A stretch of DNA of 64,000 bases, from assembly GCA_947493005.1 (NCBI GenBank), contig CANLOY010000002.1, forward strand, positions 461,810 to 525,809, in the 5' to 3' direction. The notes below the pieces were generated by a model that worked only from the letters and a program-made list of their open reading frames with translations, searched no databases and was not told the origin of the DNA. This DNA is from an uncultured Roseivirga sp. Lineage in GTDB: Bacteria > Bacteroidota > Bacteroidia > Cytophagales > Cyclobacteriaceae. The translations under genes and the position numbers were made by a program. This document shows, in pieces, positions 1 through 64,000 of this stretch (its first letter is position 1; each line of letters opens with the position of its first letter).

Positions 1-331
1 TAGTTGTTTTAGCAGATTCACCTTCAATAGTCAAGGTCCAGTCATCTACTTTTATGCCTTTGGGAATGATTCCATTGTTACGGATAAACATTCTGTCTTC
101 AGGTGTTACCAGGTCATCCAGTAAATGTGCCTTGGCTTCAATATTCCAAGGACGGTCATTTAGAGTAGTCATTTCCTCATGTTTCCCAAAGAGAGTCTGA
201 GGATCATTCTCTTCCATAAACAAAGGGGAGTAATTGGCATTAAGTTTATCTCCAAAAACGATATCAGTACCTATAAGCGCAGAAAAAGTAGCAAGAGTAC
301 TTTTTCGAATGAAATTACGTCTATTTCCCAT
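1..331 (-). CDS. Sulfite oxidase-like molybdopterin oxidoreductase, N-terminal part (runs off the window start)
   Basis: Not in the ORF track. Manual translation from ATG 331 gives MGNRRNFIRKSTLATFSALIG...NDRPWNIEAKAHLLDDLVTPEDRMFIRNNGIIP...WTLTIEGES: a twin-arginine signal plus the sulfite oxidase/SoxC-type 'TP..(M/F)F(I/V)RN(N/H)' segment. The frame is open to position 1. Confidence 0.85.
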   Translation of the reverse strand, partial: MGNRRNFIRKSTLATFSALIGTDIVFGDKLNANYSPLFMEENDPQTLFGKHEEMTTLNDRPWNIEAKAHLLDDLVTPEDRMFIRNNGIIPKGIKVDDWTLTIEGESAKTT

Positions 332-442
332 AGCAAATGGAAAGATAGAAATTTGAATTAATTATCAGAACGGTTTCTGAACAACGGATTTATTCATTTT
401 TCAACTACCATCCTTATCCCTTTACTATGTAATCTCTAAGAC

Positions 443-475
443 AAAAAAAGATCCTGACGATGGGTCGCCAGGATC
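443..475 (-). terminator. Intrinsic terminator downstream of the 517-801 gene
   Basis: Minus strand GATCCTGGCGACCCATCGTCAGGATC hairpin followed by T7. Confidence 0.8.
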
Positions 476-516
476 GGGATAGAAAACACCTGTTTAATTA
501 TACCTCAAACCAAAAA

Positions 517-801
517 CTAATCAGGTTTCCTTAAATTTCTTGTTCTTTCAATAAAATGAACTACTTCTTTATTTGTTATCACTTGCTTACCTTCTTCCCT
601 TAACTCATCCAACAGCATTTCGGCCATTTGTTCATCCACTGTAAGTTTTCTATTAATTGCCGAACTAGAGCTGTATATTATATTCAAGTGATCTGTTAAA
701 AGCTTGCAGCATTCTTCCTCAATATAGAACACCACCCCGCTAATGGTAATCTTATTTTGGCCATTCATGGTTCCTAAGTAAAGGGTTGGTTGTGTAAACA
801 T
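517..801 (-). CDS. Small protein resembling the N-terminal domain of Bacteroidota PspC-domain proteins (alternative start 768)
   Basis: ITISGVVFYIEEE...MAEMLLDELREEGKQVIT matches the recalled pattern INISGIIFHIEED...IAEIFL.KL...KQVIT. No PspC TM domain follows. Confidence 0.6.
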   Translation of the reverse strand: MFTQPTLYLGTMNGQNKITISGVVFYIEEECCKLLTDHLNIIYSSSSAINRKLTVDEQMAEMLLDELREEGKQVITNKEVVHFIERTRNLRKPD

Positions 802-874
802 GCGTTAAAGTTCTTACTCTGTTAGACTTCAGCTTTTTCAAATGGTTACTGAAGTATTGCTCGCTTTCATAATA

Positions 875-903
875 TAGATGCGACCAACAGGAAAAAAGTT
901 GCA
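875..903 (-). promoter_or_regulatory. Putative ECF-type promoter (TGCAAC-N17-CATCTA)
   Basis: Similar to the motif upstream of the ECF sigma gene at 4568-4595. Confidence 0.4.
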
Positions 904-957
904 ATCAAATGGCAGATTTAACAGTAGTTAAGAGAATTTAACTTTTATAAAACCAAA

Positions 958-1650
958 TTAGCCCTTCCTTAAATAGATATTGCTGGTTACTGTTTTAAGG
1001 CTCAGGTACTTGTTTTTGTCTTTGTACACTGTCTCTATGTTATGTGTACTGATCACAGGTAACCCTTTATTCTCAAGGTCAAGAGGGAAATTGGTATAAA
1101 TAGCACCATTCACAGTTTTGATCTCTATCTCAGCCCCATCACTTTCGGGCCAGGTAATATCTACGTCTCCTGTCACAGTCTTTACATGCAACTCTTCGAA
1201 TTTGCCTTCAACAACTACATCCGCAATAATAGCTTCAATATCCAAGTCCGTTCCGTTGGGCAGAAAAACTTCCACAAGTATTTTGGAGCATATACCTGAT
1301 CGGTGTCGATTTCCTAGTTGAATTGTATTTTCTTCATCACAATCACCCAACCAATTCTTACTTCTCACTTTTTTCTCATCCACATCCAATTTGAGAAAAG
1401 TTCTGCTACTCTGTTCTCTAAAATCGATATCTAAAATATCATTGAGATCACCTCCGTTTATCTCGTAACTTACTTTAACCTTAACTTCTTTCTTATCCCA
1501 ATTAGTTACCTGAATTTGATTTGCCAAATCTGCCTGAACAGCTATTCTCTGTCCGGAGTATTTAACTGTCTTTTCAAAAACCTTTTCCTGAGACTGTGCC
1601 TTAAAGAAAGGCCCCATTAAGCATATCGCTATTACAAGTAGTTTTTTCAT
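958..1650 (-). CDS. Secreted DUF4097-like (adhesin beta-repeat) protein
   Basis: Signal peptide; C-terminal KTVTGDVDI / KTVNGAIYTNF / KTVTSNIYLRK repeats. Confidence 0.7.
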   Translation of the reverse strand: MKKLLVIAICLMGPFFKAQSQEKVFEKTVKYSGQRIAVQADLANQIQVTNWDKKEVKVKVSYEINGGDLNDILDIDFREQSSRTFLKLDVDEKKVRSKNWLGDCDEENTIQLGNRHRSGICSKILVEVFLPNGTDLDIEAIIADVVVEGKFEELHVKTVTGDVDITWPESDGAEIEIKTVNGAIYTNFPLDLENKGLPVISTHNIETVYKDKNKYLSLKTVTSNIYLRKG

Positions 1651-2381
1651 TTCTTTGACTTTCTCAAGAACACATTACCAAATTCTGTATTGACCTTTAC
1701 AGACTTACCTCCTCGGCCGTTTGATAATTCCGCAATCATTTCTTTACCCAGCATATCATTGCCTCCTATTTTAACATTATCTGATAAGTTGCTGTAGATC
1801 TGCCCCCAGGAAGTGGAAGCTCGAAGAGAATTTATTGAATTCTCAGACATTGCGATATCCGCTCCGCCAAACTTAGCCTTTACAAATAGTGATTTGGGAA
1901 TATCAATTACCTCGACCATTCCAAACTGAGAATCAATGTTTAACTCAATATGCTTTGGCATCTTTACTTTCAGTACTATAGATACCTGAAGACCATTATT
2001 ACTATCTCCAATGACAAGCTTTTTGCCATTTCTAGATATAGTAACCGTTTCACCGTCATTGTCATCATCATTAATATAGATATTAACATCCCTATGCTTT
2101 CCCACATTTTTCAAATAAGACGATATGGTCAGTTCTCCACCCTTGATATGTGATTCCAATTTGAAGTCATCGTTGCTTTCCCCGCCATCAATTTGAAGTT
2201 CAGCAATTATCTCAACCTCGTTTTTGTCCCATGTTTCTAGTTTTACAAGTTCAGGATACTTAAAATCAAGGTTTATTCTAGATGCATTTTTGACCTGAAA
2301 GGTCTCTTTTCTCACCTCTTGCCCCAAAGAAACAGAGACTACAAACAGCAGGTTGAATAATATTAATATTGTTGTTTTCAT
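1647..2381 (-). CDS. Secreted DUF4097-like protein (track start 2435; likely start 2381)
   Basis: MKTTILILF signal peptide; paralogous to neighbours (W(D)K.EV, GQIYSN, GNVFLRK end). Confidence 0.7.
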   Translation of the reverse strand: MKTTILILFNLLFVVSVSLGQEVRKETFQVKNASRINLDFKYPELVKLETWDKNEVEIIAELQIDGGESNDDFKLESHIKGGELTISSYLKNVGKHRDVNIYINDDDNDGETVTISRNGKKLVIGDSNNGLQVSIVLKVKMPKHIELNIDSQFGMVEVIDIPKSLFVKAKFGGADIAMSENSINSLRASTSWGQIYSNLSDNVKIGGNDMLGKEMIAELSNGRGGKSVKVNTEFGNVFLRKSKK

Positions 2382-2435
2382 TGTTTGTGAGTTTAGACCA
2401 AAAAACGGCACCCTTTTAGAAGTGCCGGCTTTCAA

Positions 2436-3224
2436 TTATTTTTTTCTTAGGTATACACTCTGATATGAAGCCTTTATTTCGAGCTCCACTCCTCCTCCGT
2501 TCAATAGCCCTTCAATAACTGAGCTCATACGTTTCATTTCACCTTCCTCATCATTAGAGAAACTGATATTCATATCTGAATAAGCTTCACCATGAGGTGT
2601 TTTAATCGTAATGTTAGCCTTAGTATTTCCAGGTAGTGTGACGTCAACATCACCATAAACAGAGACCAATGAAGTTGGACTTGACTGACTTAACTCTGAG
2701 AATTTAGCGACAACTTTTCCATACACTGTATTTACCAATGCTGGACCAACAACATCATTTAAATACACATTGTTATATCTTCCTGAAACTTCAACCTCAC
2801 CAGTAATTCCATGCACCTCTATGTCGTTTCCTTCCCAATTCCCGGTATGCTCTATCTGAACTTTCACTGACTTAGGCACCTTGATGGTATATTTCCCTTT
2901 AGGTCTTCTGGCCGCCTGAAAGATTGTTACTTCATTTCCATCCTTTTGCACATTTAAACCAATACCGGTATTATCCTTACCTCTAGCACTTAATGCTTTA
3001 AGTCCTTCTGCTCTTTGAGGCTTGGAGTTTCCGTCACTATTCTGAATCTGAATATTCGATCCATCGTAGGCTTCAACACTTACTCTGTTTACCTCTTTCA
3101 CTATAATGGTTGTTTGAGAAGGGTTCGATATTTCCACTGTATAGTCCTGAGCACTAAGGTTCAAAGCACACAGTAGTGCTGCGACTGTCAGTGTTAGTTT
3201 TATATTTAGCTTTTTCATTTTCAT
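2436..3224 (-). CDS. Secreted DUF4097 family beta-strand repeat protein
   Basis: Signal peptide; GEVEV, NTVYGKV, SVYGDVDVTLP, GEAYSD repeats; ends VYLRKK. Confidence 0.8.
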   Translation of the reverse strand: MKMKKLNIKLTLTVAALLCALNLSAQDYTVEISNPSQTTIIVKEVNRVSVEAYDGSNIQIQNSDGNSKPQRAEGLKALSARGKDNTGIGLNVQKDGNEVTIFQAARRPKGKYTIKVPKSVKVQIEHTGNWEGNDIEVHGITGEVEVSGRYNNVYLNDVVGPALVNTVYGKVVAKFSELSQSSPTSLVSVYGDVDVTLPGNTKANITIKTPHGEAYSDMNISFSNDEEGEMKRMSSVIEGLLNGGGVELEIKASYQSVYLRKK

Positions 3225-3291
3225 TGTTTTTTAAATCAGATACTTGAGTTTGCCCTTTGGGCTATTATTAGATTAAAATCGATTTTAATTT

Positions 3292-4059
3292 TTATAATTC
3301 TTTTAGTTTGAAAATTCCCAGGTGCGCCTCATCCTGAACTTCCTTAAGCACTGAGGAATCTTCCGTTAATTTTTTCAACACTTCCACGGTTCCTTGCTGT
3401 TTCAAAGTCACCAATCCTTCAATCAACGCTAGTTGAACAGCTGGTTCAGTTTCGTCTAAGAGCGCATCGCTAAAGGCTTTGCTCACCTTTTTACTAGCAC
3501 TCAATTTGGTTAGCGCCTCAACCGTTTTTGTTCTTACATGCATGTTTTTTTCATTCTTAAGGAGAGCGATCAAAACATCGACAGTTTCGTCATCTACCTC
3601 TTCCATTCCCATTGAATTGTTGACAGCTTGCAACCTTCCACTAGCAGAACTACTTTCCAATTGAGTAAACATTAGCGCTTTCATTTCATCCAACTGCCCT
3701 TGGATATTCTCCATATCACTACCAGATCCAACCTGATTACCTACCCAATACCCTACCATGACAAGTGCAACAGCCGCGGCAACTCTATAAAGCCAGGTAA
3801 GGCTTAATGGCTTCATTTTAATTACTGGAGTTTCTTTTGATTCAGAGACTTCAATCTTAGAGAAAAGATCCTCATCAGTCATTGTACTCTTAACTTGTCT
3901 TAATCCTCCGAACAAAGTAAACTGGTCTTTGTGGGACATTAAATGGTCGGGAATTCCCTCTCCTTCAAAGAAAGTTTGGAGTTGCTGTTCTTCTTCCAGA
4001 GAGGTGTTCCCGTTGTAATATTTTTCAAGTAACCCTTCTATATCTTTATACTCCCTCAT
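3292..4059 (-). CDS. Putative anti-sigma factor with TM helix and periplasmic HEAT repeats
   Basis: N-terminal LLEKYYNGNTSLEEE anti-sigma motif, single TM (YRVAAAVALVMVGYWVG), HEAT-like helices (VRTKTVEAL, VQLALIEGL); overlaps the sigma gene stop. Confidence 0.8.
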   Translation of the reverse strand: MREYKDIEGLLEKYYNGNTSLEEEQQLQTFFEGEGIPDHLMSHKDQFTLFGGLRQVKSTMTDEDLFSKIEVSESKETPVIKMKPLSLTWLYRVAAAVALVMVGYWVGNQVGSGSDMENIQGQLDEMKALMFTQLESSSASGRLQAVNNSMGMEEVDDETVDVLIALLKNEKNMHVRTKTVEALTKLSASKKVSKAFSDALLDETEPAVQLALIEGLVTLKQQGTVEVLKKLTEDSSVLKEVQDEAHLGIFKLKEL

Positions 4060-4558
4060 AACTACTCATTTTTAAATAGGTCTTTCTGGCAGCCTTTCTG
4101 GCTCTAGATAAACCAACTCTGATGTTATTCACTTCCAACCCAGTCTGCCCGGCAATTTCCTCAAAGCTGTATCCCTCAACATCACGTAACATTATCAGCA
4201 ACCTTTGCTGTTCTGGTAATCTTTGAAACGCATCCATCATGGTGGCCATACTTTCATTTAGTTCCAGTTTTTTTTGAGGAGAAATAAAACCTGAGTCAAG
4301 CTCCATTTCCTGAATATCCAATTGGTTTTTATGCTTCTTAGACTTCAGTTTATCAATGCAATAATTCTTTGTTATTGTTACTGCCATTGCCTCAATACTT
4401 CTATACCCCTCCAGTTGCTCTCGTTTACTCCAAAGCTTCACCATCACATCCTGAAGGGCATCTTCAGTTTCTTCCAAGGATTTAAGCATGCTCAGGGCAA
4501 TTCTGAACAAGCGATCCTTAAGAGGTAGAACTTTAGTTTTAAACTCTTGCAACTCCAT
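4046..4558 (-). CDS. ECF RNA polymerase sigma factor (sigma70 group 4)
   Basis: 170 aa; region 2 DALQDVMVKLW, region 4 LPEQQRLLIMLRDVEGYSFEEIA...LSRARK. Confidence 0.95.
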   Translation of the reverse strand: MELQEFKTKVLPLKDRLFRIALSMLKSLEETEDALQDVMVKLWSKREQLEGYRSIEAMAVTITKNYCIDKLKSKKHKNQLDIQEMELDSGFISPQKKLELNESMATMMDAFQRLPEQQRLLIMLRDVEGYSFEEIAGQTGLEVNNIRVGLSRARKAARKTYLKMSSYEGV

Positions 4559-4567
4559 GTTGTAGGG

Positions 4568-4595
4568 TAGACGAATACTTTAAAATGGCATTACA
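4568..4595 (-). promoter_or_regulatory. Putative autoregulatory ECF promoter TGTAAT-N16-CGTCTA
   Basis: Lies 9 nt upstream of the sigma ATG; spacing and -10 CGTC match the generic ECF architecture. Confidence 0.55.
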
Positions 4596-4704
4596 CCAAA
4601 ATTGAAAAAACATTACTTTTAGCTGAGAATTAAATTATATCTAACTGAAAATCAATAAATAAGGAATATAGAAAACTTCAGAGTATTTTCGTTATTCTGA
4701 TTTT

Positions 4705-5469
4705 ATGTTTTTCTTCCTATCCAAAATACTAGCATTTTTTGTCAGACCAATCACATGGATGATTGCGCTTTTCCTACTATCAGTATGGTTAAAGAATAAA
4801 AAATGGAGAAAACGGTGTTTTTGGGCAAGCTTCTTTCTTCTCATTTTCTTTTCCAACCAATATGTTAGTAACAGGGTAATGCTCTGGTGGGAATACGATC
4901 CAATCCCAATTAATGAAATTGGCACCTACGATGTAGGAATAGTTTTTTCTGGGGTTACTAAAGGAAGTAAAACTCCAAGAGACAGGGTCTACTTCAATAA
5001 CGGAGCGGATAGAATCACACACACATTGCAATTATATAAGGAAGGAAAAATCAAACATATAATAGTAAGTGGTGGACTTGGATTTCAGCAGGTGGAGAAA
5101 AGTATTGCCGCTAATAGACTATCATCTTTTCTTCAAATGGCTGGTGTTCCAGACTCTGTAATAACGGTGGAGCCTGATGCTGTTAATACCTATGAAAATG
5201 CTGTTAAGGTGGCTGAAATATTAAAGGAGGAGTTTCCGAACCAAAGGTATCTGCTAATCACATCTGGATACCATATGAAAAGATCTAAGCTTTGTTTAGA
5301 GAAACAAGAAGTGAGCTTCGATATTTTCCCAGCTGGTTTTCGTACGGATAGACCTACTATGAATTTTGACGACATCGTTATCCCAAAGGCTCAGTCAATA
5401 TCCAGATGGGAACTAATAATTAAGGAAATTGTAGGAATAGCTACCTATCGCTTAATGGGATACATCTGA
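4705..5469 (+). CDS. YdcF/ElyC/SanA (DUF218) family membrane protein
   Basis: N-terminal TM helices; IIVSGG, AVNTYENA, LLITSGYHMKRS motifs. Confidence 0.9.
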   Translation: MFFFLSKILAFFVRPITWMIALFLLSVWLKNKKWRKRCFWASFFLLIFFSNQYVSNRVMLWWEYDPIPINEIGTYDVGIVFSGVTKGSKTPRDRVYFNNGADRITHTLQLYKEGKIKHIIVSGGLGFQQVEKSIAANRLSSFLQMAGVPDSVITVEPDAVNTYENAVKVAEILKEEFPNQRYLLITSGYHMKRSKLCLEKQEVSFDIFPAGFRTDRPTMNFDDIVIPKAQSISRWELIIKEIVGIATYRLMGYI

Positions 5470-5499
5470 TATTAGAAAATTGAGCGATTCTTGGTTTTG

Positions 5500-5802
5500 T
5501 TAAAAAACCATCACATTAACGTTCTCAAGAACTTTAATTAATTCAGGAGCCTCTTTCATTTTAAGGAAATAGAAAATATTCTTCCCTTCTCTTTTACTAC
5601 CTAGTACTCCTTTCATCTTCATATTAGCGAGATGGTGTGATGTAAGTGACTGCTCAAGACCAAGGTAGGCCGTGATATCATTCACAGACAGCTTTTCATT
5701 GACATTGAGTATATCAATAATTGCCACCCTCATAGGGTGTGCTACCGTTTTGAGAACGAATGCAATCTTCTCAACTCTCTCATGATCAAGTTGGGTTTCC
5801 AT
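5500..5802 (-). CDS. ArsR/SmtB family transcriptional repressor
   Basis: LKTVAHPMRVAII, EQSLTSHHLANMK, REGKNIFY. Confidence 0.9.
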   Translation of the reverse strand: METQLDHERVEKIAFVLKTVAHPMRVAIIDILNVNEKLSVNDITAYLGLEQSLTSHHLANMKMKGVLGSKREGKNIFYFLKMKEAPELIKVLENVNVMVF

Positions 5803-5824
5803 CTCGATAGGTTTGAGCTCAAAT

Positions 5825-5844
5825 ATATGAACATACTTTCATAT
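5825..5844. promoter_or_regulatory. Candidate ArsR/SmtB operator ATATGAA-catact-TTCATAT
   Basis: Perfect 7-6-7 dyad 23 nt upstream of the arsR start, with an SmtB-box-like TGAA..TTCA core. Confidence 0.6.
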
Positions 5845-5956
5845 TAAAAAGAGATTTTATATAAAATTGCGACAACCACAAAATGATATGGCTCAAAATA
5901 TAGGACTCAATTATGTTTCGAGCTCAGATAGCAAAGGTTAAAAAACATTCATAAAC

Positions 5957-5989
5957 AAAAAGAAGGCACCCTTATGAAGGTACCTTCTC
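5957..5989 (-). terminator. Intrinsic terminator of the ompA-like gene
   Basis: Minus strand AGAAGGTACC-loop-GGTGCCTTCT followed by TTTT. Confidence 0.7.
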
Positions 5990-6010
5990 AATATTACTTT
6001 TTAAATGGGC

Positions 6011-7417
6011 CTAATTAAAAACTATCTCCAATTCTACCCTTCTATTAGCAGCTCTTCCAGCTCTGGTATTATTATCTGCAATTGGGTTTGCAATCCCATA
6101 ACCTTCAGATCTCAATCTATTTTCATCAATTCCCTGACCTATCAAGTACGTTTTAGCTGCTGCAGCTCTTCGTTTAGATAAATCCAGATTCTTATCAACA
6201 TTACCCGTATTATCAGTATATCCTGACAACAACAGCTTGAAAGATTCATTATCCTTCATTAGTTGTGCCACTTTGTTTAGTGACTCATATGAAGAAGGCT
6301 TTAATACATCACTTCCACTATTGAACTGAATATTCTTAACCGCCAAATCTAATGCTTCTTTTACTTCCTCTTTGATTTCAGGACAGCCATTGTTTGCTGA
6401 TATACCTGCTACCTGAGGACATGTATCATCCTGGTCTCTTATTCCATCTCCGTCACTATCAGGACAGCCATTCAAAGTTCCAGCAACTCTTGGGCATTGG
6501 TCATCTTCATCTTTTACTCCATCACCATCAGTATCAGGGCAACCATTTAAGGTTCCTGCCTGATTCGGACAAGCATCTTCTGAATCCTTAACACCATCAC
6601 CGTCACTATCAGGACAGCCGTTAAACTTGGCTATTCCTGGTGTATTCGGACAAGCATCTTCTGAATCTTTAATGCCATCTCCATCTGAATCAGGACATCC
6701 ATTTAAAGTACCCGCTTCACTTGGGCATGCATCATCCTTGTCAAGAACGCCATCCCCATCAGTATCCGGCCATGGGCACCCTCTGTTTTCAGCAGGCCCT
6801 GCTTGATTTGGACAGGCATCTTCTTTATCATAGATACCATCCTTATCACTGTCTTTTTTCCTTCCAATATTGAAATTAACTCCTAATCTATATTGCAAAT
6901 AATCGGGAGCACCATTACTATGGTAAATTCCTCCAAGCTGGATACTCGCCTCTTCAGAAACTTTGAATTCGACACCTACACCAAATGGCGTATCAAAATT
7001 GTTACCTTCCCAATTTCCAGAATTGAGCCCCTTGAAGTTGCTATAGTTACTAGTTCCTATACCCGCACTTATAAAAGGCGCTACTTTAGCTTCTTTCTTC
7101 AGAATATAGCCGTTATCAAACTTATAAATCAAGTTAACATTTACATCTAAAACATTACTTTCAAAAATTTGCTCATAAACGAGTTTGCCATAGCCAACTC
7201 CAAATTCCAGATCTAAACTATTATTAAGGTACCTCTGAGCTCCAACTCGGAAGCCTGCATTACCTAATTCGCCAAAATCAAATAGTCCTTCCCAAATACG
7301 GTACTTGAATTTGTTATTAGTAAGATCAATATTAACCCTCCAAGGTACATCCTCAGATTGCGCATAAGATGACATTGTAAAAATGCCTAACATAAAAACG
7401 ATTAAAAATTTCCGCAT
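6011..7417 (-). CDS. OmpA family protein with beta-barrel, six thrombospondin type 3 repeats and OmpA-like C-domain
   Basis: Signal peptide; DxDxDGxxDxxDxCP x6; GYTDNTG, NLDLSKRRA, NRRVEL. Confidence 0.93.
   Translation of the reverse strand: MRKFLIVFMLGIFTMSSYAQSEDVPWRVNIDLTNNKFKYRIWEGLFDFGELGNAGFRVGAQRYLNNSLDLEFGVGYGKLVYEQIFESNVLDVNVNLIYKFDNGYILKKEAKVAPFISAGIGTSNYSNFKGLNSGNWEGNNFDTPFGVGVEFKVSEEASIQLGGIYHSNGAPDYLQYRLGVNFNIGRKKDSDKDGIYDKEDACPNQAGPAENRGCPWPDTDGDGVLDKDDACPSEAGTLNGCPDSDGDGIKDSEDACPNTPGIAKFNGCPDSDGDGVKDSEDACPNQAGTLNGCPDTDGDGVKDEDDQCPRVAGTLNGCPDSDGDGIRDQDDTCPQVAGISANNGCPEIKEEVKEALDLAVKNIQFNSGSDVLKPSSYESLNKVAQLMKDNESFKLLLSGYTDNTGNVDKNLDLSKRRAAAAKTYLIGQGIDENRLRSEGYGIANPIADNNTRAGRAANRRVELEIVFN
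6380..6860 (-). repeat. Coding TSP3 Ca-binding repeats (about 75-78 nt period)
   Basis: cgtcactatcaggacagcc at 6451 and 6601; six protein-level repeats. Confidence 0.85.
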
Positions 7418-7598
7418 AGTCGTGGTTTTTGGTTTCAGGTGTTATAGCTAAAAGTTTACCAAACTGATAGTTTTATTTTTTAATAATTAAAATACCACAA
7501 AAAGCTATGATAACAATATTTAAACTGGACTTTTTAGACCTTTCAAGATTAGTACACTCCTATTTTTGTACATTAATTCCCAAATTGAGAACAGCTAG

Positions 7599-8105
7599 AT
7601 GATCCAGATTGGTTTGATTTCTGACACCCATAGTTACCTGAATCTTCAGGTGCTGACTACTTTCAAGAATTGTGATGAAATATGGCATGCAGGTGATGTT
7701 GGTAACATAGAAGTATTAGATCAATTAGAAGGTATTAAACCCCTGAGAGCCGTTTTTGGAAACATCGATGGGCAGGATATTAGAAGTAAACTCCCAGAAA
7801 CAGAGATTTTCACTTTAGAAGGCGTCAAGGTGTTTCTTACTCATATAGGTGGAACACCTCCCAGATATTCAAAAGGTATTTTGAGTAAGTTGAAAAAGGA
7901 AGAACCGAAGCTCTTTATATGTGGGCACAGTCACATCCTGAAGGTTATGACTGATCACAATTTAAATAATATGCTTTACATGAATCCAGGAGCAGCCGGT
8001 CATCACGGATTTCATCATATGAGGACCGTTCTTAGGTTCAAACTTGACAAAGGTAAAATATTTGACCTTGAAGTTGTAGAATTAGGCAAAAGAGGGAGAA
8101 ATTAA
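7599..8105 (+). CDS. YfcE/MJ0936-type metallophosphoesterase
   Basis: SDTH, HAGDVG, GNID, THIG, GHSH, NPG motifs. Confidence 0.9.
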   Translation: MIQIGLISDTHSYLNLQVLTTFKNCDEIWHAGDVGNIEVLDQLEGIKPLRAVFGNIDGQDIRSKLPETEIFTLEGVKVFLTHIGGTPPRYSKGILSKLKKEEPKLFICGHSHILKVMTDHNLNNMLYMNPGAAGHHGFHHMRTVLRFKLDKGKIFDLEVVELGKRGRN

Positions 8106-8127
8106 AAAGGCCGGATAAACCGGCCTT
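8103..8127 (-). terminator. Terminator hairpin between the convergent 7599 and 8150 genes
   Basis: AAGGCCGG-ataaa-CCGGCCTT with a flanking A-run (T-run on the minus strand). Confidence 0.7.
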
Positions 8128-8149
8128 AGAACTTAATTTTTCTATGAAG

Positions 8150-8503
8150 CTATTCCGCAGAATCAGCTGATTCTTCCTTCTTTTCAACCTCTTCAGCTTT
8201 AGCTTCTTTCTTTGGCTTAGCCGCTTTTTTTGCCTTTGGCTTTGATTCTTTTTTGGTTTCTTCAGTAGCTTCTACAGCAACTTCAGCTTTTGGAGCCTCT
8301 TCCACTTTCTTCTCTTCTTTCTTAGCCTTAGGCTCAGCTTTAGATTTTTTTGGAGCTTCGGTAACTGCAAAAGATGCTATTAACTCTTCCTTATCAACAT
8401 TTTTAAGTACTGGCTTCGCAGTTAAATGCTTTATAGAATTATTTCTTTTAGCTGCTGTTTGCTTATTTCTTCTTGCTTTTCTCTTTAATCTTGTAACTCC
8501 CAT
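8150..8503 (-). CDS. Small basic protein with Lys/Glu/Ala-rich tail (track start 8533; likely start 8503)
   Basis: MGVTRLKRKARRNK N-terminus followed by a low-complexity tail; a promoter overlaps the track's TTG start. Confidence 0.75.
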   Translation of the reverse strand: MGVTRLKRKARRNKQTAAKRNNSIKHLTAKPVLKNVDKEELIASFAVTEAPKKSKAEPKAKKEEKKVEEAPKAEVAVEATEETKKESKPKAKKAAKPKKEAKAEEVEKKEESADSAE

Positions 8504-8530
8504 GATATAGGCTTTTCCTAAAATGAGCGG

Positions 8531-8561
8531 CAAAGATAAGAGTTTGTTTGTTTTTTTCGAA
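8531..8561 (-). promoter_or_regulatory. Bacteroidota sigma70 promoter (TTCG-N19-TATCTTTG)
   Basis: Matches the -33 TTTG / -7 TAnnTTTG consensus. Confidence 0.65.
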
Positions 8562-8659
8562 CTATCTTTTCATTAATTATTAAGAATAATTTGATAAGTC
8601 AGTATCTACACCTATTCTTTCACATCTCATTTTAGTAGTTTTGCCCAAAACAAGAACTA

Positions 8660-10033
8660 ATGGCACAAAAACCTTCTTTACCTAAAGGCACCAGAGACTT
8701 TGGCCCACTACAAATGTACCGAAGGGAATACATTCTAAATTCTATAAAAAGTGTATTCAAAAAGTATGGTTTCATGCCGTTAGAAACTCCAGCATTAGAA
8801 AACCTACACGTTCTAACAGGTAAGTATGGAGATGAAGGTGATCAATTATTGTTCAGAGTACTCAATTCTGGAGATTTCTTAAGTAAAGCATCAATCGGGG
8901 ATTTTGAACAAGGTTCAAAGGTACTTTCTTCCAAAATAAGTGAGAAAGGATTAAAGTACGATTTAACGGTACCTTTCGCGAGATACGTAGTTATGAATCG
9001 TAACGATATCGCCTTTCCATTCAAAAGATATCAAATCCAACCCGTTTGGAGAGCAGACAGGCCCCAGAAAGGGCGTTACAGGGAGTTTTATCAATGCGAT
9101 GCTGATGTTGTCGGAACGGATTCCTTGATTTGCGAAGCCGAACTTCTCGCAATTGTCGAGGAAGTGTTTAACAAACTCCAGTTTACAGATTACAAAGTCT
9201 CTTTAAGTAGTAGAAAAATACTCGAAGGAATAGCATCAATCTGCGGTGCTTCAGATAGCTTTTCTACTTTTTGTACCATTCTGGATAAACTAGACAAAAT
9301 AGGACTTGATAAAGTAAATGAAGAGCTAAGAAACACTGGATTAAAAGATAAAGACTTAAGTACTCTCAATGAAATTATTGATCTTGAAGGAGATAATTCT
9401 GAAATACTCAATCGCCTCACCTCTTATTTCAAAAGTTCACCTGTTGGTCTTCAAGGAATAAATGAGATCAAAGAAACCTTTACTCATTTATCTGATCTTG
9501 GAATTGGACAAGACAATATCCAAGTAGATTTTACTTTAGCGCGAGGCCTCTCCTATTATACTGGAATCATTTACGAAGTAAAGCCAACGTCTATAAAAAT
9601 GGGCACAATAACAGCAGGTGGCCGTTACGATAACCTAACAGGTGTATTTGGTTTAAATGATGTTTCTGGCGTGGGAATTTCTTTTGGTGTCGACAGAATT
9701 TACGACACGCTTGAAGAACTTAATTTATTTCCTGACCATAGTACCCAAACAACTCAAATATTACTGACGAATTTTGATTCTGATGCAGAAAAGCATGCAC
9801 TAAAAATTCTGGGATTTTTAAGAAAATCAGGAATTGCCAGCGAGATTTATCCAAAGGCTCACAAGTTGAAAAAACAAATGGGGTATGCAGACAAAAAGCA
9901 AATACCTTATGTTTTAATGATTGGTTCGAGAGAAATTGAAACGGGGATTTATACACTCAAAAATATGGCATCGGGCGACCATGAAGAAGTGAATACCGAC
10001 CAATTGATAGAAAAGCTATCTGCCACAGATTAG
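8660..10033 (+). CDS. hisS: Histidine--tRNA ligase
   Basis: PKGTRDF, YDLTVPFARY, WRADRPQKGRYREFYQCD, ARGLSYYTG, GGRYD. Confidence 0.98.
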   Translation: MAQKPSLPKGTRDFGPLQMYRREYILNSIKSVFKKYGFMPLETPALENLHVLTGKYGDEGDQLLFRVLNSGDFLSKASIGDFEQGSKVLSSKISEKGLKYDLTVPFARYVVMNRNDIAFPFKRYQIQPVWRADRPQKGRYREFYQCDADVVGTDSLICEAELLAIVEEVFNKLQFTDYKVSLSSRKILEGIASICGASDSFSTFCTILDKLDKIGLDKVNEELRNTGLKDKDLSTLNEIIDLEGDNSEILNRLTSYFKSSPVGLQGINEIKETFTHLSDLGIGQDNIQVDFTLARGLSYYTGIIYEVKPTSIKMGTITAGGRYDNLTGVFGLNDVSGVGISFGVDRIYDTLEELNLFPDHSTQTTQILLTNFDSDAEKHALKILGFLRKSGIASEIYPKAHKLKKQMGYADKKQIPYVLMIGSREIETGIYTLKNMASGDHEEVNTDQLIEKLSATD

Positions 10034-10158
10034 CCTGCATTAATCATTCATAATAGGCAGATTAGTTTTTTTTGAATAAGTTTCGAATGAAACTACCGTT
10101 TATTCAGCGGAGTATGATGTCAATTTTGAATCACGCTGTTTTTAATCTTTTTAAACCA

Positions 10159-11871
10159 ATGCAGACCAAATGGGCTGCTTTGCTAATATTGCTTGCTCTA
10201 TTAGGCAACACTACACTTGGACAGCATTTGAGCAGAAATGGTGACTTCAGGTTAGCACACGTTTCAGGATGCGCTCCTTTTACAATTACTCCTGAAGTCC
10301 TTTTTCCAGTCACCAACGAGCCCGTTCTGTATTATTATGACAATACACTTAACCCTGATAACTGTGCTGTAGACATTAACCAAAACCCAGCCGCATGTGT
10401 AGACACTGGGCTTTCCTCAGCCACACAATTTACTTTTAGTCAACCTGGCATATATTACATTGTGCAAATCATTGGAACAAGCCCAACCCCAAGAGTAGAT
10501 TTTATTGAGGTAAGAGTTATAGAAGACAGAGCACCCTTTATTGGTATTTCTGTTTGTGACAACAACAACGCACAGTTCATTTTCGATTTCTCTGGAGATT
10601 TTTTTGACTTTTACAACATTGACTTTGGTGATGGCAACACAATGCAATTACCAAAAACTGGAGACAATACCATTATTCACACTTACAGTCAACCAGGCAC
10701 ATATACCATGACCGCACAAGGTCAGTTAAACTCAGGAGATAATTTATCTTGTTCATTAATAAGGCAAGAACAAATCACAACAATAACCCGAATTCCCTCC
10801 CCCATTATTGATAGTTTGATTGTAGAAGATGGTATTGAATCAACAATATATTACCAGCAATTGAACGATCGCCTGGTTTATAATCTGGAAATAGATATGG
10901 GCAGTGGCTTTCAGCTTTTCCAAAGCATCTCTCCTCAAACAAACGGGCGGTCATTTACAATCAGAGACCTCTCTCATGATAATGCAAATGAGTTTTATCG
11001 ATACAGAATAGAAGCTACAGATCATTGCGGTTCTGCTTCACAATATTCAGACCCCATTTCAAGTATAGCATTTAACTCTTCTTTAGCCTCTTTTAACAAT
11101 GGAATTGAAGTTACTTTAAACTGGCAAACTTCTAGTACAAGTTTCAATACTGTGGATTTTTATCTGAATCAGGCATTTCAGCAAAGTTTTAACACCCCCA
11201 CTAACAACACAGGATTTACAGTTACATTTTCCAACTGCAATGAATTTGGACAAATGTATATGGAGCATGTTTTTAATGGGAAACTTTCACGGAGCATTAT
11301 CTCAACTCCACTTCAGGGACAAAATCTCGATTTGCCTCCTCCACAAACTCCCGTTGGACAGCTAAATGGCACAGGAATTACTCTAAACTACTCTCCTCCG
11401 GATTTTACCGTTTCAGAATATTTGATTTTCAGAAGAGATGAATCTGGCACCTTTCAACAACTTGCCAATGTTAACTCCAATTCTTATCAAGATCAATCGG
11501 TTCCCACGGGAGTTTCCCAAGTATGCTATGCTGTAAGGTATGTAGACGAATGTGGCAACATGTCAGAATTGAGTAATGAAACCTGTATAACAGTATCAGG
11601 TGTATTAAGACTTCCTAATGCCTTTACCCCAAATGGTGATGGAATTAATGATGAGTTTAGAGTAGCAGATGGCATATTCCAATCTTTTGAATTGCTCATT
11701 TACAACCGCTGGGGAACTCTTGTGTTCCATTCAACTAACCCAACCAACGGATGGAGAGGAACTTTTAATGGTAAACCGGCTCCATCTGGAACATATACCT
11801 ATAGAGTTTCGTTTGCGAATGCAGACAATGTAGCTTCGGTAAAAACAGGAACTTTTGTTTTAATTCGATAG
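10159..11871 (+). CDS. T9SS type B (gliding motility-associated CTD) cargo protein with a PKD domain (track start 10072)
   Basis: Signal peptide from M at 10159; IDFGDG PKD motif; C-terminal LPNAFTPNGDGINDEF...IYNRWG...GTYTY. Confidence 0.88.
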   Translation: MQTKWAALLILLALLGNTTLGQHLSRNGDFRLAHVSGCAPFTITPEVLFPVTNEPVLYYYDNTLNPDNCAVDINQNPAACVDTGLSSATQFTFSQPGIYYIVQIIGTSPTPRVDFIEVRVIEDRAPFIGISVCDNNNAQFIFDFSGDFFDFYNIDFGDGNTMQLPKTGDNTIIHTYSQPGTYTMTAQGQLNSGDNLSCSLIRQEQITTITRIPSPIIDSLIVEDGIESTIYYQQLNDRLVYNLEIDMGSGFQLFQSISPQTNGRSFTIRDLSHDNANEFYRYRIEATDHCGSASQYSDPISSIAFNSSLASFNNGIEVTLNWQTSSTSFNTVDFYLNQAFQQSFNTPTNNTGFTVTFSNCNEFGQMYMEHVFNGKLSRSIISTPLQGQNLDLPPPQTPVGQLNGTGITLNYSPPDFTVSEYLIFRRDESGTFQQLANVNSNSYQDQSVPTGVSQVCYAVRYVDECGNMSELSNETCITVSGVLRLPNAFTPNGDGINDEFRVADGIFQSFELLIYNRWGTLVFHSTNPTNGWRGTFNGKPAPSGTYTYRVSFANADNVASVKTGTFVLIR

Positions 11872-11892
11872 CTTTGGCAAAAAATCACAAGC

Positions 11893-12225
11893 ATGTTCGA
11901 CATGATGAAAATGATGGGCAAGGTCAAAGAAATGCAGGCCAAAATGAAAGAAGCCCAGGAGAGGTTAGAGTTTATTGAAGAAACCGGAGAAGCAGGTGCT
12001 GGCATGGTAAGGGCAACAGTTAATGGCAAGAAGCAAGTTATCTCAATTGATATTGATGAAAGTCTATTAACCAAGGAGGACAAAGACATGGTTCAGGACC
12101 TTTCAGTTGCCGCAATAAATAATGCTTTGGAAAAGGTTGAGATCAAAGCCAAAGAAGAAATCAAAAACAGCACCGAAGGTATTTTGCCTAATATTCCAGG
12201 AATGGATTTTGGCAACATGTTCTGA
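11893..12225 (+). CDS. ybaB: YbaB/EbfC nucleoid-associated protein
   Basis: MMKMMGKVKEMQ, GAGMVRATVNG, QDLSVAAINNAL. Confidence 0.92.
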   Translation: MFDMMKMMGKVKEMQAKMKEAQERLEFIEETGEAGAGMVRATVNGKKQVISIDIDESLLTKEDKDMVQDLSVAAINNALEKVEIKAKEEIKNSTEGILPNIPGMDFGNMF

Positions 12226-13235
12226 TGAATATACTATCAGTTGTACTTCTTAATTATAATGGAAAGCACCATCTGGAGTCTTTTCTACCCTCTGTAGTTA
12301 AATTCAGTAAACCATATGAAGTGATAATTGTTGATAATGGATCTACCGATGGATCCGTTGATTATGTAAAAACCAATTTTCCTTCAGTAGTTACCATACC
12401 ATTTGACCAAAACTTTGGGTTTTGTGGTGGTTATAACCGTGCACTTGCTCAGATAGAGTCTGAATATGTAGTATTGCTAAATACCGATGTTGAAGTAACT
12501 GAAAATTGGATTGGGCCAGTGCTTTCAAGTCTTCAAAGAGATTCCTCGATAAAAGCTGCTCAACCAAAAATTCTTGATCAAAAAGCTAAAACCAAATTCG
12601 AATATGCAGGTGGTTCTGGGGGCTTCATAGATACACTAGGATACCCTTTCTGTCGTGGGCGTATTTTTCAAACCATTGAAACAGACACCGGGCAATATGA
12701 AAACTCACGAGACATTTTCTGGGCTTCGGGCAGCTGCCTTTTTATGCACAGAGAAACATACCTGAACCTTGGAGGGCTTGATGAGGATTTCTTTGCACAC
12801 ATGGAAGAAATTGATTTATGCTGGCGCATATGGAATTCTGGAAACAGAGTCATTGTAGCCCCTCAGAGTAGGGTCTTTCATGTTGGTGGCGGAACATTAG
12901 ATAAATCAAAGCCGCAAAAAACATATCTGAATTTCAGAAATGGCCTAAGTTTATTGATAAAAAATGAGCGTTCAACTACATTAATCTGGAAATTACCTCT
13001 TAGAGTAGTTTTAGATTGGGTGGCATTAGTTAAATTCTCTCTGGAAAGTGGACCAAGTCATGGGTTGGCAATAATCAGAGCTCATTTCTATATTCTTTTT
13101 CATCTCGGCTCTAATTTAAAAAAGAGAAGTCCCTCTAAGGCCTCGGTAAAAAAACCAATCCTTAAAGGTTGGATAATTTGGTCATACTTTATCAAGCAAA
13201 GGAAAAAATTCTCTCAGCAAAAGGCTATCAATTAG
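12225..13235 (+). CDS. Glycosyltransferase family 2
   Basis: VVLLNYNG, VDNGSTD, LLNTD, FFAHMEEIDLCWR, HVGGGTL. Confidence 0.92.
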   Translation: MNILSVVLLNYNGKHHLESFLPSVVKFSKPYEVIIVDNGSTDGSVDYVKTNFPSVVTIPFDQNFGFCGGYNRALAQIESEYVVLLNTDVEVTENWIGPVLSSLQRDSSIKAAQPKILDQKAKTKFEYAGGSGGFIDTLGYPFCRGRIFQTIETDTGQYENSRDIFWASGSCLFMHRETYLNLGGLDEDFFAHMEEIDLCWRIWNSGNRVIVAPQSRVFHVGGGTLDKSKPQKTYLNFRNGLSLLIKNERSTTLIWKLPLRVVLDWVALVKFSLESGPSHGLAIIRAHFYILFHLGSNLKKRSPSKASVKKPILKGWIIWSYFIKQRKKFSQQKAIN

Positions 13236-13450
13236 TTATACCACACAGGATTTTTTCTTCTTCTCAAGTGTTTTCTAAAATTGATTACATACGCTAAAGA
13301 AAGGTAAATAATCACTGGAGACCCGAAGGTTAAGAAGGAAGCATAAATAAAGAATAGGCGAATACTAGAAGTAGAAAGGTTTAACTTTTCTCCTAGCTTG
13401 GTACAGACTCCAAACGCCTGATTTTCAAAAAACTGCTGAATTCTTTCCAT
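13232..13450 (-). CDS. Stand-alone PspC domain protein
   Basis: FGVCTKLGEKL...IRLFFIYASF...IIYLSLAY. Confidence 0.85.
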   Translation of the reverse strand: MERIQQFFENQAFGVCTKLGEKLNLSTSSIRLFFIYASFLTFGSPVIIYLSLAYVINFRKHLRRRKNPVWYN

Positions 13451-13575
13451 TTCCGTCTACCTTATTACGAATTTAGGAACAATTTATTTACTCTAAAATC
13501 GGAATCTACTAAAAAATTCTTAAACTTGCAGCCTGTTTGAATAGGCTTAAACAGACGAAAACAATCAAAATTCTT

Positions 13576-15348
13576 ATGAAAACCCAAACTGCTAAAAAAA
13601 TTTTTCCTTTGCTGCTCATTGGCGTAATGTCAATCTCAGGCTGTGCCTTGAGTCAAATGAAAAAAGCGGCAAAAAACCAGGAGCTGGTTGTAGTCCCTAA
13701 TCCATTAGAAGTACATGCCGATACTGTAAGGTTCGAGCTATCTGCCAATCTACCTGTGAAAATGTTGAAACCTAAGAAGGTTTATGAGATTAGCACTTTC
13801 TATAAATATGGTACTCAAGAGAGAGCTTTAAAGAAAATCGAATTCAGAGAAACTGACTATCCTAACTCTGCTACTGAGCAACCAAAAATCACTCAAGAGT
13901 ATACTTTCCCTTACAGAAAGGGAATGGAGAGAGGAAATATCGAAATTCAAGGTAGAGCGATAAACCCAAAATCAGGAAACTATCTTGAAACTGAAAGACT
14001 AGGTATCGCTGAAGGCTTGATTACTACTTCTAAACTTGTGCAACCTTCTTACAGTGCATCTTACGCTTTCCATGGTTACAATGATCAGGAAGAACTTATC
14101 CCAACTAATGTTGAATTTTATTTCGATCAGGGTAAATCTGTTTTCAAAACTTCTGCACAAGAAGAAGCAGCTTCCAAATTTGCAGCTTTCATTGCTGAAA
14201 AGAATGTTACTAAAACTGTTACCATTACAGGTTCTCACTCTCCTGAAGGTAGAGAAACTATTAACACTGACTTAGCTAAAGAAAGAGCTGATGCAATTGA
14301 AAAATGGTACAGAGAGCAAATGGACAAGTATGATTACCAAGGTCTTGCTAGCAACATCAGGTTCATTATCAAGCCAGTAGTCCAAGATTGGAGTGGCTTA
14401 AAAGCAGCTCTTGCTAGCTACAATGGTATCTCTTCAAGCCAAAAATCTGAGTGGAACAGTATCATTAACGGTGCTGGTTCATTTGAGCAAAAAGAAAAAG
14501 AGCTTCAAAAGCTAAGTACTTACAAGCAAGTATTTAAAGATGTTTATCCTTCTTTAAGAACAGCTAAAACAGAAGTTCTTACTGTTAAGCCTAAAAAGAC
14601 TCCAGCTGAAATTGCTTCTCTAGCACTTTCTTCTCCAAATCAACTTTCTGCTGAAGAATTAGCGTATGCTGCTGCAAACAACCCTTCATTAGAAGAGAAG
14701 AAGAGAATTTACGAAGCTGCTGTTAAGAAAGATGACACATGGGTTATTCAAAATAACCTAGGAGCTGTTAACCTAGAGCTAGCCATGCAAGCTAATGGTA
14801 GAAGCCAAAGAAACCTTATCACGACTGCCTTGAATCACTTTAACACTTCTAACCAGAAGAAAGCTAATGCTGAGGCTCAGGCTAATATTGGAATGGCACT
14901 TGCAATGCAAGGTAACCTTTGGGGAGCTCATGAAGCACTTACTAAAGCAGCTGGCATGAACCCTGGAAATAACGTAAGACAAGGTATTAATGGTACTAAA
15001 GGCGCTGTTGAGATCATGGTTGGAAGATATGATTTGGCTATTGGTTCTTTAAACAGAGCTTCTAACAGTTCAGTTGACCAGTTTAACAAAGGCCTTGTTC
15101 AGCTATTGAGAAAAGACTTCAGAAATGCACAAGTAACCTTAGAGAATGTTATTAGCAATGACAGAAGTTACGTTATGGCGCACTACGTTGCTGCTGTAGC
15201 TGCTGCACGTCAAAGCAACGAAAACAAGGTCATTGAGCACTTAAGAAACGCAGTTAATGCTGATTCTTCCTTGAAGCAAAAAGCAATTACTGATCTTGAG
15301 TTCAGACAATTCTCGGGTACAGATGCCTTCATCAACCTGATGAAATAA
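13576..15348 (+). CDS. Lipoprotein with OmpA-like domain and C-terminal TPRs (track start 13537)
   Basis: Lipobox ISGC; ITGSHSPEG...NTDLAKERA; TPR-like NNLGAV, AQANIG, AHYVAAVAAAR. Confidence 0.7.
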   Translation: MKTQTAKKIFPLLLIGVMSISGCALSQMKKAAKNQELVVVPNPLEVHADTVRFELSANLPVKMLKPKKVYEISTFYKYGTQERALKKIEFRETDYPNSATEQPKITQEYTFPYRKGMERGNIEIQGRAINPKSGNYLETERLGIAEGLITTSKLVQPSYSASYAFHGYNDQEELIPTNVEFYFDQGKSVFKTSAQEEAASKFAAFIAEKNVTKTVTITGSHSPEGRETINTDLAKERADAIEKWYREQMDKYDYQGLASNIRFIIKPVVQDWSGLKAALASYNGISSSQKSEWNSIINGAGSFEQKEKELQKLSTYKQVFKDVYPSLRTAKTEVLTVKPKKTPAEIASLALSSPNQLSAEELAYAAANNPSLEEKKRIYEAAVKKDDTWVIQNNLGAVNLELAMQANGRSQRNLITTALNHFNTSNQKKANAEAQANIGMALAMQGNLWGAHEALTKAAGMNPGNNVRQGINGTKGAVEIMVGRYDLAIGSLNRASNSSVDQFNKGLVQLLRKDFRNAQVTLENVISNDRSYVMAHYVAAVAAARQSNENKVIEHLRNAVNADSSLKQKAITDLEFRQFSGTDAFINLMK

Positions 15349-15368
15349 TATCTAAAAAGCATAAATTG

Positions 15369-15407
15369 AAAAAGTCTCTTTCCTGCAGGAAAGAGACTTT
15401 TTTTTTT
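15369..15407 (+). terminator. Intrinsic terminator (perfect 34-bp palindrome plus T-run)
   Basis: AAAAAGTCTCTTTCC-TGCA-GGAAAGAGACTTTTT followed by further Ts. Confidence 0.9.
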
Positions 15408-15485
15408 GCTAGTTATTATGCCCTTTTGGTTGTTGGTAATTGAAGGTTGAATGTTTATTTTTACGCCCGCTAAATAAAAAATTCA

Positions 15486-16463
15486 ATGAGAGTTATACAG
15501 TTCAGAGAAGCCCTTAGAGAAGCGATGAGCGAAGAGATGAGAAGAGACGAAAAAGTCTTTCTTATGGGTGAAGAAGTTGCAGAATACAATGGTGCTTATA
15601 AAGTGAGTCAAGGTATGCTGGATGAGTTTGGGGCTGAGCGTGTAATTGACACTCCTATTGCAGAACTTGGGTTTGCTGGAATTGGTGTTGGAGCAGCCAT
15701 GAATGGCTTAAGACCTCTTATTGAGTTTATGACATTTAACTTTTCATTGGTAGCTATAGATCAGGTGATCAACTCAGCTGCCAAGATGATGTCCATGTCT
15801 GGAGGACAGTTTCAAGTACCTATTGTATTCAGAGGCCCTACTGGTAACGCAGGCATGTTGAGTTCTCAGCACTCACAAAACTTTGAAAACTGGTATGCAA
15901 ATACCCCAGGATTAAAAGTTGTTGTTCCTTCAAACCCTTATGATGCTAAAGGACTTTTAAAGTCTTCTATTAGAGATAACGACCCTGTAATCTTTATGGA
16001 GTCTGAATTGATGTATTCAGACAAAGGGGAAGTTCCTGAAGGCGAGTATTTACTTCCAATAGGTCAGGCCAATATTACTCGAGAAGGATCAGATGTAACA
16101 CTTGTCTCTTTTGGAAAAATGATGAAAGTAGTAACTGAAGCGGCTGAAGAATTGGCAAAAAATGGAGTCAATGCAGAAGTTATCGACCTAAGATCTGTCA
16201 GACCAATAGACTATACAACCATTATTGAATCTGTCAAGAAAACAAACAGGCTTGTAGTTGTAGAAGAAGCATGGCCACTAGCGTCTATTTCTACGGACAT
16301 AGCTTTCAATATTCAGAAAGATGCTTTCGATTATCTGGACGCGCCAGTGAAAAGAGTAAATAGCTATGACCTACCTCTACCCTATGCTCCTACATTAATC
16401 GATGCCATATTGCCAAATGTAAAAAGAACTCTTGAAGCAGTTGACTCTGTGATGTACAGATAA
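15486..16463 (+). CDS. pdhB: Pyruvate dehydrogenase E1 subunit beta
   Basis: MRVIQFREAL, GEEVAEYNGAYKVS, DTPIAELGFAG, SQHSQ, DAKGLLKS. Confidence 0.96.
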   Translation: MRVIQFREALREAMSEEMRRDEKVFLMGEEVAEYNGAYKVSQGMLDEFGAERVIDTPIAELGFAGIGVGAAMNGLRPLIEFMTFNFSLVAIDQVINSAAKMMSMSGGQFQVPIVFRGPTGNAGMLSSQHSQNFENWYANTPGLKVVVPSNPYDAKGLLKSSIRDNDPVIFMESELMYSDKGEVPEGEYLLPIGQANITREGSDVTLVSFGKMMKVVTEAAEELAKNGVNAEVIDLRSVRPIDYTTIIESVKKTNRLVVVEEAWPLASISTDIAFNIQKDAFDYLDAPVKRVNSYDLPLPYAPTLIDAILPNVKRTLEAVDSVMYR

Positions 16464-16482
16464 AAGAATTTTATTCTAAGCT

Positions 16483-16510
16483 AAGCCGGATCAAAAGTCC
16501 GGCTTTTTTT
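16483..16510 (+). terminator. Intrinsic terminator after pdhB
   Basis: AAGCCGGA-tcaaaag-TCCGGCTT followed by T-run. Confidence 0.85.
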
Positions 16511-16520
16511 ATGTTTACAT

Positions 16521-17021
16521 ATGGGTAAGCTCATATTAATAGCAGGTGTAAGCAGGTCTGGCAAAACTACTCTGACCAAATACTTAAATGAACACCTGAA
16601 CAACTGTTTAGTTATTCATCAAGATAGGTTAGTCTTGCCCAAAGCTCAAATTCCAAAAGTCAGAGACAGAATAGACTGGGAAAGACCAGAAAGCATTGAT
16701 TGGACCAATTTGTTTCGACTGCTGACAGAATCAGCATCATCTTATGATTATATCATTGTTGAAGGGATATTTGCCTTATCCAACAAAAAGCTTGTTGAGC
16801 AATCAGATTATTCAATAGCACTTGAAATTGACAAAGAGAGCTACTTGGAAAGAAGAAAGCTTGAAACACGTTGGGGAACAGAGCCCGCATGGTTTCTTGA
16901 ACATGTTTGGGATAGTCATCTCAAGTATCACAACCCTTACAATATCGAAATAGACACCATTTTAACAAACCCCACTCAATCAGATTACAGTCAGGTTTTA
17001 AACGAAATCAATAAGCTCTGA
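16521..17021 (+). CDS. P-loop nucleoside kinase (uridine kinase / nicotinamide riboside kinase-like)
   Basis: Walker A GVSRSGKTT; IHQD, WERPESIDW, IIVEG. Confidence 0.75.
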   Translation: MGKLILIAGVSRSGKTTLTKYLNEHLNNCLVIHQDRLVLPKAQIPKVRDRIDWERPESIDWTNLFRLLTESASSYDYIIVEGIFALSNKKLVEQSDYSIALEIDKESYLERRKLETRWGTEPAWFLEHVWDSHLKYHNPYNIEIDTILTNPTQSDYSQVLNEINKL

Positions 17022-17030
17022 AAATTTTAT

Positions 17031-17819
17031 TTGCATCTGGGAATTCAATTCTATACTTTAACGAAAAATTTAGTTGAATTGAAAAACGTACACAAAACAC
17101 TTCTATTCTTTTCAATACTAAGTTGTGGTATCTTCGCATGTACTACTGCTGAAAAGCCCGAAGAAGAAGTCCTTAACCAGCCAGAAACTGTAGCTAAAAC
17201 TATCACTACAGATATTGATGCAGATTTACCAACTTACAGATTTCAGTTTGGCTCTTTATCTCTTAACCAGCACATGAAGGATATCGACCCCATAGTTTTC
17301 AAACACTATGGCGAATTCTTCACTGAAGACTTCAGTATATATAGATTAGATAGAATTGATTACCTAGCTGAGTCTTATTTTATAGATGACATTAACCTTT
17401 ATTATATAGACAGCCTATTGGTTAAAATCCAAGCTTACCTAAGAGAAGATAAAACAGATGAGTTTTTGAGAAAATACGGAAAGGCAAAGATTCTTATCAG
17501 TGATTATCACAATAAAAAACTTCTTGAAACAGAAGATGTAATTACGAAAAAGGACGGCAAATACCAAGTAAACGAAAAACTTGACGCTTATAAATTAAAG
17601 TGGGGACGTAAACACCTTGACATCGAGTATAGTGTGAGCAAAAAAGCTGATACTACCAAGATACTCCAACCTCATGACATCAGACGATTTGATGACAAAA
17701 GGCAACGATACAAGTTAACTTTTCAAACCAAAGATTTTGACAATCAGCTGGCTTGGGTAAAATGGGAATCTTATAAGCAGTCCAGAGGATTGGTAGCCGA
17801 ACCGGCAAGTGATAAGTAA
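17031..17819 (+). CDS. Hypothetical lipoprotein (start may be TTG 17079)
   Basis: Lipobox IFAC; 262-aa ORF with no recognised domain. Confidence 0.65.
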   Translation: MHLGIQFYTLTKNLVELKNVHKTLLFFSILSCGIFACTTAEKPEEEVLNQPETVAKTITTDIDADLPTYRFQFGSLSLNQHMKDIDPIVFKHYGEFFTEDFSIYRLDRIDYLAESYFIDDINLYYIDSLLVKIQAYLREDKTDEFLRKYGKAKILISDYHNKKLLETEDVITKKDGKYQVNEKLDAYKLKWGRKHLDIEYSVSKKADTTKILQPHDIRRFDDKRQRYKLTFQTKDFDNQLAWVKWESYKQSRGLVAEPASDK

Positions 17820-19154
17820 TTACCTTCTGCCAGCCATGTTAGCAAGTCCGGCCATTGCACGTTTTCCTCCAACCTTATTCATGGCTTTCATCATTTTGCG
17901 CATATCACCAAATTGCTTCATTAGATTATTCACTTGCTGAATAGAAGTACCAGAACCATCTGCAATTCGTTTCCTTCTACTACCGTTAAGAATTTCAGGG
18001 TTAGCTCGCTCATCTTTAGTCATTGACTTAATGATTGCCTCAATTGGCTTAAATGAATCGTCATCAATGTCAATACCTTTCAATGCTTTACCCATTCCTG
18101 GGATCATTCCCATCAAGTCTTTCAGGTTACCCATTTTCTTAATCTGCTCAAGCTGGGAAAGAAAGTCATCGAAATCGAACTTGTTCTGACGAATTTTCTT
18201 GTTAAGCTTCTTGGCTTCTTCTTCATCAAAAGATTGCTGGGCCTTCTCAACTAGTGAGACCACATCACCCATACCAAGAATTCTACTCGCCATACGATCA
18301 GGGTGGAACACATCTATTGCCTCCATCTTCTCCCCTGTCGAGATGAACTTGATTGGCTTATTAACTACACTTCTGATAGAAAGTGCTGCACCACCTCGAG
18401 TATCACCATCAAGCTTTGTCAGAACAACTCCATCAAAGTCCAGACGTTCGTTGAACGTTTTAGCAGTATTTACAGCATCCTGACCTGTCATTGAGTCAAC
18501 CACAAAGAGTGTTTCTGAAGGCTTAAGCGCATTCTTCAGCTGCTCTATCTCTTGCATCATTTGCTCATCCACAGCAAGACGCCCCGCAGTATCCACAATA
18601 ACTATTTTCTTGCCAATAGCTTTAGCATGCTTTATCGCATTATTAGCAATTTCAATTGCATTTTTATTCTCAGGCTCTGCATAAACATCAACATCAATCT
18701 GCTCACCAAGTACTTTCAATTGGTCAATCGCAGCAGGTCGATAAATATCACAGGCAGTCAGCATCACCTGACGCCCTTGAGATTTTAGCATTTTGGCTAG
18801 CTTACCGGAAAAAGTAGTCTTACCAGATCCCTGAAGTCCGGAAATTAGAATCACAGCAGGGTCGCCTTGAATAACAGTATCAACCTTCTGCCCTCCCATC
18901 ATCTCAGTAAGCTCTTCACTTACAATCTTGGTCAATAACTGACCTGGAGATACAGAAATCAATACATCTCTTCCTAATGCTTCCGTCTTTATTCGGTCGG
19001 TTACCTCTTTAGCAACTTTATAGTTAACATCGGCATCAATTAACGCTCTTCGGATTTCCTTGACCGTTGTGGCCACATTAATCTCTGTAATTTTGCCTTG
19101 TCCTTTTAACGTCTTAAAGGCTCTATCTAACTTTCCGCTTAAATTCTCAAACAT
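17820..19154 (-). CDS. ffh: Signal recognition particle protein
   Basis: GLQGSGKTT, DTAGR, TKLDGDTRGG, SRILGMGD, M-domain. Confidence 0.98.
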   Translation of the reverse strand: MFENLSGKLDRAFKTLKGQGKITEINVATTVKEIRRALIDADVNYKVAKEVTDRIKTEALGRDVLISVSPGQLLTKIVSEELTEMMGGQKVDTVIQGDPAVILISGLQGSGKTTFSGKLAKMLKSQGRQVMLTACDIYRPAAIDQLKVLGEQIDVDVYAEPENKNAIEIANNAIKHAKAIGKKIVIVDTAGRLAVDEQMMQEIEQLKNALKPSETLFVVDSMTGQDAVNTAKTFNERLDFDGVVLTKLDGDTRGGAALSIRSVVNKPIKFISTGEKMEAIDVFHPDRMASRILGMGDVVSLVEKAQQSFDEEEAKKLNKKIRQNKFDFDDFLSQLEQIKKMGNLKDLMGMIPGMGKALKGIDIDDDSFKPIEAIIKSMTKDERANPEILNGSRRKRIADGSGTSIQQVNNLMKQFGDMRKMMKAMNKVGGKRAMAGLANMAGRR

Positions 19155-19173
19155 TTACCTGTAATTTGGGATG

Positions 19174-19181
19174 CAAAATTA
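19174..19181 (-). promoter_or_regulatory. -7 promoter element TAATTTTG of ffh
   Basis: Matches TAnnTTTG about 20 nt upstream of the ATG. Confidence 0.55.
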
Positions 19182-19289
19182 GCCAAATTTCTGTGCATTA
19201 AAAGAGTAGAAAGCTTGATTTCGTATACAAAACCTTTTGTATTCCATGCCTTATAGAGATATTGGTGTTTAAATCCCAAAGCAGACCAA

Positions 19290-21734
19290 ATGAGAAAGAT
19301 TAACTTTCAGAAAGATATACTCCCTCACCTTATTGCAGTTGCCATTTTTCTGGCCTTAACAATCTACTTTTTCAAGCCAGTTTTTTTTGACGGACAGACA
19401 CTGAATCAAGGTGATATACTTCAATGGGAAGCCAGTGCTACTGAATTGAAAGAATACCGTGATGCCACTGGCGAAGAAGGTCTATGGACAAATTCAATTT
19501 TTGGTGGCATGCCTGCTTATATGATTAGTGTTAACTGGGGCAACCAGCTAATTAAGTTCATTCATAAGCTTTATACACTCGGCTTGCCTCACCCCACTAA
19601 GGTATTGTTTGCTTCAATGCTGAGCTTCTATATAATGTTACTCTGTTTTAAGGTAAGGCCGTATCTTGCTATTCTAGGAGCTATTGCATTTGGTTGTTCT
19701 TCGCATAATATGATTGGTTTTGTTGCCGGACATAACGCGAGAATTTCTGCTATCTCTTTGATGCCACTGGTTGTAGGCGGAATACACCTTTGCCTAACTA
19801 AAAATAAGTGGCTGGGAGCTAGTTTAACAGCCCTTGCATTAGCCATGCAACTAAGAGTAAACCACATACAAATCACCTACTATCTTGTTTTCGTCATTGC
19901 CATTTATCTTGCTATTCAACTAATCTACAGCTACAGAGAACAGAAGCTAAAAGAGTTTATGAGTAGAGCAAGCCTGTTAGTGCTTGCTGCTATAATGGCA
20001 ATAGGCACTTACTTTGGCGAGTTTTATGCCACATATGAGTATGGAAAGTACTCAAATCGAGGGAAGTCGGAACTTACTCAACAAACCGACATTGAGAAAA
20101 ATAAAGATGGACTTTCTAAAACATACGCATTTCAATATAGCAATGGCATATGGGACCCAATGACATTGTTTGTTCCCAACATACTTGGTGGAAGTGCCGA
20201 TTTAGGACCTGATTCCAATGTAGCAGATGAAATGAGAAAGGTTGGTGCCACAGAGGGTCAAATAACGCAGCAGTTGCCTACTTTTAGCAGAATCACTTAT
20301 TGGGGCAAAGAAACCCCAACTACCTATTATGCTGGTGCCATTATGGTTTTCCTATTCGTTGTAGGAATATTCTTTGTTGAAAGAAAGTATGTCATCTGGC
20401 TAGTTGCAGTTACAATACTTGGAATTCTATTGAGTTATGGCCGAAACATGCCTGGCTTGAATTTCTTTTTATTTGATAACCTGCCAGGTTATAACAAGTT
20501 CAGGTCGGTTACATTTACCATAATCCTACCTATTTTCTCAATTGCTATGCTGGGGATACTTGGCCTAGAAAGGCTCTTTCAAACCAAACTGGATAAACAA
20601 TCAACCAAGAAGGTATTGATTGCTCTTGGAACTACAGCAGGGCTAGCATTACTACTGACAGTGTTTGCCGGTGCTTTTGGTTTCCGTGGAGCTACGGATA
20701 ATCCACAATGGCCAGACTGGCTCAAAAATGGAATAATGGCAGACAGAAAGGCACTTTTCAGAGCAGATGCTTTCAGGTCATTTATCTTTATAGCCTTGTT
20801 CGCAGGTGTTTATTACCTCCACTCTATCCAAAAACTTTCAAAGTCATTGGTTTATGGCCTATTCATGCTTCTTGTGGGGTTAGATATCATACTAATTGGT
20901 AATCGTTTTATGAATGGCAGCAAATTTCAAACTGCAGTCACTGATCGATATTTCCAGGAACTTCCTGGTGATACTTTTATTAATCAAAATGAAAAGCTGG
21001 GAGATCGTGTAATTGATTTAAGTCCTGGAATATTCTATGATGCCAGAGCCTCCAGGCACCACAGTTCTATCAATGGATACCATGGTGCTCGAATAAGAAG
21101 ATTTCAGGAGTTACTTGATGCAGACCTTCAACTTGAAAGGGAACAAATGAGGAGAGATTATCAAGGCGGTGCTTTGGACTTCAGTAACTATGAAACCGTC
21201 AATATGCTCAATGGGCGTTTCGTTATTGCAAATCCTTCTGCCACACAAGGCATAGTAATTAATGAGCATGCCAACGGGGCCGCCTGGTTTGTGCAAGAAG
21301 TTAAACTTGTGAATTCTCCTGATAAAGAATTGGAGACAACACAAAGCATTAATTCAAAAACCACAGCTGTAATTGATGAATCGAAGTTTTCAGGAATCAA
21401 CTCTAGTTACTCTGGTGGAGGAACAATTTCTCTGGTAGACTACCACCCTGGGTATTGGAAGTATCAATCTGACAATTCAGAAAAAGGATTAGCAGTTTTC
21501 TCTGAAATACACTACCCAAAGGGTTTTCAGGTAACAATAGATGGTCAACCTGCGGATATGCTCAGAGCAAATTACATTCTAAGGGCCCTTGAGGTTCCTG
21601 CCGGACAACACGTGATTGAATTCACGTTTGCTCCTAAGATTTATAAGACTGGATCTTTAGTGATGCAAGCATTTTCAATTCTTACACTGTTAGGGTTCTT
21701 TGTATCTATATACTTTTCCCTCAGAAAGAATTAG
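19290..21734 (+). CDS. YfhO family membrane protein (GT-C-like)
   Basis: Multi-TM; WTNSIFGGMPAY; C-terminal SEIHYPKG, RANYILRALEVPAGQHVIEF. Confidence 0.88.
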   Translation: MRKINFQKDILPHLIAVAIFLALTIYFFKPVFFDGQTLNQGDILQWEASATELKEYRDATGEEGLWTNSIFGGMPAYMISVNWGNQLIKFIHKLYTLGLPHPTKVLFASMLSFYIMLLCFKVRPYLAILGAIAFGCSSHNMIGFVAGHNARISAISLMPLVVGGIHLCLTKNKWLGASLTALALAMQLRVNHIQITYYLVFVIAIYLAIQLIYSYREQKLKEFMSRASLLVLAAIMAIGTYFGEFYATYEYGKYSNRGKSELTQQTDIEKNKDGLSKTYAFQYSNGIWDPMTLFVPNILGGSADLGPDSNVADEMRKVGATEGQITQQLPTFSRITYWGKETPTTYYAGAIMVFLFVVGIFFVERKYVIWLVAVTILGILLSYGRNMPGLNFFLFDNLPGYNKFRSVTFTIILPIFSIAMLGILGLERLFQTKLDKQSTKKVLIALGTTAGLALLLTVFAGAFGFRGATDNPQWPDWLKNGIMADRKALFRADAFRSFIFIALFAGVYYLHSIQKLSKSLVYGLFMLLVGLDIILIGNRFMNGSKFQTAVTDRYFQELPGDTFINQNEKLGDRVIDLSPGIFYDARASRHHSSINGYHGARIRRFQELLDADLQLEREQMRRDYQGGALDFSNYETVNMLNGRFVIANPSATQGIVINEHANGAAWFVQEVKLVNSPDKELETTQSINSKTTAVIDESKFSGINSSYSGGGTISLVDYHPGYWKYQSDNSEKGLAVFSEIHYPKGFQVTIDGQPADMLRANYILRALEVPAGQHVIEFTFAPKIYKTGSLVMQAFSILTLLGFFVSIYFSLRKN

Positions 21735-22921
21735 AATTTAGCATAGAGTTTTATAAGATCCTGGGCGGTTACTTTCCAGTTGTACTTATCAGCAACAGAT
21801 CTTTTCCCTCTGTCACCCATTTCTTTTGCTAAAGAGGGGTTTTGATGCAGTTCAAGAATCTGTTGCGCCATATCTTCAGCATTTTGAGCTTCGAAAACTA
21901 AACCACAACCTGCATCTTGAATAATCTTAACCTGAGATGGGCAATCACTAACTACCAACGGCTTAGCGCCAGCCATGTACTGGAAGATTTTATTGGCTAA
22001 AGTAGTATCATGATGCCTATTTCTATGTAATGGTGAAATACATACATCCGCAGATTCAATGTAAGACGGAAATAAAGAAACATCCTGCCAACCTTCAAAA
22101 ATAACTTTATCATTAAGTCCTTTCTGGTCTACCAGATTTCTCAAAACATCATCTTGAGTGCTTCTTCCCACAACTATCAAATTGATTTCGGGGATTTTCT
22201 CCATTAAAATTTCGAGCATCTCAATAGAAGTATCTAATCCCCTTCTTAAGCCTGTATCACCAACATATACTATGTTAAATTTTCCACTAAATCTCTCCTT
22301 AATATTTTCATCAAGAGTATAACTATAGTAAATATCTGGTTCTATCGTATTAGCTACAGCAGTAAAACTACTTAGCTCCTTGTTTGTCTCTGAAACAGCA
22401 TCTTGTATTGCTTCTGGGGTAACCATCACTACATGGTTGGCCCTTTCTATCAGGCTTGATTGCGCTTTCCTCCACTTGTCGATACTAATCATGTACTTCC
22501 CAGGGAACTTCTGTAAATGTGGATAAAACCGAAGTATTTCTGGCCTGTTTTCATGTAGATCTAACACCACTGGTAAATGAAAATATTTGTCATTCACATC
22601 CATCACTGCTTTCGCAATCAACATATCATGAATATGAAGCACTTCAGGTTTAACCTCATTTATAAATCCCTTGATTGCAAAACGAAGCATGAAATGAAAA
22701 AATGGGAAGGTATAAGCCAATGCCGAAAGCTTATAAATTATTCTACTAACCTCTATTCTATGGACTCTTATGCCATTAACCTCTTCAAAGGATGGAGTTA
22801 AGTTTTTGAAGTTTAGAGAAAACAAATCCACAGAGTGACCTGCCTCAGTTAATGAATATGCCTCATTTTCAACTCTGGAATCAGGGGGGAAGGATTGATC
22901 TAAGAAAACTCCTATACGCAT
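21731..22921 (-). CDS. Glycosyltransferase family 4 (track start 22930)
   Basis: DSRVENEA, LHIHD, NKIFQYMA (EX7E-like position), LVVSD. Confidence 0.88.
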   Translation of the reverse strand: MRIGVFLDQSFPPDSRVENEAYSLTEAGHSVDLFSLNFKNLTPSFEEVNGIRVHRIEVSRIIYKLSALAYTFPFFHFMLRFAIKGFINEVKPEVLHIHDMLIAKAVMDVNDKYFHLPVVLDLHENRPEILRFYPHLQKFPGKYMISIDKWRKAQSSLIERANHVVMVTPEAIQDAVSETNKELSSFTAVANTIEPDIYYSYTLDENIKERFSGKFNIVYVGDTGLRRGLDTSIEMLEILMEKIPEINLIVVGRSTQDDVLRNLVDQKGLNDKVIFEGWQDVSLFPSYIESADVCISPLHRNRHHDTTLANKIFQYMAGAKPLVVSDCPSQVKIIQDAGCGLVFEAQNAEDMAQQILELHQNPSLAKEMGDRGKRSVADKYNWKVTAQDLIKLYAKF

Positions 22922-22985
22922 TGAGAGCAAATTTCACGAAACTCTTTAACTTTCAAAGAAAAACAATTCATATAGTTGTGTTTTG

Positions 22986-22993
22986 TATGTTTG
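22986..22993 (+). promoter_or_regulatory. -7 element TATGTTTG
   Basis: Consensus match inside the track's N-terminal extension; supports a start at 23006. Confidence 0.5.
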
Positions 22994-23005
22994 CCAACCC
23001 AAATC

Positions 23006-23731
23006 ATGAATGACTCATTAAAACTGTTTGAAGATTTAAAATCCAATATTGACAAACAGTCCTTTTATTCTGGAAATATTAGTCACCTAAGATCTTTCTC
23101 ATTCAAGTATTTGAAGTACAGAATATTTAGGCCATATCTAAAATTGAAGTATCGCTGGTTCCAATGGCAAAACCCCACGAAACCTTGGTTGACTCCAGAT
23201 GCTATTATGGTTATCAAATCTCTTTTAAAAAAAGAGCATGTGGGACTTGAATATGGAAGTGGCAGGAGTACGGTTTTTTTTTCGGAACTAATTGGAAAAT
23301 TATACAGTATTGAGCATACTCCCAGTTGGCATTCGAAGGTAACAGAGATATTAAAGGAAAAGAACATTGACAATGTCGAATTGATACTTCGAGAAGCTGA
23401 AACAGAAGTTCCAAAAATCAAATTCTCAAGTGAAGAACAAGTCTTTCTCTCTTTAACAAATTACCCAATTAAGGATGATCTTTTTAAAACTTATTACAGC
23501 ACTGTGGATCAGTTCGAAGATTCATTTTTTGATTTCATATTAATCGATGGTAGAGCACGAGTTTCGTGCTCATTAAAGGCTATTGATAAACTCAAACCTG
23601 GAGGAATATTCGTTTTAGACAACTCTGAAAGGAGAAGGTATGAAAAAGTGCACAGTCTGTTAAAAACTTGGCCTTCAATTCACACCACAACAGGACTTTC
23701 AGATACCACAATCTGGAGAAAGCCATACTAA
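23006..23731 (+). CDS. Class I SAM-dependent methyltransferase (track start 22976)
   Basis: LEYGSGRST, FDFILIDGRAR, LKPGGIFVLDN. Confidence 0.85.
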   Translation: MNDSLKLFEDLKSNIDKQSFYSGNISHLRSFSFKYLKYRIFRPYLKLKYRWFQWQNPTKPWLTPDAIMVIKSLLKKEHVGLEYGSGRSTVFFSELIGKLYSIEHTPSWHSKVTEILKEKNIDNVELILREAETEVPKIKFSSEEQVFLSLTNYPIKDDLFKTYYSTVDQFEDSFFDFILIDGRARVSCSLKAIDKLKPGGIFVLDNSERRRYEKVHSLLKTWPSIHTTTGLSDTTIWRKPY

Positions 23732-23934
23732 TAGACATAAACAATATTTACAATCTATCATCATTCTCCATAAAAGAAAGTATGAAGCAAGTTGACTAAA
23801 TTAAACCACTCTCGTTTCACTCTGGAGAGAATAATTGATAGAGAAAAGAACCAGGAAAATCATTTAAGAAAAATGACTTCCTTATAAAGAAAGTTTAAAC
23901 TTATTTGGCATTTACTTTAAAGCGAGACACTTCA

Positions 23935-24840
23935 ATGGTACAATTACTTTATAGACTAATATATAACCCTCAAGTCAATCGATTCTTAAGAAGCTTGAAT
24001 ATGTTTTTAAAACCATTGCTCCCCAAGAAGTTTAGAATTCCACCATCTGGAACACTGGTTATCAAAAAAAAAGCAAGCAAGGCATTAAAGCTCAAAACCA
24101 ATCAAACCAGTTATCTGACGCAATTTATTTTCTGGAAAGGCGGGTATGAAAAGTTTGAATACACTCCCATATTTAATTCTCTAATCAAGAAAGTAAATTC
24201 ATTCTTTGATGTAGGGGCTAACATAGGGTACTATTCTCTTATAGCTGCTTTCGAAAACCCCAATATTAAAATAACTGCTTTTGAACCAGCCACCGGTCCT
24301 CTTTTCTTCTTAAAGCAGAACATAAAGATCAACCATTTCTCTAACATCCAAGTTGAATCTATAGCTCTTTCGCATCTAGATGGACAAATTGAATTTCATG
24401 AAATCAAGAATAAAAAATACAAGTACCTTGAGCATAACCTAGCTGGTGAAAGTAATACCGGCACCAAAACAACTGGAAGAAACTATATAGTACACAAAGT
24501 TGAAACTACGACTTTCGATAACTACATATCCAATAATAATATTTCGGGCATAGATTTGATCAAGCTTGACACTGAAGGAACCGAACACCTCATTCTCTCA
24601 AAAGCTAACATTGTACTTAACAAGTTCAAGCCAATTGTAATTTGCGAAACCTTATTCAACACAATTGAAAATGAGCTTGAAGAAATCTTTAAACCACTCG
24701 GATATGAGTTTTACAACCATACTGAATCTGGTCTTGAAAAAGTAAAGAGCATAAAAAGGAGCACAGACAATGGTGTTAGGAACTGTTTCTTTGTTCACCC
24801 AAGTAAACATTCTTTAATATCAGAGTATGTTAGTACATGA
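23935..24840 (+). CDS. FkbM family methyltransferase (track start 23905)
   Basis: FFDVGANIGYYS, AFEP, IKLDTEGTE. Confidence 0.9.
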   Translation: MVQLLYRLIYNPQVNRFLRSLNMFLKPLLPKKFRIPPSGTLVIKKKASKALKLKTNQTSYLTQFIFWKGGYEKFEYTPIFNSLIKKVNSFFDVGANIGYYSLIAAFENPNIKITAFEPATGPLFFLKQNIKINHFSNIQVESIALSHLDGQIEFHEIKNKKYKYLEHNLAGESNTGTKTTGRNYIVHKVETTTFDNYISNNNISGIDLIKLDTEGTEHLILSKANIVLNKFKPIVICETLFNTIENELEEIFKPLGYEFYNHTESGLEKVKSIKRSTDNGVRNCFFVHPSKHSLISEYVST

Positions 24841-24930
24841 TCATGTTCGGTTTTGAATTAATTAATACATGACTCATTCTAACTCAGTTTATTAAAAACT
24901 AAATATACTTTCGTTAAAAAAATAAACGGC

Positions 24931-26403
24931 TTGGGCATAGTAATAAAACAGAGTATACGGTCATCTATTGTCGCCTATTTAGGAGTAGTAATTGGCTACA
25001 TAAATGTTTTATGGCTATACCCATATTTTCTAACAACAGAACAGGTTGGCCTTTTTAGGCTTATTCAGAGCTCAGCTTATTTACTTGCCACATTTGGCCA
25101 AATTGGCCTGGCACAAAGCCTTGTGAAATTCTTTCCTGAACTTAAAAAGAACAAAGGGTTTCTCACCGCAATAATAACAGGAGGTTTTTTCGGTTTCATT
25201 CTTCTTTGTGGAGTTTCAATATTATTCAGAGGTGCTATCACCTCATACTTTTCCAAAGAGTCTGCCTTGTTTGTAGATTATTTTCAAGTCACTATTATTA
25301 TTTCTTTTTTGCTTATCAACTTTAGCTTGCTTGAGGCATACTCCAGAAGCTTACTTAAAATAGTAATACCAACACTTCTAAAAGATGTTGGACTAAGAAT
25401 CCTGACCACAGTTTCCTTACTGCTTTACGGCTTTGAACTCATAAATTTCAAGTACCTGATTTTTTCATTACTAATCATTTATTCTACAATAGTAATTTCC
25501 TTAGCACTTCATTTAAAATATAAAGAGGGCTTATCAATAAGTCTGAGATTTGATTTTTTAAAAAACGGAGTCTGGAAAAGAATTCTAAACTTTGGTCTCT
25601 TTTCATTGATAGGTGCAGGTGGAACTCAAATAATACTGCAGATAGACAGTATTATGATTAGCAGTGCTATTGGCTTGGAAGCCACAGGTATATATACAAT
25701 AGCTTTCTTTATTGGTGTTGTTATTGAGATGCCTAAAAGAGCAATAACCCAGGTTAGTTCTGCTCTCCTATCTCAATCTTTCAACAAAGGAGATATGGGT
25801 GCTGTAAAGAAGCTCTATCAACAAACTTCAATCAACCAAATGATCATTGGGGCACTATTGTTTATTGGCATCTGGTCAAATCTGGATAACATCTACAGTT
25901 TGATACCCAATAATGAAGCCTATATTAATGGATTCAATGTTGTACTGTTTATAGCACTTGGGAAACTCAGTGACATGGCATTCGGTACTAACGGAGAAAT
26001 CATAGTCATGTCGAAATTCTACAGGTTCAATGTAGTAGCTGTTTCTATTTTGGCCATTGTGACAATTGTCCTCAACACTTTGCTCATACCTATCTATGGT
26101 ATTGATGGAGCTGCCATAGCATCATTTTTAGCTATGTTAAGTTTCAATATTTTAAAATGCCTTTTCGTATGGTGGAAATTTAAAATGCAGCCATTCACTC
26201 TTTCAACAATCAAGTTCGTTTTAATTGTGGGAATCACAATTGTGGTAAACCAGCTTATCCCCAACTTAGGTAATCTCTACATTGATATCATTATCAGGTC
26301 AGCGATTATAACAATAACACTAATAGGAATCACTTATTTCTTGAAAGTATCAAACGAAATAAACGAGTTAATTGATAAAGGAGTGAAAACACTATTCGGT
26401 TAA
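24931..26403 (+). CDS. Wzx-like oligosaccharide flippase
   Basis: About 14 TM; MGIVIKQS, TGIYTIAF, YGIDGAAIA. Confidence 0.88.
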   Translation: MGIVIKQSIRSSIVAYLGVVIGYINVLWLYPYFLTTEQVGLFRLIQSSAYLLATFGQIGLAQSLVKFFPELKKNKGFLTAIITGGFFGFILLCGVSILFRGAITSYFSKESALFVDYFQVTIIISFLLINFSLLEAYSRSLLKIVIPTLLKDVGLRILTTVSLLLYGFELINFKYLIFSLLIIYSTIVISLALHLKYKEGLSISLRFDFLKNGVWKRILNFGLFSLIGAGGTQIILQIDSIMISSAIGLEATGIYTIAFFIGVVIEMPKRAITQVSSALLSQSFNKGDMGAVKKLYQQTSINQMIIGALLFIGIWSNLDNIYSLIPNNEAYINGFNVVLFIALGKLSDMAFGTNGEIIVMSKFYRFNVVAVSILAIVTIVLNTLLIPIYGIDGAAIASFLAMLSFNILKCLFVWWKFKMQPFTLSTIKFVLIVGITIVVNQLIPNLGNLYIDIIIRSAIITITLIGITYFLKVSNEINELIDKGVKTLFG

Positions 26404-27713
26404 ATTCTTTCTAATAGTTCCGCTAAGTCTTTGGTGAGGTTTTTTCTTTCAAATCTGTCTATTCCTTCAAACCTCCAAATCGGTTCTTTCTTCTCCCAGG
26501 CTAAGAACTCTTTTTGTATAAAGTCTTTAATTTCATGCTCATCCGCATAATCAAAAGACTGACCCGAATTGGTATCCTTCAATATTTGAGCAATATCATT
26601 ATCACGCTTGCCAATAGCAAGAATTGGCCTTTTAGCACTTAGGTATTCAAACAATTTACCTGGCAACTGTGAGAATGCTCCATCAGCTTTTGTTTGAGCC
26701 AACACCAACACGCTACTGTTATTGTATTCTTTAAAGACATCTTTATGAGAAACCGAATCACCAGTTACCAGTTTTTTACTCAAGCGGGGTAGCTTCTTGA
26801 TCGATTCTATTACTTCCGGACTTAAAATACCTATTAGTTTAAGCTCCAAAGCTTTAAAAAAAGAAACATCTGAGCATAGATTCTCCAACACATTCCATAA
26901 AGCCACTGGATTTCTATCACTATTTAGCATCCCCAAATGACTTATTGTAAACCTAGGCTTTGCTTTCGCCTTATTGCCAGTCGCTATATCATCCTTATCA
27001 AAACCGTTAGTGATATAGTTCACTCTTCTGGCCCCTAATTTCTTAAACTCCTCAGCAGCTGTATGACCAGTCGCTAGAACCGAATCGGCCATTTTAAGCA
27101 CTTCCTGCTCAAGTTTTAGATGACGTTTCCACACAAAAGGTGTAATCATCATTTTCCTAAGAATATCCCACTGAGACCAAGGGTCCCTGAAATCCGCAAC
27201 CCAGGTGAGTGCAGGGTTTTTCAACTTCAGCCTCTTTCCTATTAAATGAATGCTATGAGGCGGGCCTGTGGTGATCACATGTTTGATGTCATTAGATTCA
27301 AGAATAGATAAAATATACTCCGAAGACGGTTTCACCCAAAAAATCTTGGGATCTGGAATAAATAGGTTGCCTCTAATCCAAATAGAAGCTTTTTTCATCC
27401 AGCTTCTTTTTTCAGATTCAAGAATTTGTCCTTGCTTCAAAGATTTATTGCCTGATATTCTCTTAAAAATCCTATATGGCTCCCATATTGGAAACTTTAG
27501 CACTTCAATACTTGGGTTAACATCCTTGAGAAGTGAGTCATCCTTTAAATCAAATTCAGGAGAGTCGGGAGTAAATACAATCGGATCCCAACCAAACTCG
27601 GGAAGATACTTAGTAAACTTAAGCCAACGCTGCACTCCTGCCCCACCACTTGGTGGCCAATAGTAAGTAATCACCAGTATTTTCTTTCCAGTTTCTCCTT
27701 CCATGGGTATCAA
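26400..27713 (-). CDS. Glycosyltransferase family 4 (YYWPP type)
   Basis: ITYYWPPSGGAGVQRWLKF, TTGPPHS, ADFRDPW, PGKLFEYL. Confidence 0.9.
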   Translation of the reverse strand: MIPMEGETGKKILVITYYWPPSGGAGVQRWLKFTKYLPEFGWDPIVFTPDSPEFDLKDDSLLKDVNPSIEVLKFPIWEPYRIFKRISGNKSLKQGQILESEKRSWMKKASIWIRGNLFIPDPKIFWVKPSSEYILSILESNDIKHVITTGPPHSIHLIGKRLKLKNPALTWVADFRDPWSQWDILRKMMITPFVWKRHLKLEQEVLKMADSVLATGHTAAEEFKKLGARRVNYITNGFDKDDIATGNKAKAKPRFTISHLGMLNSDRNPVALWNVLENLCSDVSFFKALELKLIGILSPEVIESIKKLPRLSKKLVTGDSVSHKDVFKEYNNSSVLVLAQTKADGAFSQLPGKLFEYLSAKRPILAIGKRDNDIAQILKDTNSGQSFDYADEHEIKDFIQKEFLAWEKKEPIWRFEGIDRFERKNLTKDLAELLERI

Positions 27714-27812
27714 AGGTTGCTATTATTGTATGTTGTCAAAACAGCATTTGCAATTAACAGTAAAAAAAATTTACTTCAGCCTTAAATTACGGTCAAACTC
27801 AAATTTAAATTC

Positions 27813-28259
27813 ATGGGATATATACCTCTCTTCATCGCTTTACTTGGTTTAGTTCTGCTGTATACCATTTACACCTACAATCTTATTAAACCTCGAAAAG
27901 CTCGTTTAACCCAGGTAATAGATGATATGGCTGAGAACAGCCGAAACCGTAAGAATATAATTCTGGAACACGATCGATCCAATGGTGATTCTCCGTTGAA
28001 AGAAGTAGCTGAGATGTTAAAGAAGGCCTCTACGGATAGATTTCAAAGCTATAGAAAAGAAGAAGAGTTTTTATCTTCGATTGAAACTGCCATTTCAGGT
28101 ATTGATGACAACGACCTTAGAGACAAACTTCAAGCTATAAACGAAAAACAAGCCTTATTGATCAAAAAGCTTCAGTCTGTATCAAACGATTACAACTCTT
28201 TTATTGAAAAGGCACCAGCAAGTATAGTAGCTTCAGTTTTTGGGTTCAGACAGTTTTAG
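27813..28259 (+). CDS. LemA-like protein
   Basis: N-terminal TM + YN; C-terminal YNSFIEKAPASIVASVFGF. Confidence 0.7.
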   Translation: MGYIPLFIALLGLVLLYTIYTYNLIKPRKARLTQVIDDMAENSRNRKNIILEHDRSNGDSPLKEVAEMLKKASTDRFQSYRKEEEFLSSIETAISGIDDNDLRDKLQAINEKQALLIKKLQSVSNDYNSFIEKAPASIVASVFGFRQF

Positions 28260-29156
28260 TCTATCATCCAGATACTTGATTATTTCTTGATAATTGTTCG
28301 GTTCAAACCACTCTGTTTCTGAGTCGCGTTTGAACCATGTCAACTGTCTTTTTGCATAACGCCTGGAATTACGTTTTAACAAACGTATTGCTTCTTCTCT
28401 ATCATACTCACCTTCCAGATAACCAAAAATCTCTCTATAACCAACCGTTTGCAATGCGTTCAAGTGTTTAACATCTAGAAACTGTTCTGCTTCGTCAAAG
28501 AGTCCATGTTCAATCATCAAGTCCATTCGATGATTTATTCTTTCATATAGCTTTTCACGACTTGTTTCTAATCCTATTTTGATTACTGAAAAAGATCGTT
28601 CTTTGAAAGACCTTTTTCTAAATTCAGTAAAGGTTTTTCCAGTTGACCTAATGACCTCCAATGCCCTGATAATTCTTTGAGGGTTTTTCGTATCAACAAT
28701 CTCGTAATATGCTTTATCATTAACTTTTAATTCCTCACAGAGTACTTCCAATCCAAACTCTTCAAGTTCTGAGTTAAGTTGGTCTCTAAAGTCAGGTGAG
28801 ATTTCAGGGAATTCATCTAGCCCCTTACATATGGCATCTACAAACAACCCAGATCCCCCCACCAAAATCAAAGTCTCATTAGTTTTGAAGAGCTCTTCTA
28901 GTTTAGAAATTGCTTCCTTTTCATACTTACCAACATCATAATCATCATAAATCGAAAGAGTATTAATAAACTGGTGTGGTGCTTGCTCTAATTCATCTAA
29001 GGTTGGCTTAGCCGTTCCTATTTCCAATTCCTTGTAAAACTGTCTGGAGTCAGCCGAAATAATGTTTGTATTAAAATGATTAGCCAATTCAATTGCCAAA
29101 GAAGTTTTTCCAACTGCGGTAGGTCCTACAACGCAGATCAGTTGCGGTTTTAACAT
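28233..29156 (-). CDS. miaA: tRNA dimethylallyltransferase
   Basis: GPTAVGKT, SADSRQFY, GTAKP, GGSGL, RRYAKRQLTWF. Confidence 0.97.
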   Translation of the reverse strand: MLKPQLICVVGPTAVGKTSLAIELANHFNTNIISADSRQFYKELEIGTAKPTLDELEQAPHQFINTLSIYDDYDVGKYEKEAISKLEELFKTNETLILVGGSGLFVDAICKGLDEFPEISPDFRDQLNSELEEFGLEVLCEELKVNDKAYYEIVDTKNPQRIIRALEVIRSTGKTFTEFRKRSFKERSFSVIKIGLETSREKLYERINHRMDLMIEHGLFDEAEQFLDVKHLNALQTVGYREIFGYLEGEYDREEAIRLLKRNSRRYAKRQLTWFKRDSETEWFEPNNYQEIIKYLDDRLKLSEPKN

Positions 29157-29210
29157 TGGTATACTTAGAAGTTAGACGTAAATATATTATAATTGATGTA
29201 ACGCGTGTAA

Positions 29211-29960
29211 ATGGGAAAAGGCTCTATTATAGTTGTTGATGATAATGACATCAACAGAAGGTATGTGAAAACCGTACTAAAGGATCTCAACAATGAAATC
29301 TTATTAGCTGAAAGTGGTTTTCAGGCATTAGAATTGATTAAAAAAAACACTCCAGATTTAATTCTTATAGATATTCAAATGCCATTGATGGATGGTTTCG
29401 AATGTTATGATAGAATCACGAAAGATCTCGGAATCAAAGTACCTATCTTAGCAATTACTGCTTTTTCAGATTCAAAAGACCGTGAGCGCTTCATTTCATA
29501 TGGTTTCAATGATTACCTTACTAAGCCAGTTCGTCCGGAGGTTTTGAAGAACACTGTAGAATATTGGCTCAATGAATCATATGTCAGTCCAAAGAACCAT
29601 AAAACATACGGAAATCAGGATTTAGACATGGAAACAATTAATGAATTGAAGAGGTATGCTAATCCTTTGGAATTAAACGAATTGTACAAAGAGTTCATCG
29701 AGGAAACAAAAACTTTCTACGATAAGCTTGCATTTTTACAAACTGGTGACAATTTTACTGAAATTTTAAGTATCTTGCATACTATTAAAGGTAATGCTGG
29801 GTCTTTAGGTTTTGCCAAGCTTTCACAGTTAACCTCAACGCTGGAGAAAGACATTAAAAATGGTGCTAAGATATCTTTACCTGATCGAACCCAAGAGATC
29901 ATCCATTATTCCAGCGATATTTTTAATAATTATAAGACAAAACTGAATCTAAACATATGA
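29211..29960 (+). CDS. Response regulator receiver-Hpt fusion
   Basis: VVDD, LIDIQMP, AITA, LTKP; C-terminal LHTIKGNAGSLG Hpt motif. Confidence 0.88.
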   Translation: MGKGSIIVVDDNDINRRYVKTVLKDLNNEILLAESGFQALELIKKNTPDLILIDIQMPLMDGFECYDRITKDLGIKVPILAITAFSDSKDRERFISYGFNDYLTKPVRPEVLKNTVEYWLNESYVSPKNHKTYGNQDLDMETINELKRYANPLELNELYKEFIEETKTFYDKLAFLQTGDNFTEILSILHTIKGNAGSLGFAKLSQLTSTLEKDIKNGAKISLPDRTQEIIHYSSDIFNNYKTKLNLNI

Positions 29961-30352
29961 TCGTTATGACTGAAGTGGACTATAAAAAAGTTCTAGTGGC
30001 TGAGGATAGTTCGGTGATCCAAAATTTGCTCAAAAAAATTCTTCTTTTTGAAAACTGTAAAATCACTTCTGCTAAAGACGGGCAAACCGTTCTTGATAAA
30101 TTCGAAAAGGAAGATTTTGACTTAATTATAATGGACATCAACCTTCCGATAGTTGATGGCCTTTCGGCAACGAAAAAAATTAGATCAGGCAAGACCAAAA
30201 AATCTAAAATTCCGATCATAGGAATTTCTGGAAATGCAAAAAACCTTCCAGTTTCAGATTTTTTCGAGGCCGGCATGAATGAATACATGCAAAAGCCATT
30301 AGATTACGATAAATTGATTGAACTCGTCAAGAAATATACTGAGGAATATTAA
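29957..30352 (+). CDS. Stand-alone receiver (CheY-like) protein
   Basis: VAED, IMDINLP, ISG, MQKP; no output domain. Confidence 0.9.
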   Translation: MIVMTEVDYKKVLVAEDSSVIQNLLKKILLFENCKITSAKDGQTVLDKFEKEDFDLIIMDINLPIVDGLSATKKIRSGKTKKSKIPIIGISGNAKNLPVSDFFEAGMNEYMQKPLDYDKLIELVKKYTEEY

Positions 30353-30627
30353 TGACAATTCGATATACAAAGCAGTTTCTGAATAAGTTAGAAGACATCT
30401 TTGCAGAATCTGACTATGTATTAAGATATGAAAAAGGCAATTTCAAATCTGGGTATTGTTTATTGAAAGATACTAAAGTTGCCATTGTCAATAAATATTA
30501 CACTACAGAAGGAAAGATCAGTTGCCTTATAGATATCTTGAAGTCTGTTGAAATCGATAAAGCAACACTCAGCGACAAGAATGCTGCTCTTTTAATGGAA
30601 CTATCTCAAACGACTCTTAAACTGTGA
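30352..30627 (+). CDS. Conserved hypothetical protein
   Basis: LRYEKGNFKSGYC segment; translationally coupled on both sides. Confidence 0.75.
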   Translation: MTIRYTKQFLNKLEDIFAESDYVLRYEKGNFKSGYCLLKDTKVAIVNKYYTTEGKISCLIDILKSVEIDKATLSDKNAALLMELSQTTLKL

Positions 30628-31385
30628 AAGTAACAATACTGGGTTCAGGCACTTCTCAAGGAGTTCCTGTTATTGGTTGTTCTTGTGAAGTATGTCGTTC
30701 GTTGGATTTCAGAGATAAGAGACTAAGAGTCTCCATACATATTGAAATTGATGATCTAAGTTTGATAATTGATTCCGGACCTGATTTCAGGCAACAGGTA
30801 CTTCGTGAAAGAATTACTAGACTAGATGCCTTAATCTTTACTCACGAGCACAAAGACCATACAGCTGGAATGGATGATATCAGATCATTCAACTTTCTTC
30901 AGAAAACAGACATGCCTGTTTATGCAAGAGACAGTGTAATAAACCAATTAAAGCAGGAGTTTGCCTATGTTTTTTCTGAAGATAAATACCCAGGTGTACC
31001 TCAGATTAAAATTATTCCAATAGAAAACACTCCTTTCAAGATACAAAATACAGAAATCACCCCCATTGAGGTAATGCATTACAAACTACCTGTTTTTGGA
31101 TTTAGGCTAAAAGACTTCACATACATAACAGATGCTAAAACGATTTCAGAAACTGAAAAAAACAAGATAAGGGGATCAAAAGTACTTGTACTTGATGCGT
31201 TACAGAAAGAAGATCACATAAGCCACCTTACTCTTGAAGAGGCCATTGAACTTGCTCAAGAACTTGAAATAGAAACCACCTACCTAACACACATCAGTCA
31301 TAAAATGGGACTTCATAAAAAGGTTAATGCTCAGCTTCCCGAAAACATTAAACTAGCTTACGATGGACTCGTAATAGAGTCATAA
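30624..31385 (+). CDS. PhnP-like metallo-beta-lactamase fold hydrolase
   Basis: LGSGTSQGVP, IDSGPDFRQQ, THEHKDH, YITD, THISH. Confidence 0.93.
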   Translation: MKVTILGSGTSQGVPVIGCSCEVCRSLDFRDKRLRVSIHIEIDDLSLIIDSGPDFRQQVLRERITRLDALIFTHEHKDHTAGMDDIRSFNFLQKTDMPVYARDSVINQLKQEFAYVFSEDKYPGVPQIKIIPIENTPFKIQNTEITPIEVMHYKLPVFGFRLKDFTYITDAKTISETEKNKIRGSKVLVLDALQKEDHISHLTLEEAIELAQELEIETTYLTHISHKMGLHKKVNAQLPENIKLAYDGLVIES

Positions 31386-32950
31386 TGCAGTTCAACTATT
31401 ACACACTCAAAAGACTTTCAAAAGAACTTCAAGTTGTTCTTAATAACGCTACCTGGTTTGAGTCATTCAGTCAACAGAAAGATGAACTCATAATTACACT
31501 TAAGACGGAGAGTTCGAATACATTCTATATAAGATGTACGCTTAGTAACGACTTTAACTGTCTCTCTTTTCCAGAAGAGTTTTCTAAGAGCAGGAAGAAC
31601 GTAGTCAAACTCTTCGACCAGCTTCAAGGCTTGAAAGTGCTCAGTGTAGAACAATACCGGAACGAAAGGGCTTTTTCTTTTCACTTTGAAAAACAACTCT
31701 GTTTAGTTTTTAAGCTGTTCGGTAACAGAGCCAATGTAATTTTATATTCAAGCAACGAAACCCCTTCAATACTATTCAAGAATAAGCTATCGACAGATTA
31801 TAACATAGTTCCTGAAACACTACACAGGAAAATCAACTTAGATTTTGAGCTTTTTAAAAGGAACCCCGATGTTCATTCATTCTTTCCAACCTTGGGTAAG
31901 ATTGGGAAAAAATACCTATCTGAAAGTGACTATGATCAACTTTCAGTGGAAGAGCAGTGGAAGTTTCTGTTGGAATTGGACACCCAGTTAAATATCGATC
32001 CATTTTTGATTCTTCATACAGACAGCAAACCATCACTTAGTTTGCTCCCTATTAACGACTTAAAGCATGAGGCTTTAAACAGAAGTGCCATTTATTCATT
32101 AAACTCATTCTATTTATATTTTACAAAGGTTTATTTCGTAAAACTTAAAAAAGAAAAAGCACTGCTTTCCTTGAGGCAGAAGGTTAAGAAATGTGAGAAT
32201 TACATTTCTAAAACCAGCGTCAAACTAAACACCTTGAAGACGGAAACTCCGCCTAACCAGTTAGCCGATATCATAATGGCTAACCTACATAAAATACCCA
32301 AAGGAGCCTCTTCTACCACTCTTTTCAATTTTTATAATAGCAGTGAGGTCAAAATAAAGCTCAAAAAAGAAGATAGCCCTCAAAAAAATGCAGAAAGGCT
32401 ATACAGGAAGGGAAAGAATAGGGAATTAGAGATAGACAATCTTAAAAAGAATATCAGAGCTAAAGAAGAAGTGGTTTTATACACCATGGAGTTGATGGAA
32501 AAAATCGAATCTGTAAATCAGATGAGGGATTTACGCAAAATTCTAAAATCAGATGTTGAATTACCAAACAAAACCAATGAAGGAACTAAACCTTATAAAG
32601 AATTCAATTATATGGGTTTTAGAATTTGGGTTGGCAAAAATGCAAAGTCTAATGATTTGTTAACCTTGAAACACACATTTAAAGACGACTTATGGCTTCA
32701 TGCAAAGGATACACCAGGCTCTCATGTCGTTATCAAGTACATCGCAGGAAGGAATACTCCCAACGCAGTAATAGAAAAGGCCGCAGAAATTGCAGCCTAC
32801 TATTCTAAACGTAAGACAGACTCATTGGCTCCAGTCATCTATACACCTGCCAAATATGTACGAAAGCGAAAAGGAAGCCCACCTGGAGCAGTAATTGTCG
32901 AAAAAGAGAATGTACTGATGGTCCCCCCGAAACTTAGTCTCAAAGACTAA
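31385..32950 (+). CDS. NFACT domain protein (FbpA/RqcH-like)
   Basis: SQQKDEL, QYRNER; C-terminal NFACT-R VGKNAKSNDLL, WLHAKDTPGSHV, AAYYSK. Confidence 0.88.
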   Translation: MQFNYYTLKRLSKELQVVLNNATWFESFSQQKDELIITLKTESSNTFYIRCTLSNDFNCLSFPEEFSKSRKNVVKLFDQLQGLKVLSVEQYRNERAFSFHFEKQLCLVFKLFGNRANVILYSSNETPSILFKNKLSTDYNIVPETLHRKINLDFELFKRNPDVHSFFPTLGKIGKKYLSESDYDQLSVEEQWKFLLELDTQLNIDPFLILHTDSKPSLSLLPINDLKHEALNRSAIYSLNSFYLYFTKVYFVKLKKEKALLSLRQKVKKCENYISKTSVKLNTLKTETPPNQLADIIMANLHKIPKGASSTTLFNFYNSSEVKIKLKKEDSPQKNAERLYRKGKNRELEIDNLKKNIRAKEEVVLYTMELMEKIESVNQMRDLRKILKSDVELPNKTNEGTKPYKEFNYMGFRIWVGKNAKSNDLLTLKHTFKDDLWLHAKDTPGSHVVIKYIAGRNTPNAVIEKAAEIAAYYSKRKTDSLAPVIYTPAKYVRKRKGSPPGAVIVEKENVLMVPPKLSLKD

Positions 32951-34380
32951 TCTGCAACATTCAACTTTAGCATATTAGTTCTACCTTTCTCATGTATAGG
33001 CATACTGGCAGTTGTAATGAAAGTATCTCCAGAATTAAGGTGACCATGCTCTTTAAGTATGCTTTCCTGATCATTGAATGTTTCATCAGTAGAAACAATA
33101 TTATCATAACTAAAGGCCTCGACTCCCCAAACCAAACTCAGTTTCGTTAGAAGGTTCTCATTAGGTGTAAATATGAATATTTGAGCCTTTGGTCTACTTG
33201 AAGAAAGCTTAAATGCGGTATAACCAGAAACTGTGTTACCTACAATAGCCTTAGCCCCTACTCTATCACTCAATTTGCAGGCACCATACAAGATGTTATC
33301 ATTCATGAAAGTCTCACTATCTCTAACAGGTACTCCTACCTTGTCATAAATATTACCAGAGTGCTCTACAGAGGCAATAGTTCTTGCCATTGTTTGAACA
33401 GTTTCAACAGGGTACTTACCTGCCGCAGTCTCCGCAGAAAGCATCATCGCATCTGCTCCATCCATTACAGCATTAGCCACATCATTAGTTTCTGCTCTAG
33501 TTGGCCTGGGGTTTTTTATCATACTCTCCATCATCTGTGTAGCAATGATCACAGGTTTAGCTGCCTGATTACACTTTTCCACCATCATTTTTTGGGCCAT
33601 TGGCACTTCCTCCATGACTATTTCAACTCCCAGGTCGCCCCTTGCTACCATTAAAGCATCAGCTTCAGCTATAATTTCATCTATATTCTGTAAAGCTTCT
33701 GGTTTTTCAACTTTAGCAATCACTCGTACATCCTTACCCGATTTAGCAATTCGACTCTTCAAGTCCACTATATCCTGAGCACTCCTGACAAAAGACAATG
33801 CTACCCAATCTACTTCCTGCTCAATACCAAATTCCAAATCCTTTTTATCCTTTTCCGTTAATGCCGGAGCCGAAACCTTTGTAAAAGGAAGGTTAATACC
33901 CTTTCTGGATTTTAGTGAGCCTCCATATTTCACTTCACATATAACTTCCGTACCCTTTACCTCTTTTACTATAAGTTCAAGGTTGCCATCATCAATCAAT
34001 ATCATATCTCCCACTTTGACATCATCCGGCAATGCTTTATATGAAGTACTAACTTTTTCAGGGGTACCAACACAAGTCTCTGTAGTAATGATCAACTTAT
34101 TCCCCGGCTCTATAAACACTTCTCCGTTTTCTACCATTTCAACACGGATCTTTGGACCTTGAAGATCTTGAAGAATGGAGATATGCATTCCAAGTTCTTT
34201 ATTTACCTCTCTTATACGCTGGACCACCTCTCTATGTGTTTCGTGTTCTCCGTGTGAAAAGTTTAACCTAAACACATTTACACCCGCTTTTGCCAAAGCT
34301 ATGAGCATTTCCTTCGATTGGCTGGCAGGCCCCACTGTTGCCACTATTTTGGCTCGTTTGTTTATTTCAAGTTGACCCAT
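32947..34380 (-). CDS. pyk: Pyruvate kinase
   Basis: KIVATVGP, RLNFSHG, DLQGPKIR, AKVEK, MVARGDLG, TRAETNDVAN. Confidence 0.98.
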   Translation of the reverse strand: MGQLEINKRAKIVATVGPASQSKEMLIALAKAGVNVFRLNFSHGEHETHREVVQRIREVNKELGMHISILQDLQGPKIRVEMVENGEVFIEPGNKLIITTETCVGTPEKVSTSYKALPDDVKVGDMILIDDGNLELIVKEVKGTEVICEVKYGGSLKSRKGINLPFTKVSAPALTEKDKKDLEFGIEQEVDWVALSFVRSAQDIVDLKSRIAKSGKDVRVIAKVEKPEALQNIDEIIAEADALMVARGDLGVEIVMEEVPMAQKMMVEKCNQAAKPVIIATQMMESMIKNPRPTRAETNDVANAVMDGADAMMLSAETAAGKYPVETVQTMARTIASVEHSGNIYDKVGVPVRDSETFMNDNILYGACKLSDRVGAKAIVGNTVSGYTAFKLSSSRPKAQIFIFTPNENLLTKLSLVWGVEAFSYDNIVSTDETFNDQESILKEHGHLNSGDTFITTASMPIHEKGRTNMLKLNVAD

Positions 34381-34382
34381 TA

Positions 34383-34811
34383 TTAGAATATAAGGTTATC
34401 TCTGGATTTCAAGGATTCAATATTCACCTTTGTGGCGAATTGAACGAAAGGTATTTCTTTGATTTTGCTAAAAAAAACATTCTCATCGAAAGTACTGGAT
34501 TCGTTTTCCAAAACAATGAAGTAGTCAAAGTTCTTCATCTCAGGAACTATAAAGGCATCAAATTGCCCCTCGCTTTCTTCTGCTCTGTTCCTAAGTAGCC
34601 TGATAGTTCTGTAAGTATCCTGATCCAGGTAATTTACAATGCTCAAATTACGACCTGCCGTAAAGCTCAGTTCTATATTGTCTTTTTTAGAAAGATCAAT
34701 TTTCAACTGATTATTAACACTCCAAGCTAGTTTATATGCCTTAACATTTGCATTCAATGCGAATAATGAAAAGTCATAATCATAAGTGATCTCTAGCTTA
34801 TTTTTAGCCAT
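34383..34811 (-). CDS. IPExxxVDY-type conserved protein
   Basis: YKLAWSVN and IVPEMKNFDYF motifs; typical position between pyk and acpP. Confidence 0.75.
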   Translation of the reverse strand: MAKNKLEITYDYDFSLFALNANVKAYKLAWSVNNQLKIDLSKKDNIELSFTAGRNLSIVNYLDQDTYRTIRLLRNRAEESEGQFDAFIVPEMKNFDYFIVLENESSTFDENVFFSKIKEIPFVQFATKVNIESLKSRDNLIF

Positions 34812-34922
34812 AATTGCTAAAATTACCGTTATTAAAGGCCTTTGACAAGATTAAAAAATTTGTTTGACATTAACTGTAAATTGCATTTCTTTGCACGGAG
34901 TTTTAACTAAATAATATCCAAA

Positions 34923-35159
34923 ATGTCAGAAATAGCATCAAAAGTTAAGAGTATCATTATAGATAAATTGGGGGTTGAAGATTCTGAAGTTACAGCCGAA
35001 GCTAGCTTCACGAATGATTTAGGCGCTGATTCTCTTGACACAGTGGAATTGATTATGGAATTCGAAAAAGAATTCAATATTTCTATTCCTGATGACCAAG
35101 CTGAGAATATTGCCACTGTTGGTGATGCAATCTCTTATTTGGAAGCAAACGTACAATAA
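34923..35159 (+). CDS. acpP: Acyl carrier protein
   Basis: [20 protein letters not shown]. Confidence 0.98.
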
Positions 35160-35186
35160 TATTTTCCTTACTATTACGACTCAAGT

Positions 35187-36437
35187 ATGCAATTGAAACG
35201 AGTTGTAGTCACTGGACTTGGCGCACTTACACCATTAGGCAACAATCTGAATGATTACTGGAATAACCTAAAAAAAGGTGTAAGTGGAGCCGGCCCGATC
35301 ACGAAATTCGATCCCGAAAAATTCAAGACCAAATTTGCCTGTGAGGTAAAAGGTTACAATCCTCTTGATCACTTTGATCGCAAAGAGATGAGGAAGATGG
35401 ATCTTTTTACTCAGTACGCAATGGTCACTTCAAAAGAAGCTATTGAAGATTCAGGCTTGGATCTGGATAAAATTGATAAGCTTAAAGCTGGAGTGATCTG
35501 GGGCTCTGGAATTGGGGGTATCAGAACCTTTCAAGAAGAAGTTGAAGGTTTTGTTAGTGGAGATAGAAACCCAAGGTTTAATCCATTTTTCATCCCGAAG
35601 ATGATATCTGATATTTCTGCAGGTATGATCTCTATGAAATATGGTTTTCATGGACCTAACTTCGTTACTGTTTCCGCATGTGCATCTGCAACCAACGCCA
35701 TGATTGATGCAATGACCTATATAAAATTGGGTAAGGCTAAAGTTATGATAACTGGTGGCTCTGAAGCATCTGTTGTTGAAGCGGGAATGGGAGGTTTCAA
35801 TGCGATGAAAGCTCTTTCGGAGAGAAATGACTCTCCAGAAACTGCATCCAGACCTTTTGACAAAGACAGAGATGGTTTTGTACTAGGAGAAGGTTCTGGA
35901 GCAATAATTTTAGAAGAATATGAGCATGCAAAAGCAAGAGGTGCCAGAATCTATGCCGAATTAGTCGGTGGTGGTATGTCTGCCGATGCACACCATATAA
36001 CCGCTCCACATCCAGAAGGCTTAGGTGCTTATAATGTGATGTTAAATGCTTTAGAAGATGCAGAGATGCAGCCAGAAGAAGTTGACTACATCAATGTACA
36101 TGGCACATCGACTCCATTGGGTGATGTCAGCGAGGTAATTGCTATTGAACGTGTTTTTGGCGATCATGCTTATAACCTCAACATCAGCTCAACAAAATCC
36201 ATGACGGGACACTTATTAGGTGCAGCGGGGGCAATTGAAGCCATAGCAAGTATTATGGCCATTAAGGAACAGATTATTCCTCCTACAATTAACCACTTCA
36301 CTGATGATGAGCGTTTTGATCCCAAGCTGAATTTCACATTTAATAAAGCCCAAGAAAGAGAAGTAAGAGCTGCATTAAGTAATACATTCGGCTTTGGCGG
36401 ACATAATACTTCGGTAGTCTTTAGAAAAATTGATTAA
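35187..36437 (+). CDS. fabF: 3-oxoacyl-ACP synthase II
   Basis: RVVVTGLG, VSACAS, AHHITAP, NVHGTST, KSMTGHLLG, NTFGFGG. Confidence 0.97.
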   Translation: MQLKRVVVTGLGALTPLGNNLNDYWNNLKKGVSGAGPITKFDPEKFKTKFACEVKGYNPLDHFDRKEMRKMDLFTQYAMVTSKEAIEDSGLDLDKIDKLKAGVIWGSGIGGIRTFQEEVEGFVSGDRNPRFNPFFIPKMISDISAGMISMKYGFHGPNFVTVSACASATNAMIDAMTYIKLGKAKVMITGGSEASVVEAGMGGFNAMKALSERNDSPETASRPFDKDRDGFVLGEGSGAIILEEYEHAKARGARIYAELVGGGMSADAHHITAPHPEGLGAYNVMLNALEDAEMQPEEVDYINVHGTSTPLGDVSEVIAIERVFGDHAYNLNISSTKSMTGHLLGAAGAIEAIASIMAIKEQIIPPTINHFTDDERFDPKLNFTFNKAQEREVRAALSNTFGFGGHNTSVVFRKID

Positions 36438-37183
36438 TGATTCGGTTGACATCTAACCGCTTGAAATCAGTTTTCAAAATATATTCAAAAGAAGAAAAAC
36501 GGCTTTCTGCCTCAATCAAAATGATTGTGGGCAGTAAGCCGTTTAATTTAAAACCCTACCAAATAGCCGTGCAACACACCTCCGTTGCTAAATCGGTGAA
36601 AAAAGGGTTTAAAGAATCCAATGAGAGGTTAGAGTACCTCGGAGATGCTGTCCTGGGTATGGCAGTCGCTGATTATCTATTTAAAAAATTTCCTTTTAAA
36701 GATGAAGGGTTCCTTACCGAATTAAGATCTAGGATAGTCAGTCGAGATTCGTTAAATAATGTTGCTCGTACAATTGGCGTTCCTCAAATTGTACAGTTTG
36801 ATAAAAAAAGAAAAACACCCAATTCTCATAAATCACTGTATGGCAATGCTTTAGAGGCACTGATTGGCGCCATTTATATTGACAAGGGGTTTCAATTTAC
36901 CAAACGCTTTATTTTTAAAAAACTGCTCCAGCCACACTTTGATCTCGAAGAGATTATTAACACAACAAAGAATTACAAAAGTAAACTCATTGAATGGTCA
37001 CAGAAGAACGCTAAAACTCCTAGCTTTGACCATATAGAAACCAAGGATAAAGGGCATTTCAAAGAGTTTATTGTCCAGGTTCTTATTGACGAAGAACCAA
37101 TTGCCAAAGGCCATGGTTTAAGTAAAAAGAAAGCAGAGCAAGACGCTGCTCGCGAGGCATGTATCATTCTTGAACTAGAGTAA
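36437..37183 (+). CDS. rnc: Ribonuclease III
   Basis: NERLEYLGDAVL, NALEALIGAIY, dsRBD with SKKKAEQDAA. Confidence 0.96.
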   Translation: MIRLTSNRLKSVFKIYSKEEKRLSASIKMIVGSKPFNLKPYQIAVQHTSVAKSVKKGFKESNERLEYLGDAVLGMAVADYLFKKFPFKDEGFLTELRSRIVSRDSLNNVARTIGVPQIVQFDKKRKTPNSHKSLYGNALEALIGAIYIDKGFQFTKRFIFKKLLQPHFDLEEIINTTKNYKSKLIEWSQKNAKTPSFDHIETKDKGHFKEFIVQVLIDEEPIAKGHGLSKKKAEQDAAREACIILELE

Positions 37184-39039
37184 TGCGAAAATATAGAATT
37201 GCCGGTGCAACAGTCAATCAAACACCCTTAGATTGGAGTGGCAATATCGCGAACATTAAAAATGTTCTTAAAGAGGCTAAAGAGTCAAATGTTGAGATTC
37301 TGTGTTTGCCAGAACTTTCCATTACAGGCTATGGCTGTGAAGACCTTTTTCTAAGTAATTGGCTTCCTGAGAAAGCTTTAACCTTTTTGCCAAACCTAAT
37401 TGCCGAAACAGCCGGTCTTTTCACAACCTTCAACCTACCAATAAGGCATAGAGACCAGCTTTATAATTGCTCTGTTGTTGTATATGATAAATCAATATTG
37501 GGGGTTTATGCTAAACAATACATGGCTTTGGACGGGGTACACTATGAACCTCGCTGGTTTAATCCATGGCCTATAAATACCGTTGAGTCAATCACTCTTT
37601 TTGGCAAGCCCTATGAAATCGGTGATCTGACTTTTGATTTTAAAGAGTGGAAGATTGGTTTTGAGATTTGCGAAGATGCATGGCGTGGAAATGACAGACC
37701 TGCTTGCAGATTATTCGAAAAAGGGGTTAACCTGATTCTGAACCCCAGTGCAAGCCATTTCGCTATGCAGAAAACTCATGATCGCATAGAACTGGTAAAA
37801 AAATCATCTAAGGATTTCAATTGCACATATGTTTATAGTAACCTGCTTGGTAATGAGGCCGGGCGCATGATCTATGATGGGGAAATCATCATTGCTCAAA
37901 ACGGTCAGACTTACCTTAGGAATGAACTACTGTCATTCCATCCCTTCCAACTAAAATATTTGGACATTAACGTTAAAGAGACTTCAAATCCAAAGGAGGA
38001 AAAAGTTGCTATTCCAGATATTAAAGAAATAGAATTTCCAAAAGCTACTGCATTAGCACTTTTTGATTACCTAAGAAAGAGCAGAAGTAATGGTTATACC
38101 CTCTCTTTAAGTGGTGGAGCCGATTCAGCTACGTGTGCGGTTATGGTTGCGGAAATGGTAAAACGAGGAATTGATACACTAGGAAAAAAAACATTCCTAA
38201 AAGCAATTAATAAAACCGAGCTTGAAACACTTTCAGAAAAAGATATCGTAGGTAGGTTATTCAATACAGCATATCAAGGTACAAGCAACTCCTCAAGCAC
38301 TACGCTTAAAGCAGCAAGAACTCTCGCAGAATCTATTGGCGCTAAATTTCATTATTGGACAATAGATGAACCTGTTAATGCCAATATTGAGATTATCGAA
38401 AATGCTATCGAGCGAAAGCTCACCTGGAAGAATGACGATCTGGCTTTGCAAAATATCCAAGCCAGGTCCCGAAGTCCTATTATCTGGATGTTGACTAACA
38501 TCACAAATACACTATTGCTGACCACATCTAATAGAAGTGAAGGTGATGTTGGATACGCTACAATGGATGGAGATACCAGTGGAAGTTTAGCACCTATTTC
38601 TAGTGTAGATAAGCATTTTATCAGGAAATGGTTAAAGTTTGCAGAGAGCGAATTGGGCTATGAAGGGCTAGCTTCAATAAATATGCTTCCTCCGACCGCT
38701 GAACTCAGGCCATCTGATCAAAATCAGACGGATGAAGATGATTTAATGCCTTATGACCTAATGGTTGAAATAGAAAAGCTTGCCGTTAGAGATCGTAAAT
38801 CACCGGTTCAGGTATTTCAGGAACTATCTGTAAAAAAACATAAAGGCTCGGAGTCACTTAAGTCATATGTAATCAAGTTTTTCAAGCTTTGGAGTAGAAA
38901 TCAATGGAAGAGAGAACGTCTTGCCCCTGCATTTCACCTTGATGAGTTCAATGTTGATCCAAGAACATGGTGCAGGTTCCCTATTCTTTCTGCCGGCTAT
39001 AAAGAAGAAATCAAGCAACTGGAAGAAGTCTCTGATTAA
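37183..39039 (+). CDS. nadE: Glutamine-dependent NAD(+) synthetase
   Basis: Nitrilase domain (PELSITGY, K, EICED) fused to a synthetase domain (LSGGADS, QNIQARSR, TSNRSE, PTAEL). Confidence 0.95.
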   Translation: MRKYRIAGATVNQTPLDWSGNIANIKNVLKEAKESNVEILCLPELSITGYGCEDLFLSNWLPEKALTFLPNLIAETAGLFTTFNLPIRHRDQLYNCSVVVYDKSILGVYAKQYMALDGVHYEPRWFNPWPINTVESITLFGKPYEIGDLTFDFKEWKIGFEICEDAWRGNDRPACRLFEKGVNLILNPSASHFAMQKTHDRIELVKKSSKDFNCTYVYSNLLGNEAGRMIYDGEIIIAQNGQTYLRNELLSFHPFQLKYLDINVKETSNPKEEKVAIPDIKEIEFPKATALALFDYLRKSRSNGYTLSLSGGADSATCAVMVAEMVKRGIDTLGKKTFLKAINKTELETLSEKDIVGRLFNTAYQGTSNSSSTTLKAARTLAESIGAKFHYWTIDEPVNANIEIIENAIERKLTWKNDDLALQNIQARSRSPIIWMLTNITNTLLLTTSNRSEGDVGYATMDGDTSGSLAPISSVDKHFIRKWLKFAESELGYEGLASINMLPPTAELRPSDQNQTDEDDLMPYDLMVEIEKLAVRDRKSPVQVFQELSVKKHKGSESLKSYVIKFFKLWSRNQWKRERLAPAFHLDEFNVDPRTWCRFPILSAGYKEEIKQLEEVSD

Positions 39040-39072
39040 ATCTCGATCTTCCTTTCTAAGGTTGAAATAAAT

Positions 39073-39131
39073 TTAGTCTCCTAACATCTTAACTTTAATA
39101 CGAGTCTAAGTTTAAGATATTAGAAGACTAA
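39073..39131 (-). terminator. Long imperfect hairpin at the 3' end of the hydrolase operon
   Basis: ttagtctcctaacatcttaa / ttaagatattagaagactaa; the two mismatches become G-U pairs on the minus-strand RNA. Confidence 0.5.
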
Positions 39132-39157
39132 CAAAAACTAAACAAATTAATAAACTA

Positions 39158-40594
39158 CTATTGTGAGCGCTTCTCTAAACGGAAAGCGTCTGATCTATTA
39201 AAGATTTCATTAAAAGCTTCTGTAATACCTGGATGGTTTGCAACTTCCTGGTGATTTACACCTTTTACCAAGTATCTATTTCCATATGGGATTCCATCCA
39301 TTTCCTGGCTTGATAGTGGAATAAAACCATCGCTTTTTTCAAAAACACGCCCTTTACCATGTAAAACAATCTTCACTACTGAACACCCATCCGTGCCAGT
39401 AAATGATGGTTGGCTGGTAAAATCAAATTCGGAACTTGAGTTATTATTAGTTGCATCTCCTGAACACACTAGTCGTGTAGTAAAAGTCTCAGTAGATTGA
39501 TTTCTCGTTGCACCAATTAATTTATAATATTCAGCTTCGAATTGCTTGGACAAATATTTCTCTCCTGCATACCATTTACGAGCCTTTCTTGTATAGCTAC
39601 CATAGCGCCACCACCTAAACCACCTTCGAACCTTGTTATAAATTTTTGCTGTTCGGTAAATATCACGAGCACTATTTCTTGCCTTGAGTATTTTAGTATC
39701 ATCAGCCTGCTCAAATGGTTGATCGTTTGGCTTAAACAAATAAGACCCAACAAATCTCCATACCGCGCCTTCTGATTCCTCACAAATTACAGCTGCCATT
39801 GGTATCTGTCGAGTATGTGTATTAACACTGTCCAAAAACTGGCTATTAGGACTAAGATCCGTAAGCGATTGACGTTCTTCACTAAGGATATGATCAGCGG
39901 ACGAAAACAGTGAAGATTCAACAGATTCAACAACTGAACCAATTACTACATTTAAAATCCCTTCTAGTATACCAAAATTTGGACTTAAACCAGCTCCTCC
40001 ATAAGTCAATGCAACTATAGCGGCCCATTTCCATTTGTCATCTATACTTTTTCCCGTCACAGATTCAATTGTTTCCTTTAAATCTGAAAACAAGTATTGG
40101 TAACCAGCTGCAAATGATAACCCTCGTGAGTCTGACCTTGGACCCTTAAAAAGAATATCTACACCTACCTTTAGGCTTTTATCAAGTCTACCGTTAAGAA
40201 CATTTGAGGCTATTGGAGCTCCCTTATTGGGAGTAGCTACGGTAAGAATTGCTTCAGCAACTTCTGATCCAACAACATCACGTTCCAACTCTCTGGCAAC
40301 CAACCCTCCCATGCTATGGGCTATCATTATTCTTATACTATCATTATATACCAGGCCAGCAGATTCAGCAAATTCAATAGCACTTGCTCGAACTCCATTG
40401 CTAGTTCCATAAGATGGTCTGGTACTATTAACCTTCCTTTGATCTTCAATTACCTTGGCATAAGTTTTCCAAGAACCAGAACCTCCACGCCAACCATGTA
40501 ACCAGTATACCTCAGCATCTTTCTCTTGTGCTTGAATTGTGAAACCACACGCTACTATGAGCAGAGTAAACAATATTTTTCCAATGTATTTCAT
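39158..40594 (-). CDS. Secreted alpha/beta hydrolase (lipase/PGAP1-like)
   Basis: SPI signal; WLHGW, AHSMGG nucleophile elbow, TVATPNKG, SDGFIP, VNHQE. Confidence 0.85.
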   Translation of the reverse strand: MKYIGKILFTLLIVACGFTIQAQEKDAEVYWLHGWRGGSGSWKTYAKVIEDQRKVNSTRPSYGTSNGVRASAIEFAESAGLVYNDSIRIMIAHSMGGLVARELERDVVGSEVAEAILTVATPNKGAPIASNVLNGRLDKSLKVGVDILFKGPRSDSRGLSFAAGYQYLFSDLKETIESVTGKSIDDKWKWAAIVALTYGGAGLSPNFGILEGILNVVIGSVVESVESSLFSSADHILSEERQSLTDLSPNSQFLDSVNTHTRQIPMAAVICEESEGAVWRFVGSYLFKPNDQPFEQADDTKILKARNSARDIYRTAKIYNKVRRWFRWWRYGSYTRKARKWYAGEKYLSKQFEAEYYKLIGATRNQSTETFTTRLVCSGDATNNNSSSEFDFTSQPSFTGTDGCSVVKIVLHGKGRVFEKSDGFIPLSSQEMDGIPYGNRYLVKGVNHQEVANHPGITEAFNEIFNRSDAFRLEKRSQ

Positions 40595-40597
40595 GAG

Positions 40598-41482
40598 TTA
40601 GTTTTTTAGATTAAGTGTTACTTGAAAGTTCTCATATTGAGTATTTGTATGAGTTACGGTCTCTATACCATCTATTTCACCTTTTGAGATGTCACTGATA
40701 TGCATAAGGCGTGGTGCACTTCCTGTCTTATCATATTTAAGTCTGGAAATATCTATCAGCTCATTCTTCTCATTATAATTCCTTATTTGCTCAATAGTCT
40801 GATCTTTGTCATTCACGATCAATTCCTGTTTAAAATAGGTTTGTGTCAGTTCATCAAAATAATCGTTCTTCAATCTTGTGTACCCTCCGCTTGATTTTAC
40901 CACTCCTTCGACATTTCCATCTGCAGGATTGAGTGCCCATAGAAATGGATTACCTGAAGCCATACCAGAAGCTACTGCATTGAGCTTACTCTCACTTCTT
41001 TTAATCTCTTCCAATACATCAGAAAAATCTCCCAGATCCTGGTTCATACTATGAATCAAGCGCATTGATTCATCATAGTACAAAACACTACCTCCATTAA
41101 AATGAATATATCTAGTTTCGACAGGTGTGTTTTCAGGGCTCGCCTCCTCGTACTCAGATTCAAAACCTATCTGTTCAACTGGAATTATTTCAGTAAATAT
41201 TTCAAGGCTACCATTGTGGTGAATCGAAATCTGATAACTCTCCTTGCTCTGAATAGGAATAGAAAAAACAGCCAATTGATCTGGAAGTCCTCCCTGTTCA
41301 AATCCAGGAAAACTGTTCCAACTTTCCTCCGTTGTTTCATACTTAATAGTTAATGCTGCATCATTAGCAGCCTGACTAACCAAAGTACCCCATTGCTCAT
41401 CTTCCTCTCTACAACTTACTAAACCTAGTAGCAAAAGGAAGGCGTAGAAAACCAATACTCTCTTCTTAAAGAAATCCATCAT
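40598..41482 (-). CDS. Hypothetical lipoprotein
   Basis: Lipobox LVSC followed by acidic REEDE; ends 3 nt before the hydrolase start. Confidence 0.75.
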   Translation of the reverse strand: MMDFFKKRVLVFYAFLLLLGLVSCREEDEQWGTLVSQAANDAALTIKYETTEESWNSFPGFEQGGLPDQLAVFSIPIQSKESYQISIHHNGSLEIFTEIIPVEQIGFESEYEEASPENTPVETRYIHFNGGSVLYYDESMRLIHSMNQDLGDFSDVLEEIKRSESKLNAVASGMASGNPFLWALNPADGNVEGVVKSSGGYTRLKNDYFDELTQTYFKQELIVNDKDQTIEQIRNYNEKNELIDISRLKYDKTGSAPRLMHISDISKGEIDGIETVTHTNTQYENFQVTLNLKN

Positions 41483-41960
41483 ATTATAAAGTTTGTTTCA
41501 AAGGTTTGACCATTAAAAAATGGCATTTAAACACACACTGACTAGCAGCATGCTTTTAAGGAAAGGCAACTATTTTTGGGATTAATGAGGAATAACTGAG
41601 AAGAAAAACTAAACCTTTACCACTGGAATACAGTGTAAAAAACAAGTGCTCCCATTATAAATAATGGTAAATTATTAATTCAGCAATTGCTTCGATACGA
41701 GTCCACATACAGGTTCACTAGAAAAGTAAACCATTATATAATACTACAAATTCCAGTGTTGAAACAGCCAGTATTATTGCTTTTTCCAATGAAAGCCAAG
41801 AAACTCCTATGAACTACTAAAGGTTACAGATGATCGAATACACAGCAACTATGAAAATGTAAGTCTACTATTATTTTCTAGAATCGTTTATTGAAAATAA
41901 CAAAGTGTATTAAAACGTAGGAATACTCTATCATTACCTCATTCCTTTTCGTAATTCCCA

Positions 41961-41968
41961 TATATTTG
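41961..41968 (+). promoter_or_regulatory. -7 element TATATTTG of lgt
   Basis: Consensus match overlapping the track's TTG start; supports ATG 41993. Confidence 0.6.
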
Positions 41969-41992
41969 TTGTTTTCCACAAAAGACTTAATA

Positions 41993-43114
41993 ATGTTTCT
42001 GTACATAGTTTGGGACCCCATGAGGGAAATCATCAAGGATATCCAGCCACCAGTTTGGTACAGTGTGCTTTTTGCAATGGGTTTCATTATTGGCTACCAA
42101 ATTATGGTACACATCTTCAAAAAAGAGGGAAAAGACCCTCTAAACGTAGATACCCTCACCGTTCATATGGTGTTAGCTACAATAGTTGGTGCGCGTTTAG
42201 GTCATTTGGTGTTTTATGAGCCACAAAGATTTCTGGCAGATCCCTTAATGTTCTTTAGAACCTGGGAAGGTGGTTTGGCAAGTCATGGAGCTGCCTTTGG
42301 TATTCTTGGAGCACTATTGTTGTACAGCAATTACTTTGTCGAAGCTAGTTGGTCTCCATTCAGGTTTAAATTCATCAGACAAAAAAGAAAAGGCCAAAGC
42401 TATTTATGGATTGTGGATCGAATAGTTATTACTGTAGCACTAGCAGCTGTTTTCATCCGTATGGGAAACTTTGTCAATTCTGAAATCATAGGCAAACCAA
42501 CAGAATCAAACCATGGAGTTGTTTTTGGCAGAGTTGCAGAAGAAAGAATCGAAGATAGATTCTCAACAGTTGAAAGTGTAGAAGCATCAAAAGGTACCAG
42601 TCAGGAAAGCAACACCCCAGGCATTGTACCTGTTGACCTTAGAGTTGACTTCACAAGACAGGTAGATGAGCAAGTTGCCAGACAGTTAGTTGAAACACAG
42701 ATAAGGTCCATGCTGCTCAATGACGGAAACATTACAGAACACTACAGTCAACCTAATGCTCCTTTGGTGTATGATTTAAAACTTGTGGACCGAAAGTGGC
42801 AAGCCACAATTCATACATGGGGTATATCCAGGCATCCTGCTCAGCTTTATGAGTCTGCCACTTCACTAATATTATTTATCCTCTTGCTTGCTATTTGGGT
42901 GAAGTATAAAGAAAGAACACCTGAAGGCCTGCTTATTGGCATATTTCTGGTGTGGATTTTTGCACTCAGATGGTTCCATGAAACTTTTAAAGAAAATCAA
43001 GTCGCTTTCGAAGACGACATGACTTACAATATGGGACAGTTGCTAAGCATCCCTTTGCTTGCATTAGGGGTATTCATCTTGATAAGAGTCTTTATAAAGT
43101 CAAGAAAATCTTAG
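41993..43114 (+). CDS. lgt: Prolipoprotein diacylglyceryl transferase (track start 41966)
   Basis: GARLGH, GGLASHG, IRMGNFVNSEI, RHPAQLYE, MGQLLS. Confidence 0.96.
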   Translation: MFLYIVWDPMREIIKDIQPPVWYSVLFAMGFIIGYQIMVHIFKKEGKDPLNVDTLTVHMVLATIVGARLGHLVFYEPQRFLADPLMFFRTWEGGLASHGAAFGILGALLLYSNYFVEASWSPFRFKFIRQKRKGQSYLWIVDRIVITVALAAVFIRMGNFVNSEIIGKPTESNHGVVFGRVAEERIEDRFSTVESVEASKGTSQESNTPGIVPVDLRVDFTRQVDEQVARQLVETQIRSMLLNDGNITEHYSQPNAPLVYDLKLVDRKWQATIHTWGISRHPAQLYESATSLILFILLLAIWVKYKERTPEGLLIGIFLVWIFALRWFHETFKENQVAFEDDMTYNMGQLLSIPLLALGVFILIRVFIKSRKS

Positions 43115-43120
43115 TAGCGA

Positions 43121-44545
43121 GTGTCAAGGAGTAGAAGTTGTTGGTTTTTCATATTGTTTTTACTAATAGGAGGCCCTCTTTGGTCGCAGGTACAAGATAT
43201 ATCTAAACTTGATCCTGAGTCTGAAGTCACTGTCGGTAAAATCTACATAACTGGCAACAATAAAACCCGGCTGGAAATTATCAAAAGAGAACTTGACTTC
43301 GAAGAGGGTCAAAAACTTAAGCTGGTTGACTTTGCTCAAAAAGTAGTATTAGATCAACAAAAGCTAATTAACACCAGGCTCTTCGTTTATGTCGATGTTG
43401 TTCCCCTATTTATGTCTGATGAGGAAGTAGATGTGCTAATCAGACTCCAGGAGCGATGGTACATTTTCCCCCTACCCATCTTTAAACTAGCTGATAGGAA
43501 TTTCACAGAGTGGTGGGTAAACCAAAAAAGAGATTTTTCCAGAGTCAACTATGGTGCACAGTTGATACACACTAATCTAACCGGGCGTAATGACAGGTTC
43601 AGGTTTAGAGCACAGTTTGGGTTTGCTAAACAGTTTTCAGCTAGTTATAGTCTCCCATATGTCAATTCTAAGCAAACCATTGGCGTAGCGTTCTCTTCCA
43701 GTTTTACAACAAATAAAACTGTTAGTGTTAATAGCAGTGGTCACAGGCAACAGTTTATAGAAAGTGACAATGCTATTAGAAAATCATTCGCCACAAGCGC
43801 AGCGTTAACTTATCGACCTTCCTTTTACACCAGACATAATTTCAACCTTGGTTTCCTACGCTCCTCAATTGCAGATACCATTAGAAACCTAAATCCCACT
43901 TATCATAGGCAAAACCAGAGTATTCAAAAGTATTTGCGCTTTTCATACACTTTCTCATTGGACAAGAGAGATTACATTGCTTATCCCTTAAAAGGAAGTG
44001 TTTTCAGTCTAAGGTTTAATCAAGTAGGATTGGGCGTTTTCAATGACCTGAATATGACCACCACACGCTTGACCTATGCCAAGTATATGGATCTAAAGAA
44101 CAACTTCTACTGGGCCAATAGAACTGAGGTTTATAATAATTTCTCGAACAACATACCCTACCTGAACAGAACTGGATTTGGCTACAGGCCTGATTTCATA
44201 CGTGGTTATGAGCGCTTTGTAGTTGAAAGTAACATGCTCATCTCGCACAGAAGCTCTTTCCGCTTTAAAGTATTAGAAGGGGTTCAAGAGTTGAGTCGAA
44301 GAAGCTTGATTAATCAGTTTAGGACATTGCCTTATGCATTTTACCTGAAAGTATTTTTGGATGCGGGGTACACTGGATCTCCCTTAGATTCTACGCAAAA
44401 CAACTTCTTTAATAATGAGTGGATAGGCAGCCTTGGACTGGGAATAGATATAGTAACTTATTACGATTTTGTCTTCAGACTTGAATACAGTATTAATAGA
44501 GAAGGGAGCACGGGACTATTCTTCAATTTCAAGTCAGCCCTCTAA
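43121..44545 (+). CDS. BamA/TamA-like outer membrane protein with one POTRA domain
   Basis: IYITGNNKTRLEIIKREL POTRA; NLTGRND; IRGYE; C-terminal F...L barrel end. Confidence 0.8.
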   Translation: MSRSRSCWFFILFLLIGGPLWSQVQDISKLDPESEVTVGKIYITGNNKTRLEIIKRELDFEEGQKLKLVDFAQKVVLDQQKLINTRLFVYVDVVPLFMSDEEVDVLIRLQERWYIFPLPIFKLADRNFTEWWVNQKRDFSRVNYGAQLIHTNLTGRNDRFRFRAQFGFAKQFSASYSLPYVNSKQTIGVAFSSSFTTNKTVSVNSSGHRQQFIESDNAIRKSFATSAALTYRPSFYTRHNFNLGFLRSSIADTIRNLNPTYHRQNQSIQKYLRFSYTFSLDKRDYIAYPLKGSVFSLRFNQVGLGVFNDLNMTTTRLTYAKYMDLKNNFYWANRTEVYNNFSNNIPYLNRTGFGYRPDFIRGYERFVVESNMLISHRSSFRFKVLEGVQELSRRSLINQFRTLPYAFYLKVFLDAGYTGSPLDSTQNNFFNNEWIGSLGLGIDIVTYYDFVFRLEYSINREGSTGLFFNFKSAL

Positions 44546-44603
44546 TACTGTTGTTTGTAGTTTTTTAAAACTTAAAACTGAGTTGATTTCATATATTTAA
44601 CAA

Positions 44604-45422
44604 GTGCGAAAAGTTTCACTCCTGATATTTATCTTTTCAACCGTTAAGTTGTCCTTATGGGGGCAATTAGCAGGCACTCCTCCTACCGGGCCAGTTTCCT
44701 TAGGTTTGGGTGGAATCTCTTCACCAATGGAGAATCATTGGGCTATTTTTAACAACCCTGCTGGTTTAAATAAAACAGATCATATAACTGGAGTATTTGC
44801 ATACCAAACTATTTTCAACTTCTCCCCCTTTAATACCGTATCTGCAGCCATTAATATACCTACGGCTATAGGTGTGGGTTCATTTGGAGCCTACAGGTTT
44901 GGAGATGAACTATTCAGCAGCCAAATGGTAAGTTTTGGCTTTGCAAAGCGAATAGGCATCATGAGTTTGGGAGTTAAAGCAAACTTTCTCCAATACAACA
45001 TTGATGGTTTCGGAAAAAGGTCTGTCTTTGTTGCTGAAATTGGAGGTATTGCTGCGCTTTCGCCAGAAATAAGTTTTGGAACACACATATACAACTTTAC
45101 TCAATCGGTAATCAATGCTGAATCGCAAGAAAAAGTACCTACTTTAATTCGGCTTTCAGTTGATTATCATCCCAATGATCAACTCAACCTCTTTATTGAG
45201 GGAGAAAAAGATGTTGATCTTGATCCAGACTTTAAGTTTGGGATGTCATACAAGGTTATTGATGAACTTATACTTAGAACAGGTTTTTCCACAGTAAGTA
45301 ATAAGCACTCGTTTGGTGCAGGTTTTGAGATCAAGCGCTTCACAATAGACTACGGGCTAAGAGCAAATCAAAATGTGGGTTCTACACATAATTTTGGTTT
45401 GACCTACAAGCTCGGTGATTAG
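44604..45422 (+). CDS. PorV/FadL-like outer membrane beta-barrel protein
   Basis: SLGLGG...WAIFNNPAGL; C-terminal IDYG...LG.TH.F. Confidence 0.7.
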   Translation: MRKVSLLIFIFSTVKLSLWGQLAGTPPTGPVSLGLGGISSPMENHWAIFNNPAGLNKTDHITGVFAYQTIFNFSPFNTVSAAINIPTAIGVGSFGAYRFGDELFSSQMVSFGFAKRIGIMSLGVKANFLQYNIDGFGKRSVFVAEIGGIAALSPEISFGTHIYNFTQSVINAESQEKVPTLIRLSVDYHPNDQLNLFIEGEKDVDLDPDFKFGMSYKVIDELILRTGFSTVSNKHSFGAGFEIKRFTIDYGLRANQNVGSTHNFGLTYKLGD

Positions 45423-47478
45423 GCGTATCTTAACATACTCACTCATATTTATCAGTCTGTCTACAGTGAGTTTATCTGGTCAGGAAAAACTTATTTTCGA
45501 CCTTCAGGAGTTCATTGAAAGCAATTTCAACATTCAAGATGAGTCTCTGAATTATGAAGACCTATACGAACGTTTGTTTTTGCTCTACGAGGACCCTATT
45601 AATTTAAATGATGTTTCAGAAGAAGACCTTCTTGCCCTTCATATCCTTTCAACAAACCAGGTTTCCGCTCTACTGGATTATATATTAACAAGAGGCAAGC
45701 TAATTTCCATTTACGAACTCTTGTATATTAATGGCTTCGACAATGGAACTATCAATAAGCTCCTTCCATTCGTTTCGGTCAGTCAAGTAAAAACAGACGG
45801 AAGGTCACTGTTCAAAAGAATCATTCAAGAAAAGAACAATTACTTCATTCTTAGGTATGAAAGAACTCTGGAGGAAAAAAGAGGTTATCAATCAGCTACG
45901 GATGACGGCTACCTTGGTTCACCTGATAAACTTTACTTTCGCTATAGAGTATCAAATCCAAAAGACTTTAGCGTAGGGTTCACCATGGAAAAAGATGCTG
46001 GTGAGACACTATTTGGCAATAATGCTTTTAAAAAAAGAGGAATAGACTTTTGGTCTGCTCACCTACTCTTTGAAAACAAAAGGAAATGGAAAAAAATAGT
46101 GCTAGGAGACTACCAGTTGCAACTCGGTCAAGGCCTGTTATATGGAGCTGGATTTGGTATTGGAAAAGGATCTGAAACCATCAACAATCTGGAAAAAGCA
46201 CACATGGGAATCAGACCATACACTTCAGTAATCGAGGGAGGTTTTCTCAGAGGTGTAGCTGCTACTTATGGAATTAGCAATAAGGTCAATACCACAATCT
46301 TTACATCTCACCTTAAACAAGATGCCAACATTCAAACTGGCGACCTTGAAGATTTTCAAACCTATTTTTCATCAATACAATTGTCGGGCTTTCACAGAAC
46401 CCATTCTGAACTAGCTCGAAAAGGTGCCATAGACGAAACGCTAGCTGGTATTGATATAAGTTATAAACCAAACCATCTAAATCGAGTTGGCTTTATTGCC
46501 AGTATTAACCGTTTTTCGGTACCTATTCTAAGAGCTAATAAACCTTACAATCAATTCGAGTTTTCGGGATCAACCAATTCTAACTTGGGCCTATACGGCA
46601 AAACTTCATGGCATCAGTTCAATTTCTTTGGAGAAACTTCCATATCAAGGAGCGGTGGTCTGGGTATGGTTATGGGTTTTACGTCCAGCCTATCTGCGAG
46701 AATTGATTTTGCCATGATCTTTAGAAACTTCCAAAAGAATTTCCACTCTCTGAGAAGTTCAGCCTTTTCAGAAGGTAGCAGAAACATTAATGAAAGCGGG
46801 ATTTATTGGGGGATAAAGTACATTTTAAACAAGCGTTTCAATCTTTCCGCCTATTTCGACACGTTCAGGTTTCCATGGTTAAGGTTCAGAACCAACGCCC
46901 CGTCCGAAGGAAAAGACTACCTCATAAGGTTAAACTATTCGCCTAACCGAAAAGTCAATACCTATTTTCAGCTAAGAAGTAAAGTCAAAGATCAAAACTT
47001 CCGAGATTTAGAAACCAATCATATTAATGTGCTACCTGGCAAAAAGAAGCAATACCTGTTCAATTTAGATGTAGAGATTAACCACTCACTCATTTTGAAG
47101 TCAAGAGTTCAGCATAGTAAGTATCAAATTGCTACGAATAAAACCAGTGGATATGCTTTCAGCCAGGATGCTACTTATAAACATAATAACCTAACAATCA
47201 GTGGACGACTTGCACTCTTTGACACAGAAGGAGCAGAAAACAGGCAATATATGTATGAGAGAGACGTATTATACGCGTTTTCGATCCCAGCTTATAGCGG
47301 TAGAGGAATACGCAATTATGTATTAATCAGTTACCGGTTAAACACAAACATAGACTTGTGGGCACGGCTCTCCAGAACAACTTTCTATGATCGATCAGAA
47401 ATTGGCACAGGGCTTGAAACGATTGATGGGAATAAAAAAACAGATATTAAGTTTCAAATCCGTTATAAGATCAGATAA
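45415..47478 (+). CDS. Helix-hairpin-helix (ComEA-like) domain fused to an outer membrane beta-barrel
   Basis: PINLNDVSEEDLLAL...ISIYELLYINGF...LLPFV; barrel-like C-terminal part ending FQIRYKIR. Confidence 0.8.
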   Translation: MIRRILTYSLIFISLSTVSLSGQEKLIFDLQEFIESNFNIQDESLNYEDLYERLFLLYEDPINLNDVSEEDLLALHILSTNQVSALLDYILTRGKLISIYELLYINGFDNGTINKLLPFVSVSQVKTDGRSLFKRIIQEKNNYFILRYERTLEEKRGYQSATDDGYLGSPDKLYFRYRVSNPKDFSVGFTMEKDAGETLFGNNAFKKRGIDFWSAHLLFENKRKWKKIVLGDYQLQLGQGLLYGAGFGIGKGSETINNLEKAHMGIRPYTSVIEGGFLRGVAATYGISNKVNTTIFTSHLKQDANIQTGDLEDFQTYFSSIQLSGFHRTHSELARKGAIDETLAGIDISYKPNHLNRVGFIASINRFSVPILRANKPYNQFEFSGSTNSNLGLYGKTSWHQFNFFGETSISRSGGLGMVMGFTSSLSARIDFAMIFRNFQKNFHSLRSSAFSEGSRNINESGIYWGIKYILNKRFNLSAYFDTFRFPWLRFRTNAPSEGKDYLIRLNYSPNRKVNTYFQLRSKVKDQNFRDLETNHINVLPGKKKQYLFNLDVEINHSLILKSRVQHSKYQIATNKTSGYAFSQDATYKHNNLTISGRLALFDTEGAENRQYMYERDVLYAFSIPAYSGRGIRNYVLISYRLNTNIDLWARLSRTTFYDRSEIGTGLETIDGNKKTDIKFQIRYKIR

Positions 47479-47555
47479 TCTTTCCATTCAGAGATTATCA
47501 TTTGTGAGGGACTTCAAACTTTGATATTTTCCGTTTTTAATAAAAAAAGATCAAT

Positions 47556-49457
47556 ATGAACATTAGACGAGTAGTATTGCAGCTTTCATTACTCCTTTCT
47601 GTTTCAGCCGTTTTGATGGCTCAGGGCAGAGCAACAAAAAAAGATAATGAACGATGGCAACAGCGCGTAAATTATTATATGGAAGTCGATATGGATGTAA
47701 ATACCAATCGATTCCAGGGTTTCCAAAAATTGGATTACACTAACAACTCGCCTGACGAATTGAATCAGGTGTTTTATCACCTCTATTTCAACGCATTCCA
47801 GCCAGGAAGCATGATGGACGTTCGTTCAAGAACCATTGCTGACCCTGATAGAAGAGTAAGAGATAGAATATCAAAATTAAAAGATGATGAAATAGGCTAT
47901 CAAAAGATATTCTCTCTGAAACAAGATGGTAAAGATGTTGAATATGAAGTAGTGGGTACCGTTTTAGAGGTTAAGCTCAACGAGCCAATTAAGCCGGGTG
48001 GTACGACTACTTTTGAAATGACATTCGAAGGGCAAGTACCCCTTCAAATAAGGAGGTCTGGTAGAGATAATGCGGAAGGTGTTCGCTATTCTATGTCTCA
48101 ATGGTTCCCCAAACTAGCCGAGTATGATTACCAAGGCTGGCATGCCGATGAATACATTGGTCGTGAATTTTACGGAGTTTGGGGAGATTTTGAACTTAAG
48201 CTTACGATAGATAAAGATTATGTAGTTGGAGGAACAGGTTATTTACAGAACCCTCAGGAAATTGGTCATGGTTATGAAAATGAAGGCCAAGCGGTTAACC
48301 AAAAAGTAAGAAACGGTAAACTGACCTGGCACTTTTTAGCTCCCGATGTCCATGATTTTATGTGGGCTGCAGATCCAGACTACGTCCACGATAAGTTAAC
48401 CATGAAAAATGGAACAGTACTTCACTTCTTACACCAAAAAGGCCAGAATGAAGAAAACTGGAAAAAACTCATCCCACTTACAGAAATGTCTTTTGAGTAT
48501 GCCAATGAGCACTTTGGACAGTATCCTTATAATCAGTTCTCTGTAATCCAGGGAGGTGATGGTGGCATGGAGTACCCAATGTCAACATTGATCACTGGTC
48601 AAAGAGGTAGTCTCTTAGGAGTTACCATACACGAGTCTATGCACGATTGGTACCATGGAGTGCTAGGCAGCAATGAAGCATTACACCCTTGGATGGATGA
48701 AGGCTTTACATCTTATGCTTCTGCCGAAATATCTAGACATATTGCCAGAACAGTACGAGGAGAAGATCCTCCTGCAGTAACTATAGAGAATATTGGTTCC
48801 AGAGCTGGTCAGGGTGGATACCTGAACTCAGCCAGAAGTGGTAGAGAAGAGGCTTTGAGCACACACTCTGATCACTATGATTACAATGGTATTTATGGTG
48901 CGGCTGCTTATGGGAAAGGAGCAGTTTGGATGAGTATGATGGGTTATGTTATAGGCGAAGAAGCCAGGAACAAAGGTTTGTTGGAATACTTTAACCAATG
49001 GAAGTTCAAGCACCCTAATCCTAATGATGTACTAAGGGTTTTTGAGGAAGTTTCAGGACTCGAACTGGATTGGTACAACGAATATTTTGTATACACCACC
49101 AAACAAATAGATTACGGTGTAAAAGAAGTAGTTGGTGAAGGCAATAAGACCAAAGTCACACTGGAGAAGGTTAAGAAAATGCCAATGCCAATTGACGTTG
49201 TGGTTACTTATAAGGATGGTACCAAAGAAGTACACTATATGGCGCTTAGAATGATGAGAGGTCAAAAGAAGGCTGAAACAAATGACAAGCGAATTGTTCA
49301 TGAAGATTGGCCTTGGACTAACCCAACTTATGAGCTTTCCATAGACAGACCTATATCAGAAATTGTATCTGTAGAAATAGACCCTTCTGGTAGAATGGCA
49401 GACATCAATAAGGACAACAACAAATGGGAAGCCGATAAGATTGGCAACAAGAAATAA
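47556..49457 (+). CDS. M1 family aminopeptidase
   Basis: GGMEYP, HESMHDW...DEGF, AYGKG. Confidence 0.92.
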   Translation: MNIRRVVLQLSLLLSVSAVLMAQGRATKKDNERWQQRVNYYMEVDMDVNTNRFQGFQKLDYTNNSPDELNQVFYHLYFNAFQPGSMMDVRSRTIADPDRRVRDRISKLKDDEIGYQKIFSLKQDGKDVEYEVVGTVLEVKLNEPIKPGGTTTFEMTFEGQVPLQIRRSGRDNAEGVRYSMSQWFPKLAEYDYQGWHADEYIGREFYGVWGDFELKLTIDKDYVVGGTGYLQNPQEIGHGYENEGQAVNQKVRNGKLTWHFLAPDVHDFMWAADPDYVHDKLTMKNGTVLHFLHQKGQNEENWKKLIPLTEMSFEYANEHFGQYPYNQFSVIQGGDGGMEYPMSTLITGQRGSLLGVTIHESMHDWYHGVLGSNEALHPWMDEGFTSYASAEISRHIARTVRGEDPPAVTIENIGSRAGQGGYLNSARSGREEALSTHSDHYDYNGIYGAAAYGKGAVWMSMMGYVIGEEARNKGLLEYFNQWKFKHPNPNDVLRVFEEVSGLELDWYNEYFVYTTKQIDYGVKEVVGEGNKTKVTLEKVKKMPMPIDVVVTYKDGTKEVHYMALRMMRGQKKAETNDKRIVHEDWPWTNPTYELSIDRPISEIVSVEIDPSGRMADINKDNNKWEADKIGNKK

Positions 49458-49477
49458 ATAATTTAAATCATTGAAAG

Positions 49478-49506
49478 AGCCCGACAGAAGACTGTTGGGC
49501 TTTTTT
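49478..49506 (+). terminator. Intrinsic terminator after the M1 peptidase (convergent with marR)
   Basis: AGCCCGACAG-aaga-CTGTTGGGCT followed by T-run. Confidence 0.85.
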
Positions 49507-50113
49507 ATGCCGCATTATACTCTTCGCAATCAACTCTTATTTCGTCAGTATTCAGTTTCTTTTTAAGGAACGAACAACCGTGTCTTGAAACTTTGTCCCC
49601 CTCATAGAAACTACATCCAAAACACATTCTTTGAACTGGTATAAGTCCTAATTCGTTCATCTGATCCAATAGTCCATAAAGTCCCTCAAAAAGTTTCCCT
49701 TTCTTTGAACTCCCTAACTGACTTAACGCACTTTCAAGGTTATCTGTAAATCCCTCAGCTTCTTCTGTGATTTTTTCAGCCAGTGAGGTTAGTTTTAAAT
49801 AAAAGCTCCTTTTATCCTCTTCAACCGTCACTTTTTCAAGCAGTTGCTTTTTGAGTAAAACCCTGACAGAATCACTAATTGTTGCTTTTGTCATTTGGAA
49901 CTCTTTTGCCAAGTGACTCACTTTATTCCACCTTAAGTTGTGGTACTTTATAAAAAGCAATATCTGAACTTGTATTGGACTAATACCTAAAGGCTGAGCT
50001 TTGCTCCAAAGTGACTGACGAAAGAAGTCAGACAGTTTAGATATCAGCATTGTTACCTTGTAATCAGTATTGTTATGCTGATTCTTTAAGTCAAAGGGTG
50101 ATTTCCTATCCAT
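49505..50113 (-). CDS. MarR family regulator with C-terminal Cys4 domain
   Basis: ISPIQVQILLF, TKATISDSVRVL, EDKRS; C-terminal CFGC-x12-C-x15-C. Confidence 0.88.
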   Translation of the reverse strand: MDRKSPFDLKNQHNNTDYKVTMLISKLSDFFRQSLWSKAQPLGISPIQVQILLFIKYHNLRWNKVSHLAKEFQMTKATISDSVRVLLKKQLLEKVTVEEDKRSFYLKLTSLAEKITEEAEGFTDNLESALSQLGSSKKGKLFEGLYGLLDQMNELGLIPVQRMCFGCSFYEGDKVSRHGCSFLKKKLNTDEIRVDCEEYNAA

Positions 50114-50715
50114 TTATCAATAATATGCTCTGCTTCACTTTCTGGTTTATGCCCAAACCAAGTATCTAAGATATCATATTCTTTATTGAAGATCACAAAT
50201 GTTGGTGTACCTCTGAACTGATTCAGGTGAAAAGTCAAAGCGATATGCTCAAAGTTCTTATAATACACCCTCACTCTGTCCTGAAGAAGTTCCTTATCAT
50301 AAGAAGACCAATAATCATAATTGGGATTAGTTTTACAAACTTCCTCAATCACATCCTCCACTAGGAAAGCTTCCGGTTTCACAAGACGATCCATTAATAC
50401 CGTGTAAGTCACGGGCAAATTGGACTTATCAATTCCATAGGCGATATCTGCTTTCTCCACCTCTCCAACCAATTGGTTTTCTTCGATAAGTTGTTTCGTA
50501 TTACCTACAGAGTTCAATGCAAAGTCTTCAAAGGCGGTTGACATAGCTGTAAAACTCAAATTCTCACTGTACTTTCTTCTCAGCTGCTCAATCAATGGAA
50601 ATCCGTGGGTAAAACACCCTGGGCAATTTACCTGAAACAAGTAGAGTAAGTTGACCTCTTTTATTTCAAACTCCTTATTCCAGTATTGATCAAATTCTAG
50701 TCTCAGTTTCCTCAT
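50086..50715 (-). CDS. Thioredoxin-fold (TlpA/peroxiredoxin-like) protein with CPGC motif (track start 50724)
   Basis: FQVNCPGC, STAFEDF, RGTPT cis-Pro loop; no signal peptide. Confidence 0.75.
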   Translation of the reverse strand: MRKLRLEFDQYWNKEFEIKEVNLLYLFQVNCPGCFTHGFPLIEQLRRKYSENLSFTAMSTAFEDFALNSVGNTKQLIEENQLVGEVEKADIAYGIDKSNLPVTYTVLMDRLVKPEAFLVEDVIEEVCKTNPNYDYWSSYDKELLQDRVRVYYKNFEHIALTFHLNQFRGTPTFVIFNKEYDILDTWFGHKPESEAEHIIDKWIGNHPLT

Positions 50716-50717
50716 CA

Positions 50718-50969
50718 CTAACAATCACAAGTAAAATCATCCATATGCTCATATCCTGGTAAGAAATCACCATCAATACTTGCAATCAAAGATGTATCAA
50801 TAATATCTCCATTGACAGTTTCTATTATATTTCCAGCTACCTTCTTTATCACAGTATGCACAGTATGAAATTCACGGATTCCATTAAAATATTGAATCTG
50901 AACATACAAACGTTTTAGCCTTAGCTCTTCAACTTGTTTCAATACACTACTCTGCATAGCACTAAACAA
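50718..50969 (-). CDS. Small hypothetical protein ending in FTCDC
   Basis: 83-aa ORF coupled to both neighbours. Confidence 0.7.
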   Translation of the reverse strand: MFSAMQSSVLKQVEELRLKRLYVQIQYFNGIREFHTVHTVIKKVAGNIIETVNGDIIDTSLIASIDGDFLPGYEHMDDFTCDC

Positions 50970-50976
50970 TTATTGA

Positions 50977-51234
50977 CTAACAACCCTGCATTTCTAAAAT
51001 GTAATACCCTTTATTAAGAATAGAATCCTCAATCTCAGGTGTAGCCATTTCAATATGGCAAAACTTACACTCTTTCGCACTTAATGCCTGGCCTGCTTGC
51101 CCTTTCGACTCCAGATATTCTTTTCCAAAGACAACCACTTTTTCAAAGTCTTCCCCATCTTTTGTAATGATGTCGAAGTGCATTACACTGCCGTCTCGTT
51201 TAGTTACATAAGTATCAAAAACTGCTGCTTTCAT
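50977..51234 (-). CDS. DUF2024 family protein
   Basis: VFDTYVTKRDG.VMHFDI, GKEYL, ECKFCH. Confidence 0.9.
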   Translation of the reverse strand: MKAAVFDTYVTKRDGSVMHFDIITKDGEDFEKVVVFGKEYLESKGQAGQALSAKECKFCHIEMATPEIEDSILNKGYYILEMQGC

Positions 51235-52001
51235 TATTTACTACTTTTAGTTATTTCAAATTTCCTTTTCCCGGAGTAAGTCCTTTCTCCTTCTATTCTT
51301 TCTCCCTTTGTATTAATCAGTTCAAGGGATATTGTATGCTCTCCTTCATCAAGCCCATAAATGAAGTATGGTTTCCATTCGGGTAAAACAAATTCATTAT
51401 CATCTATAATTGCTTTAACCCTACTTCCTCTACCTAAGTCCACATTTGCTAAATAAAAATCAAGAAGTATAGGAGTGTTTTCTACATCGTCTACAACATA
51501 TTTACCTTTAGGTCTGCTAAAGAAAATACCGGGTTCCGAAATGGTGCTACTCAAAGCCTCTCCGCTCTCACCAACCACCACTTCTCTTAATTCAAATGCC
51601 TCAGGGTTCTTAATACTCTCATGAAATGACCTTGATAAAAACGCCAGAATTGTATGCTTACCCGGTTCAAGTTCAAGAGCGAACTCCTTGTCATATTTAG
51701 CCATGTAAGGCCTCTCGTCCACTATTAAATGTATATGTTGCCCCTTCTGAGAATTGGCCAGTATTTTGGCTCTTTCTCCAGGTGTTCTTATACCAAGCTG
51801 ATAGTCTTCAACTCTAAACCTCAGCTGAATCTGCTCAAAAACCAGCGAATCATCGGGAGTCAATAACTCAAGTTTTCCATGAGCAGGTTCCGCCCTCTCC
51901 TGTGCAACAACACTTATTTCTGAAGTACTTTTAATATGCTGACAGCTTGAAAGAATCAAGACTGTCAGCATTAAAAGCATTGAACTTTTTAAATTTATCA
52001 T
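51234..52001 (-). CDS. His-motif lipoprotein with two Ig-like modules (DUF4399/DUF6130-like)
   Basis: Lipobox LSSC; GQHIHLIVD and GKHTILAFLSRSFHES; second module with GEHTISLEL. Confidence 0.65.
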   Translation of the reverse strand: MINLKSSMLLMLTVLILSSCQHIKSTSEISVVAQERAEPAHGKLELLTPDDSLVFEQIQLRFRVEDYQLGIRTPGERAKILANSQKGQHIHLIVDERPYMAKYDKEFALELEPGKHTILAFLSRSFHESIKNPEAFELREVVVGESGEALSSTISEPGIFFSRPKGKYVVDDVENTPILLDFYLANVDLGRGSRVKAIIDDNEFVLPEWKPYFIYGLDEGEHTISLELINTKGERIEGERTYSGKRKFEITKSSK

Positions 52002-52007
52002 CAGAAA

Positions 52008-52751
52008 TTATTTCGATACCTTATAAGGCAAGGAAAGATTTCCAGAAGCAACTGAATAAACACTGTAAACTCCAAGGAGTGGCCTATCAGAATCAGAAGT
52101 ATTCACCTGCATATATGCGGCCACTCCATCAAAACTAAATTCTGTCTTATTACTTATTCTATAAAGAGGCACAACCACTTTCATGGTTTTCCCTTTGGTA
52201 ATTACAGGGAAGCCAGGGGAATCCATGTACATAGGCATACCTGGGTTTGTTGGAGGTAATTTTACACTCTTATCATCAGCCTTGAATTGTTTTACAGATA
52301 GGCCACCTGCAACTCGCTTGTCTTCGGTTAACACAACCCAGTGAGAGTGCCATACTACTCCATCATTATCAAGAATTGTATCAAAGTTCTCGTCCCATAA
52401 AGGGGTATCATCAAAATCCGGGTGAGAAGTTAATGCCAAAGCCAGAATACCTTCGGTAGCATTAAAGCCAACATCTTCTGGCTTTAAAGACGTTGGGAAA
52501 ACATAGCCTAAAACCGGAGCACCGTCTAGCTGACCATATGCTTTTGGTATAGATTTGCCGGCCTCTCCTTCAACTTTCACTTCAAATACCAGCTGCTGCA
52601 ACTCATTATTGAGTTTTGCAGTAACTCTTTTGATTTTTAAGTCAGGGGTAGATTTAAAGTTGGCATTGGAATGGAGCTCTACTTGAGCAAAAGAAAGATA
52701 TGGAACTAGAACTCCAATCATCAAAACGGTTAAAAATTTAGATTTCATCAT
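52008..52751 (-). CDS. Conserved secreted hypothetical protein (HPDFDDTP / WHSHW family)
   Basis: SPI signal; ALTSHPDFDDTPLWDEN and VWHSHWVVL motifs. Confidence 0.8.
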   Translation of the reverse strand: MMKSKFLTVLMIGVLVPYLSFAQVELHSNANFKSTPDLKIKRVTAKLNNELQQLVFEVKVEGEAGKSIPKAYGQLDGAPVLGYVFPTSLKPEDVGFNATEGILALALTSHPDFDDTPLWDENFDTILDNDGVVWHSHWVVLTEDKRVAGGLSVKQFKADDKSVKLPPTNPGMPMYMDSPGFPVITKGKTMKVVVPLYRISNKTEFSFDGVAAYMQVNTSDSDRPLLGVYSVYSVASGNLSLPYKVSK

Positions 52752-52759
52752 TTTTTAAA

Positions 52760-52820
52760 TTAGTTAGGATTACTTACTAAATAATAAACCAGAATTCAAG
52801 TAGTTTGGTTCACTAACTAA
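52760..52820. promoter_or_regulatory. Two 21-bp operator-like dyads upstream of the minus-strand operon
   Basis: TTAGTTAGGATTACTTACTAA (52760-52780) and GTAGTTTGGTTCACTAACTAA (52800-52820). Confidence 0.65.
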
Positions 52821-52865
52821 ATTATTTTTTTCTAATATCTATTCTCAGCTAAGAAACTATAGACT

Positions 52866-52881
52866 GATTGTGATTACAATC
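52866..52881. promoter_or_regulatory. Dyad GATTGTGATTACAATC upstream of the doxX-like gene
   Basis: TGT-N4-ACA core shared with the sites at 53335 and 54449. Confidence 0.4.
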
Positions 52882-52914
52882 TTTTAATCAGAAGTGGTTT
52901 TGTTAAATTGAAAT

Positions 52915-53265
52915 ATGGACAATACCTCACTCTACATAATGTCCCTAATGTATATTCTTGCAGGCCTACTCCACTTTTGGAAACCAAAAGCTTATATTAA
53001 AATCATACCCGACTATCTCCCCTATCATTTAGCATTAGTCTATCTGAGTGGGGCGTTTGAAATCTTATTTGCGCTGTTACTTCTTTTTCCAAAAACTCAA
53101 AGCGTTGGTGCATGGGGTATTATTCTAACCTTAATTGGGGTCTTTCCAGCCAATATTTATATGCTCACTTCAAATAAAAAGAAAAAAGCATGGTACATAG
53201 TTATTCTTTGGATCAGACTCCCTATTCAAGCTTTGCTTATCTATTGGGCTTGGCAATTCATCTAA
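52915..53265 (+). CDS. DoxX/MauE-like membrane protein
   Basis: YILAGLLHF, IPDYLP, LSGAFEI, VFPANIYM, RLPIQ. Confidence 0.88.
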   Translation: MDNTSLYIMSLMYILAGLLHFWKPKAYIKIIPDYLPYHLALVYLSGAFEILFALLLLFPKTQSVGAWGIILTLIGVFPANIYMLTSNKKKKAWYIVILWIRLPIQALLIYWAWQFI

Positions 53266-53320
53266 AAACATAAACACCTCTTTCACAGATACTTGTAAAA
53301 AATTTAAAAAAATAATTTCA

Positions 53321-53346
53321 ATGTTTGAACTTTGATGTTTAAACAT
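53321..53346. promoter_or_regulatory. Tandem operator-like sites upstream of the ahpD-like gene
   Basis: ATGTTTGAACTT (53321) and perfect palindrome ATGTTTAAACAT (53335-53346). Confidence 0.55.
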
Positions 53347-53395
53347 TGGTTTTGTATCTGAATTTTAAAACAGAAGAATTAAAACATATATAATT

Positions 53396-53947
53396 ATGAG
53401 AAATTTTGAAGTACCAACAAGAGATCAGGTATCACCAGAAGCACAGGAAATATTTGACAACCTTAAGAGCAAAATCGGAATGATCCCAAATATTTATGCT
53501 ACGATCGGTAACTCTGCAAATGCACTCGGTTCATATTTAACATTTCAGGGAGCTCAAGCTCAAGGCACATATAATGCTAAAGAAAGAGAAGCAGTAGCGC
53601 TAGCAGTTGCTCAAGCCAATGGTTGTTCTTATTGCCAGGCGGCACATACTGCACTTGGTAAAATGAATGGATTCACTGAAGAAGAAACTCTGGATTTAAG
53701 AGCAGGAAACAGTGCCGACAGCAGGTTAAATGCGCTAGTAACTCTTGCCAGAGATATAACCTTAAATAATGGAAGGCCTACATCAGAAAATGTAGAAAAC
53801 TTCTTTGCTCAAGGTTTTGACAATGCTGCACTTGTCGATCTTGTCTTACTAGTTGCGGACAATACCATTACAAACTATGTAAACAATATTACTGGTATTG
53901 CTATAGATTTCCCTGCTGCCAAATCATTGGAACCAGTAGCAGTTTAA
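53396..53947 (+). CDS. AhpD/carboxymuconolactone decarboxylase family protein
   Basis: GMIPNIY, KEREAVALAVAQANGCSYCQAAH. Confidence 0.92.
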   Translation: MRNFEVPTRDQVSPEAQEIFDNLKSKIGMIPNIYATIGNSANALGSYLTFQGAQAQGTYNAKEREAVALAVAQANGCSYCQAAHTALGKMNGFTEEETLDLRAGNSADSRLNALVTLARDITLNNGRPTSENVENFFAQGFDNAALVDLVLLVADNTITNYVNNITGIAIDFPAAKSLEPVAV

Positions 53948-53983
53948 ACCCATAAGAGAACACTAATCAGAATAACAATAAAA

Positions 53984-54355
53984 ATGAAAAAATCATTAAT
54001 GATTGTAGCTATGCTAATCGGATTTGCAGCTACAGGCTTAGCACAAAAGCAAAACGCAAAAGTTATTAAACTTGATCAAACTCCAGGTGAATTTGCCATT
54101 TCAGGGTTAACCCTTAAGCCAGGTAAGTACATTTTCGAAGTTGAAAACAGTGGCGTAGATCATGAAGTTGGCTTTGTGTTAGTACCAGTAAAAAATGGTA
54201 AAGAGGGAGAGCATATAAAAGCTGGTTATTTATCAAAAGCCATTAAAAACGGAGAAAAAGGACGTTCTAAAGTTGTTGAACTGAAAGCAGGAACCTACAA
54301 CTACTTCTGCCCTTTGAACCCAACACCTCATTATCAGATTGTAGTGAAAGAGTAA
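53984..54355 (+). CDS. Secreted cupredoxin-domain protein
   Basis: SPI signal; DHEVGF and LKAGTYNYFCPLNPTPHY. Confidence 0.8.
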   Translation: MKKSLMIVAMLIGFAATGLAQKQNAKVIKLDQTPGEFAISGLTLKPGKYIFEVENSGVDHEVGFVLVPVKNGKEGEHIKAGYLSKAIKNGEKGRSKVVELKAGTYNYFCPLNPTPHYQIVVKE

Positions 54356-54388
54356 ATAAGTAGATTGGTTTATAGCGTTGAGAGAAGT

Positions 54389-54422
54389 GCCATCCACTAA
54401 ATACTGTGGGTGGCCTTTTTTG
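54389..54422 (+). terminator. Intrinsic terminator after the cupredoxin gene
   Basis: GCCATCCAC-loop-GTGGGTGGC followed by T-run. Confidence 0.8.
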
Positions 54423-54448
54423 TTAATGAAACTTGTAAATATGCTTTG

Positions 54449-54460
54449 GTGTTATAACAT
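54449..54460. promoter_or_regulatory. Dyad GTGTTATAACAT upstream of the second marR
   Basis: Same TGTT-WW-AACA core as 53335-53346. Confidence 0.55.
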
Positions 54461-54484
54461 TGTATTTAAAATATTGTAAGCGAG

Positions 54485-54937
54485 ATGACTTTAGAAGAGC
54501 AATTGATCAACTCAGAAACTTTTACAGGTGAGCATCACAAAGCGAGAGTTAACATTTTGTATAGCGGCTATTGGCTTGGGCAACGTATTGCTGAGATCTT
54601 AAAGCCCTATGATATCTCTCTCCAACAATTAGATATTCTCCGAATACTTGAAAGGCAGAATAAAGCCCCTTTGAGTACTCTGGAGATTAGAGAGCAAATG
54701 ATTATTGGAAATGCCGATGCATCGAGACTAGTAGATAAGCTTTGCGCAAAGCAATTGATATGGAAAAAGCCTTGCCCGCATGATGGCCGTAAAGTTCAGG
54801 TTTTTATTGATCAAAAAGGAATAGCACTCTTAACTGTGCTTGACAAAAAAATATCCGGGCTAAACGAAATCACTAATAATCTGAATCAAAAAGAGATTAA
54901 AGTACTTAATCAATTGTTGAATAAGCTAAGGGCTTAA
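54485..54937 (+). CDS. MarR family transcriptional regulator
   Basis: ISLQQLDILRIL, DASRLVDKL, CPHDGRKV. Confidence 0.92.
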   Translation: MTLEEQLINSETFTGEHHKARVNILYSGYWLGQRIAEILKPYDISLQQLDILRILERQNKAPLSTLEIREQMIIGNADASRLVDKLCAKQLIWKKPCPHDGRKVQVFIDQKGIALLTVLDKKISGLNEITNNLNQKEIKVLNQLLNKLRA

Positions 54938-54946
54938 AAAAACACA

Positions 54947-55063
54947 TTGAGGTATAAACCATATATCAAACTAACCATACTCCTTTGTAATATGATGACT
55001 GTAATGGCTGGAGTTACAGTTGCCCCTTCCATTCCAGAAATGATAAAGGTAATTTCTATCTAA
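54947..55063 (+). pseudogene. Truncated 5' remnant of an MFS transporter gene
   Basis: TTG...TAA encodes LRYKPYIKLTILLCNMMTVMAGVTVAPSIPEMIKVISI*, matching the recalled MFS TM1 pattern KLTLLL...TVMAGATIAPSLP. It stops inside the 3' end of the convergent gene. Confidence 0.7.
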
Positions 55064-55508
55064 AAACATACCTGAGGTTTATCCCAAACCCTTTGAACGT
55101 GAAATCTGTATTGTCAATTACTCTAAAGCCTGGTCGCCAATCGATACCTAGGGCAAAAGGCACTTCCTTGAAGTGATACTCTACTCCAACCTCTCCAACA
55201 GCTCCGAACTGAAAATCGTCTCCCAAAGACACGAAAGGTCCTGCTCCTAGATACCAGTTAAGCGCTTCCTCACCTAGAGGTTCAAAGATAAAATCCCACA
55301 AAGCATCTAAACCTAGTTGATTGTCTCCAAAAGAAACGTTCGTATGTAAACGGTCAAATTGTCCAAAAGCAAATACAGCATCAAAAGCGACATTACTGGC
55401 CGTTACATTGCCAAACCTCACTCCTATTTCCTGTCCTTTCACTTGATTAAAAATCACACATGAAAACACCAAACAAACGCATAAAAACAATCTCCTCATA
55501 AACTTCAT
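55056..55508 (-). CDS. Small outer membrane beta-barrel protein (track start 55532)
   Basis: Signal peptide; QEIGVRFG, WYLGAGP, GVEYHF, DWRP; ends LRYVFR. Confidence 0.8.
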   Translation of the reverse strand: MKFMRRLFLCVCLVFSCVIFNQVKGQEIGVRFGNVTASNVAFDAVFAFGQFDRLHTNVSFGDNQLGLDALWDFIFEPLGEEALNWYLGAGPFVSLGDDFQFGAVGEVGVEYHFKEVPFALGIDWRPGFRVIDNTDFTFKGFGINLRYVFR

Positions 55509-55562
55509 TTTAAGCTTATGAGGAGAACGCAAACTTTTAAGGTTTTATGATAACCTACAGCA

Positions 55563-56006
55563 CTATTTGTTCACAGTAATTGTATAGTTACCTGCTATAC
55601 CACTTTCAAGGTTTGCAACAGGGCCATTGAAGCTAAAGCTGAATACAAATGATGTCTCTGTTAAGGTTACAATAGTCACCTCTTTTCCATCCTGAAGGCT
55701 AATGCGTTTCGCTTCTTCATCTACCCATTCCCACGTACCTGTTGCACTGAACAAATTACCTGCATTTGTAGTAGTATATCCCCCATCGGTGATGGACAAG
55801 GCAAAATCTGCATAATTCAAACTTACGTCCTGGCCATCAACCATAATACTCCCCTGACTGAGACCCCAGCTGCCTGCAAGCTTCTCAAAAGCCAGTGCCT
55901 GTGCTGAAGGGCTATCTTCACCTCCATTTTTACAACCAACAAACAAGATTGCCAGGGTAAAAAACATAAGTAGTACTTGAATATATCTCTTAGTTCCAGG
56001 TTCCAT
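55563..56006 (-). CDS. Lipocalin-like lipoprotein
   Basis: Lipobox FVGC; LAGSW motif; GTWEW; starts 11 nt after the adhesin stop. Confidence 0.7.
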   Translation of the reverse strand: MEPGTKRYIQVLLMFFTLAILFVGCKNGGEDSPSAQALAFEKLAGSWGLSQGSIMVDGQDVSLNYADFALSITDGGYTTTNAGNLFSATGTWEWVDEEAKRISLQDGKEVTIVTLTETSFVFSFSFNGPVANLESGIAGNYTITVNK

Positions 56007-56017
56007 TTTCTTAACTT

Positions 56018-59000
56018 TTACTGTCTGATCATAACCTTCTTTTGTATTACCTGATTTTCGGTTCTAAGGAGAATCAGATAAACACCACTGGTATAATTGG
56101 ATACGTCTATTTCTAAAGTATTTTCTTTGAATTTGTTTCTTGAATAATGCTGAAGTCCCTGTAAATCCATCAAGCTGATATCCAAGGGTTTTCCTGAAAA
56201 AGCAGATAAATCTATCGTCAACTTATTGGTTGTTGGGTTAGGATATAAATTAACCTTGGATTCGTCTATCGCTTCATCTTCAACTGCAGTGACTATTGCT
56301 CCATTGGCAGAAACAGCTAATGTACCTGTTCCCCCATTACTATTGATCACAATGTTTCCACTGTAGACAACAGCCGCAGTTGGGCTAAAAGTAATGGTCA
56401 CTACCTGATTGTTACCTGAAGTAATTGTAAGTGGTCCTGCAGATCCACCATAAGCAGTTGGGTAGGTAATGCTGCTTACTGTCAGGTCTGCATCACCATC
56501 ATTGTGAATCGTAATATTAAAGTTTGAGGTCAAGCCCAACGCGGTAGCGGGGATGTTTAAGTCACCTGTAATTCGCATGTCAGGCTCAGCTACATCTATA
56601 ATTGAGATTATAAATGACTTTTCAAACGTACCTCCATTTCCATCATTCGTTCTTAGTCTGATACTGTAACTCGATTTTGCCTCAAAATCAAACACAACTG
56701 CAGCTTTCAATTGACTACCTGTGATAGTAAACGAAGCATTATCCGCATCCCCAGTACCCGATACTAAACTATAGATATGTGTATCCCCTGTGTTGGCATC
56801 TACTGTAGATAACGTACCAGCAACATCTCCAATTGAATTGTTTTCAGTAAAAGAACTATTTGCAGTTATGTTAATATCTGTCGGTGCATTATTGAAACTC
56901 ACATCTACGTATCCACTCGTATTTCCATTACCTGCTTGATCGGTCGCTCTATCTGCTGAAACTGAAACTGAAACTGTGCCAGATGCCGTAGGAGTAATTG
57001 TTGCAGTATAAACACTGCTACTCACTGTGGTAAATCCTCCTAGTGTCCCATTGGTAACACTGATATCTGTACCAACAAAATTTGTTACAGCCTCACTAAA
57101 AGTGAAAGTTGCTATAAATGCTCCGGTCACTGAAGTTGTTGGAGTAGTAATTGTCAGGCTAGGAGCAGTAGCATCATATGTTGTACTTAACTGGCTTGAA
57201 GAAATGTTTGGATTACCAACATTGTCCATCGCTATACCAGGTGGAACATCAACAGTTACTACGCCATTTGCTATCGGAGTGACCTTTAAAGTCCATACTC
57301 GTCCAGCAAGTGTTTGTGTAAAGTCAGAAGCTAATCCATTGCTTAGTACAATATCAGTTAAAACAAATCCACTGACTTCTTCATTATAATCAACAGTAAC
57401 AGTAAAGGCTCCATTGGTAAGCGCACCTACATTATTAGTAAGGGTAACACGTGGCAACTGCCAATCATGCTTAATAGCACGAGTCGCATGCACTCCTAAA
57501 TTACCTGCGATATCCTGTACACTGGCAGTAATTACCTCATTCGGATTAATCCCTTGCTGAGCTGCTGAGGAGAGAGTCACACTCCAAGTATTTGAATTAA
57601 CTGTCGCTGTATATGTAATACCATTAACAACTACATCTACTCGCCCTCCATCTTCTACTCCTAAGGTAGTTCCAGATATAATTGTATTTGTATCATCCTC
57701 AACAGCATTTATCACATCATCTCCAGCTACTGTATTAATAGTAATCGAAGTTGGGAGAACTGTGTCTATTGTAACTCCAAACACCGTGCTCAAACCACTC
57801 ACATTACCTGCTCTATCTGTTGTCTTTGCCGTAATCAAATATGAACCATTTGCTAAAGTAGTCCCGGTATGATCGTACGTCCATACCCCAGAATCATTTG
57901 CCATAGTACTTCCTATACTAGTACCGTCAATAAAGATCTCTACAGTCGAATTGGCCTCTGCAGTACCTGAAAAAACCAGCGTCCTATCTTTGGTTATACC
58001 ATCAGTCAAGCTCAAACCTGTATCATCGCTGATTGATAATACAATCGGTGATAATACAGAGTTATCCACTATCACTGACAACGAAGTACTTAAAGCACTG
58101 ACATTGCCTACTGCATCTGTAGCTTTTGCCGTAATTGAATAAGTAGCATCAGTAAGTGCAGTTCCACTATGATCAAAACTAAAGGCACCCGTTACATCAA
58201 CAGTTGTAGTTCCTATACTAGCTCCATTAATAAAGACTTCTACAGATGAACCTATCTCTCCAGTCCCTCTAAATATCAAAGTATTGTCCATCGTATTCTC
58301 ATCGCTAGCACTTACCCCGCTATCATCACTGATTGATGATAAAATAGGAACTGTTGGGGGAGCGGTGTCAATAGTAAAGTTTGGGGAGTCTTTTATGCCT
58401 ACTCCTGCATTGCCCGCTACATCCGTAACCCCTGTATTATCTACTGTAATCACATTAGTAGCATCTTCAATACCAGCTGTAGGCGTAAAAGTTGCTGTAT
58501 AAGTCTTGCCACCATCTGCTGAACTTACCGCTGTCATTGTACCATTAGGTATTGTCAAGTCAGTATTATCAAAACCAGTCACTACTTCTGAAAAAGTAAT
58601 TGTAACGAGACTCGTCTCTCCTGCGGTAAGAGCATTATCCGCTAAAACAATTGTTACTGTAGGCCTTTTAGTATCTATTGTAAAATTACCTGAATCGGTA
58701 GTACCTGCTCCTGCATTGCCACCTGTATTAGCAACACCTGTGTTATCTACTGTAATCACATTGGTAGCATCTTCAATATCAGTCGTTGGCGTAAAGGTTG
58801 CAGTATAGGTCTTACCACCATCTGATGAGTTTACCGCTGTCATTGTTCCATTAGGTATTGTCAAGTCAGTATTATCAAAACCAGTCACTACTTCTGAAAA
58901 AGTAATTGTCACCAGACTTGTCTCTCCTGCTTTTAAGGCATTATCAGCAAGAACCACAGTAACTGTTGGCACTTTCGTATTGATTGTGAAATTCCCTGAA

Positions 59001-62000
59001 TCCGTTGTTCCTGTCCCTGAATTACCCGCTACATCCGTAACTCCTGTATTATCCATGGTAATCACATTAGTAGCATCTTCAATACCAGCTGTAGGCGTAA
59101 AAGTTGCTGCATAAGTCTTGCCTCCATCTGCTGAGCTTACCGCTGTCATCGTACCATTAGGTATTGTCAAGTCAGTATTATCAAAACCAGTCACTACCTC
59201 TGAAAAAGTAATTGTAACAAGACTCGTCTCTCCTGCTACAAGGGCATTATCTGCTAAAACAATTGTTACTGTAGGTCTTTTAGTATCTATTGTAAAATTA
59301 CCTGAATCGGTAGTGCCCGCTCCTGCATTGCCGCCTCCATTAGCTACTCCTGCCTTATCTACAGTGATCACATTGGTAGCATCTTCCACATCGGCTATCG
59401 GGGTAAAGGTTGCAGTGTAAGTCTTACCCCCATCGGCTGAACTTACTGTAGTCATTGTACCATTAGGAATTGTCAAATCAGTGTTGTCAAACCCAGTCAC
59501 TATTTCTGAAAAAGTAATCGTCACCAGACTAGTCTCCCCTATGTTTAAAGCATTATCGGCCAGCACCACCGTAACTGTTGGTTGTTTGGTATTGATCGTG
59601 AAGTTAGACGAGTCGGTTGTACCTGTGCCTGTATTACCTGCTACATCAGTTACTCTGGTATTGTCTACCGTAATCACATTGGTGGCATCTTCCAAATCAG
59701 CTGCCGGGGTATAGGTTGCAGTATAGGTCTTGCCACCATCTGATGAGCTTACTGCTGTCATCGTGCCATTTGGAATAGTCAAATCTGTATTGTCGAACCC
59801 TGTCACTATCTCCGAAAAGGTAATTGTCACTAAACTGGTCTCCCCGGCCTTCAAAGCATTGTTGGCCATCACTACCGTAACTGTAGGTGTGATTCCATCA
59901 ATCACCAGGGCTTTATTGGCTCCTAGCGAGTTAGTCGCTCCAGGACTGGCCAAGTTCAGTATAGCGTCCAATCCATTGTTCTTGATCGTCCCTCCGTTTA
60001 ATGTCAATGAGGTAGTCGCCTTGTAGTCCAAATCCAAACTCTCATCTCCTGCCTGAACGGTATAATTGAAAGTCAAAGTATTTGTAGTCGTTCCTGATAC
60101 ATAATCAATCGTTCGGTCTGTTGCGCCTGTTTCCAGTGTCAGCTGGGGAGTACCTGTCACTATTACAGGTAAATTAAAGGTAACAGTGACTGCTATTACA
60201 TCGCCTACCTTGTAACTACCATCTGCCGTTGTCGAACTCACAGAGGTAACCACTGCCGCATCATCATCATTGATCGTTATCGTCTGTTGCTGAACTCCGT
60301 TCTCTGTTGCCTTACTAACACCAGTGATATCAATAATAATCGTCTCATCTCCCTCTGCATCTGTGTCCTGGGTCGCTGTAATACCTACTGTTGCATTTGC
60401 TGACAATTGCCCTGCCATTATTGTGATATTGGTGCTTGCCGTACTATTATAATCCGTACCATTGGTAGTCGTTCCTGAATAAGCTAAAGTAACTGTTACA
60501 TCCTGAGAGGATGTCTGTGATAGTGTCGCGGTTACTGTTGATGTCCCTGAGGCTTCTGCTATACTCGAATTGCCTACGCTTAAACTAACCGTTGGAAAAG
60601 CAGATATCACTATTGCTTTATTAGCTCCCAAAGAATTAGCAGCTCCTGGACTAGCCAAGGTCAAGGTAGCATCATTGCCAGCTCCATCTTTTATCGCTCC
60701 TCCATTTAAACTTAGTGAGTTGGTAGCCTTATAATCCAAATCTGTACTCTCATCTCCTGATTGAGTTGTATATGCAAAACTCAGTGTATTGGTACCACTA
60801 CCTGAAGCATAATTAATAGTTCTGTCAACAGCTCCGGTTTCCAGTGCCAGTTGTGGAGTCCCTGTTACAGTTACTGACTCACTGAAAGTTACCGTTATAG
60901 TAATTAACTCTCCTATTCCATAGGTACCATCTGCTTTAGTACTACTCACACTTGTTACTGTTGGGGCTACACCATCAATCACTAGAGCTTTGTTCGCTCC
61001 CAGTGAGTTCGCGGCTCCGGGACTGGCCAGGGTCAAAGTGGCATCGTTGCCTGCTCCATCTTTTATCGTGCCTGAGTTCAAGGCCAGTGCAGATGTAGTA
61101 GTGTAGTCCAGATCAGCACTAACATCACCTGATTGTATTGTGTAGTTAAAAGTAAGGGTGGTGCCTCCACTACCAGAAGTATAATTCACAGTACGGTCTG
61201 TAGTACCTGTCTCTAAGGTTATTTGTGGAGTACCTGTTACTGTAACGGCTTCACTAAAAGTCACGGTTACTGAAACAATATCGCCCACTTTATAAGTGCC
61301 ATTGGCTGTTGAACTACTCACTCCTGTGACTGTTGGTACTACCCCATCGATAACCAAAGCTTTATTAGCTCCCAATGAGTTGGTTGCCCCGGAACTGGCC
61401 AATGTCAAAGTAGCATCGTTGCCGGCTGCGTCCTTAATCGTGCCTGAGTTCAATGCCAGTGCTGTTGTGGATGTATAATCCAAATCTGAGCTGACATCAC
61501 CTGATTGTACGGTGTAGTTAAAAGTCAAGGTTGTGCTACCACTGCCTGAACTGTAATTCACAGTGCGATCTGTAATACCTGTCTCTAATGTTATTTGTGG
61601 TGTTCCTGTCACTGTAACTGCTTCGCTAAAAGTTACCGTTACCGCTATTACATCGCCCACTTTATAGGTGCCATCTGTTGTAGTACTACTTACACTCGTC
61701 ACCGTTGGACCTGTGGTATCAATCACCAAAGCTTTATTAGCACCTAGTGAGTTCGCTGCCCCGGGACTGGCCAAGGTCAGTATAGCGTCCAATCCATTGT
61801 TCTTGATCGTCCCTCCGTTTAATGTCAATGAGGTAGTGGCCTTGTAGTCCAAATCCAAACTCTCATCTCCTGCCTGAACTGTATAGTTGAAAGTCAAAGT
61901 ATTTGTAGTCGTCCCTGACGTGTAATTAATCGTTCGATCTGTTGTGCCAGTCTCTAATGTAAGCTGAGGTGTTCCAGTAACTATTACAGGTAAATTAAAA

Positions 62001-64000
62001 GTAACAGTGACTGCTATTACATCACCTGCCTTGTAACTACCATCTGCTGTTGTCGAACTCACAGAGGTAACCACTGCCGCATCATCATCATTGATCGTTA
62101 TCGTCTTTTGCTGAACTCCGTCCTCTGTTGCCTTACTTACTCCTGTGATATCGATGATAATCGTCTCATTGCCTTCTGCATCTGTGTCCTGAGTGGCTGT
62201 AATGCCTACTGCTGCATTTGCTGACAACTGACCTGCTGTTATCGTGATGCTGGTGCTGGCAGAACTATTATAATCTGTTCCATTAGCCGCAGTTCCTGAA
62301 TAGGCTAAGGTAACAACTACATCCTGAGAGGAGGTCTGAGATAGTGTCGCAGTTACCGTTGAGGTTCCTGCAGCTTCTGTGATACTCGCACTGCCTACGC
62401 TTAAACTAACCGTTGGAAAAGCAGATATCACTATTGCTTTATTAGCTCCCAAAGAATTAGCAGCTCCTGGACTAGCCAAGGTCAAGGTAGCATCATTGCC
62501 AGCTCCATCTTTTATCGCTCCTCCATTTAAACTTAGTGAGTTGGTAGCCTTATAATCCAAATCTGTACTCTCATCTCCTGATTGAGTTGTATATGCAAAA
62601 CTCAGTGTATTGGTACCACTACCTGAAGCATAATTAATAGTTCTGTCAACAGCTCCAGTTTCCAGTGCCAGTTGTGGAGTTCCTGTTACGGTTACTGACT
62701 CACTGAAAGTTACCGTTATAGTAATTGATTCTCCTATTCCATAGGTACCATCTGTTTTAGTACTACTCACACTTGTTACTGTTGGGGCTACACCATCAAT
62801 CACTAGAGCTTTGTTCGCTCCCAGTGAGTTCGCTGCTCCGGGACTGGCCAAAGTCAAGGTAGCATCATTACCTGCTCCATCCTTAATCGTTCCTGAGTTT
62901 AATGCCAGTGCCGTTGTGGATGTATAATCTAAATCTGAACTGACATCACCAGCTTGTACTGTATAGTTAAAGGTTAGTGTCGTACCTCCACTACCTGAAC
63001 TGTAATTCACTGTCCTGTCTGTAGTACCAGTCTCTAATGTTATTTGTGGAGTCCCTGTCACTGTAACTGCTTCACTAAAGGTCACCGTTACTGCTACTAC
63101 ATCACCTACTTTATAGGTGCCATTGGCTGTGGAACTACTCACGCCTGTTACTGTTGGGGTTACCCCATCGATAACTAAAGCTTTATTGGAACCTAATGAG
63201 TTCGCTGCCCCAGGACTAGCCAACGTCAAGGTAGCATCATTATCTGCTGCATCTTTTATCGTGCCTGAGTTTAGTGCCAGTGCTGTTGTGGAGGTATAAT
63301 CCAAATCTGAACTGACATCTCCTGATTGTATCGTGTAGTTAAAGGTTAGCGTAGTACCTCCACTGCCTGAACTGTAATTCACCGTTCTGTCTGTGGTACC
63401 GGTCTCTAATGTTATCTGCGGAGTACCTGTTACTGTAACTGCTTCACTAAAGGTTACCGTTACTGCTACTACATCCCCTACTTTATAGGTACCATTGGCT
63501 GTTGAACTGCTCACACCCGTTACTGTTGGGGCTACCCCATCAATTACCAAAGCTTTGTTTGCTCCCAATGAGTTTGTTGCCCCTGGAGTTGGTAGCGTCA
63601 ATGTCGCATCATTGCCTGCTGCATCCTTAATCGTGCCTCCGTTTAATGCCAAAGCACTTGTGGACAAATAATCTAGATCCGTACTGACATCACCCGCCTG
63701 AATTGTGTATTTGAAAGTAACAAAAGAGGTTCCTGAGCCTTCACTGTAATTTACCGTGCGATCCGTAGTACCAGTCTCTAATGTTAATTGTGGAGTATTT
63801 GTAATGGTTACTGCCTCAGAAAAGATAACATCTATGGATATAACACTGCCCACACCATAGGTACCGTTGGCGGTAGAGGCATTAACAGAAGAGACTGTTG
63901 GAACTACCCCATCAATCACCAGAGCTTTGTTCGCTCCCAGTGAGTTCGCTGCTCCAGGACTAGCCAAGGTCAAGGTAGCATCATTACCGGTTCCATCCTT
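56018..64000 (-). CDS. Giant T9SS type A-secreted adhesin, C-terminal 2660 aa (5' part lies beyond the window)
   Basis: The frame is open to 64000. Contains Ig-like repeats, two Calx-beta domains, Big-type domains, a cadherin domain (NAPTDI...FDFE), an ASH/choice-of-anchor D-like domain, and the CTD LYPNPTTNKL...SGVYLI...KKVMIR. Confidence 0.93.
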   Translation of the reverse strand, partial: KDGTGNDATLTLASPGAANSLGANKALVIDGVVPTVSSVNASTANGTYGVGSVISIDVIFSEAVTITNTPQLTLETGTTDRTVNYSEGSGTSFVTFKYTIQAGDVSTDLDYLSTSALALNGGTIKDAAGNDATLTLPTPGATNSLGANKALVIDGVAPTVTGVSSSTANGTYKVGDVVAVTVTFSEAVTVTGTPQITLETGTTDRTVNYSSGSGGTTLTFNYTIQSGDVSSDLDYTSTTALALNSGTIKDAADNDATLTLASPGAANSLGSNKALVIDGVTPTVTGVSSSTANGTYKVGDVVAVTVTFSEAVTVTGTPQITLETGTTDRTVNYSSGSGGTTLTFNYTVQAGDVSSDLDYTSTTALALNSGTIKDGAGNDATLTLASPGAANSLGANKALVIDGVAPTVTSVSSTKTDGTYGIGESITITVTFSESVTVTGTPQLALETGAVDRTINYASGSGTNTLSFAYTTQSGDESTDLDYKATNSLSLNGGAIKDGAGNDATLTLASPGAANSLGANKAIVISAFPTVSLSVGSASITEAAGTSTVTATLSQTSSQDVVVTLAYSGTAANGTDYNSSASTSITITAGQLSANAAVGITATQDTDAEGNETIIIDITGVSKATEDGVQQKTITINDDDAAVVTSVSSTTADGSYKAGDVIAVTVTFNLPVIVTGTPQLTLETGTTDRTINYTSGTTTNTLTFNYTVQAGDESLDLDYKATTSLTLNGGTIKNNGLDAILTLASPGAANSLGANKALVIDTTGPTVTSVSSTTTDGTYKVGDVIAVTVTFSEAVTVTGTPQITLETGITDRTVNYSSGSGSTTLTFNYTVQSGDVSSDLDYTSTTALALNSGTIKDAAGNDATLTLASSGATNSLGANKALVIDGVVPTVTGVSSSTANGTYKVGDIVSVTVTFSEAVTVTGTPQITLETGTTDRTVNYTSGSGGTTLTFNYTIQSGDVSADLDYTTTSALALNSGTIKDGAGNDATLTLASPGAANSLGANKALVIDGVAPTVTSVSSTKADGTYGIGELITITVTFSESVTVTGTPQLALETGAVDRTINYASGSGTNTLSFAYTTQSGDESTDLDYKATNSLSLNGGAIKDGAGNDATLTLASPGAANSLGANKAIVISAFPTVSLSVGNSSIAEASGTSTVTATLSQTSSQDVTVTLAYSGTTTNGTDYNSTASTNITIMAGQLSANATVGITATQDTDAEGDETIIIDITGVSKATENGVQQQTITINDDDAAVVTSVSSTTADGSYKVGDVIAVTVTFNLPVIVTGTPQLTLETGATDRTIDYVSGTTTNTLTFNYTVQAGDESLDLDYKATTSLTLNGGTIKNNGLDAILNLASPGATNSLGANKALVIDGITPTVTVVMANNALKAGETSLVTITFSEIVTGFDNTDLTIPNGTMTAVSSSDGGKTYTATYTPAADLEDATNVITVDNTRVTDVAGNTGTGTTDSSNFTINTKQPTVTVVLADNALNIGETSLVTITFSEIVTGFDNTDLTIPNGTMTTVSSADGGKTYTATFTPIADVEDATNVITVDKAGVANGGGNAGAGTTDSGNFTIDTKRPTVTIVLADNALVAGETSLVTITFSEVVTGFDNTDLTIPNGTMTAVSSADGGKTYAATFTPTAGIEDATNVITMDNTGVTDVAGNSGTGTTDSGNFTINTKVPTVTVVLADNALKAGETSLVTITFSEVVTGFDNTDLTIPNGTMTAVNSSDGGKTYTATFTPTTDIEDATNVITVDNTGVANTGGNAGAGTTDSGNFTIDTKRPTVTIVLADNALTAGETSLVTITFSEVVTGFDNTDLTIPNGTMTAVSSADGGKTYTATFTPTAGIEDATNVITVDNTGVTDVAGNAGVGIKDSPNFTIDTAPPTVPILSSISDDSGVSASDENTMDNTLIFRGTGEIGSSVEVFINGASIGTTTVDVTGAFSFDHSGTALTDATYSITAKATDAVGNVSALSTSLSVIVDNSVLSPIVLSISDDTGLSLTDGITKDRTLVFSGTAEANSTVEIFIDGTSIGSTMANDSGVWTYDHTGTTLANGSYLITAKTTDRAGNVSGLSTVFGVTIDTVLPTSITINTVAGDDVINAVEDDTNTIISGTTLGVEDGGRVDVVVNGITYTATVNSNTWSVTLSSAAQQGINPNEVITASVQDIAGNLGVHATRAIKHDWQLPRVTLTNNVGALTNGAFTVTVDYNEEVSGFVLTDIVLSNGLASDFTQTLAGRVWTLKVTPIANGVVTVDVPPGIAMDNVGNPNISSSQLSTTYDATAPSLTITTPTTSVTGAFIATFTFSEAVTNFVGTDISVTNGTLGGFTTVSSSVYTATITPTASGTVSVSVSADRATDQAGNGNTSGYVDVSFNNAPTDINITANSSFTENNSIGDVAGTLSTVDANTGDTHIYSLVSGTGDADNASFTITGSQLKAAVVFDFEAKSSYSIRLRTNDGNGGTFEKSFIISIIDVAEPDMRITGDLNIPATALGLTSNFNITIHNDGDADLTVSSITYPTAYGGSAGPLTITSGNNQVVTITFSPTAAVVYSGNIVINSNGGTGTLAVSANGAIVTAVEDEAIDESKVNLYPNPTTNKLTIDLSAFSGKPLDISLMDLQGLQHYSRNKFKENTLEIDVSNYTSGVYLILLRTENQVIQKKVMIRQ
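58365..59890 (-). repeat. Five tandem 306-nt (102-aa) Ig-like repeats
   Basis: Anchor cagtattatc and variants at 58561, 58867, 59173, 59479, 59785 (exact 306-nt period). Confidence 0.92.
59915..63555 (-). repeat. Two tandem 1821-nt (607-aa) super-repeats, each four 124-aa Ig units plus one Calx-beta
   Basis: Anchors at 59961/61782 and 60581/62402 differ by 1821; the 372-nt sub-period is seen at 62777, 63149, 63521. Confidence 0.9.

Follow-up and report, generated by a model that had tools for sequence, protein, structure and literature searches.

A putatively NO/oxidant-responsive MarR operon and a separate AhpD/cupredoxin cassette appear to lie back to back in a Roseivirga-like bacterium

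Among NO-responsive regulons, that of NsrR (Rrf2 family, [4Fe-4S]) includes hmp and ytfE/RIC, NssR (Crp/Fnr family) in Campylobacter controls the globins Cgb and Ctb, and HcpR is an NO-responsive regulator in Bacteroidetes. SufR-type regulators combine a winged helix with a C-terminal Cys4 [4Fe-4S] site whose spacers are 13–15 residues long. Here we describe the operon of MarRC4, which resembles the NO regulons in its regulated or adjacent genes for truncated haemoglobin, other globins, RIC/ScdA and hemerythrin. MarRC4 is, like their regulators, Cys-rich, putatively cluster-binding and predicted to repress promoters, and unlike NsrR, NssR and HcpR it belongs to the MarR family. We know of no described NO regulon that contains sTrx (a small CPxC thioredoxin), HPD (a secreted "HPDFDD" protein) or DUF2024, with which it shares its operon.

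The locus lies in a 64-kb stretch of DNA (64,000 nucleotides, the window) from an uncultured Roseivirga sp. All ten open reading frames and all the motifs given in an initial annotation of this DNA were present. We compared the locus with 160 related loci, comprising 80 HPD-anchored genome loci and 80 MarRC4-anchored metagenome loci, with many of the metagenome contigs truncated. The reading that we favour, at somewhat better than even confidence, is of two independent transcriptional modules back to back that are neighbours in this Roseivirga-like lineage alone. Module 1 (49505–52821, minus strand) would be a local elaborated copy of a widespread autoregulated operon, putatively NO/oxidant-responsive, and Module 2 (52915–55063) a separate CMD–cupredoxin cassette.

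The independence of the arms is indicated by their gene neighbourhoods. In the HPD-anchored set, AhpD and cupredoxin genes lay within 10 kb in two loci, MarR2 in one and a DoxX-like gene in four; the MarRC4-anchored set had AhpD in one locus, and cupredoxin, MarR2 and DoxX-like genes in none. Roseivirga misakiensis, with the same genes on either side, has a complete plus arm and lacks the minus arm, and in Roseivirga sp. E12 (L001) the arms are set apart by the oxidoreductase pair IorA/IorB, which takes up 2.6 kb. The initial annotation had taken both arms as one system, an integrated redox/copper detoxification relay across cytoplasm, membrane and periplasm. The arms are indeed adjacent and divergent in the window, the same genes lie close together in E12, nearly every product has a Cys or His motif, and the CMD–cupredoxin pair is convergent with marRC4 in one distant genome (L039). 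Against such a relay, plus-arm genes adjoin the minus arm in the nearest relatives only and are missing from 78–79 of the 80 HPD loci and 79–80 of the 80 MarRC4 loci; the arms also have different regulators and different operators, the plus arm stands alone in R. misakiensis, and IorAB intervenes in E12. The relay had been held open to refutation by a lack of co-occurrence in other genomes, and since plus-arm genes so rarely accompany the minus arm, that is the outcome for the island as a whole, while the minus-arm core does co-occur. Gene-neighbourhood analysis thus largely refutes the one-relay model, which we regard as highly improbable.

The plus arm, separate from the minus arm, has the genes of an ordinary AhpD/cupredoxin detoxification cassette under MarR control. 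Its first gene (52915–53265, plus strand) encodes a MauE/DoxX-like membrane protein, with a borderline match to MauE (28.4 bits; cut-off 27) and scores below the cut-offs of the DoxX families. It directly follows IorB in L001 and L167, and here is the presumptive orphan of an IorA/IorB oxidoreductase unit lost from this genome. There follow, all on the plus strand, an AhpD-like CMD-family protein (53396–53947; CSYC...H; CMD 5.1e-14; PDB 6E8L 4e-14; TIGR00778 44.2 bits, cut-off 27.8), a secreted small cupredoxin (53984–54355; Cupredoxin_1 2.8e-7, Copper-bind 1.4e-5; H60, then C109-x6-H116), an intrinsic terminator after the cupredoxin gene (54389–54414; a 9-bp stem with six GC pairs, then a T-run), MarR2 (54485–54937; an ordinary MarR regulator of 150 aa; Pfam MarR 5.1e-8) and the remnant of an MFS efflux gene (54947–55063). 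The truncation of this last gene, proposed in the initial annotation, is real: its 38 codons match residues 1–36 of the intact 384-aa MFS transporter of E12 (64% identity, E 1e-14). Two tandem dyads of the TGTTnnAACATTG type (53319–53348), conserved in L001, lie upstream of ahpD. The window holds exactly two perfect matches to TGTTnnAACATTG, one at 53336, upstream of ahpD, and one upstream of marR2 (TGTTATAACATTG, 54450–54462; conserved in L001), with two one-mismatch copies at 53319–53334, and the dyad is kept in E12 despite differing central bases. The dyads before the CMD–cupredoxin pair and before marR2 are presumably bound by MarR2.

The plus arm resembles AraC- or MarR-controlled AhpD(CMD)/OsmC cassettes for peroxides and electrophiles in having a CMD protein with CxxC...H and a MarR regulator with its own dyad. 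The CMD–cupredoxin pair also occurs in L001, L039, L166, L167 and L168, with AraC-type regulators in place of MarR in L039, L166 and L168, and the Aquimarina copy is adjoined by OsmC and a second CMD gene, as in CMD/OsmC cassettes. Unlike in those cassettes, the partner of CMD is a secreted small cupredoxin and not AhpC. There is also a likeness to MarR–MFS efflux pairs, as an MFS gene follows marR2 in the relatives L001 and L167, whereas in the window it is cut to 38 codons.

The minus arm comprises six genes in the order HPD, lipoprotein, DUF2024, CDC protein, TrxCPGC and MarRC4, with gaps of -28 to +7 nt. By comparison of loci it elaborates on a conserved, apparently autoregulated operon with the canonical form sTrx-HPD-DUF2024-MarRC4. 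In the HPD-anchored set MarRC4 was present in 72/80 loci, sTrx in 60/80 and DUF2024 in 56/80, and in the MarRC4-anchored set DUF2024 was present in 56/80, sTrx in 50/80 and HPD in 30/80; by these counts DUF2024, at 56/80 in both sets, appears to be the most faithful partner of MarRC4. The operon ranges over Bacteroidota, Balneolaceae and Calditrichia and is widespread in marine Bacteroidota. The same operon was found in Ancylomarina and, without HPD, in a Balneolaceae locus, and coral metatranscriptome contigs span a Tenacibaculum-type operon, indicating transcription in nature. In the searchable literature no paper describing this system was found, and the earlier view of the minus arm as undescribed and built from uncharacterised families was borne out.

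MarRC4 (49505–50113, minus strand), encoded by the last gene of the operon, is a putative repressor of 202 aa (Pfam MarR_2 4.4e-11). With redox-sensing MarR repressors such as OhrR, MexR and E. coli MarR it shares the winged-helix MarR fold (its top structural matches are MepR, ST1710, MexR and MarR), a palindromic operator that overlaps the promoter, a place in the operon that it apparently controls, and Cys as likely sensing residues. It differs from them in that its MarR core contains no cysteine: all four belong to an additional C-terminal module of about 45 residues (C164-x2-C167...H178-x-C180...C196), which also holds the invariant His178, and its predicted targets are sTrx, HPD, DUF2024 and globins, not ohr or efflux genes. 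The five residues C164, C167, H178, C180 and C196 did not vary in either of two sets of homologues (26 and 72). The AF2 model consists of a MarR fold and a small C-terminal beta module, the latter with a pLDDT of only 59–75; Foldseek matches, all MarR structures, aligned over only about 127–144 columns of the 202 residues, and the module has no Pfam model. Like SufR, MarRC4 carries a motif of four Cys C-terminal to its DNA-binding wHTH; unlike SufR, to which it has no sequence relationship, it spaces them C-x2-C-x12-C-x15-C, with a His two residues before the third Cys, and suf genes are not under its control.

The derived MarRC4 operator, TAGTTAGGAWTCCTAACTA, is a 19-bp palindrome overlapping the Bacteroidetes -7 promoter element. 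Sites with at most two mismatches numbered 176 + 125 = 301 in the 160 loci; shuffled versions of the 80 genome loci gave none. An operator was present at most 170 nt upstream of 85–90% of sTrx genes, 85–87% of HPD genes, 35–66% of marRC4 genes, 3/3 HPP genes, 56% of protoglobin genes and 44% of in-operon truncated haemoglobin genes, but of only 1–4% of other genes. It stands directly upstream of sTrx, HPD and marRC4, often of DUF2024, and in other genomes also of protoglobin, truncated haemoglobin and HPP-family genes. In the window, the putative operator O1 (TTAGTTAGGATTACTTACTAA, 52760–52780), 9 nt upstream of the HPD start codon, matches the 301-site consensus and was the sole site of its strength (26.8 bits) in a PWM scan of all 64 kb. 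A degenerate second copy (TAGTTTGGTTCACTAACTA, 52803–52821) has four mismatches to the consensus and falls below the PWM threshold; its half-sites are kept, and it is conserved in Roseivirga E12. The operator dyads claimed earlier for both arms are therefore real. From the position of the operator we infer repression by MarRC4 and not activation.

The first gene of the operon in the window, HPD (52008–52751, minus strand), encodes a protein with a signal peptide and the motifs TSHPDFDDTP and WHSHW. H110 and W138 are invariant and H135, H137, D114 and D115 nearly so; all 6159 homologues are named 'hypothetical', no Pfam model matches, and no PDB relative was found by sequence or by fold. The AF2 model is all-beta (pLDDT 83.8). 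The other genes are also on the minus strand. The lipoprotein (51234–52001; lipobox LSSC, GQHIH and SRSFHES motifs) is weakly DUF4399-like (16.3 bits, below the cut-off) and is the product of an optional accessory gene that follows HPD in 3/80 HPD-anchored and 2/80 MarRC4-anchored loci; a relationship between lipoprotein and HPD was rejected (hhalign probability 1.3%). DUF2024 (50977–51234; ECKFCH; Pfam 1.7e-33; conserved H18, C55, C58, H59 and C84), a small cytoplasmic protein that putatively binds metal through Cys and His, is a full-length member of the family of PDB 2HFQ (NE1680 of Nitrosomonas europaea; 4e-21), Pfam DUF2024 and arCOG08720; in the searchable literature we found no link of this family to a dedicated regulator and operator. 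The 83-aa protein ending in CDC (50718–50969), from a lineage-restricted accessory gene, matches no Pfam model and has homologues in close relatives only (L001, L085, L086 and L118); it resembles, weakly but collinearly, another small family with C-terminal CxDC (E 0.056). TrxCPGC (50086–50724; 212 aa) has a thioredoxin fold and an invariant FQVNCPGCF; it matches no Pfam model, and its N-terminal region matches the thioredoxin-like structures PDB 3EYT and 3LOR. It is an optional insert, in 8/80 HPD-anchored and 4/80 MarRC4-anchored loci and absent from Roseivirga E12.

The conserved Cys3His2 of DUF2024, Cys4His of MarRC4 and His3/Asp of HPD would also suit homeostasis of copper, zinc or another thiophilic metal, with MarRC4 sensing the metal, DUF2024 buffering it or acting as a metallochaperone in the cytoplasm, and HPD and the His-lipoprotein binding it in the periplasm. 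DUF2024 has been annotated as a 'metal-binding protein' (PMC6393860), and the best NCBIfam match of MarRC4 is the Zn-sensing AdcR; this match, however, reached 33.7 bits where the cut-off is 175, and was confined to the wHTH. The GMPMYMD stretch of HPD is present in Bacteroidota, but conservation of the Met-rich stretch does not extend to the wider family. The former redox/copper label accordingly stands in its thiol/redox part, and for copper only the cupredoxin speaks. No metal transporter (P-type ATPase, RND, CDF or TonB receptor) was found in or beside the operon in the 160 loci, and globins, thioredoxins and an HPP-family protein would be unexpected in a metal regulon. We therefore consider metal homeostasis unlikely.

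Nitrosative or oxidative stress is suggested by the company that the operon keeps. Operons without HPD have an operator-preceded protoglobin (PF11563, 1.7e-27), truncated haemoglobin or HPP-family membrane protein (PF04982, 1.6e-60); nitrite transport has been reported for the HPP family (Maeda 2014, as cited in PMC7438415). The haem protein HTHP lay inside the operon in five loci, and genes for RIC/ScdA and hemerythrin adjoined it in six. At the RIC and hemerythrin genes an operator scan of the loci found no MarRC4 operator, unlike in the NO regulons, and their adjacency may therefore be coincidental. Within the operon, HPD and globins excluded each other (2/19/17/17, Fisher p = 0.003, with phylogeny ignored and many metagenome contigs truncated). 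These associations come from a minority of loci, with a haem protein in 29/80 MarRC4-anchored and 10/80 HPD-anchored loci, and no globin, RIC, HPP or sTrx gene was found in the window. From the operator-preceded globins and HPP, and from RIC and hemerythrin next door, we infer a role in nitrosative or oxidative stress.

The same haem proteins could instead handle O2 or haem, together with HPD, under a MarRC4 that senses O2 tension or haem status through an O2-labile Fe-S cluster or haem. Protoglobin, truncated haemoglobin and HTHP are operon members, the haem enzyme tryptophan 2,3-dioxygenase was encoded nearby in four loci, and haem-sensing MarR proteins exist, PefR and HsmR being among the fold matches of MarRC4. 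Most operons, the one in the window among them, nevertheless encode no haem protein. As no haem uptake or synthesis genes were found nearby, and thioredoxins and the RIC adjacency better match damage repair, we think this reading quite unlikely, a little more so than metal homeostasis. Persulfidation of MarRC4 by sulfide or sulfane sulfur could likewise release DNA, with thioredoxins reducing persulfides and globins oxidising sulfide. Sulfane-sulfur sensing has been reported for other MarR-family proteins (PMC11211675), and the regulon is Cys-rich with thioredoxin-fold members; yet SQR, persulfide dioxygenase, rhodanese and TauE/sulfite exporter genes were not found in the 160 neighbourhoods, which makes this very unlikely.

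Under nitrosative or oxidant stress, the operon might work as follows. A MarRC4 dimer would repress the operon promoters by occluding the -7 region, until a reactive small molecule modified its Cys4/His centre (a Zn-thiolate or Fe-S cluster) and the repressor left DNA. Nitric oxide or a nitrite-derived species would be the most likely signal and, failing these, a thiol oxidant, for example HOCl or H2O2. Once induced, the thioredoxin-fold proteins would re-reduce or denitrosylate thiols and reset the MarRC4 sensor, with DUF2024, a Cys3His2 protein, as a possible metal or cluster partner of MarRC4. In the periplasm, secreted HPD may use its putative His3/Asp metal site to bind these reactive species or scavenge them, a job that globins would take over in operons without HPD. 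By guilt by association, Module 1 thus probably defends against nitric-oxide or oxidant stress.

Two divergent gene arms meet in the window. The ten ORFs claimed for them by the initial annotation were all found where it had placed them. On the minus strand, the gene for HPD, a secreted protein with a signal peptide and TSHPDFDDTP and WHSHW motifs (52008-52751), is followed by those for a lipoprotein (51234-52001; lipobox LSSC, GQHIH motif), DUF2024 (50977-51234; Pfam, 1.7e-33), an 83-aa "CDC protein" named for its C-terminal CDC (50718-50969), TrxCPGC, which carries a CPGC motif (50086-50724), and MarRC4, a 202-aa MarR protein with four C-terminal Cys (49505-50113). Intergenic gaps within this arm are only -28 to +7 nt, so the six genes form one operon. 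The plus strand encodes a MauE/DoxX-like membrane protein (52915-53265), a CMD/AhpD protein (53396-53947), a cupredoxin (53984-54355), a second, 150-aa MarR (MarR2, 54485-54937) and a 38-codon remnant of an MFS transporter (54947-55063). Pfam and NCBIfam backed DUF2024, both MarRs, the CMD/AhpD protein and the cupredoxin, with DoxX/MauE borderline; HPD, the CDC protein and the CPGC protein had no support from either database. An Rfam scan of 49000-55600 returned nothing at E <= 0.1, and a sigma-70 promoter scan was uninformative, as expected for Bacteroidota (16 found, 18 expected). We found no sequencing runs for the window organism.

The initial annotation had read both arms as one redox/copper detoxification island. 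We scanned an HPD alignment against one genome per GTDB species, which gave at least 589 loci, fetched the best 80 with 10-kb flanks and counted neighbours by tblastn with all window proteins. Among these best 80 HPD-anchored loci, MarRC4 was present in 72 and DUF2024 in 56, and a small CPxC thioredoxin absent from the window (sTrx) lay just 5' of HPD in 60; the CPGC protein (8/80), His-lipoprotein (3/80) and CDC protein (1/80) were rare. The commonest architecture in this set was sTrx-HPD-DUF2024-MarRC4. Plus-arm genes were nearly absent from it: AhpD and cupredoxin occurred in 2/80 each (Roseivirga sp. E12 and one unrelated MAG), MarR2 in 1/80 and DoxX-like in 4/80, adjacent in E12 only. The regulator itself was present in at least 562 metagenome stretches, and 80 of these, anchored on MarRC4, contained DUF2024 (56/80), sTrx (50/80), HPD (30/80) and AhpD (1/80), with cupredoxin, MarR2 and DoxX-like at 0/80 each. 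The same operon was found by individual look-up in Ancylomarina (Marinilabiliales), and a Balneolaceae locus had it without HPD.

Roseivirga misakiensis carries the window's flanks and plus arm in the order M1-peptidase, IorA, IorB, MauE/DoxX, CMD, cupredoxin, MarR, MFS, and lacks the minus arm. In Roseivirga E12, an IorAB pair stands between the two arms. Thus, the arms are independent modules. In both genomes the IorA/IorB oxidoreductase pair precedes the DoxX/MauE-like gene; compared with E12 (L001, 7204-9847) and R. misakiensis (L167, 3251-5879), the window at 52752-52914 lacks IorA (2Fe-2S) and IorB (molybdopterin). This comparison indicates that a deletion of ~2.6 kb, with loss of IorAB, joined the two arms head-to-head in the window, and that its DoxX-like gene is an orphan of the lost IorAB unit. 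Just 5' of that gene, at 52868-52893, lies an imperfect palindrome (TTGTGATTACAA / TTTTAATCAGAA) that matches neither MarR operator and may be a leftover operator of the IorAB unit. Across the 160 loci, R. misakiensis and E12, the two-armed island proved to be no real unit: the genes, motifs and operator dyads of the initial annotation stand, but its joint two-arm system does not, as the arms occur independently.

MarRC4 scored 43.2 bits against Pfam MarR_2 (cut-off 27), and Foldseek matched its model to MepR, MexR and MarR with probability 1.00, with ST1710 also among the best matches; it is predicted to adopt the MarR fold. In this fold comparison the PDB MarR structures cover only ~127-144 columns of the 202 residues. 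The last ~45 residues form small beta hairpins in the predicted model, outside the MarR core, and bear C164, C167, H178, C180 and C196, all invariant in 26 and in 72 homologues. We propose that MarRC4 carries a previously unrecognised Cys4/His module, a putative sensor. Two known types were considered for it. In OhrR regulators the reactive Cys sits close to the N-terminal end of the MarR core and the target is an ohr gene, whereas the MarRC4 core has no Cys before residue 164 and no Ohr/OsmC gene lay within the operon in 160 loci; the Cys-free core rules out an OhrR type. An AdcR/ZitR zinc sensor was also rejected, at 33.7 bits against a cut-off of 175 for NF038251 over residues 48-121 only.

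Upstream regions of 60 loci shared a 19-bp palindrome, TAGTTAGGAWTCCTTACTATATTTG, the predicted MarRC4 operator. Its right arm extends into TAnnTTTG, the -7 promoter element of Bacteroidetes. Allowing <=2 mismatches, the 80 genome loci contained 176 sites and the 80 metagenome loci 125; shuffling those 80 genome loci left none. A position weight matrix built from these 301 sites was used to scan for a site <=170 nt upstream of each gene. By this measure sites preceded 85-90% of sTrx, 85-87% of HPD, 35-66% of marRC4 and 13-39% of DUF2024 genes; for the remaining genes the figure was 1-4%. Because sTrx, HPD, marRC4 and DUF2024 are preceded separately, the operon genes would often have their own individual operator-promoters; the predicted operator stands 5' of the operon and of marRC4 itself. 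The sole strong site in the window (52760-52780, 26.8 bits) lies 9 nt 5' of the HPD start codon, with a degenerate copy 43 nt further upstream that is conserved in Roseivirga E12. The dyad noted for this arm in the initial annotation is therefore real, and part of a regulon-wide motif. The candidate operator is defined at base resolution. The only other weak match, with 3 mismatches at 8989-9005, lies inside hisS (histidyl-tRNA synthetase) and was judged to be chance, and the window held no sTrx, globin, RIC or HPP gene as a further regulon member.

HPD has 6159 homologues at E <= 0.001, all named 'hypothetical', and is typically 60-70% identical across orders. It is predicted to be an all-beta sandwich (model pLDDT 83.8). 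Its profile had no PDB match at E <= 10 and Foldseek of the model gave generic Ig-like matches only (best E 0.024, TM <= 0.24); HPD has no PDB relative by sequence or fold. HMMER with the HPD profile against 1.84 billion representatives gave 333 matches, nearly all of the same family or fragments, with no informative domain fusion among them, only tandem duplications and one T9SS tail. Tandem two-domain proteins of 400-556 aa (P0061, P0111, P0241-P0245) occur, for example, in a Nannocystaceae MAG, and one homologue, P0247, carries a sorting domain of the T9SS type at its C-terminus, a sign that HPD may be displayed on the surface in some lineages. Among family members compared down to 28% identity, H110, P111 and W138 never vary, and F113, D114, D115, H135 and H137 hardly do. 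This pattern suggests a His3/Asp metal site over a Cu(I)-Met site; a Cu(I) Met-motif was dropped, as the Met residues vary across the wider family. A distant paralogy between HPD and the His-lipoprotein was likewise rejected (hhalign probability only 1.3%).

DUF2024 (PF09630) is a full-length match (114.8 bits against 27; residues 1-82 of 85) with conserved H18, C55, C58, H59 and C84. It matches PDB 2HFQ (4e-21), a structural-genomics 'hypothetical protein' from Nitrosomonas europaea. The family has been catalogued as 'metal-binding protein' in 29/30 Thaumarchaeota (PMC6393860), and a literature search on DUF2024, Nmar_1229, NE1680 and MarR with truncated haemoglobin returned this kind of catalogue mention only. 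A further partner, sTrx, surfaced through unbiased clustering of neighbouring ORFs in the HPD-anchored loci; this cytoplasmic protein of 77 aa is thioredoxin-like, and its FYHAGCPVC motif is invariant. TrxCPGC also has an invariant CPGC motif, and its N-terminal 50 residues match the thioredoxin-like 3EYT (E 3e-6) and 3LOR (1.6e-3). No Pfam model attains threshold for either protein. The CDC protein shows only faint similarity (E 0.056) to another CxDC family. A Rof-like identity for it is unproven: it does not align to the Rof-like protein of the related locus L008, the only one to touch Pfam ROF, at a score under the cut-off.

What clues there are to function come from the variable genes within these operons. 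A protoglobin with a signal peptide (PF11563, 1.7e-27) was found in 16/80 loci, a group-III-like truncated haemoglobin in 13 of the 80 MarRC4-anchored loci and the Balneolaceae operon, the haem protein HTHP (PF11534, 6.8e-30) in 5 of the best 80 HPD-anchored loci and an HPP-family membrane protein (PF04982, 1.6e-60) in three loci; GGACT and AAA proteins also lie inside operons. Since the operator directly precedes the protoglobin, the in-operon truncated haemoglobins and HPP, these are predicted to belong to the regulon. HPP-family proteins have been reported to transport nitrite (Maeda 2014, as cited in PMC7438415). Genes for RIC/ScdA (repair of iron centres) and hemerythrin lie just 5' on the same strand in six loci, without an operator. 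HPD and globin were close to mutually exclusive within operons (2 with both, 19 HPD only, 17 globin only, 17 neither; Fisher p = 0.003, uncorrected for phylogeny).

Two neighbouring arrangements lack the MarRC4 operator. In L119, L144, L148, L159 and L163, a same-strand block 5' of sTrx adjoins the operon in the order HTHP, truncated haemoglobin, 147-aa membrane protein, tryptophan 2,3-dioxygenase, RIC/ScdA, hemerythrin and 2Fe-2S ferredoxin; it appears to be a distinct nitrosative-stress cluster controlled by a different regulator. In L021, L022, L053, L059 and L142, of the Flagellimonas/Allomuricauda lineage, a Crp/Fnr-family regulator and then a truncated haemoglobin stand 3' of the operon, reminiscent of Campylobacter NssR-Ctb.

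From operon anatomy and gene co-occurrence, both observed directly, we infer a signal and a chemistry. MarRC4 would repress by covering the -7 region until NO, nitrite-derived species or a thiol oxidant reacts with its Cys4/His centre, which would be a Zn-thiolate or an Fe-S site. Once derepressed, the operon would deliver reductants of the thioredoxin fold together with DUF2024, in the role of a metal/cluster partner. The task of scavenging or binding in the periplasm would fall to HPD in the window operon and to globins elsewhere. By analogy, the minus-arm operon would behave as do the repressor regulons that sense redox state or NO (OhrR/MarR, NsrR, NssR), and we place NO or an oxidant as the signal at a little short of even chances. 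If the regulator sensed metal, or O2 or haem, transporter genes would be expected, and if it sensed sulfane sulfur, sulfur-oxidation genes; these were absent from the 160 neighbourhoods, so all three are weaker explanations. A more ambitious version of the NO/oxidant reading, which we regard as rather unlikely, is that MarRC4 with its obligate small partner DUF2024 constitutes a new class of metal-thiolate/Fe-S gas or oxidant sensor, and that HPD is a periplasmic His3/Asp metalloprotein which replaces globins in scavenging or sensing NO or reactive nitrogen/oxygen species. Three coral metatranscriptome runs gave low-depth contigs, 90-99% identical to L016 at 9300-12000, that span sTrx, HPD, DUF2024 and marRC4 in an operon of the Tenacibaculum type, which is thus probably expressed in nature.

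The plus arm is a detoxification/efflux cassette of the ordinary kind whose pump gene has decayed. MarR2 scored 33.1 bits against Pfam MarR (cut-off 24.6). The dyad TGTTnnAACATTG, the putative MarR2 operator, occurs without mismatch exactly twice in 64 kb (53336, 5' of ahpD, and 54450, 5' of marR2), and two 1-mismatch copies are present at 53319-53334; in E12 its arms are conserved and its central bases differ. A terminator (54389-54414) lies between the cupredoxin gene and marR2. The AhpD-like protein contains CSYCQAAH and passed both TIGR00778 (44.2 bits against 27.8) and CMD (52.5 against 23). The substrate of true AhpD is AhpC. No AhpC gene was adjacent in the window, L001, L039, L166, L167 or L168, where the partner is the cupredoxin, and 'CMD-family, AhpD-like' is therefore the best name. 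The CMD and cupredoxin genes form a conserved pair; in three other lineages its regulators are of the AraC type, and in Aquimarina it adjoins a further CMD gene as well as one for OsmC; the family member in L165 has no CMD partner. The cupredoxin (Cupredoxin_1, 30.9 bits against 27) has H60, C109 and H116 as ligands. Its copper site is unproven because no axial Met follows H116 (HYQ) and the L039 homologue has Glu in place of this second His. The DoxX-like protein scored just over the MauE cut-off (28.4 bits against 27) and fell below DoxX_2 (21.7 against 26.3) and DoxX (15 against 23.6). The MFS remnant proposed earlier was borne out: its ORF aligns to the N-terminal 36 residues of a complete 384-aa MFS transporter (64% identity, E 1e-14), whose gene follows marR2 in E12. 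Beyond this arm, a 2651-aa minus-strand ORF (56018-63973) with many near-identical ~90-aa Ig-like repeats and a T9SS-type C-terminus is probably a giant surface adhesin; its R. misakiensis counterpart (2930 aa) has Calx-beta, Big_13 and Por_Secre_tail domains.

The minus-arm operon belongs to no described regulon, and we found no paper describing it in the searchable literature. It resembles the NsrR, NssR and HcpR NO regulons only in gene content (globins, neighbouring RIC), a likeness of working and not of membership; their regulators are of the Rrf2 or Crp/Fnr family, whereas this one is a MarR. The case also carries a warning for annotation, that adjacency in one genome is not proof of a system.

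Marine Bacteroidota play a major part in breaking down organic matter that is algal or coral-associated, and to our knowledge their sensing and survival of nitrosative and oxidative stress is poorly mapped. The regulon described here is well-defined, widespread and experimentally tractable, and its proposed function rests on association. It is a concrete unit, with HPD in at least 589 stretches (one genome per species) and the regulator in at least 562 metagenome stretches, and its targets include three families without a described function: HPD, DUF2024 and the 77-aa CPxC thioredoxin. With the operator defined, EMSA of MarRC4 on TAGTTAGGAWTCCTAACTA and reporter assays could start at once, and the mutual exclusion of HPD and globin offers a testable idea for the role of HPD. 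DUF2024 is near-universal in ammonia-oxidising Thaumarchaeota and also present in Nitrosomonas; the novel sensor reading, if true, would give this family its first functional context, and a function found for DUF2024 would carry over to the ammonia oxidisers.
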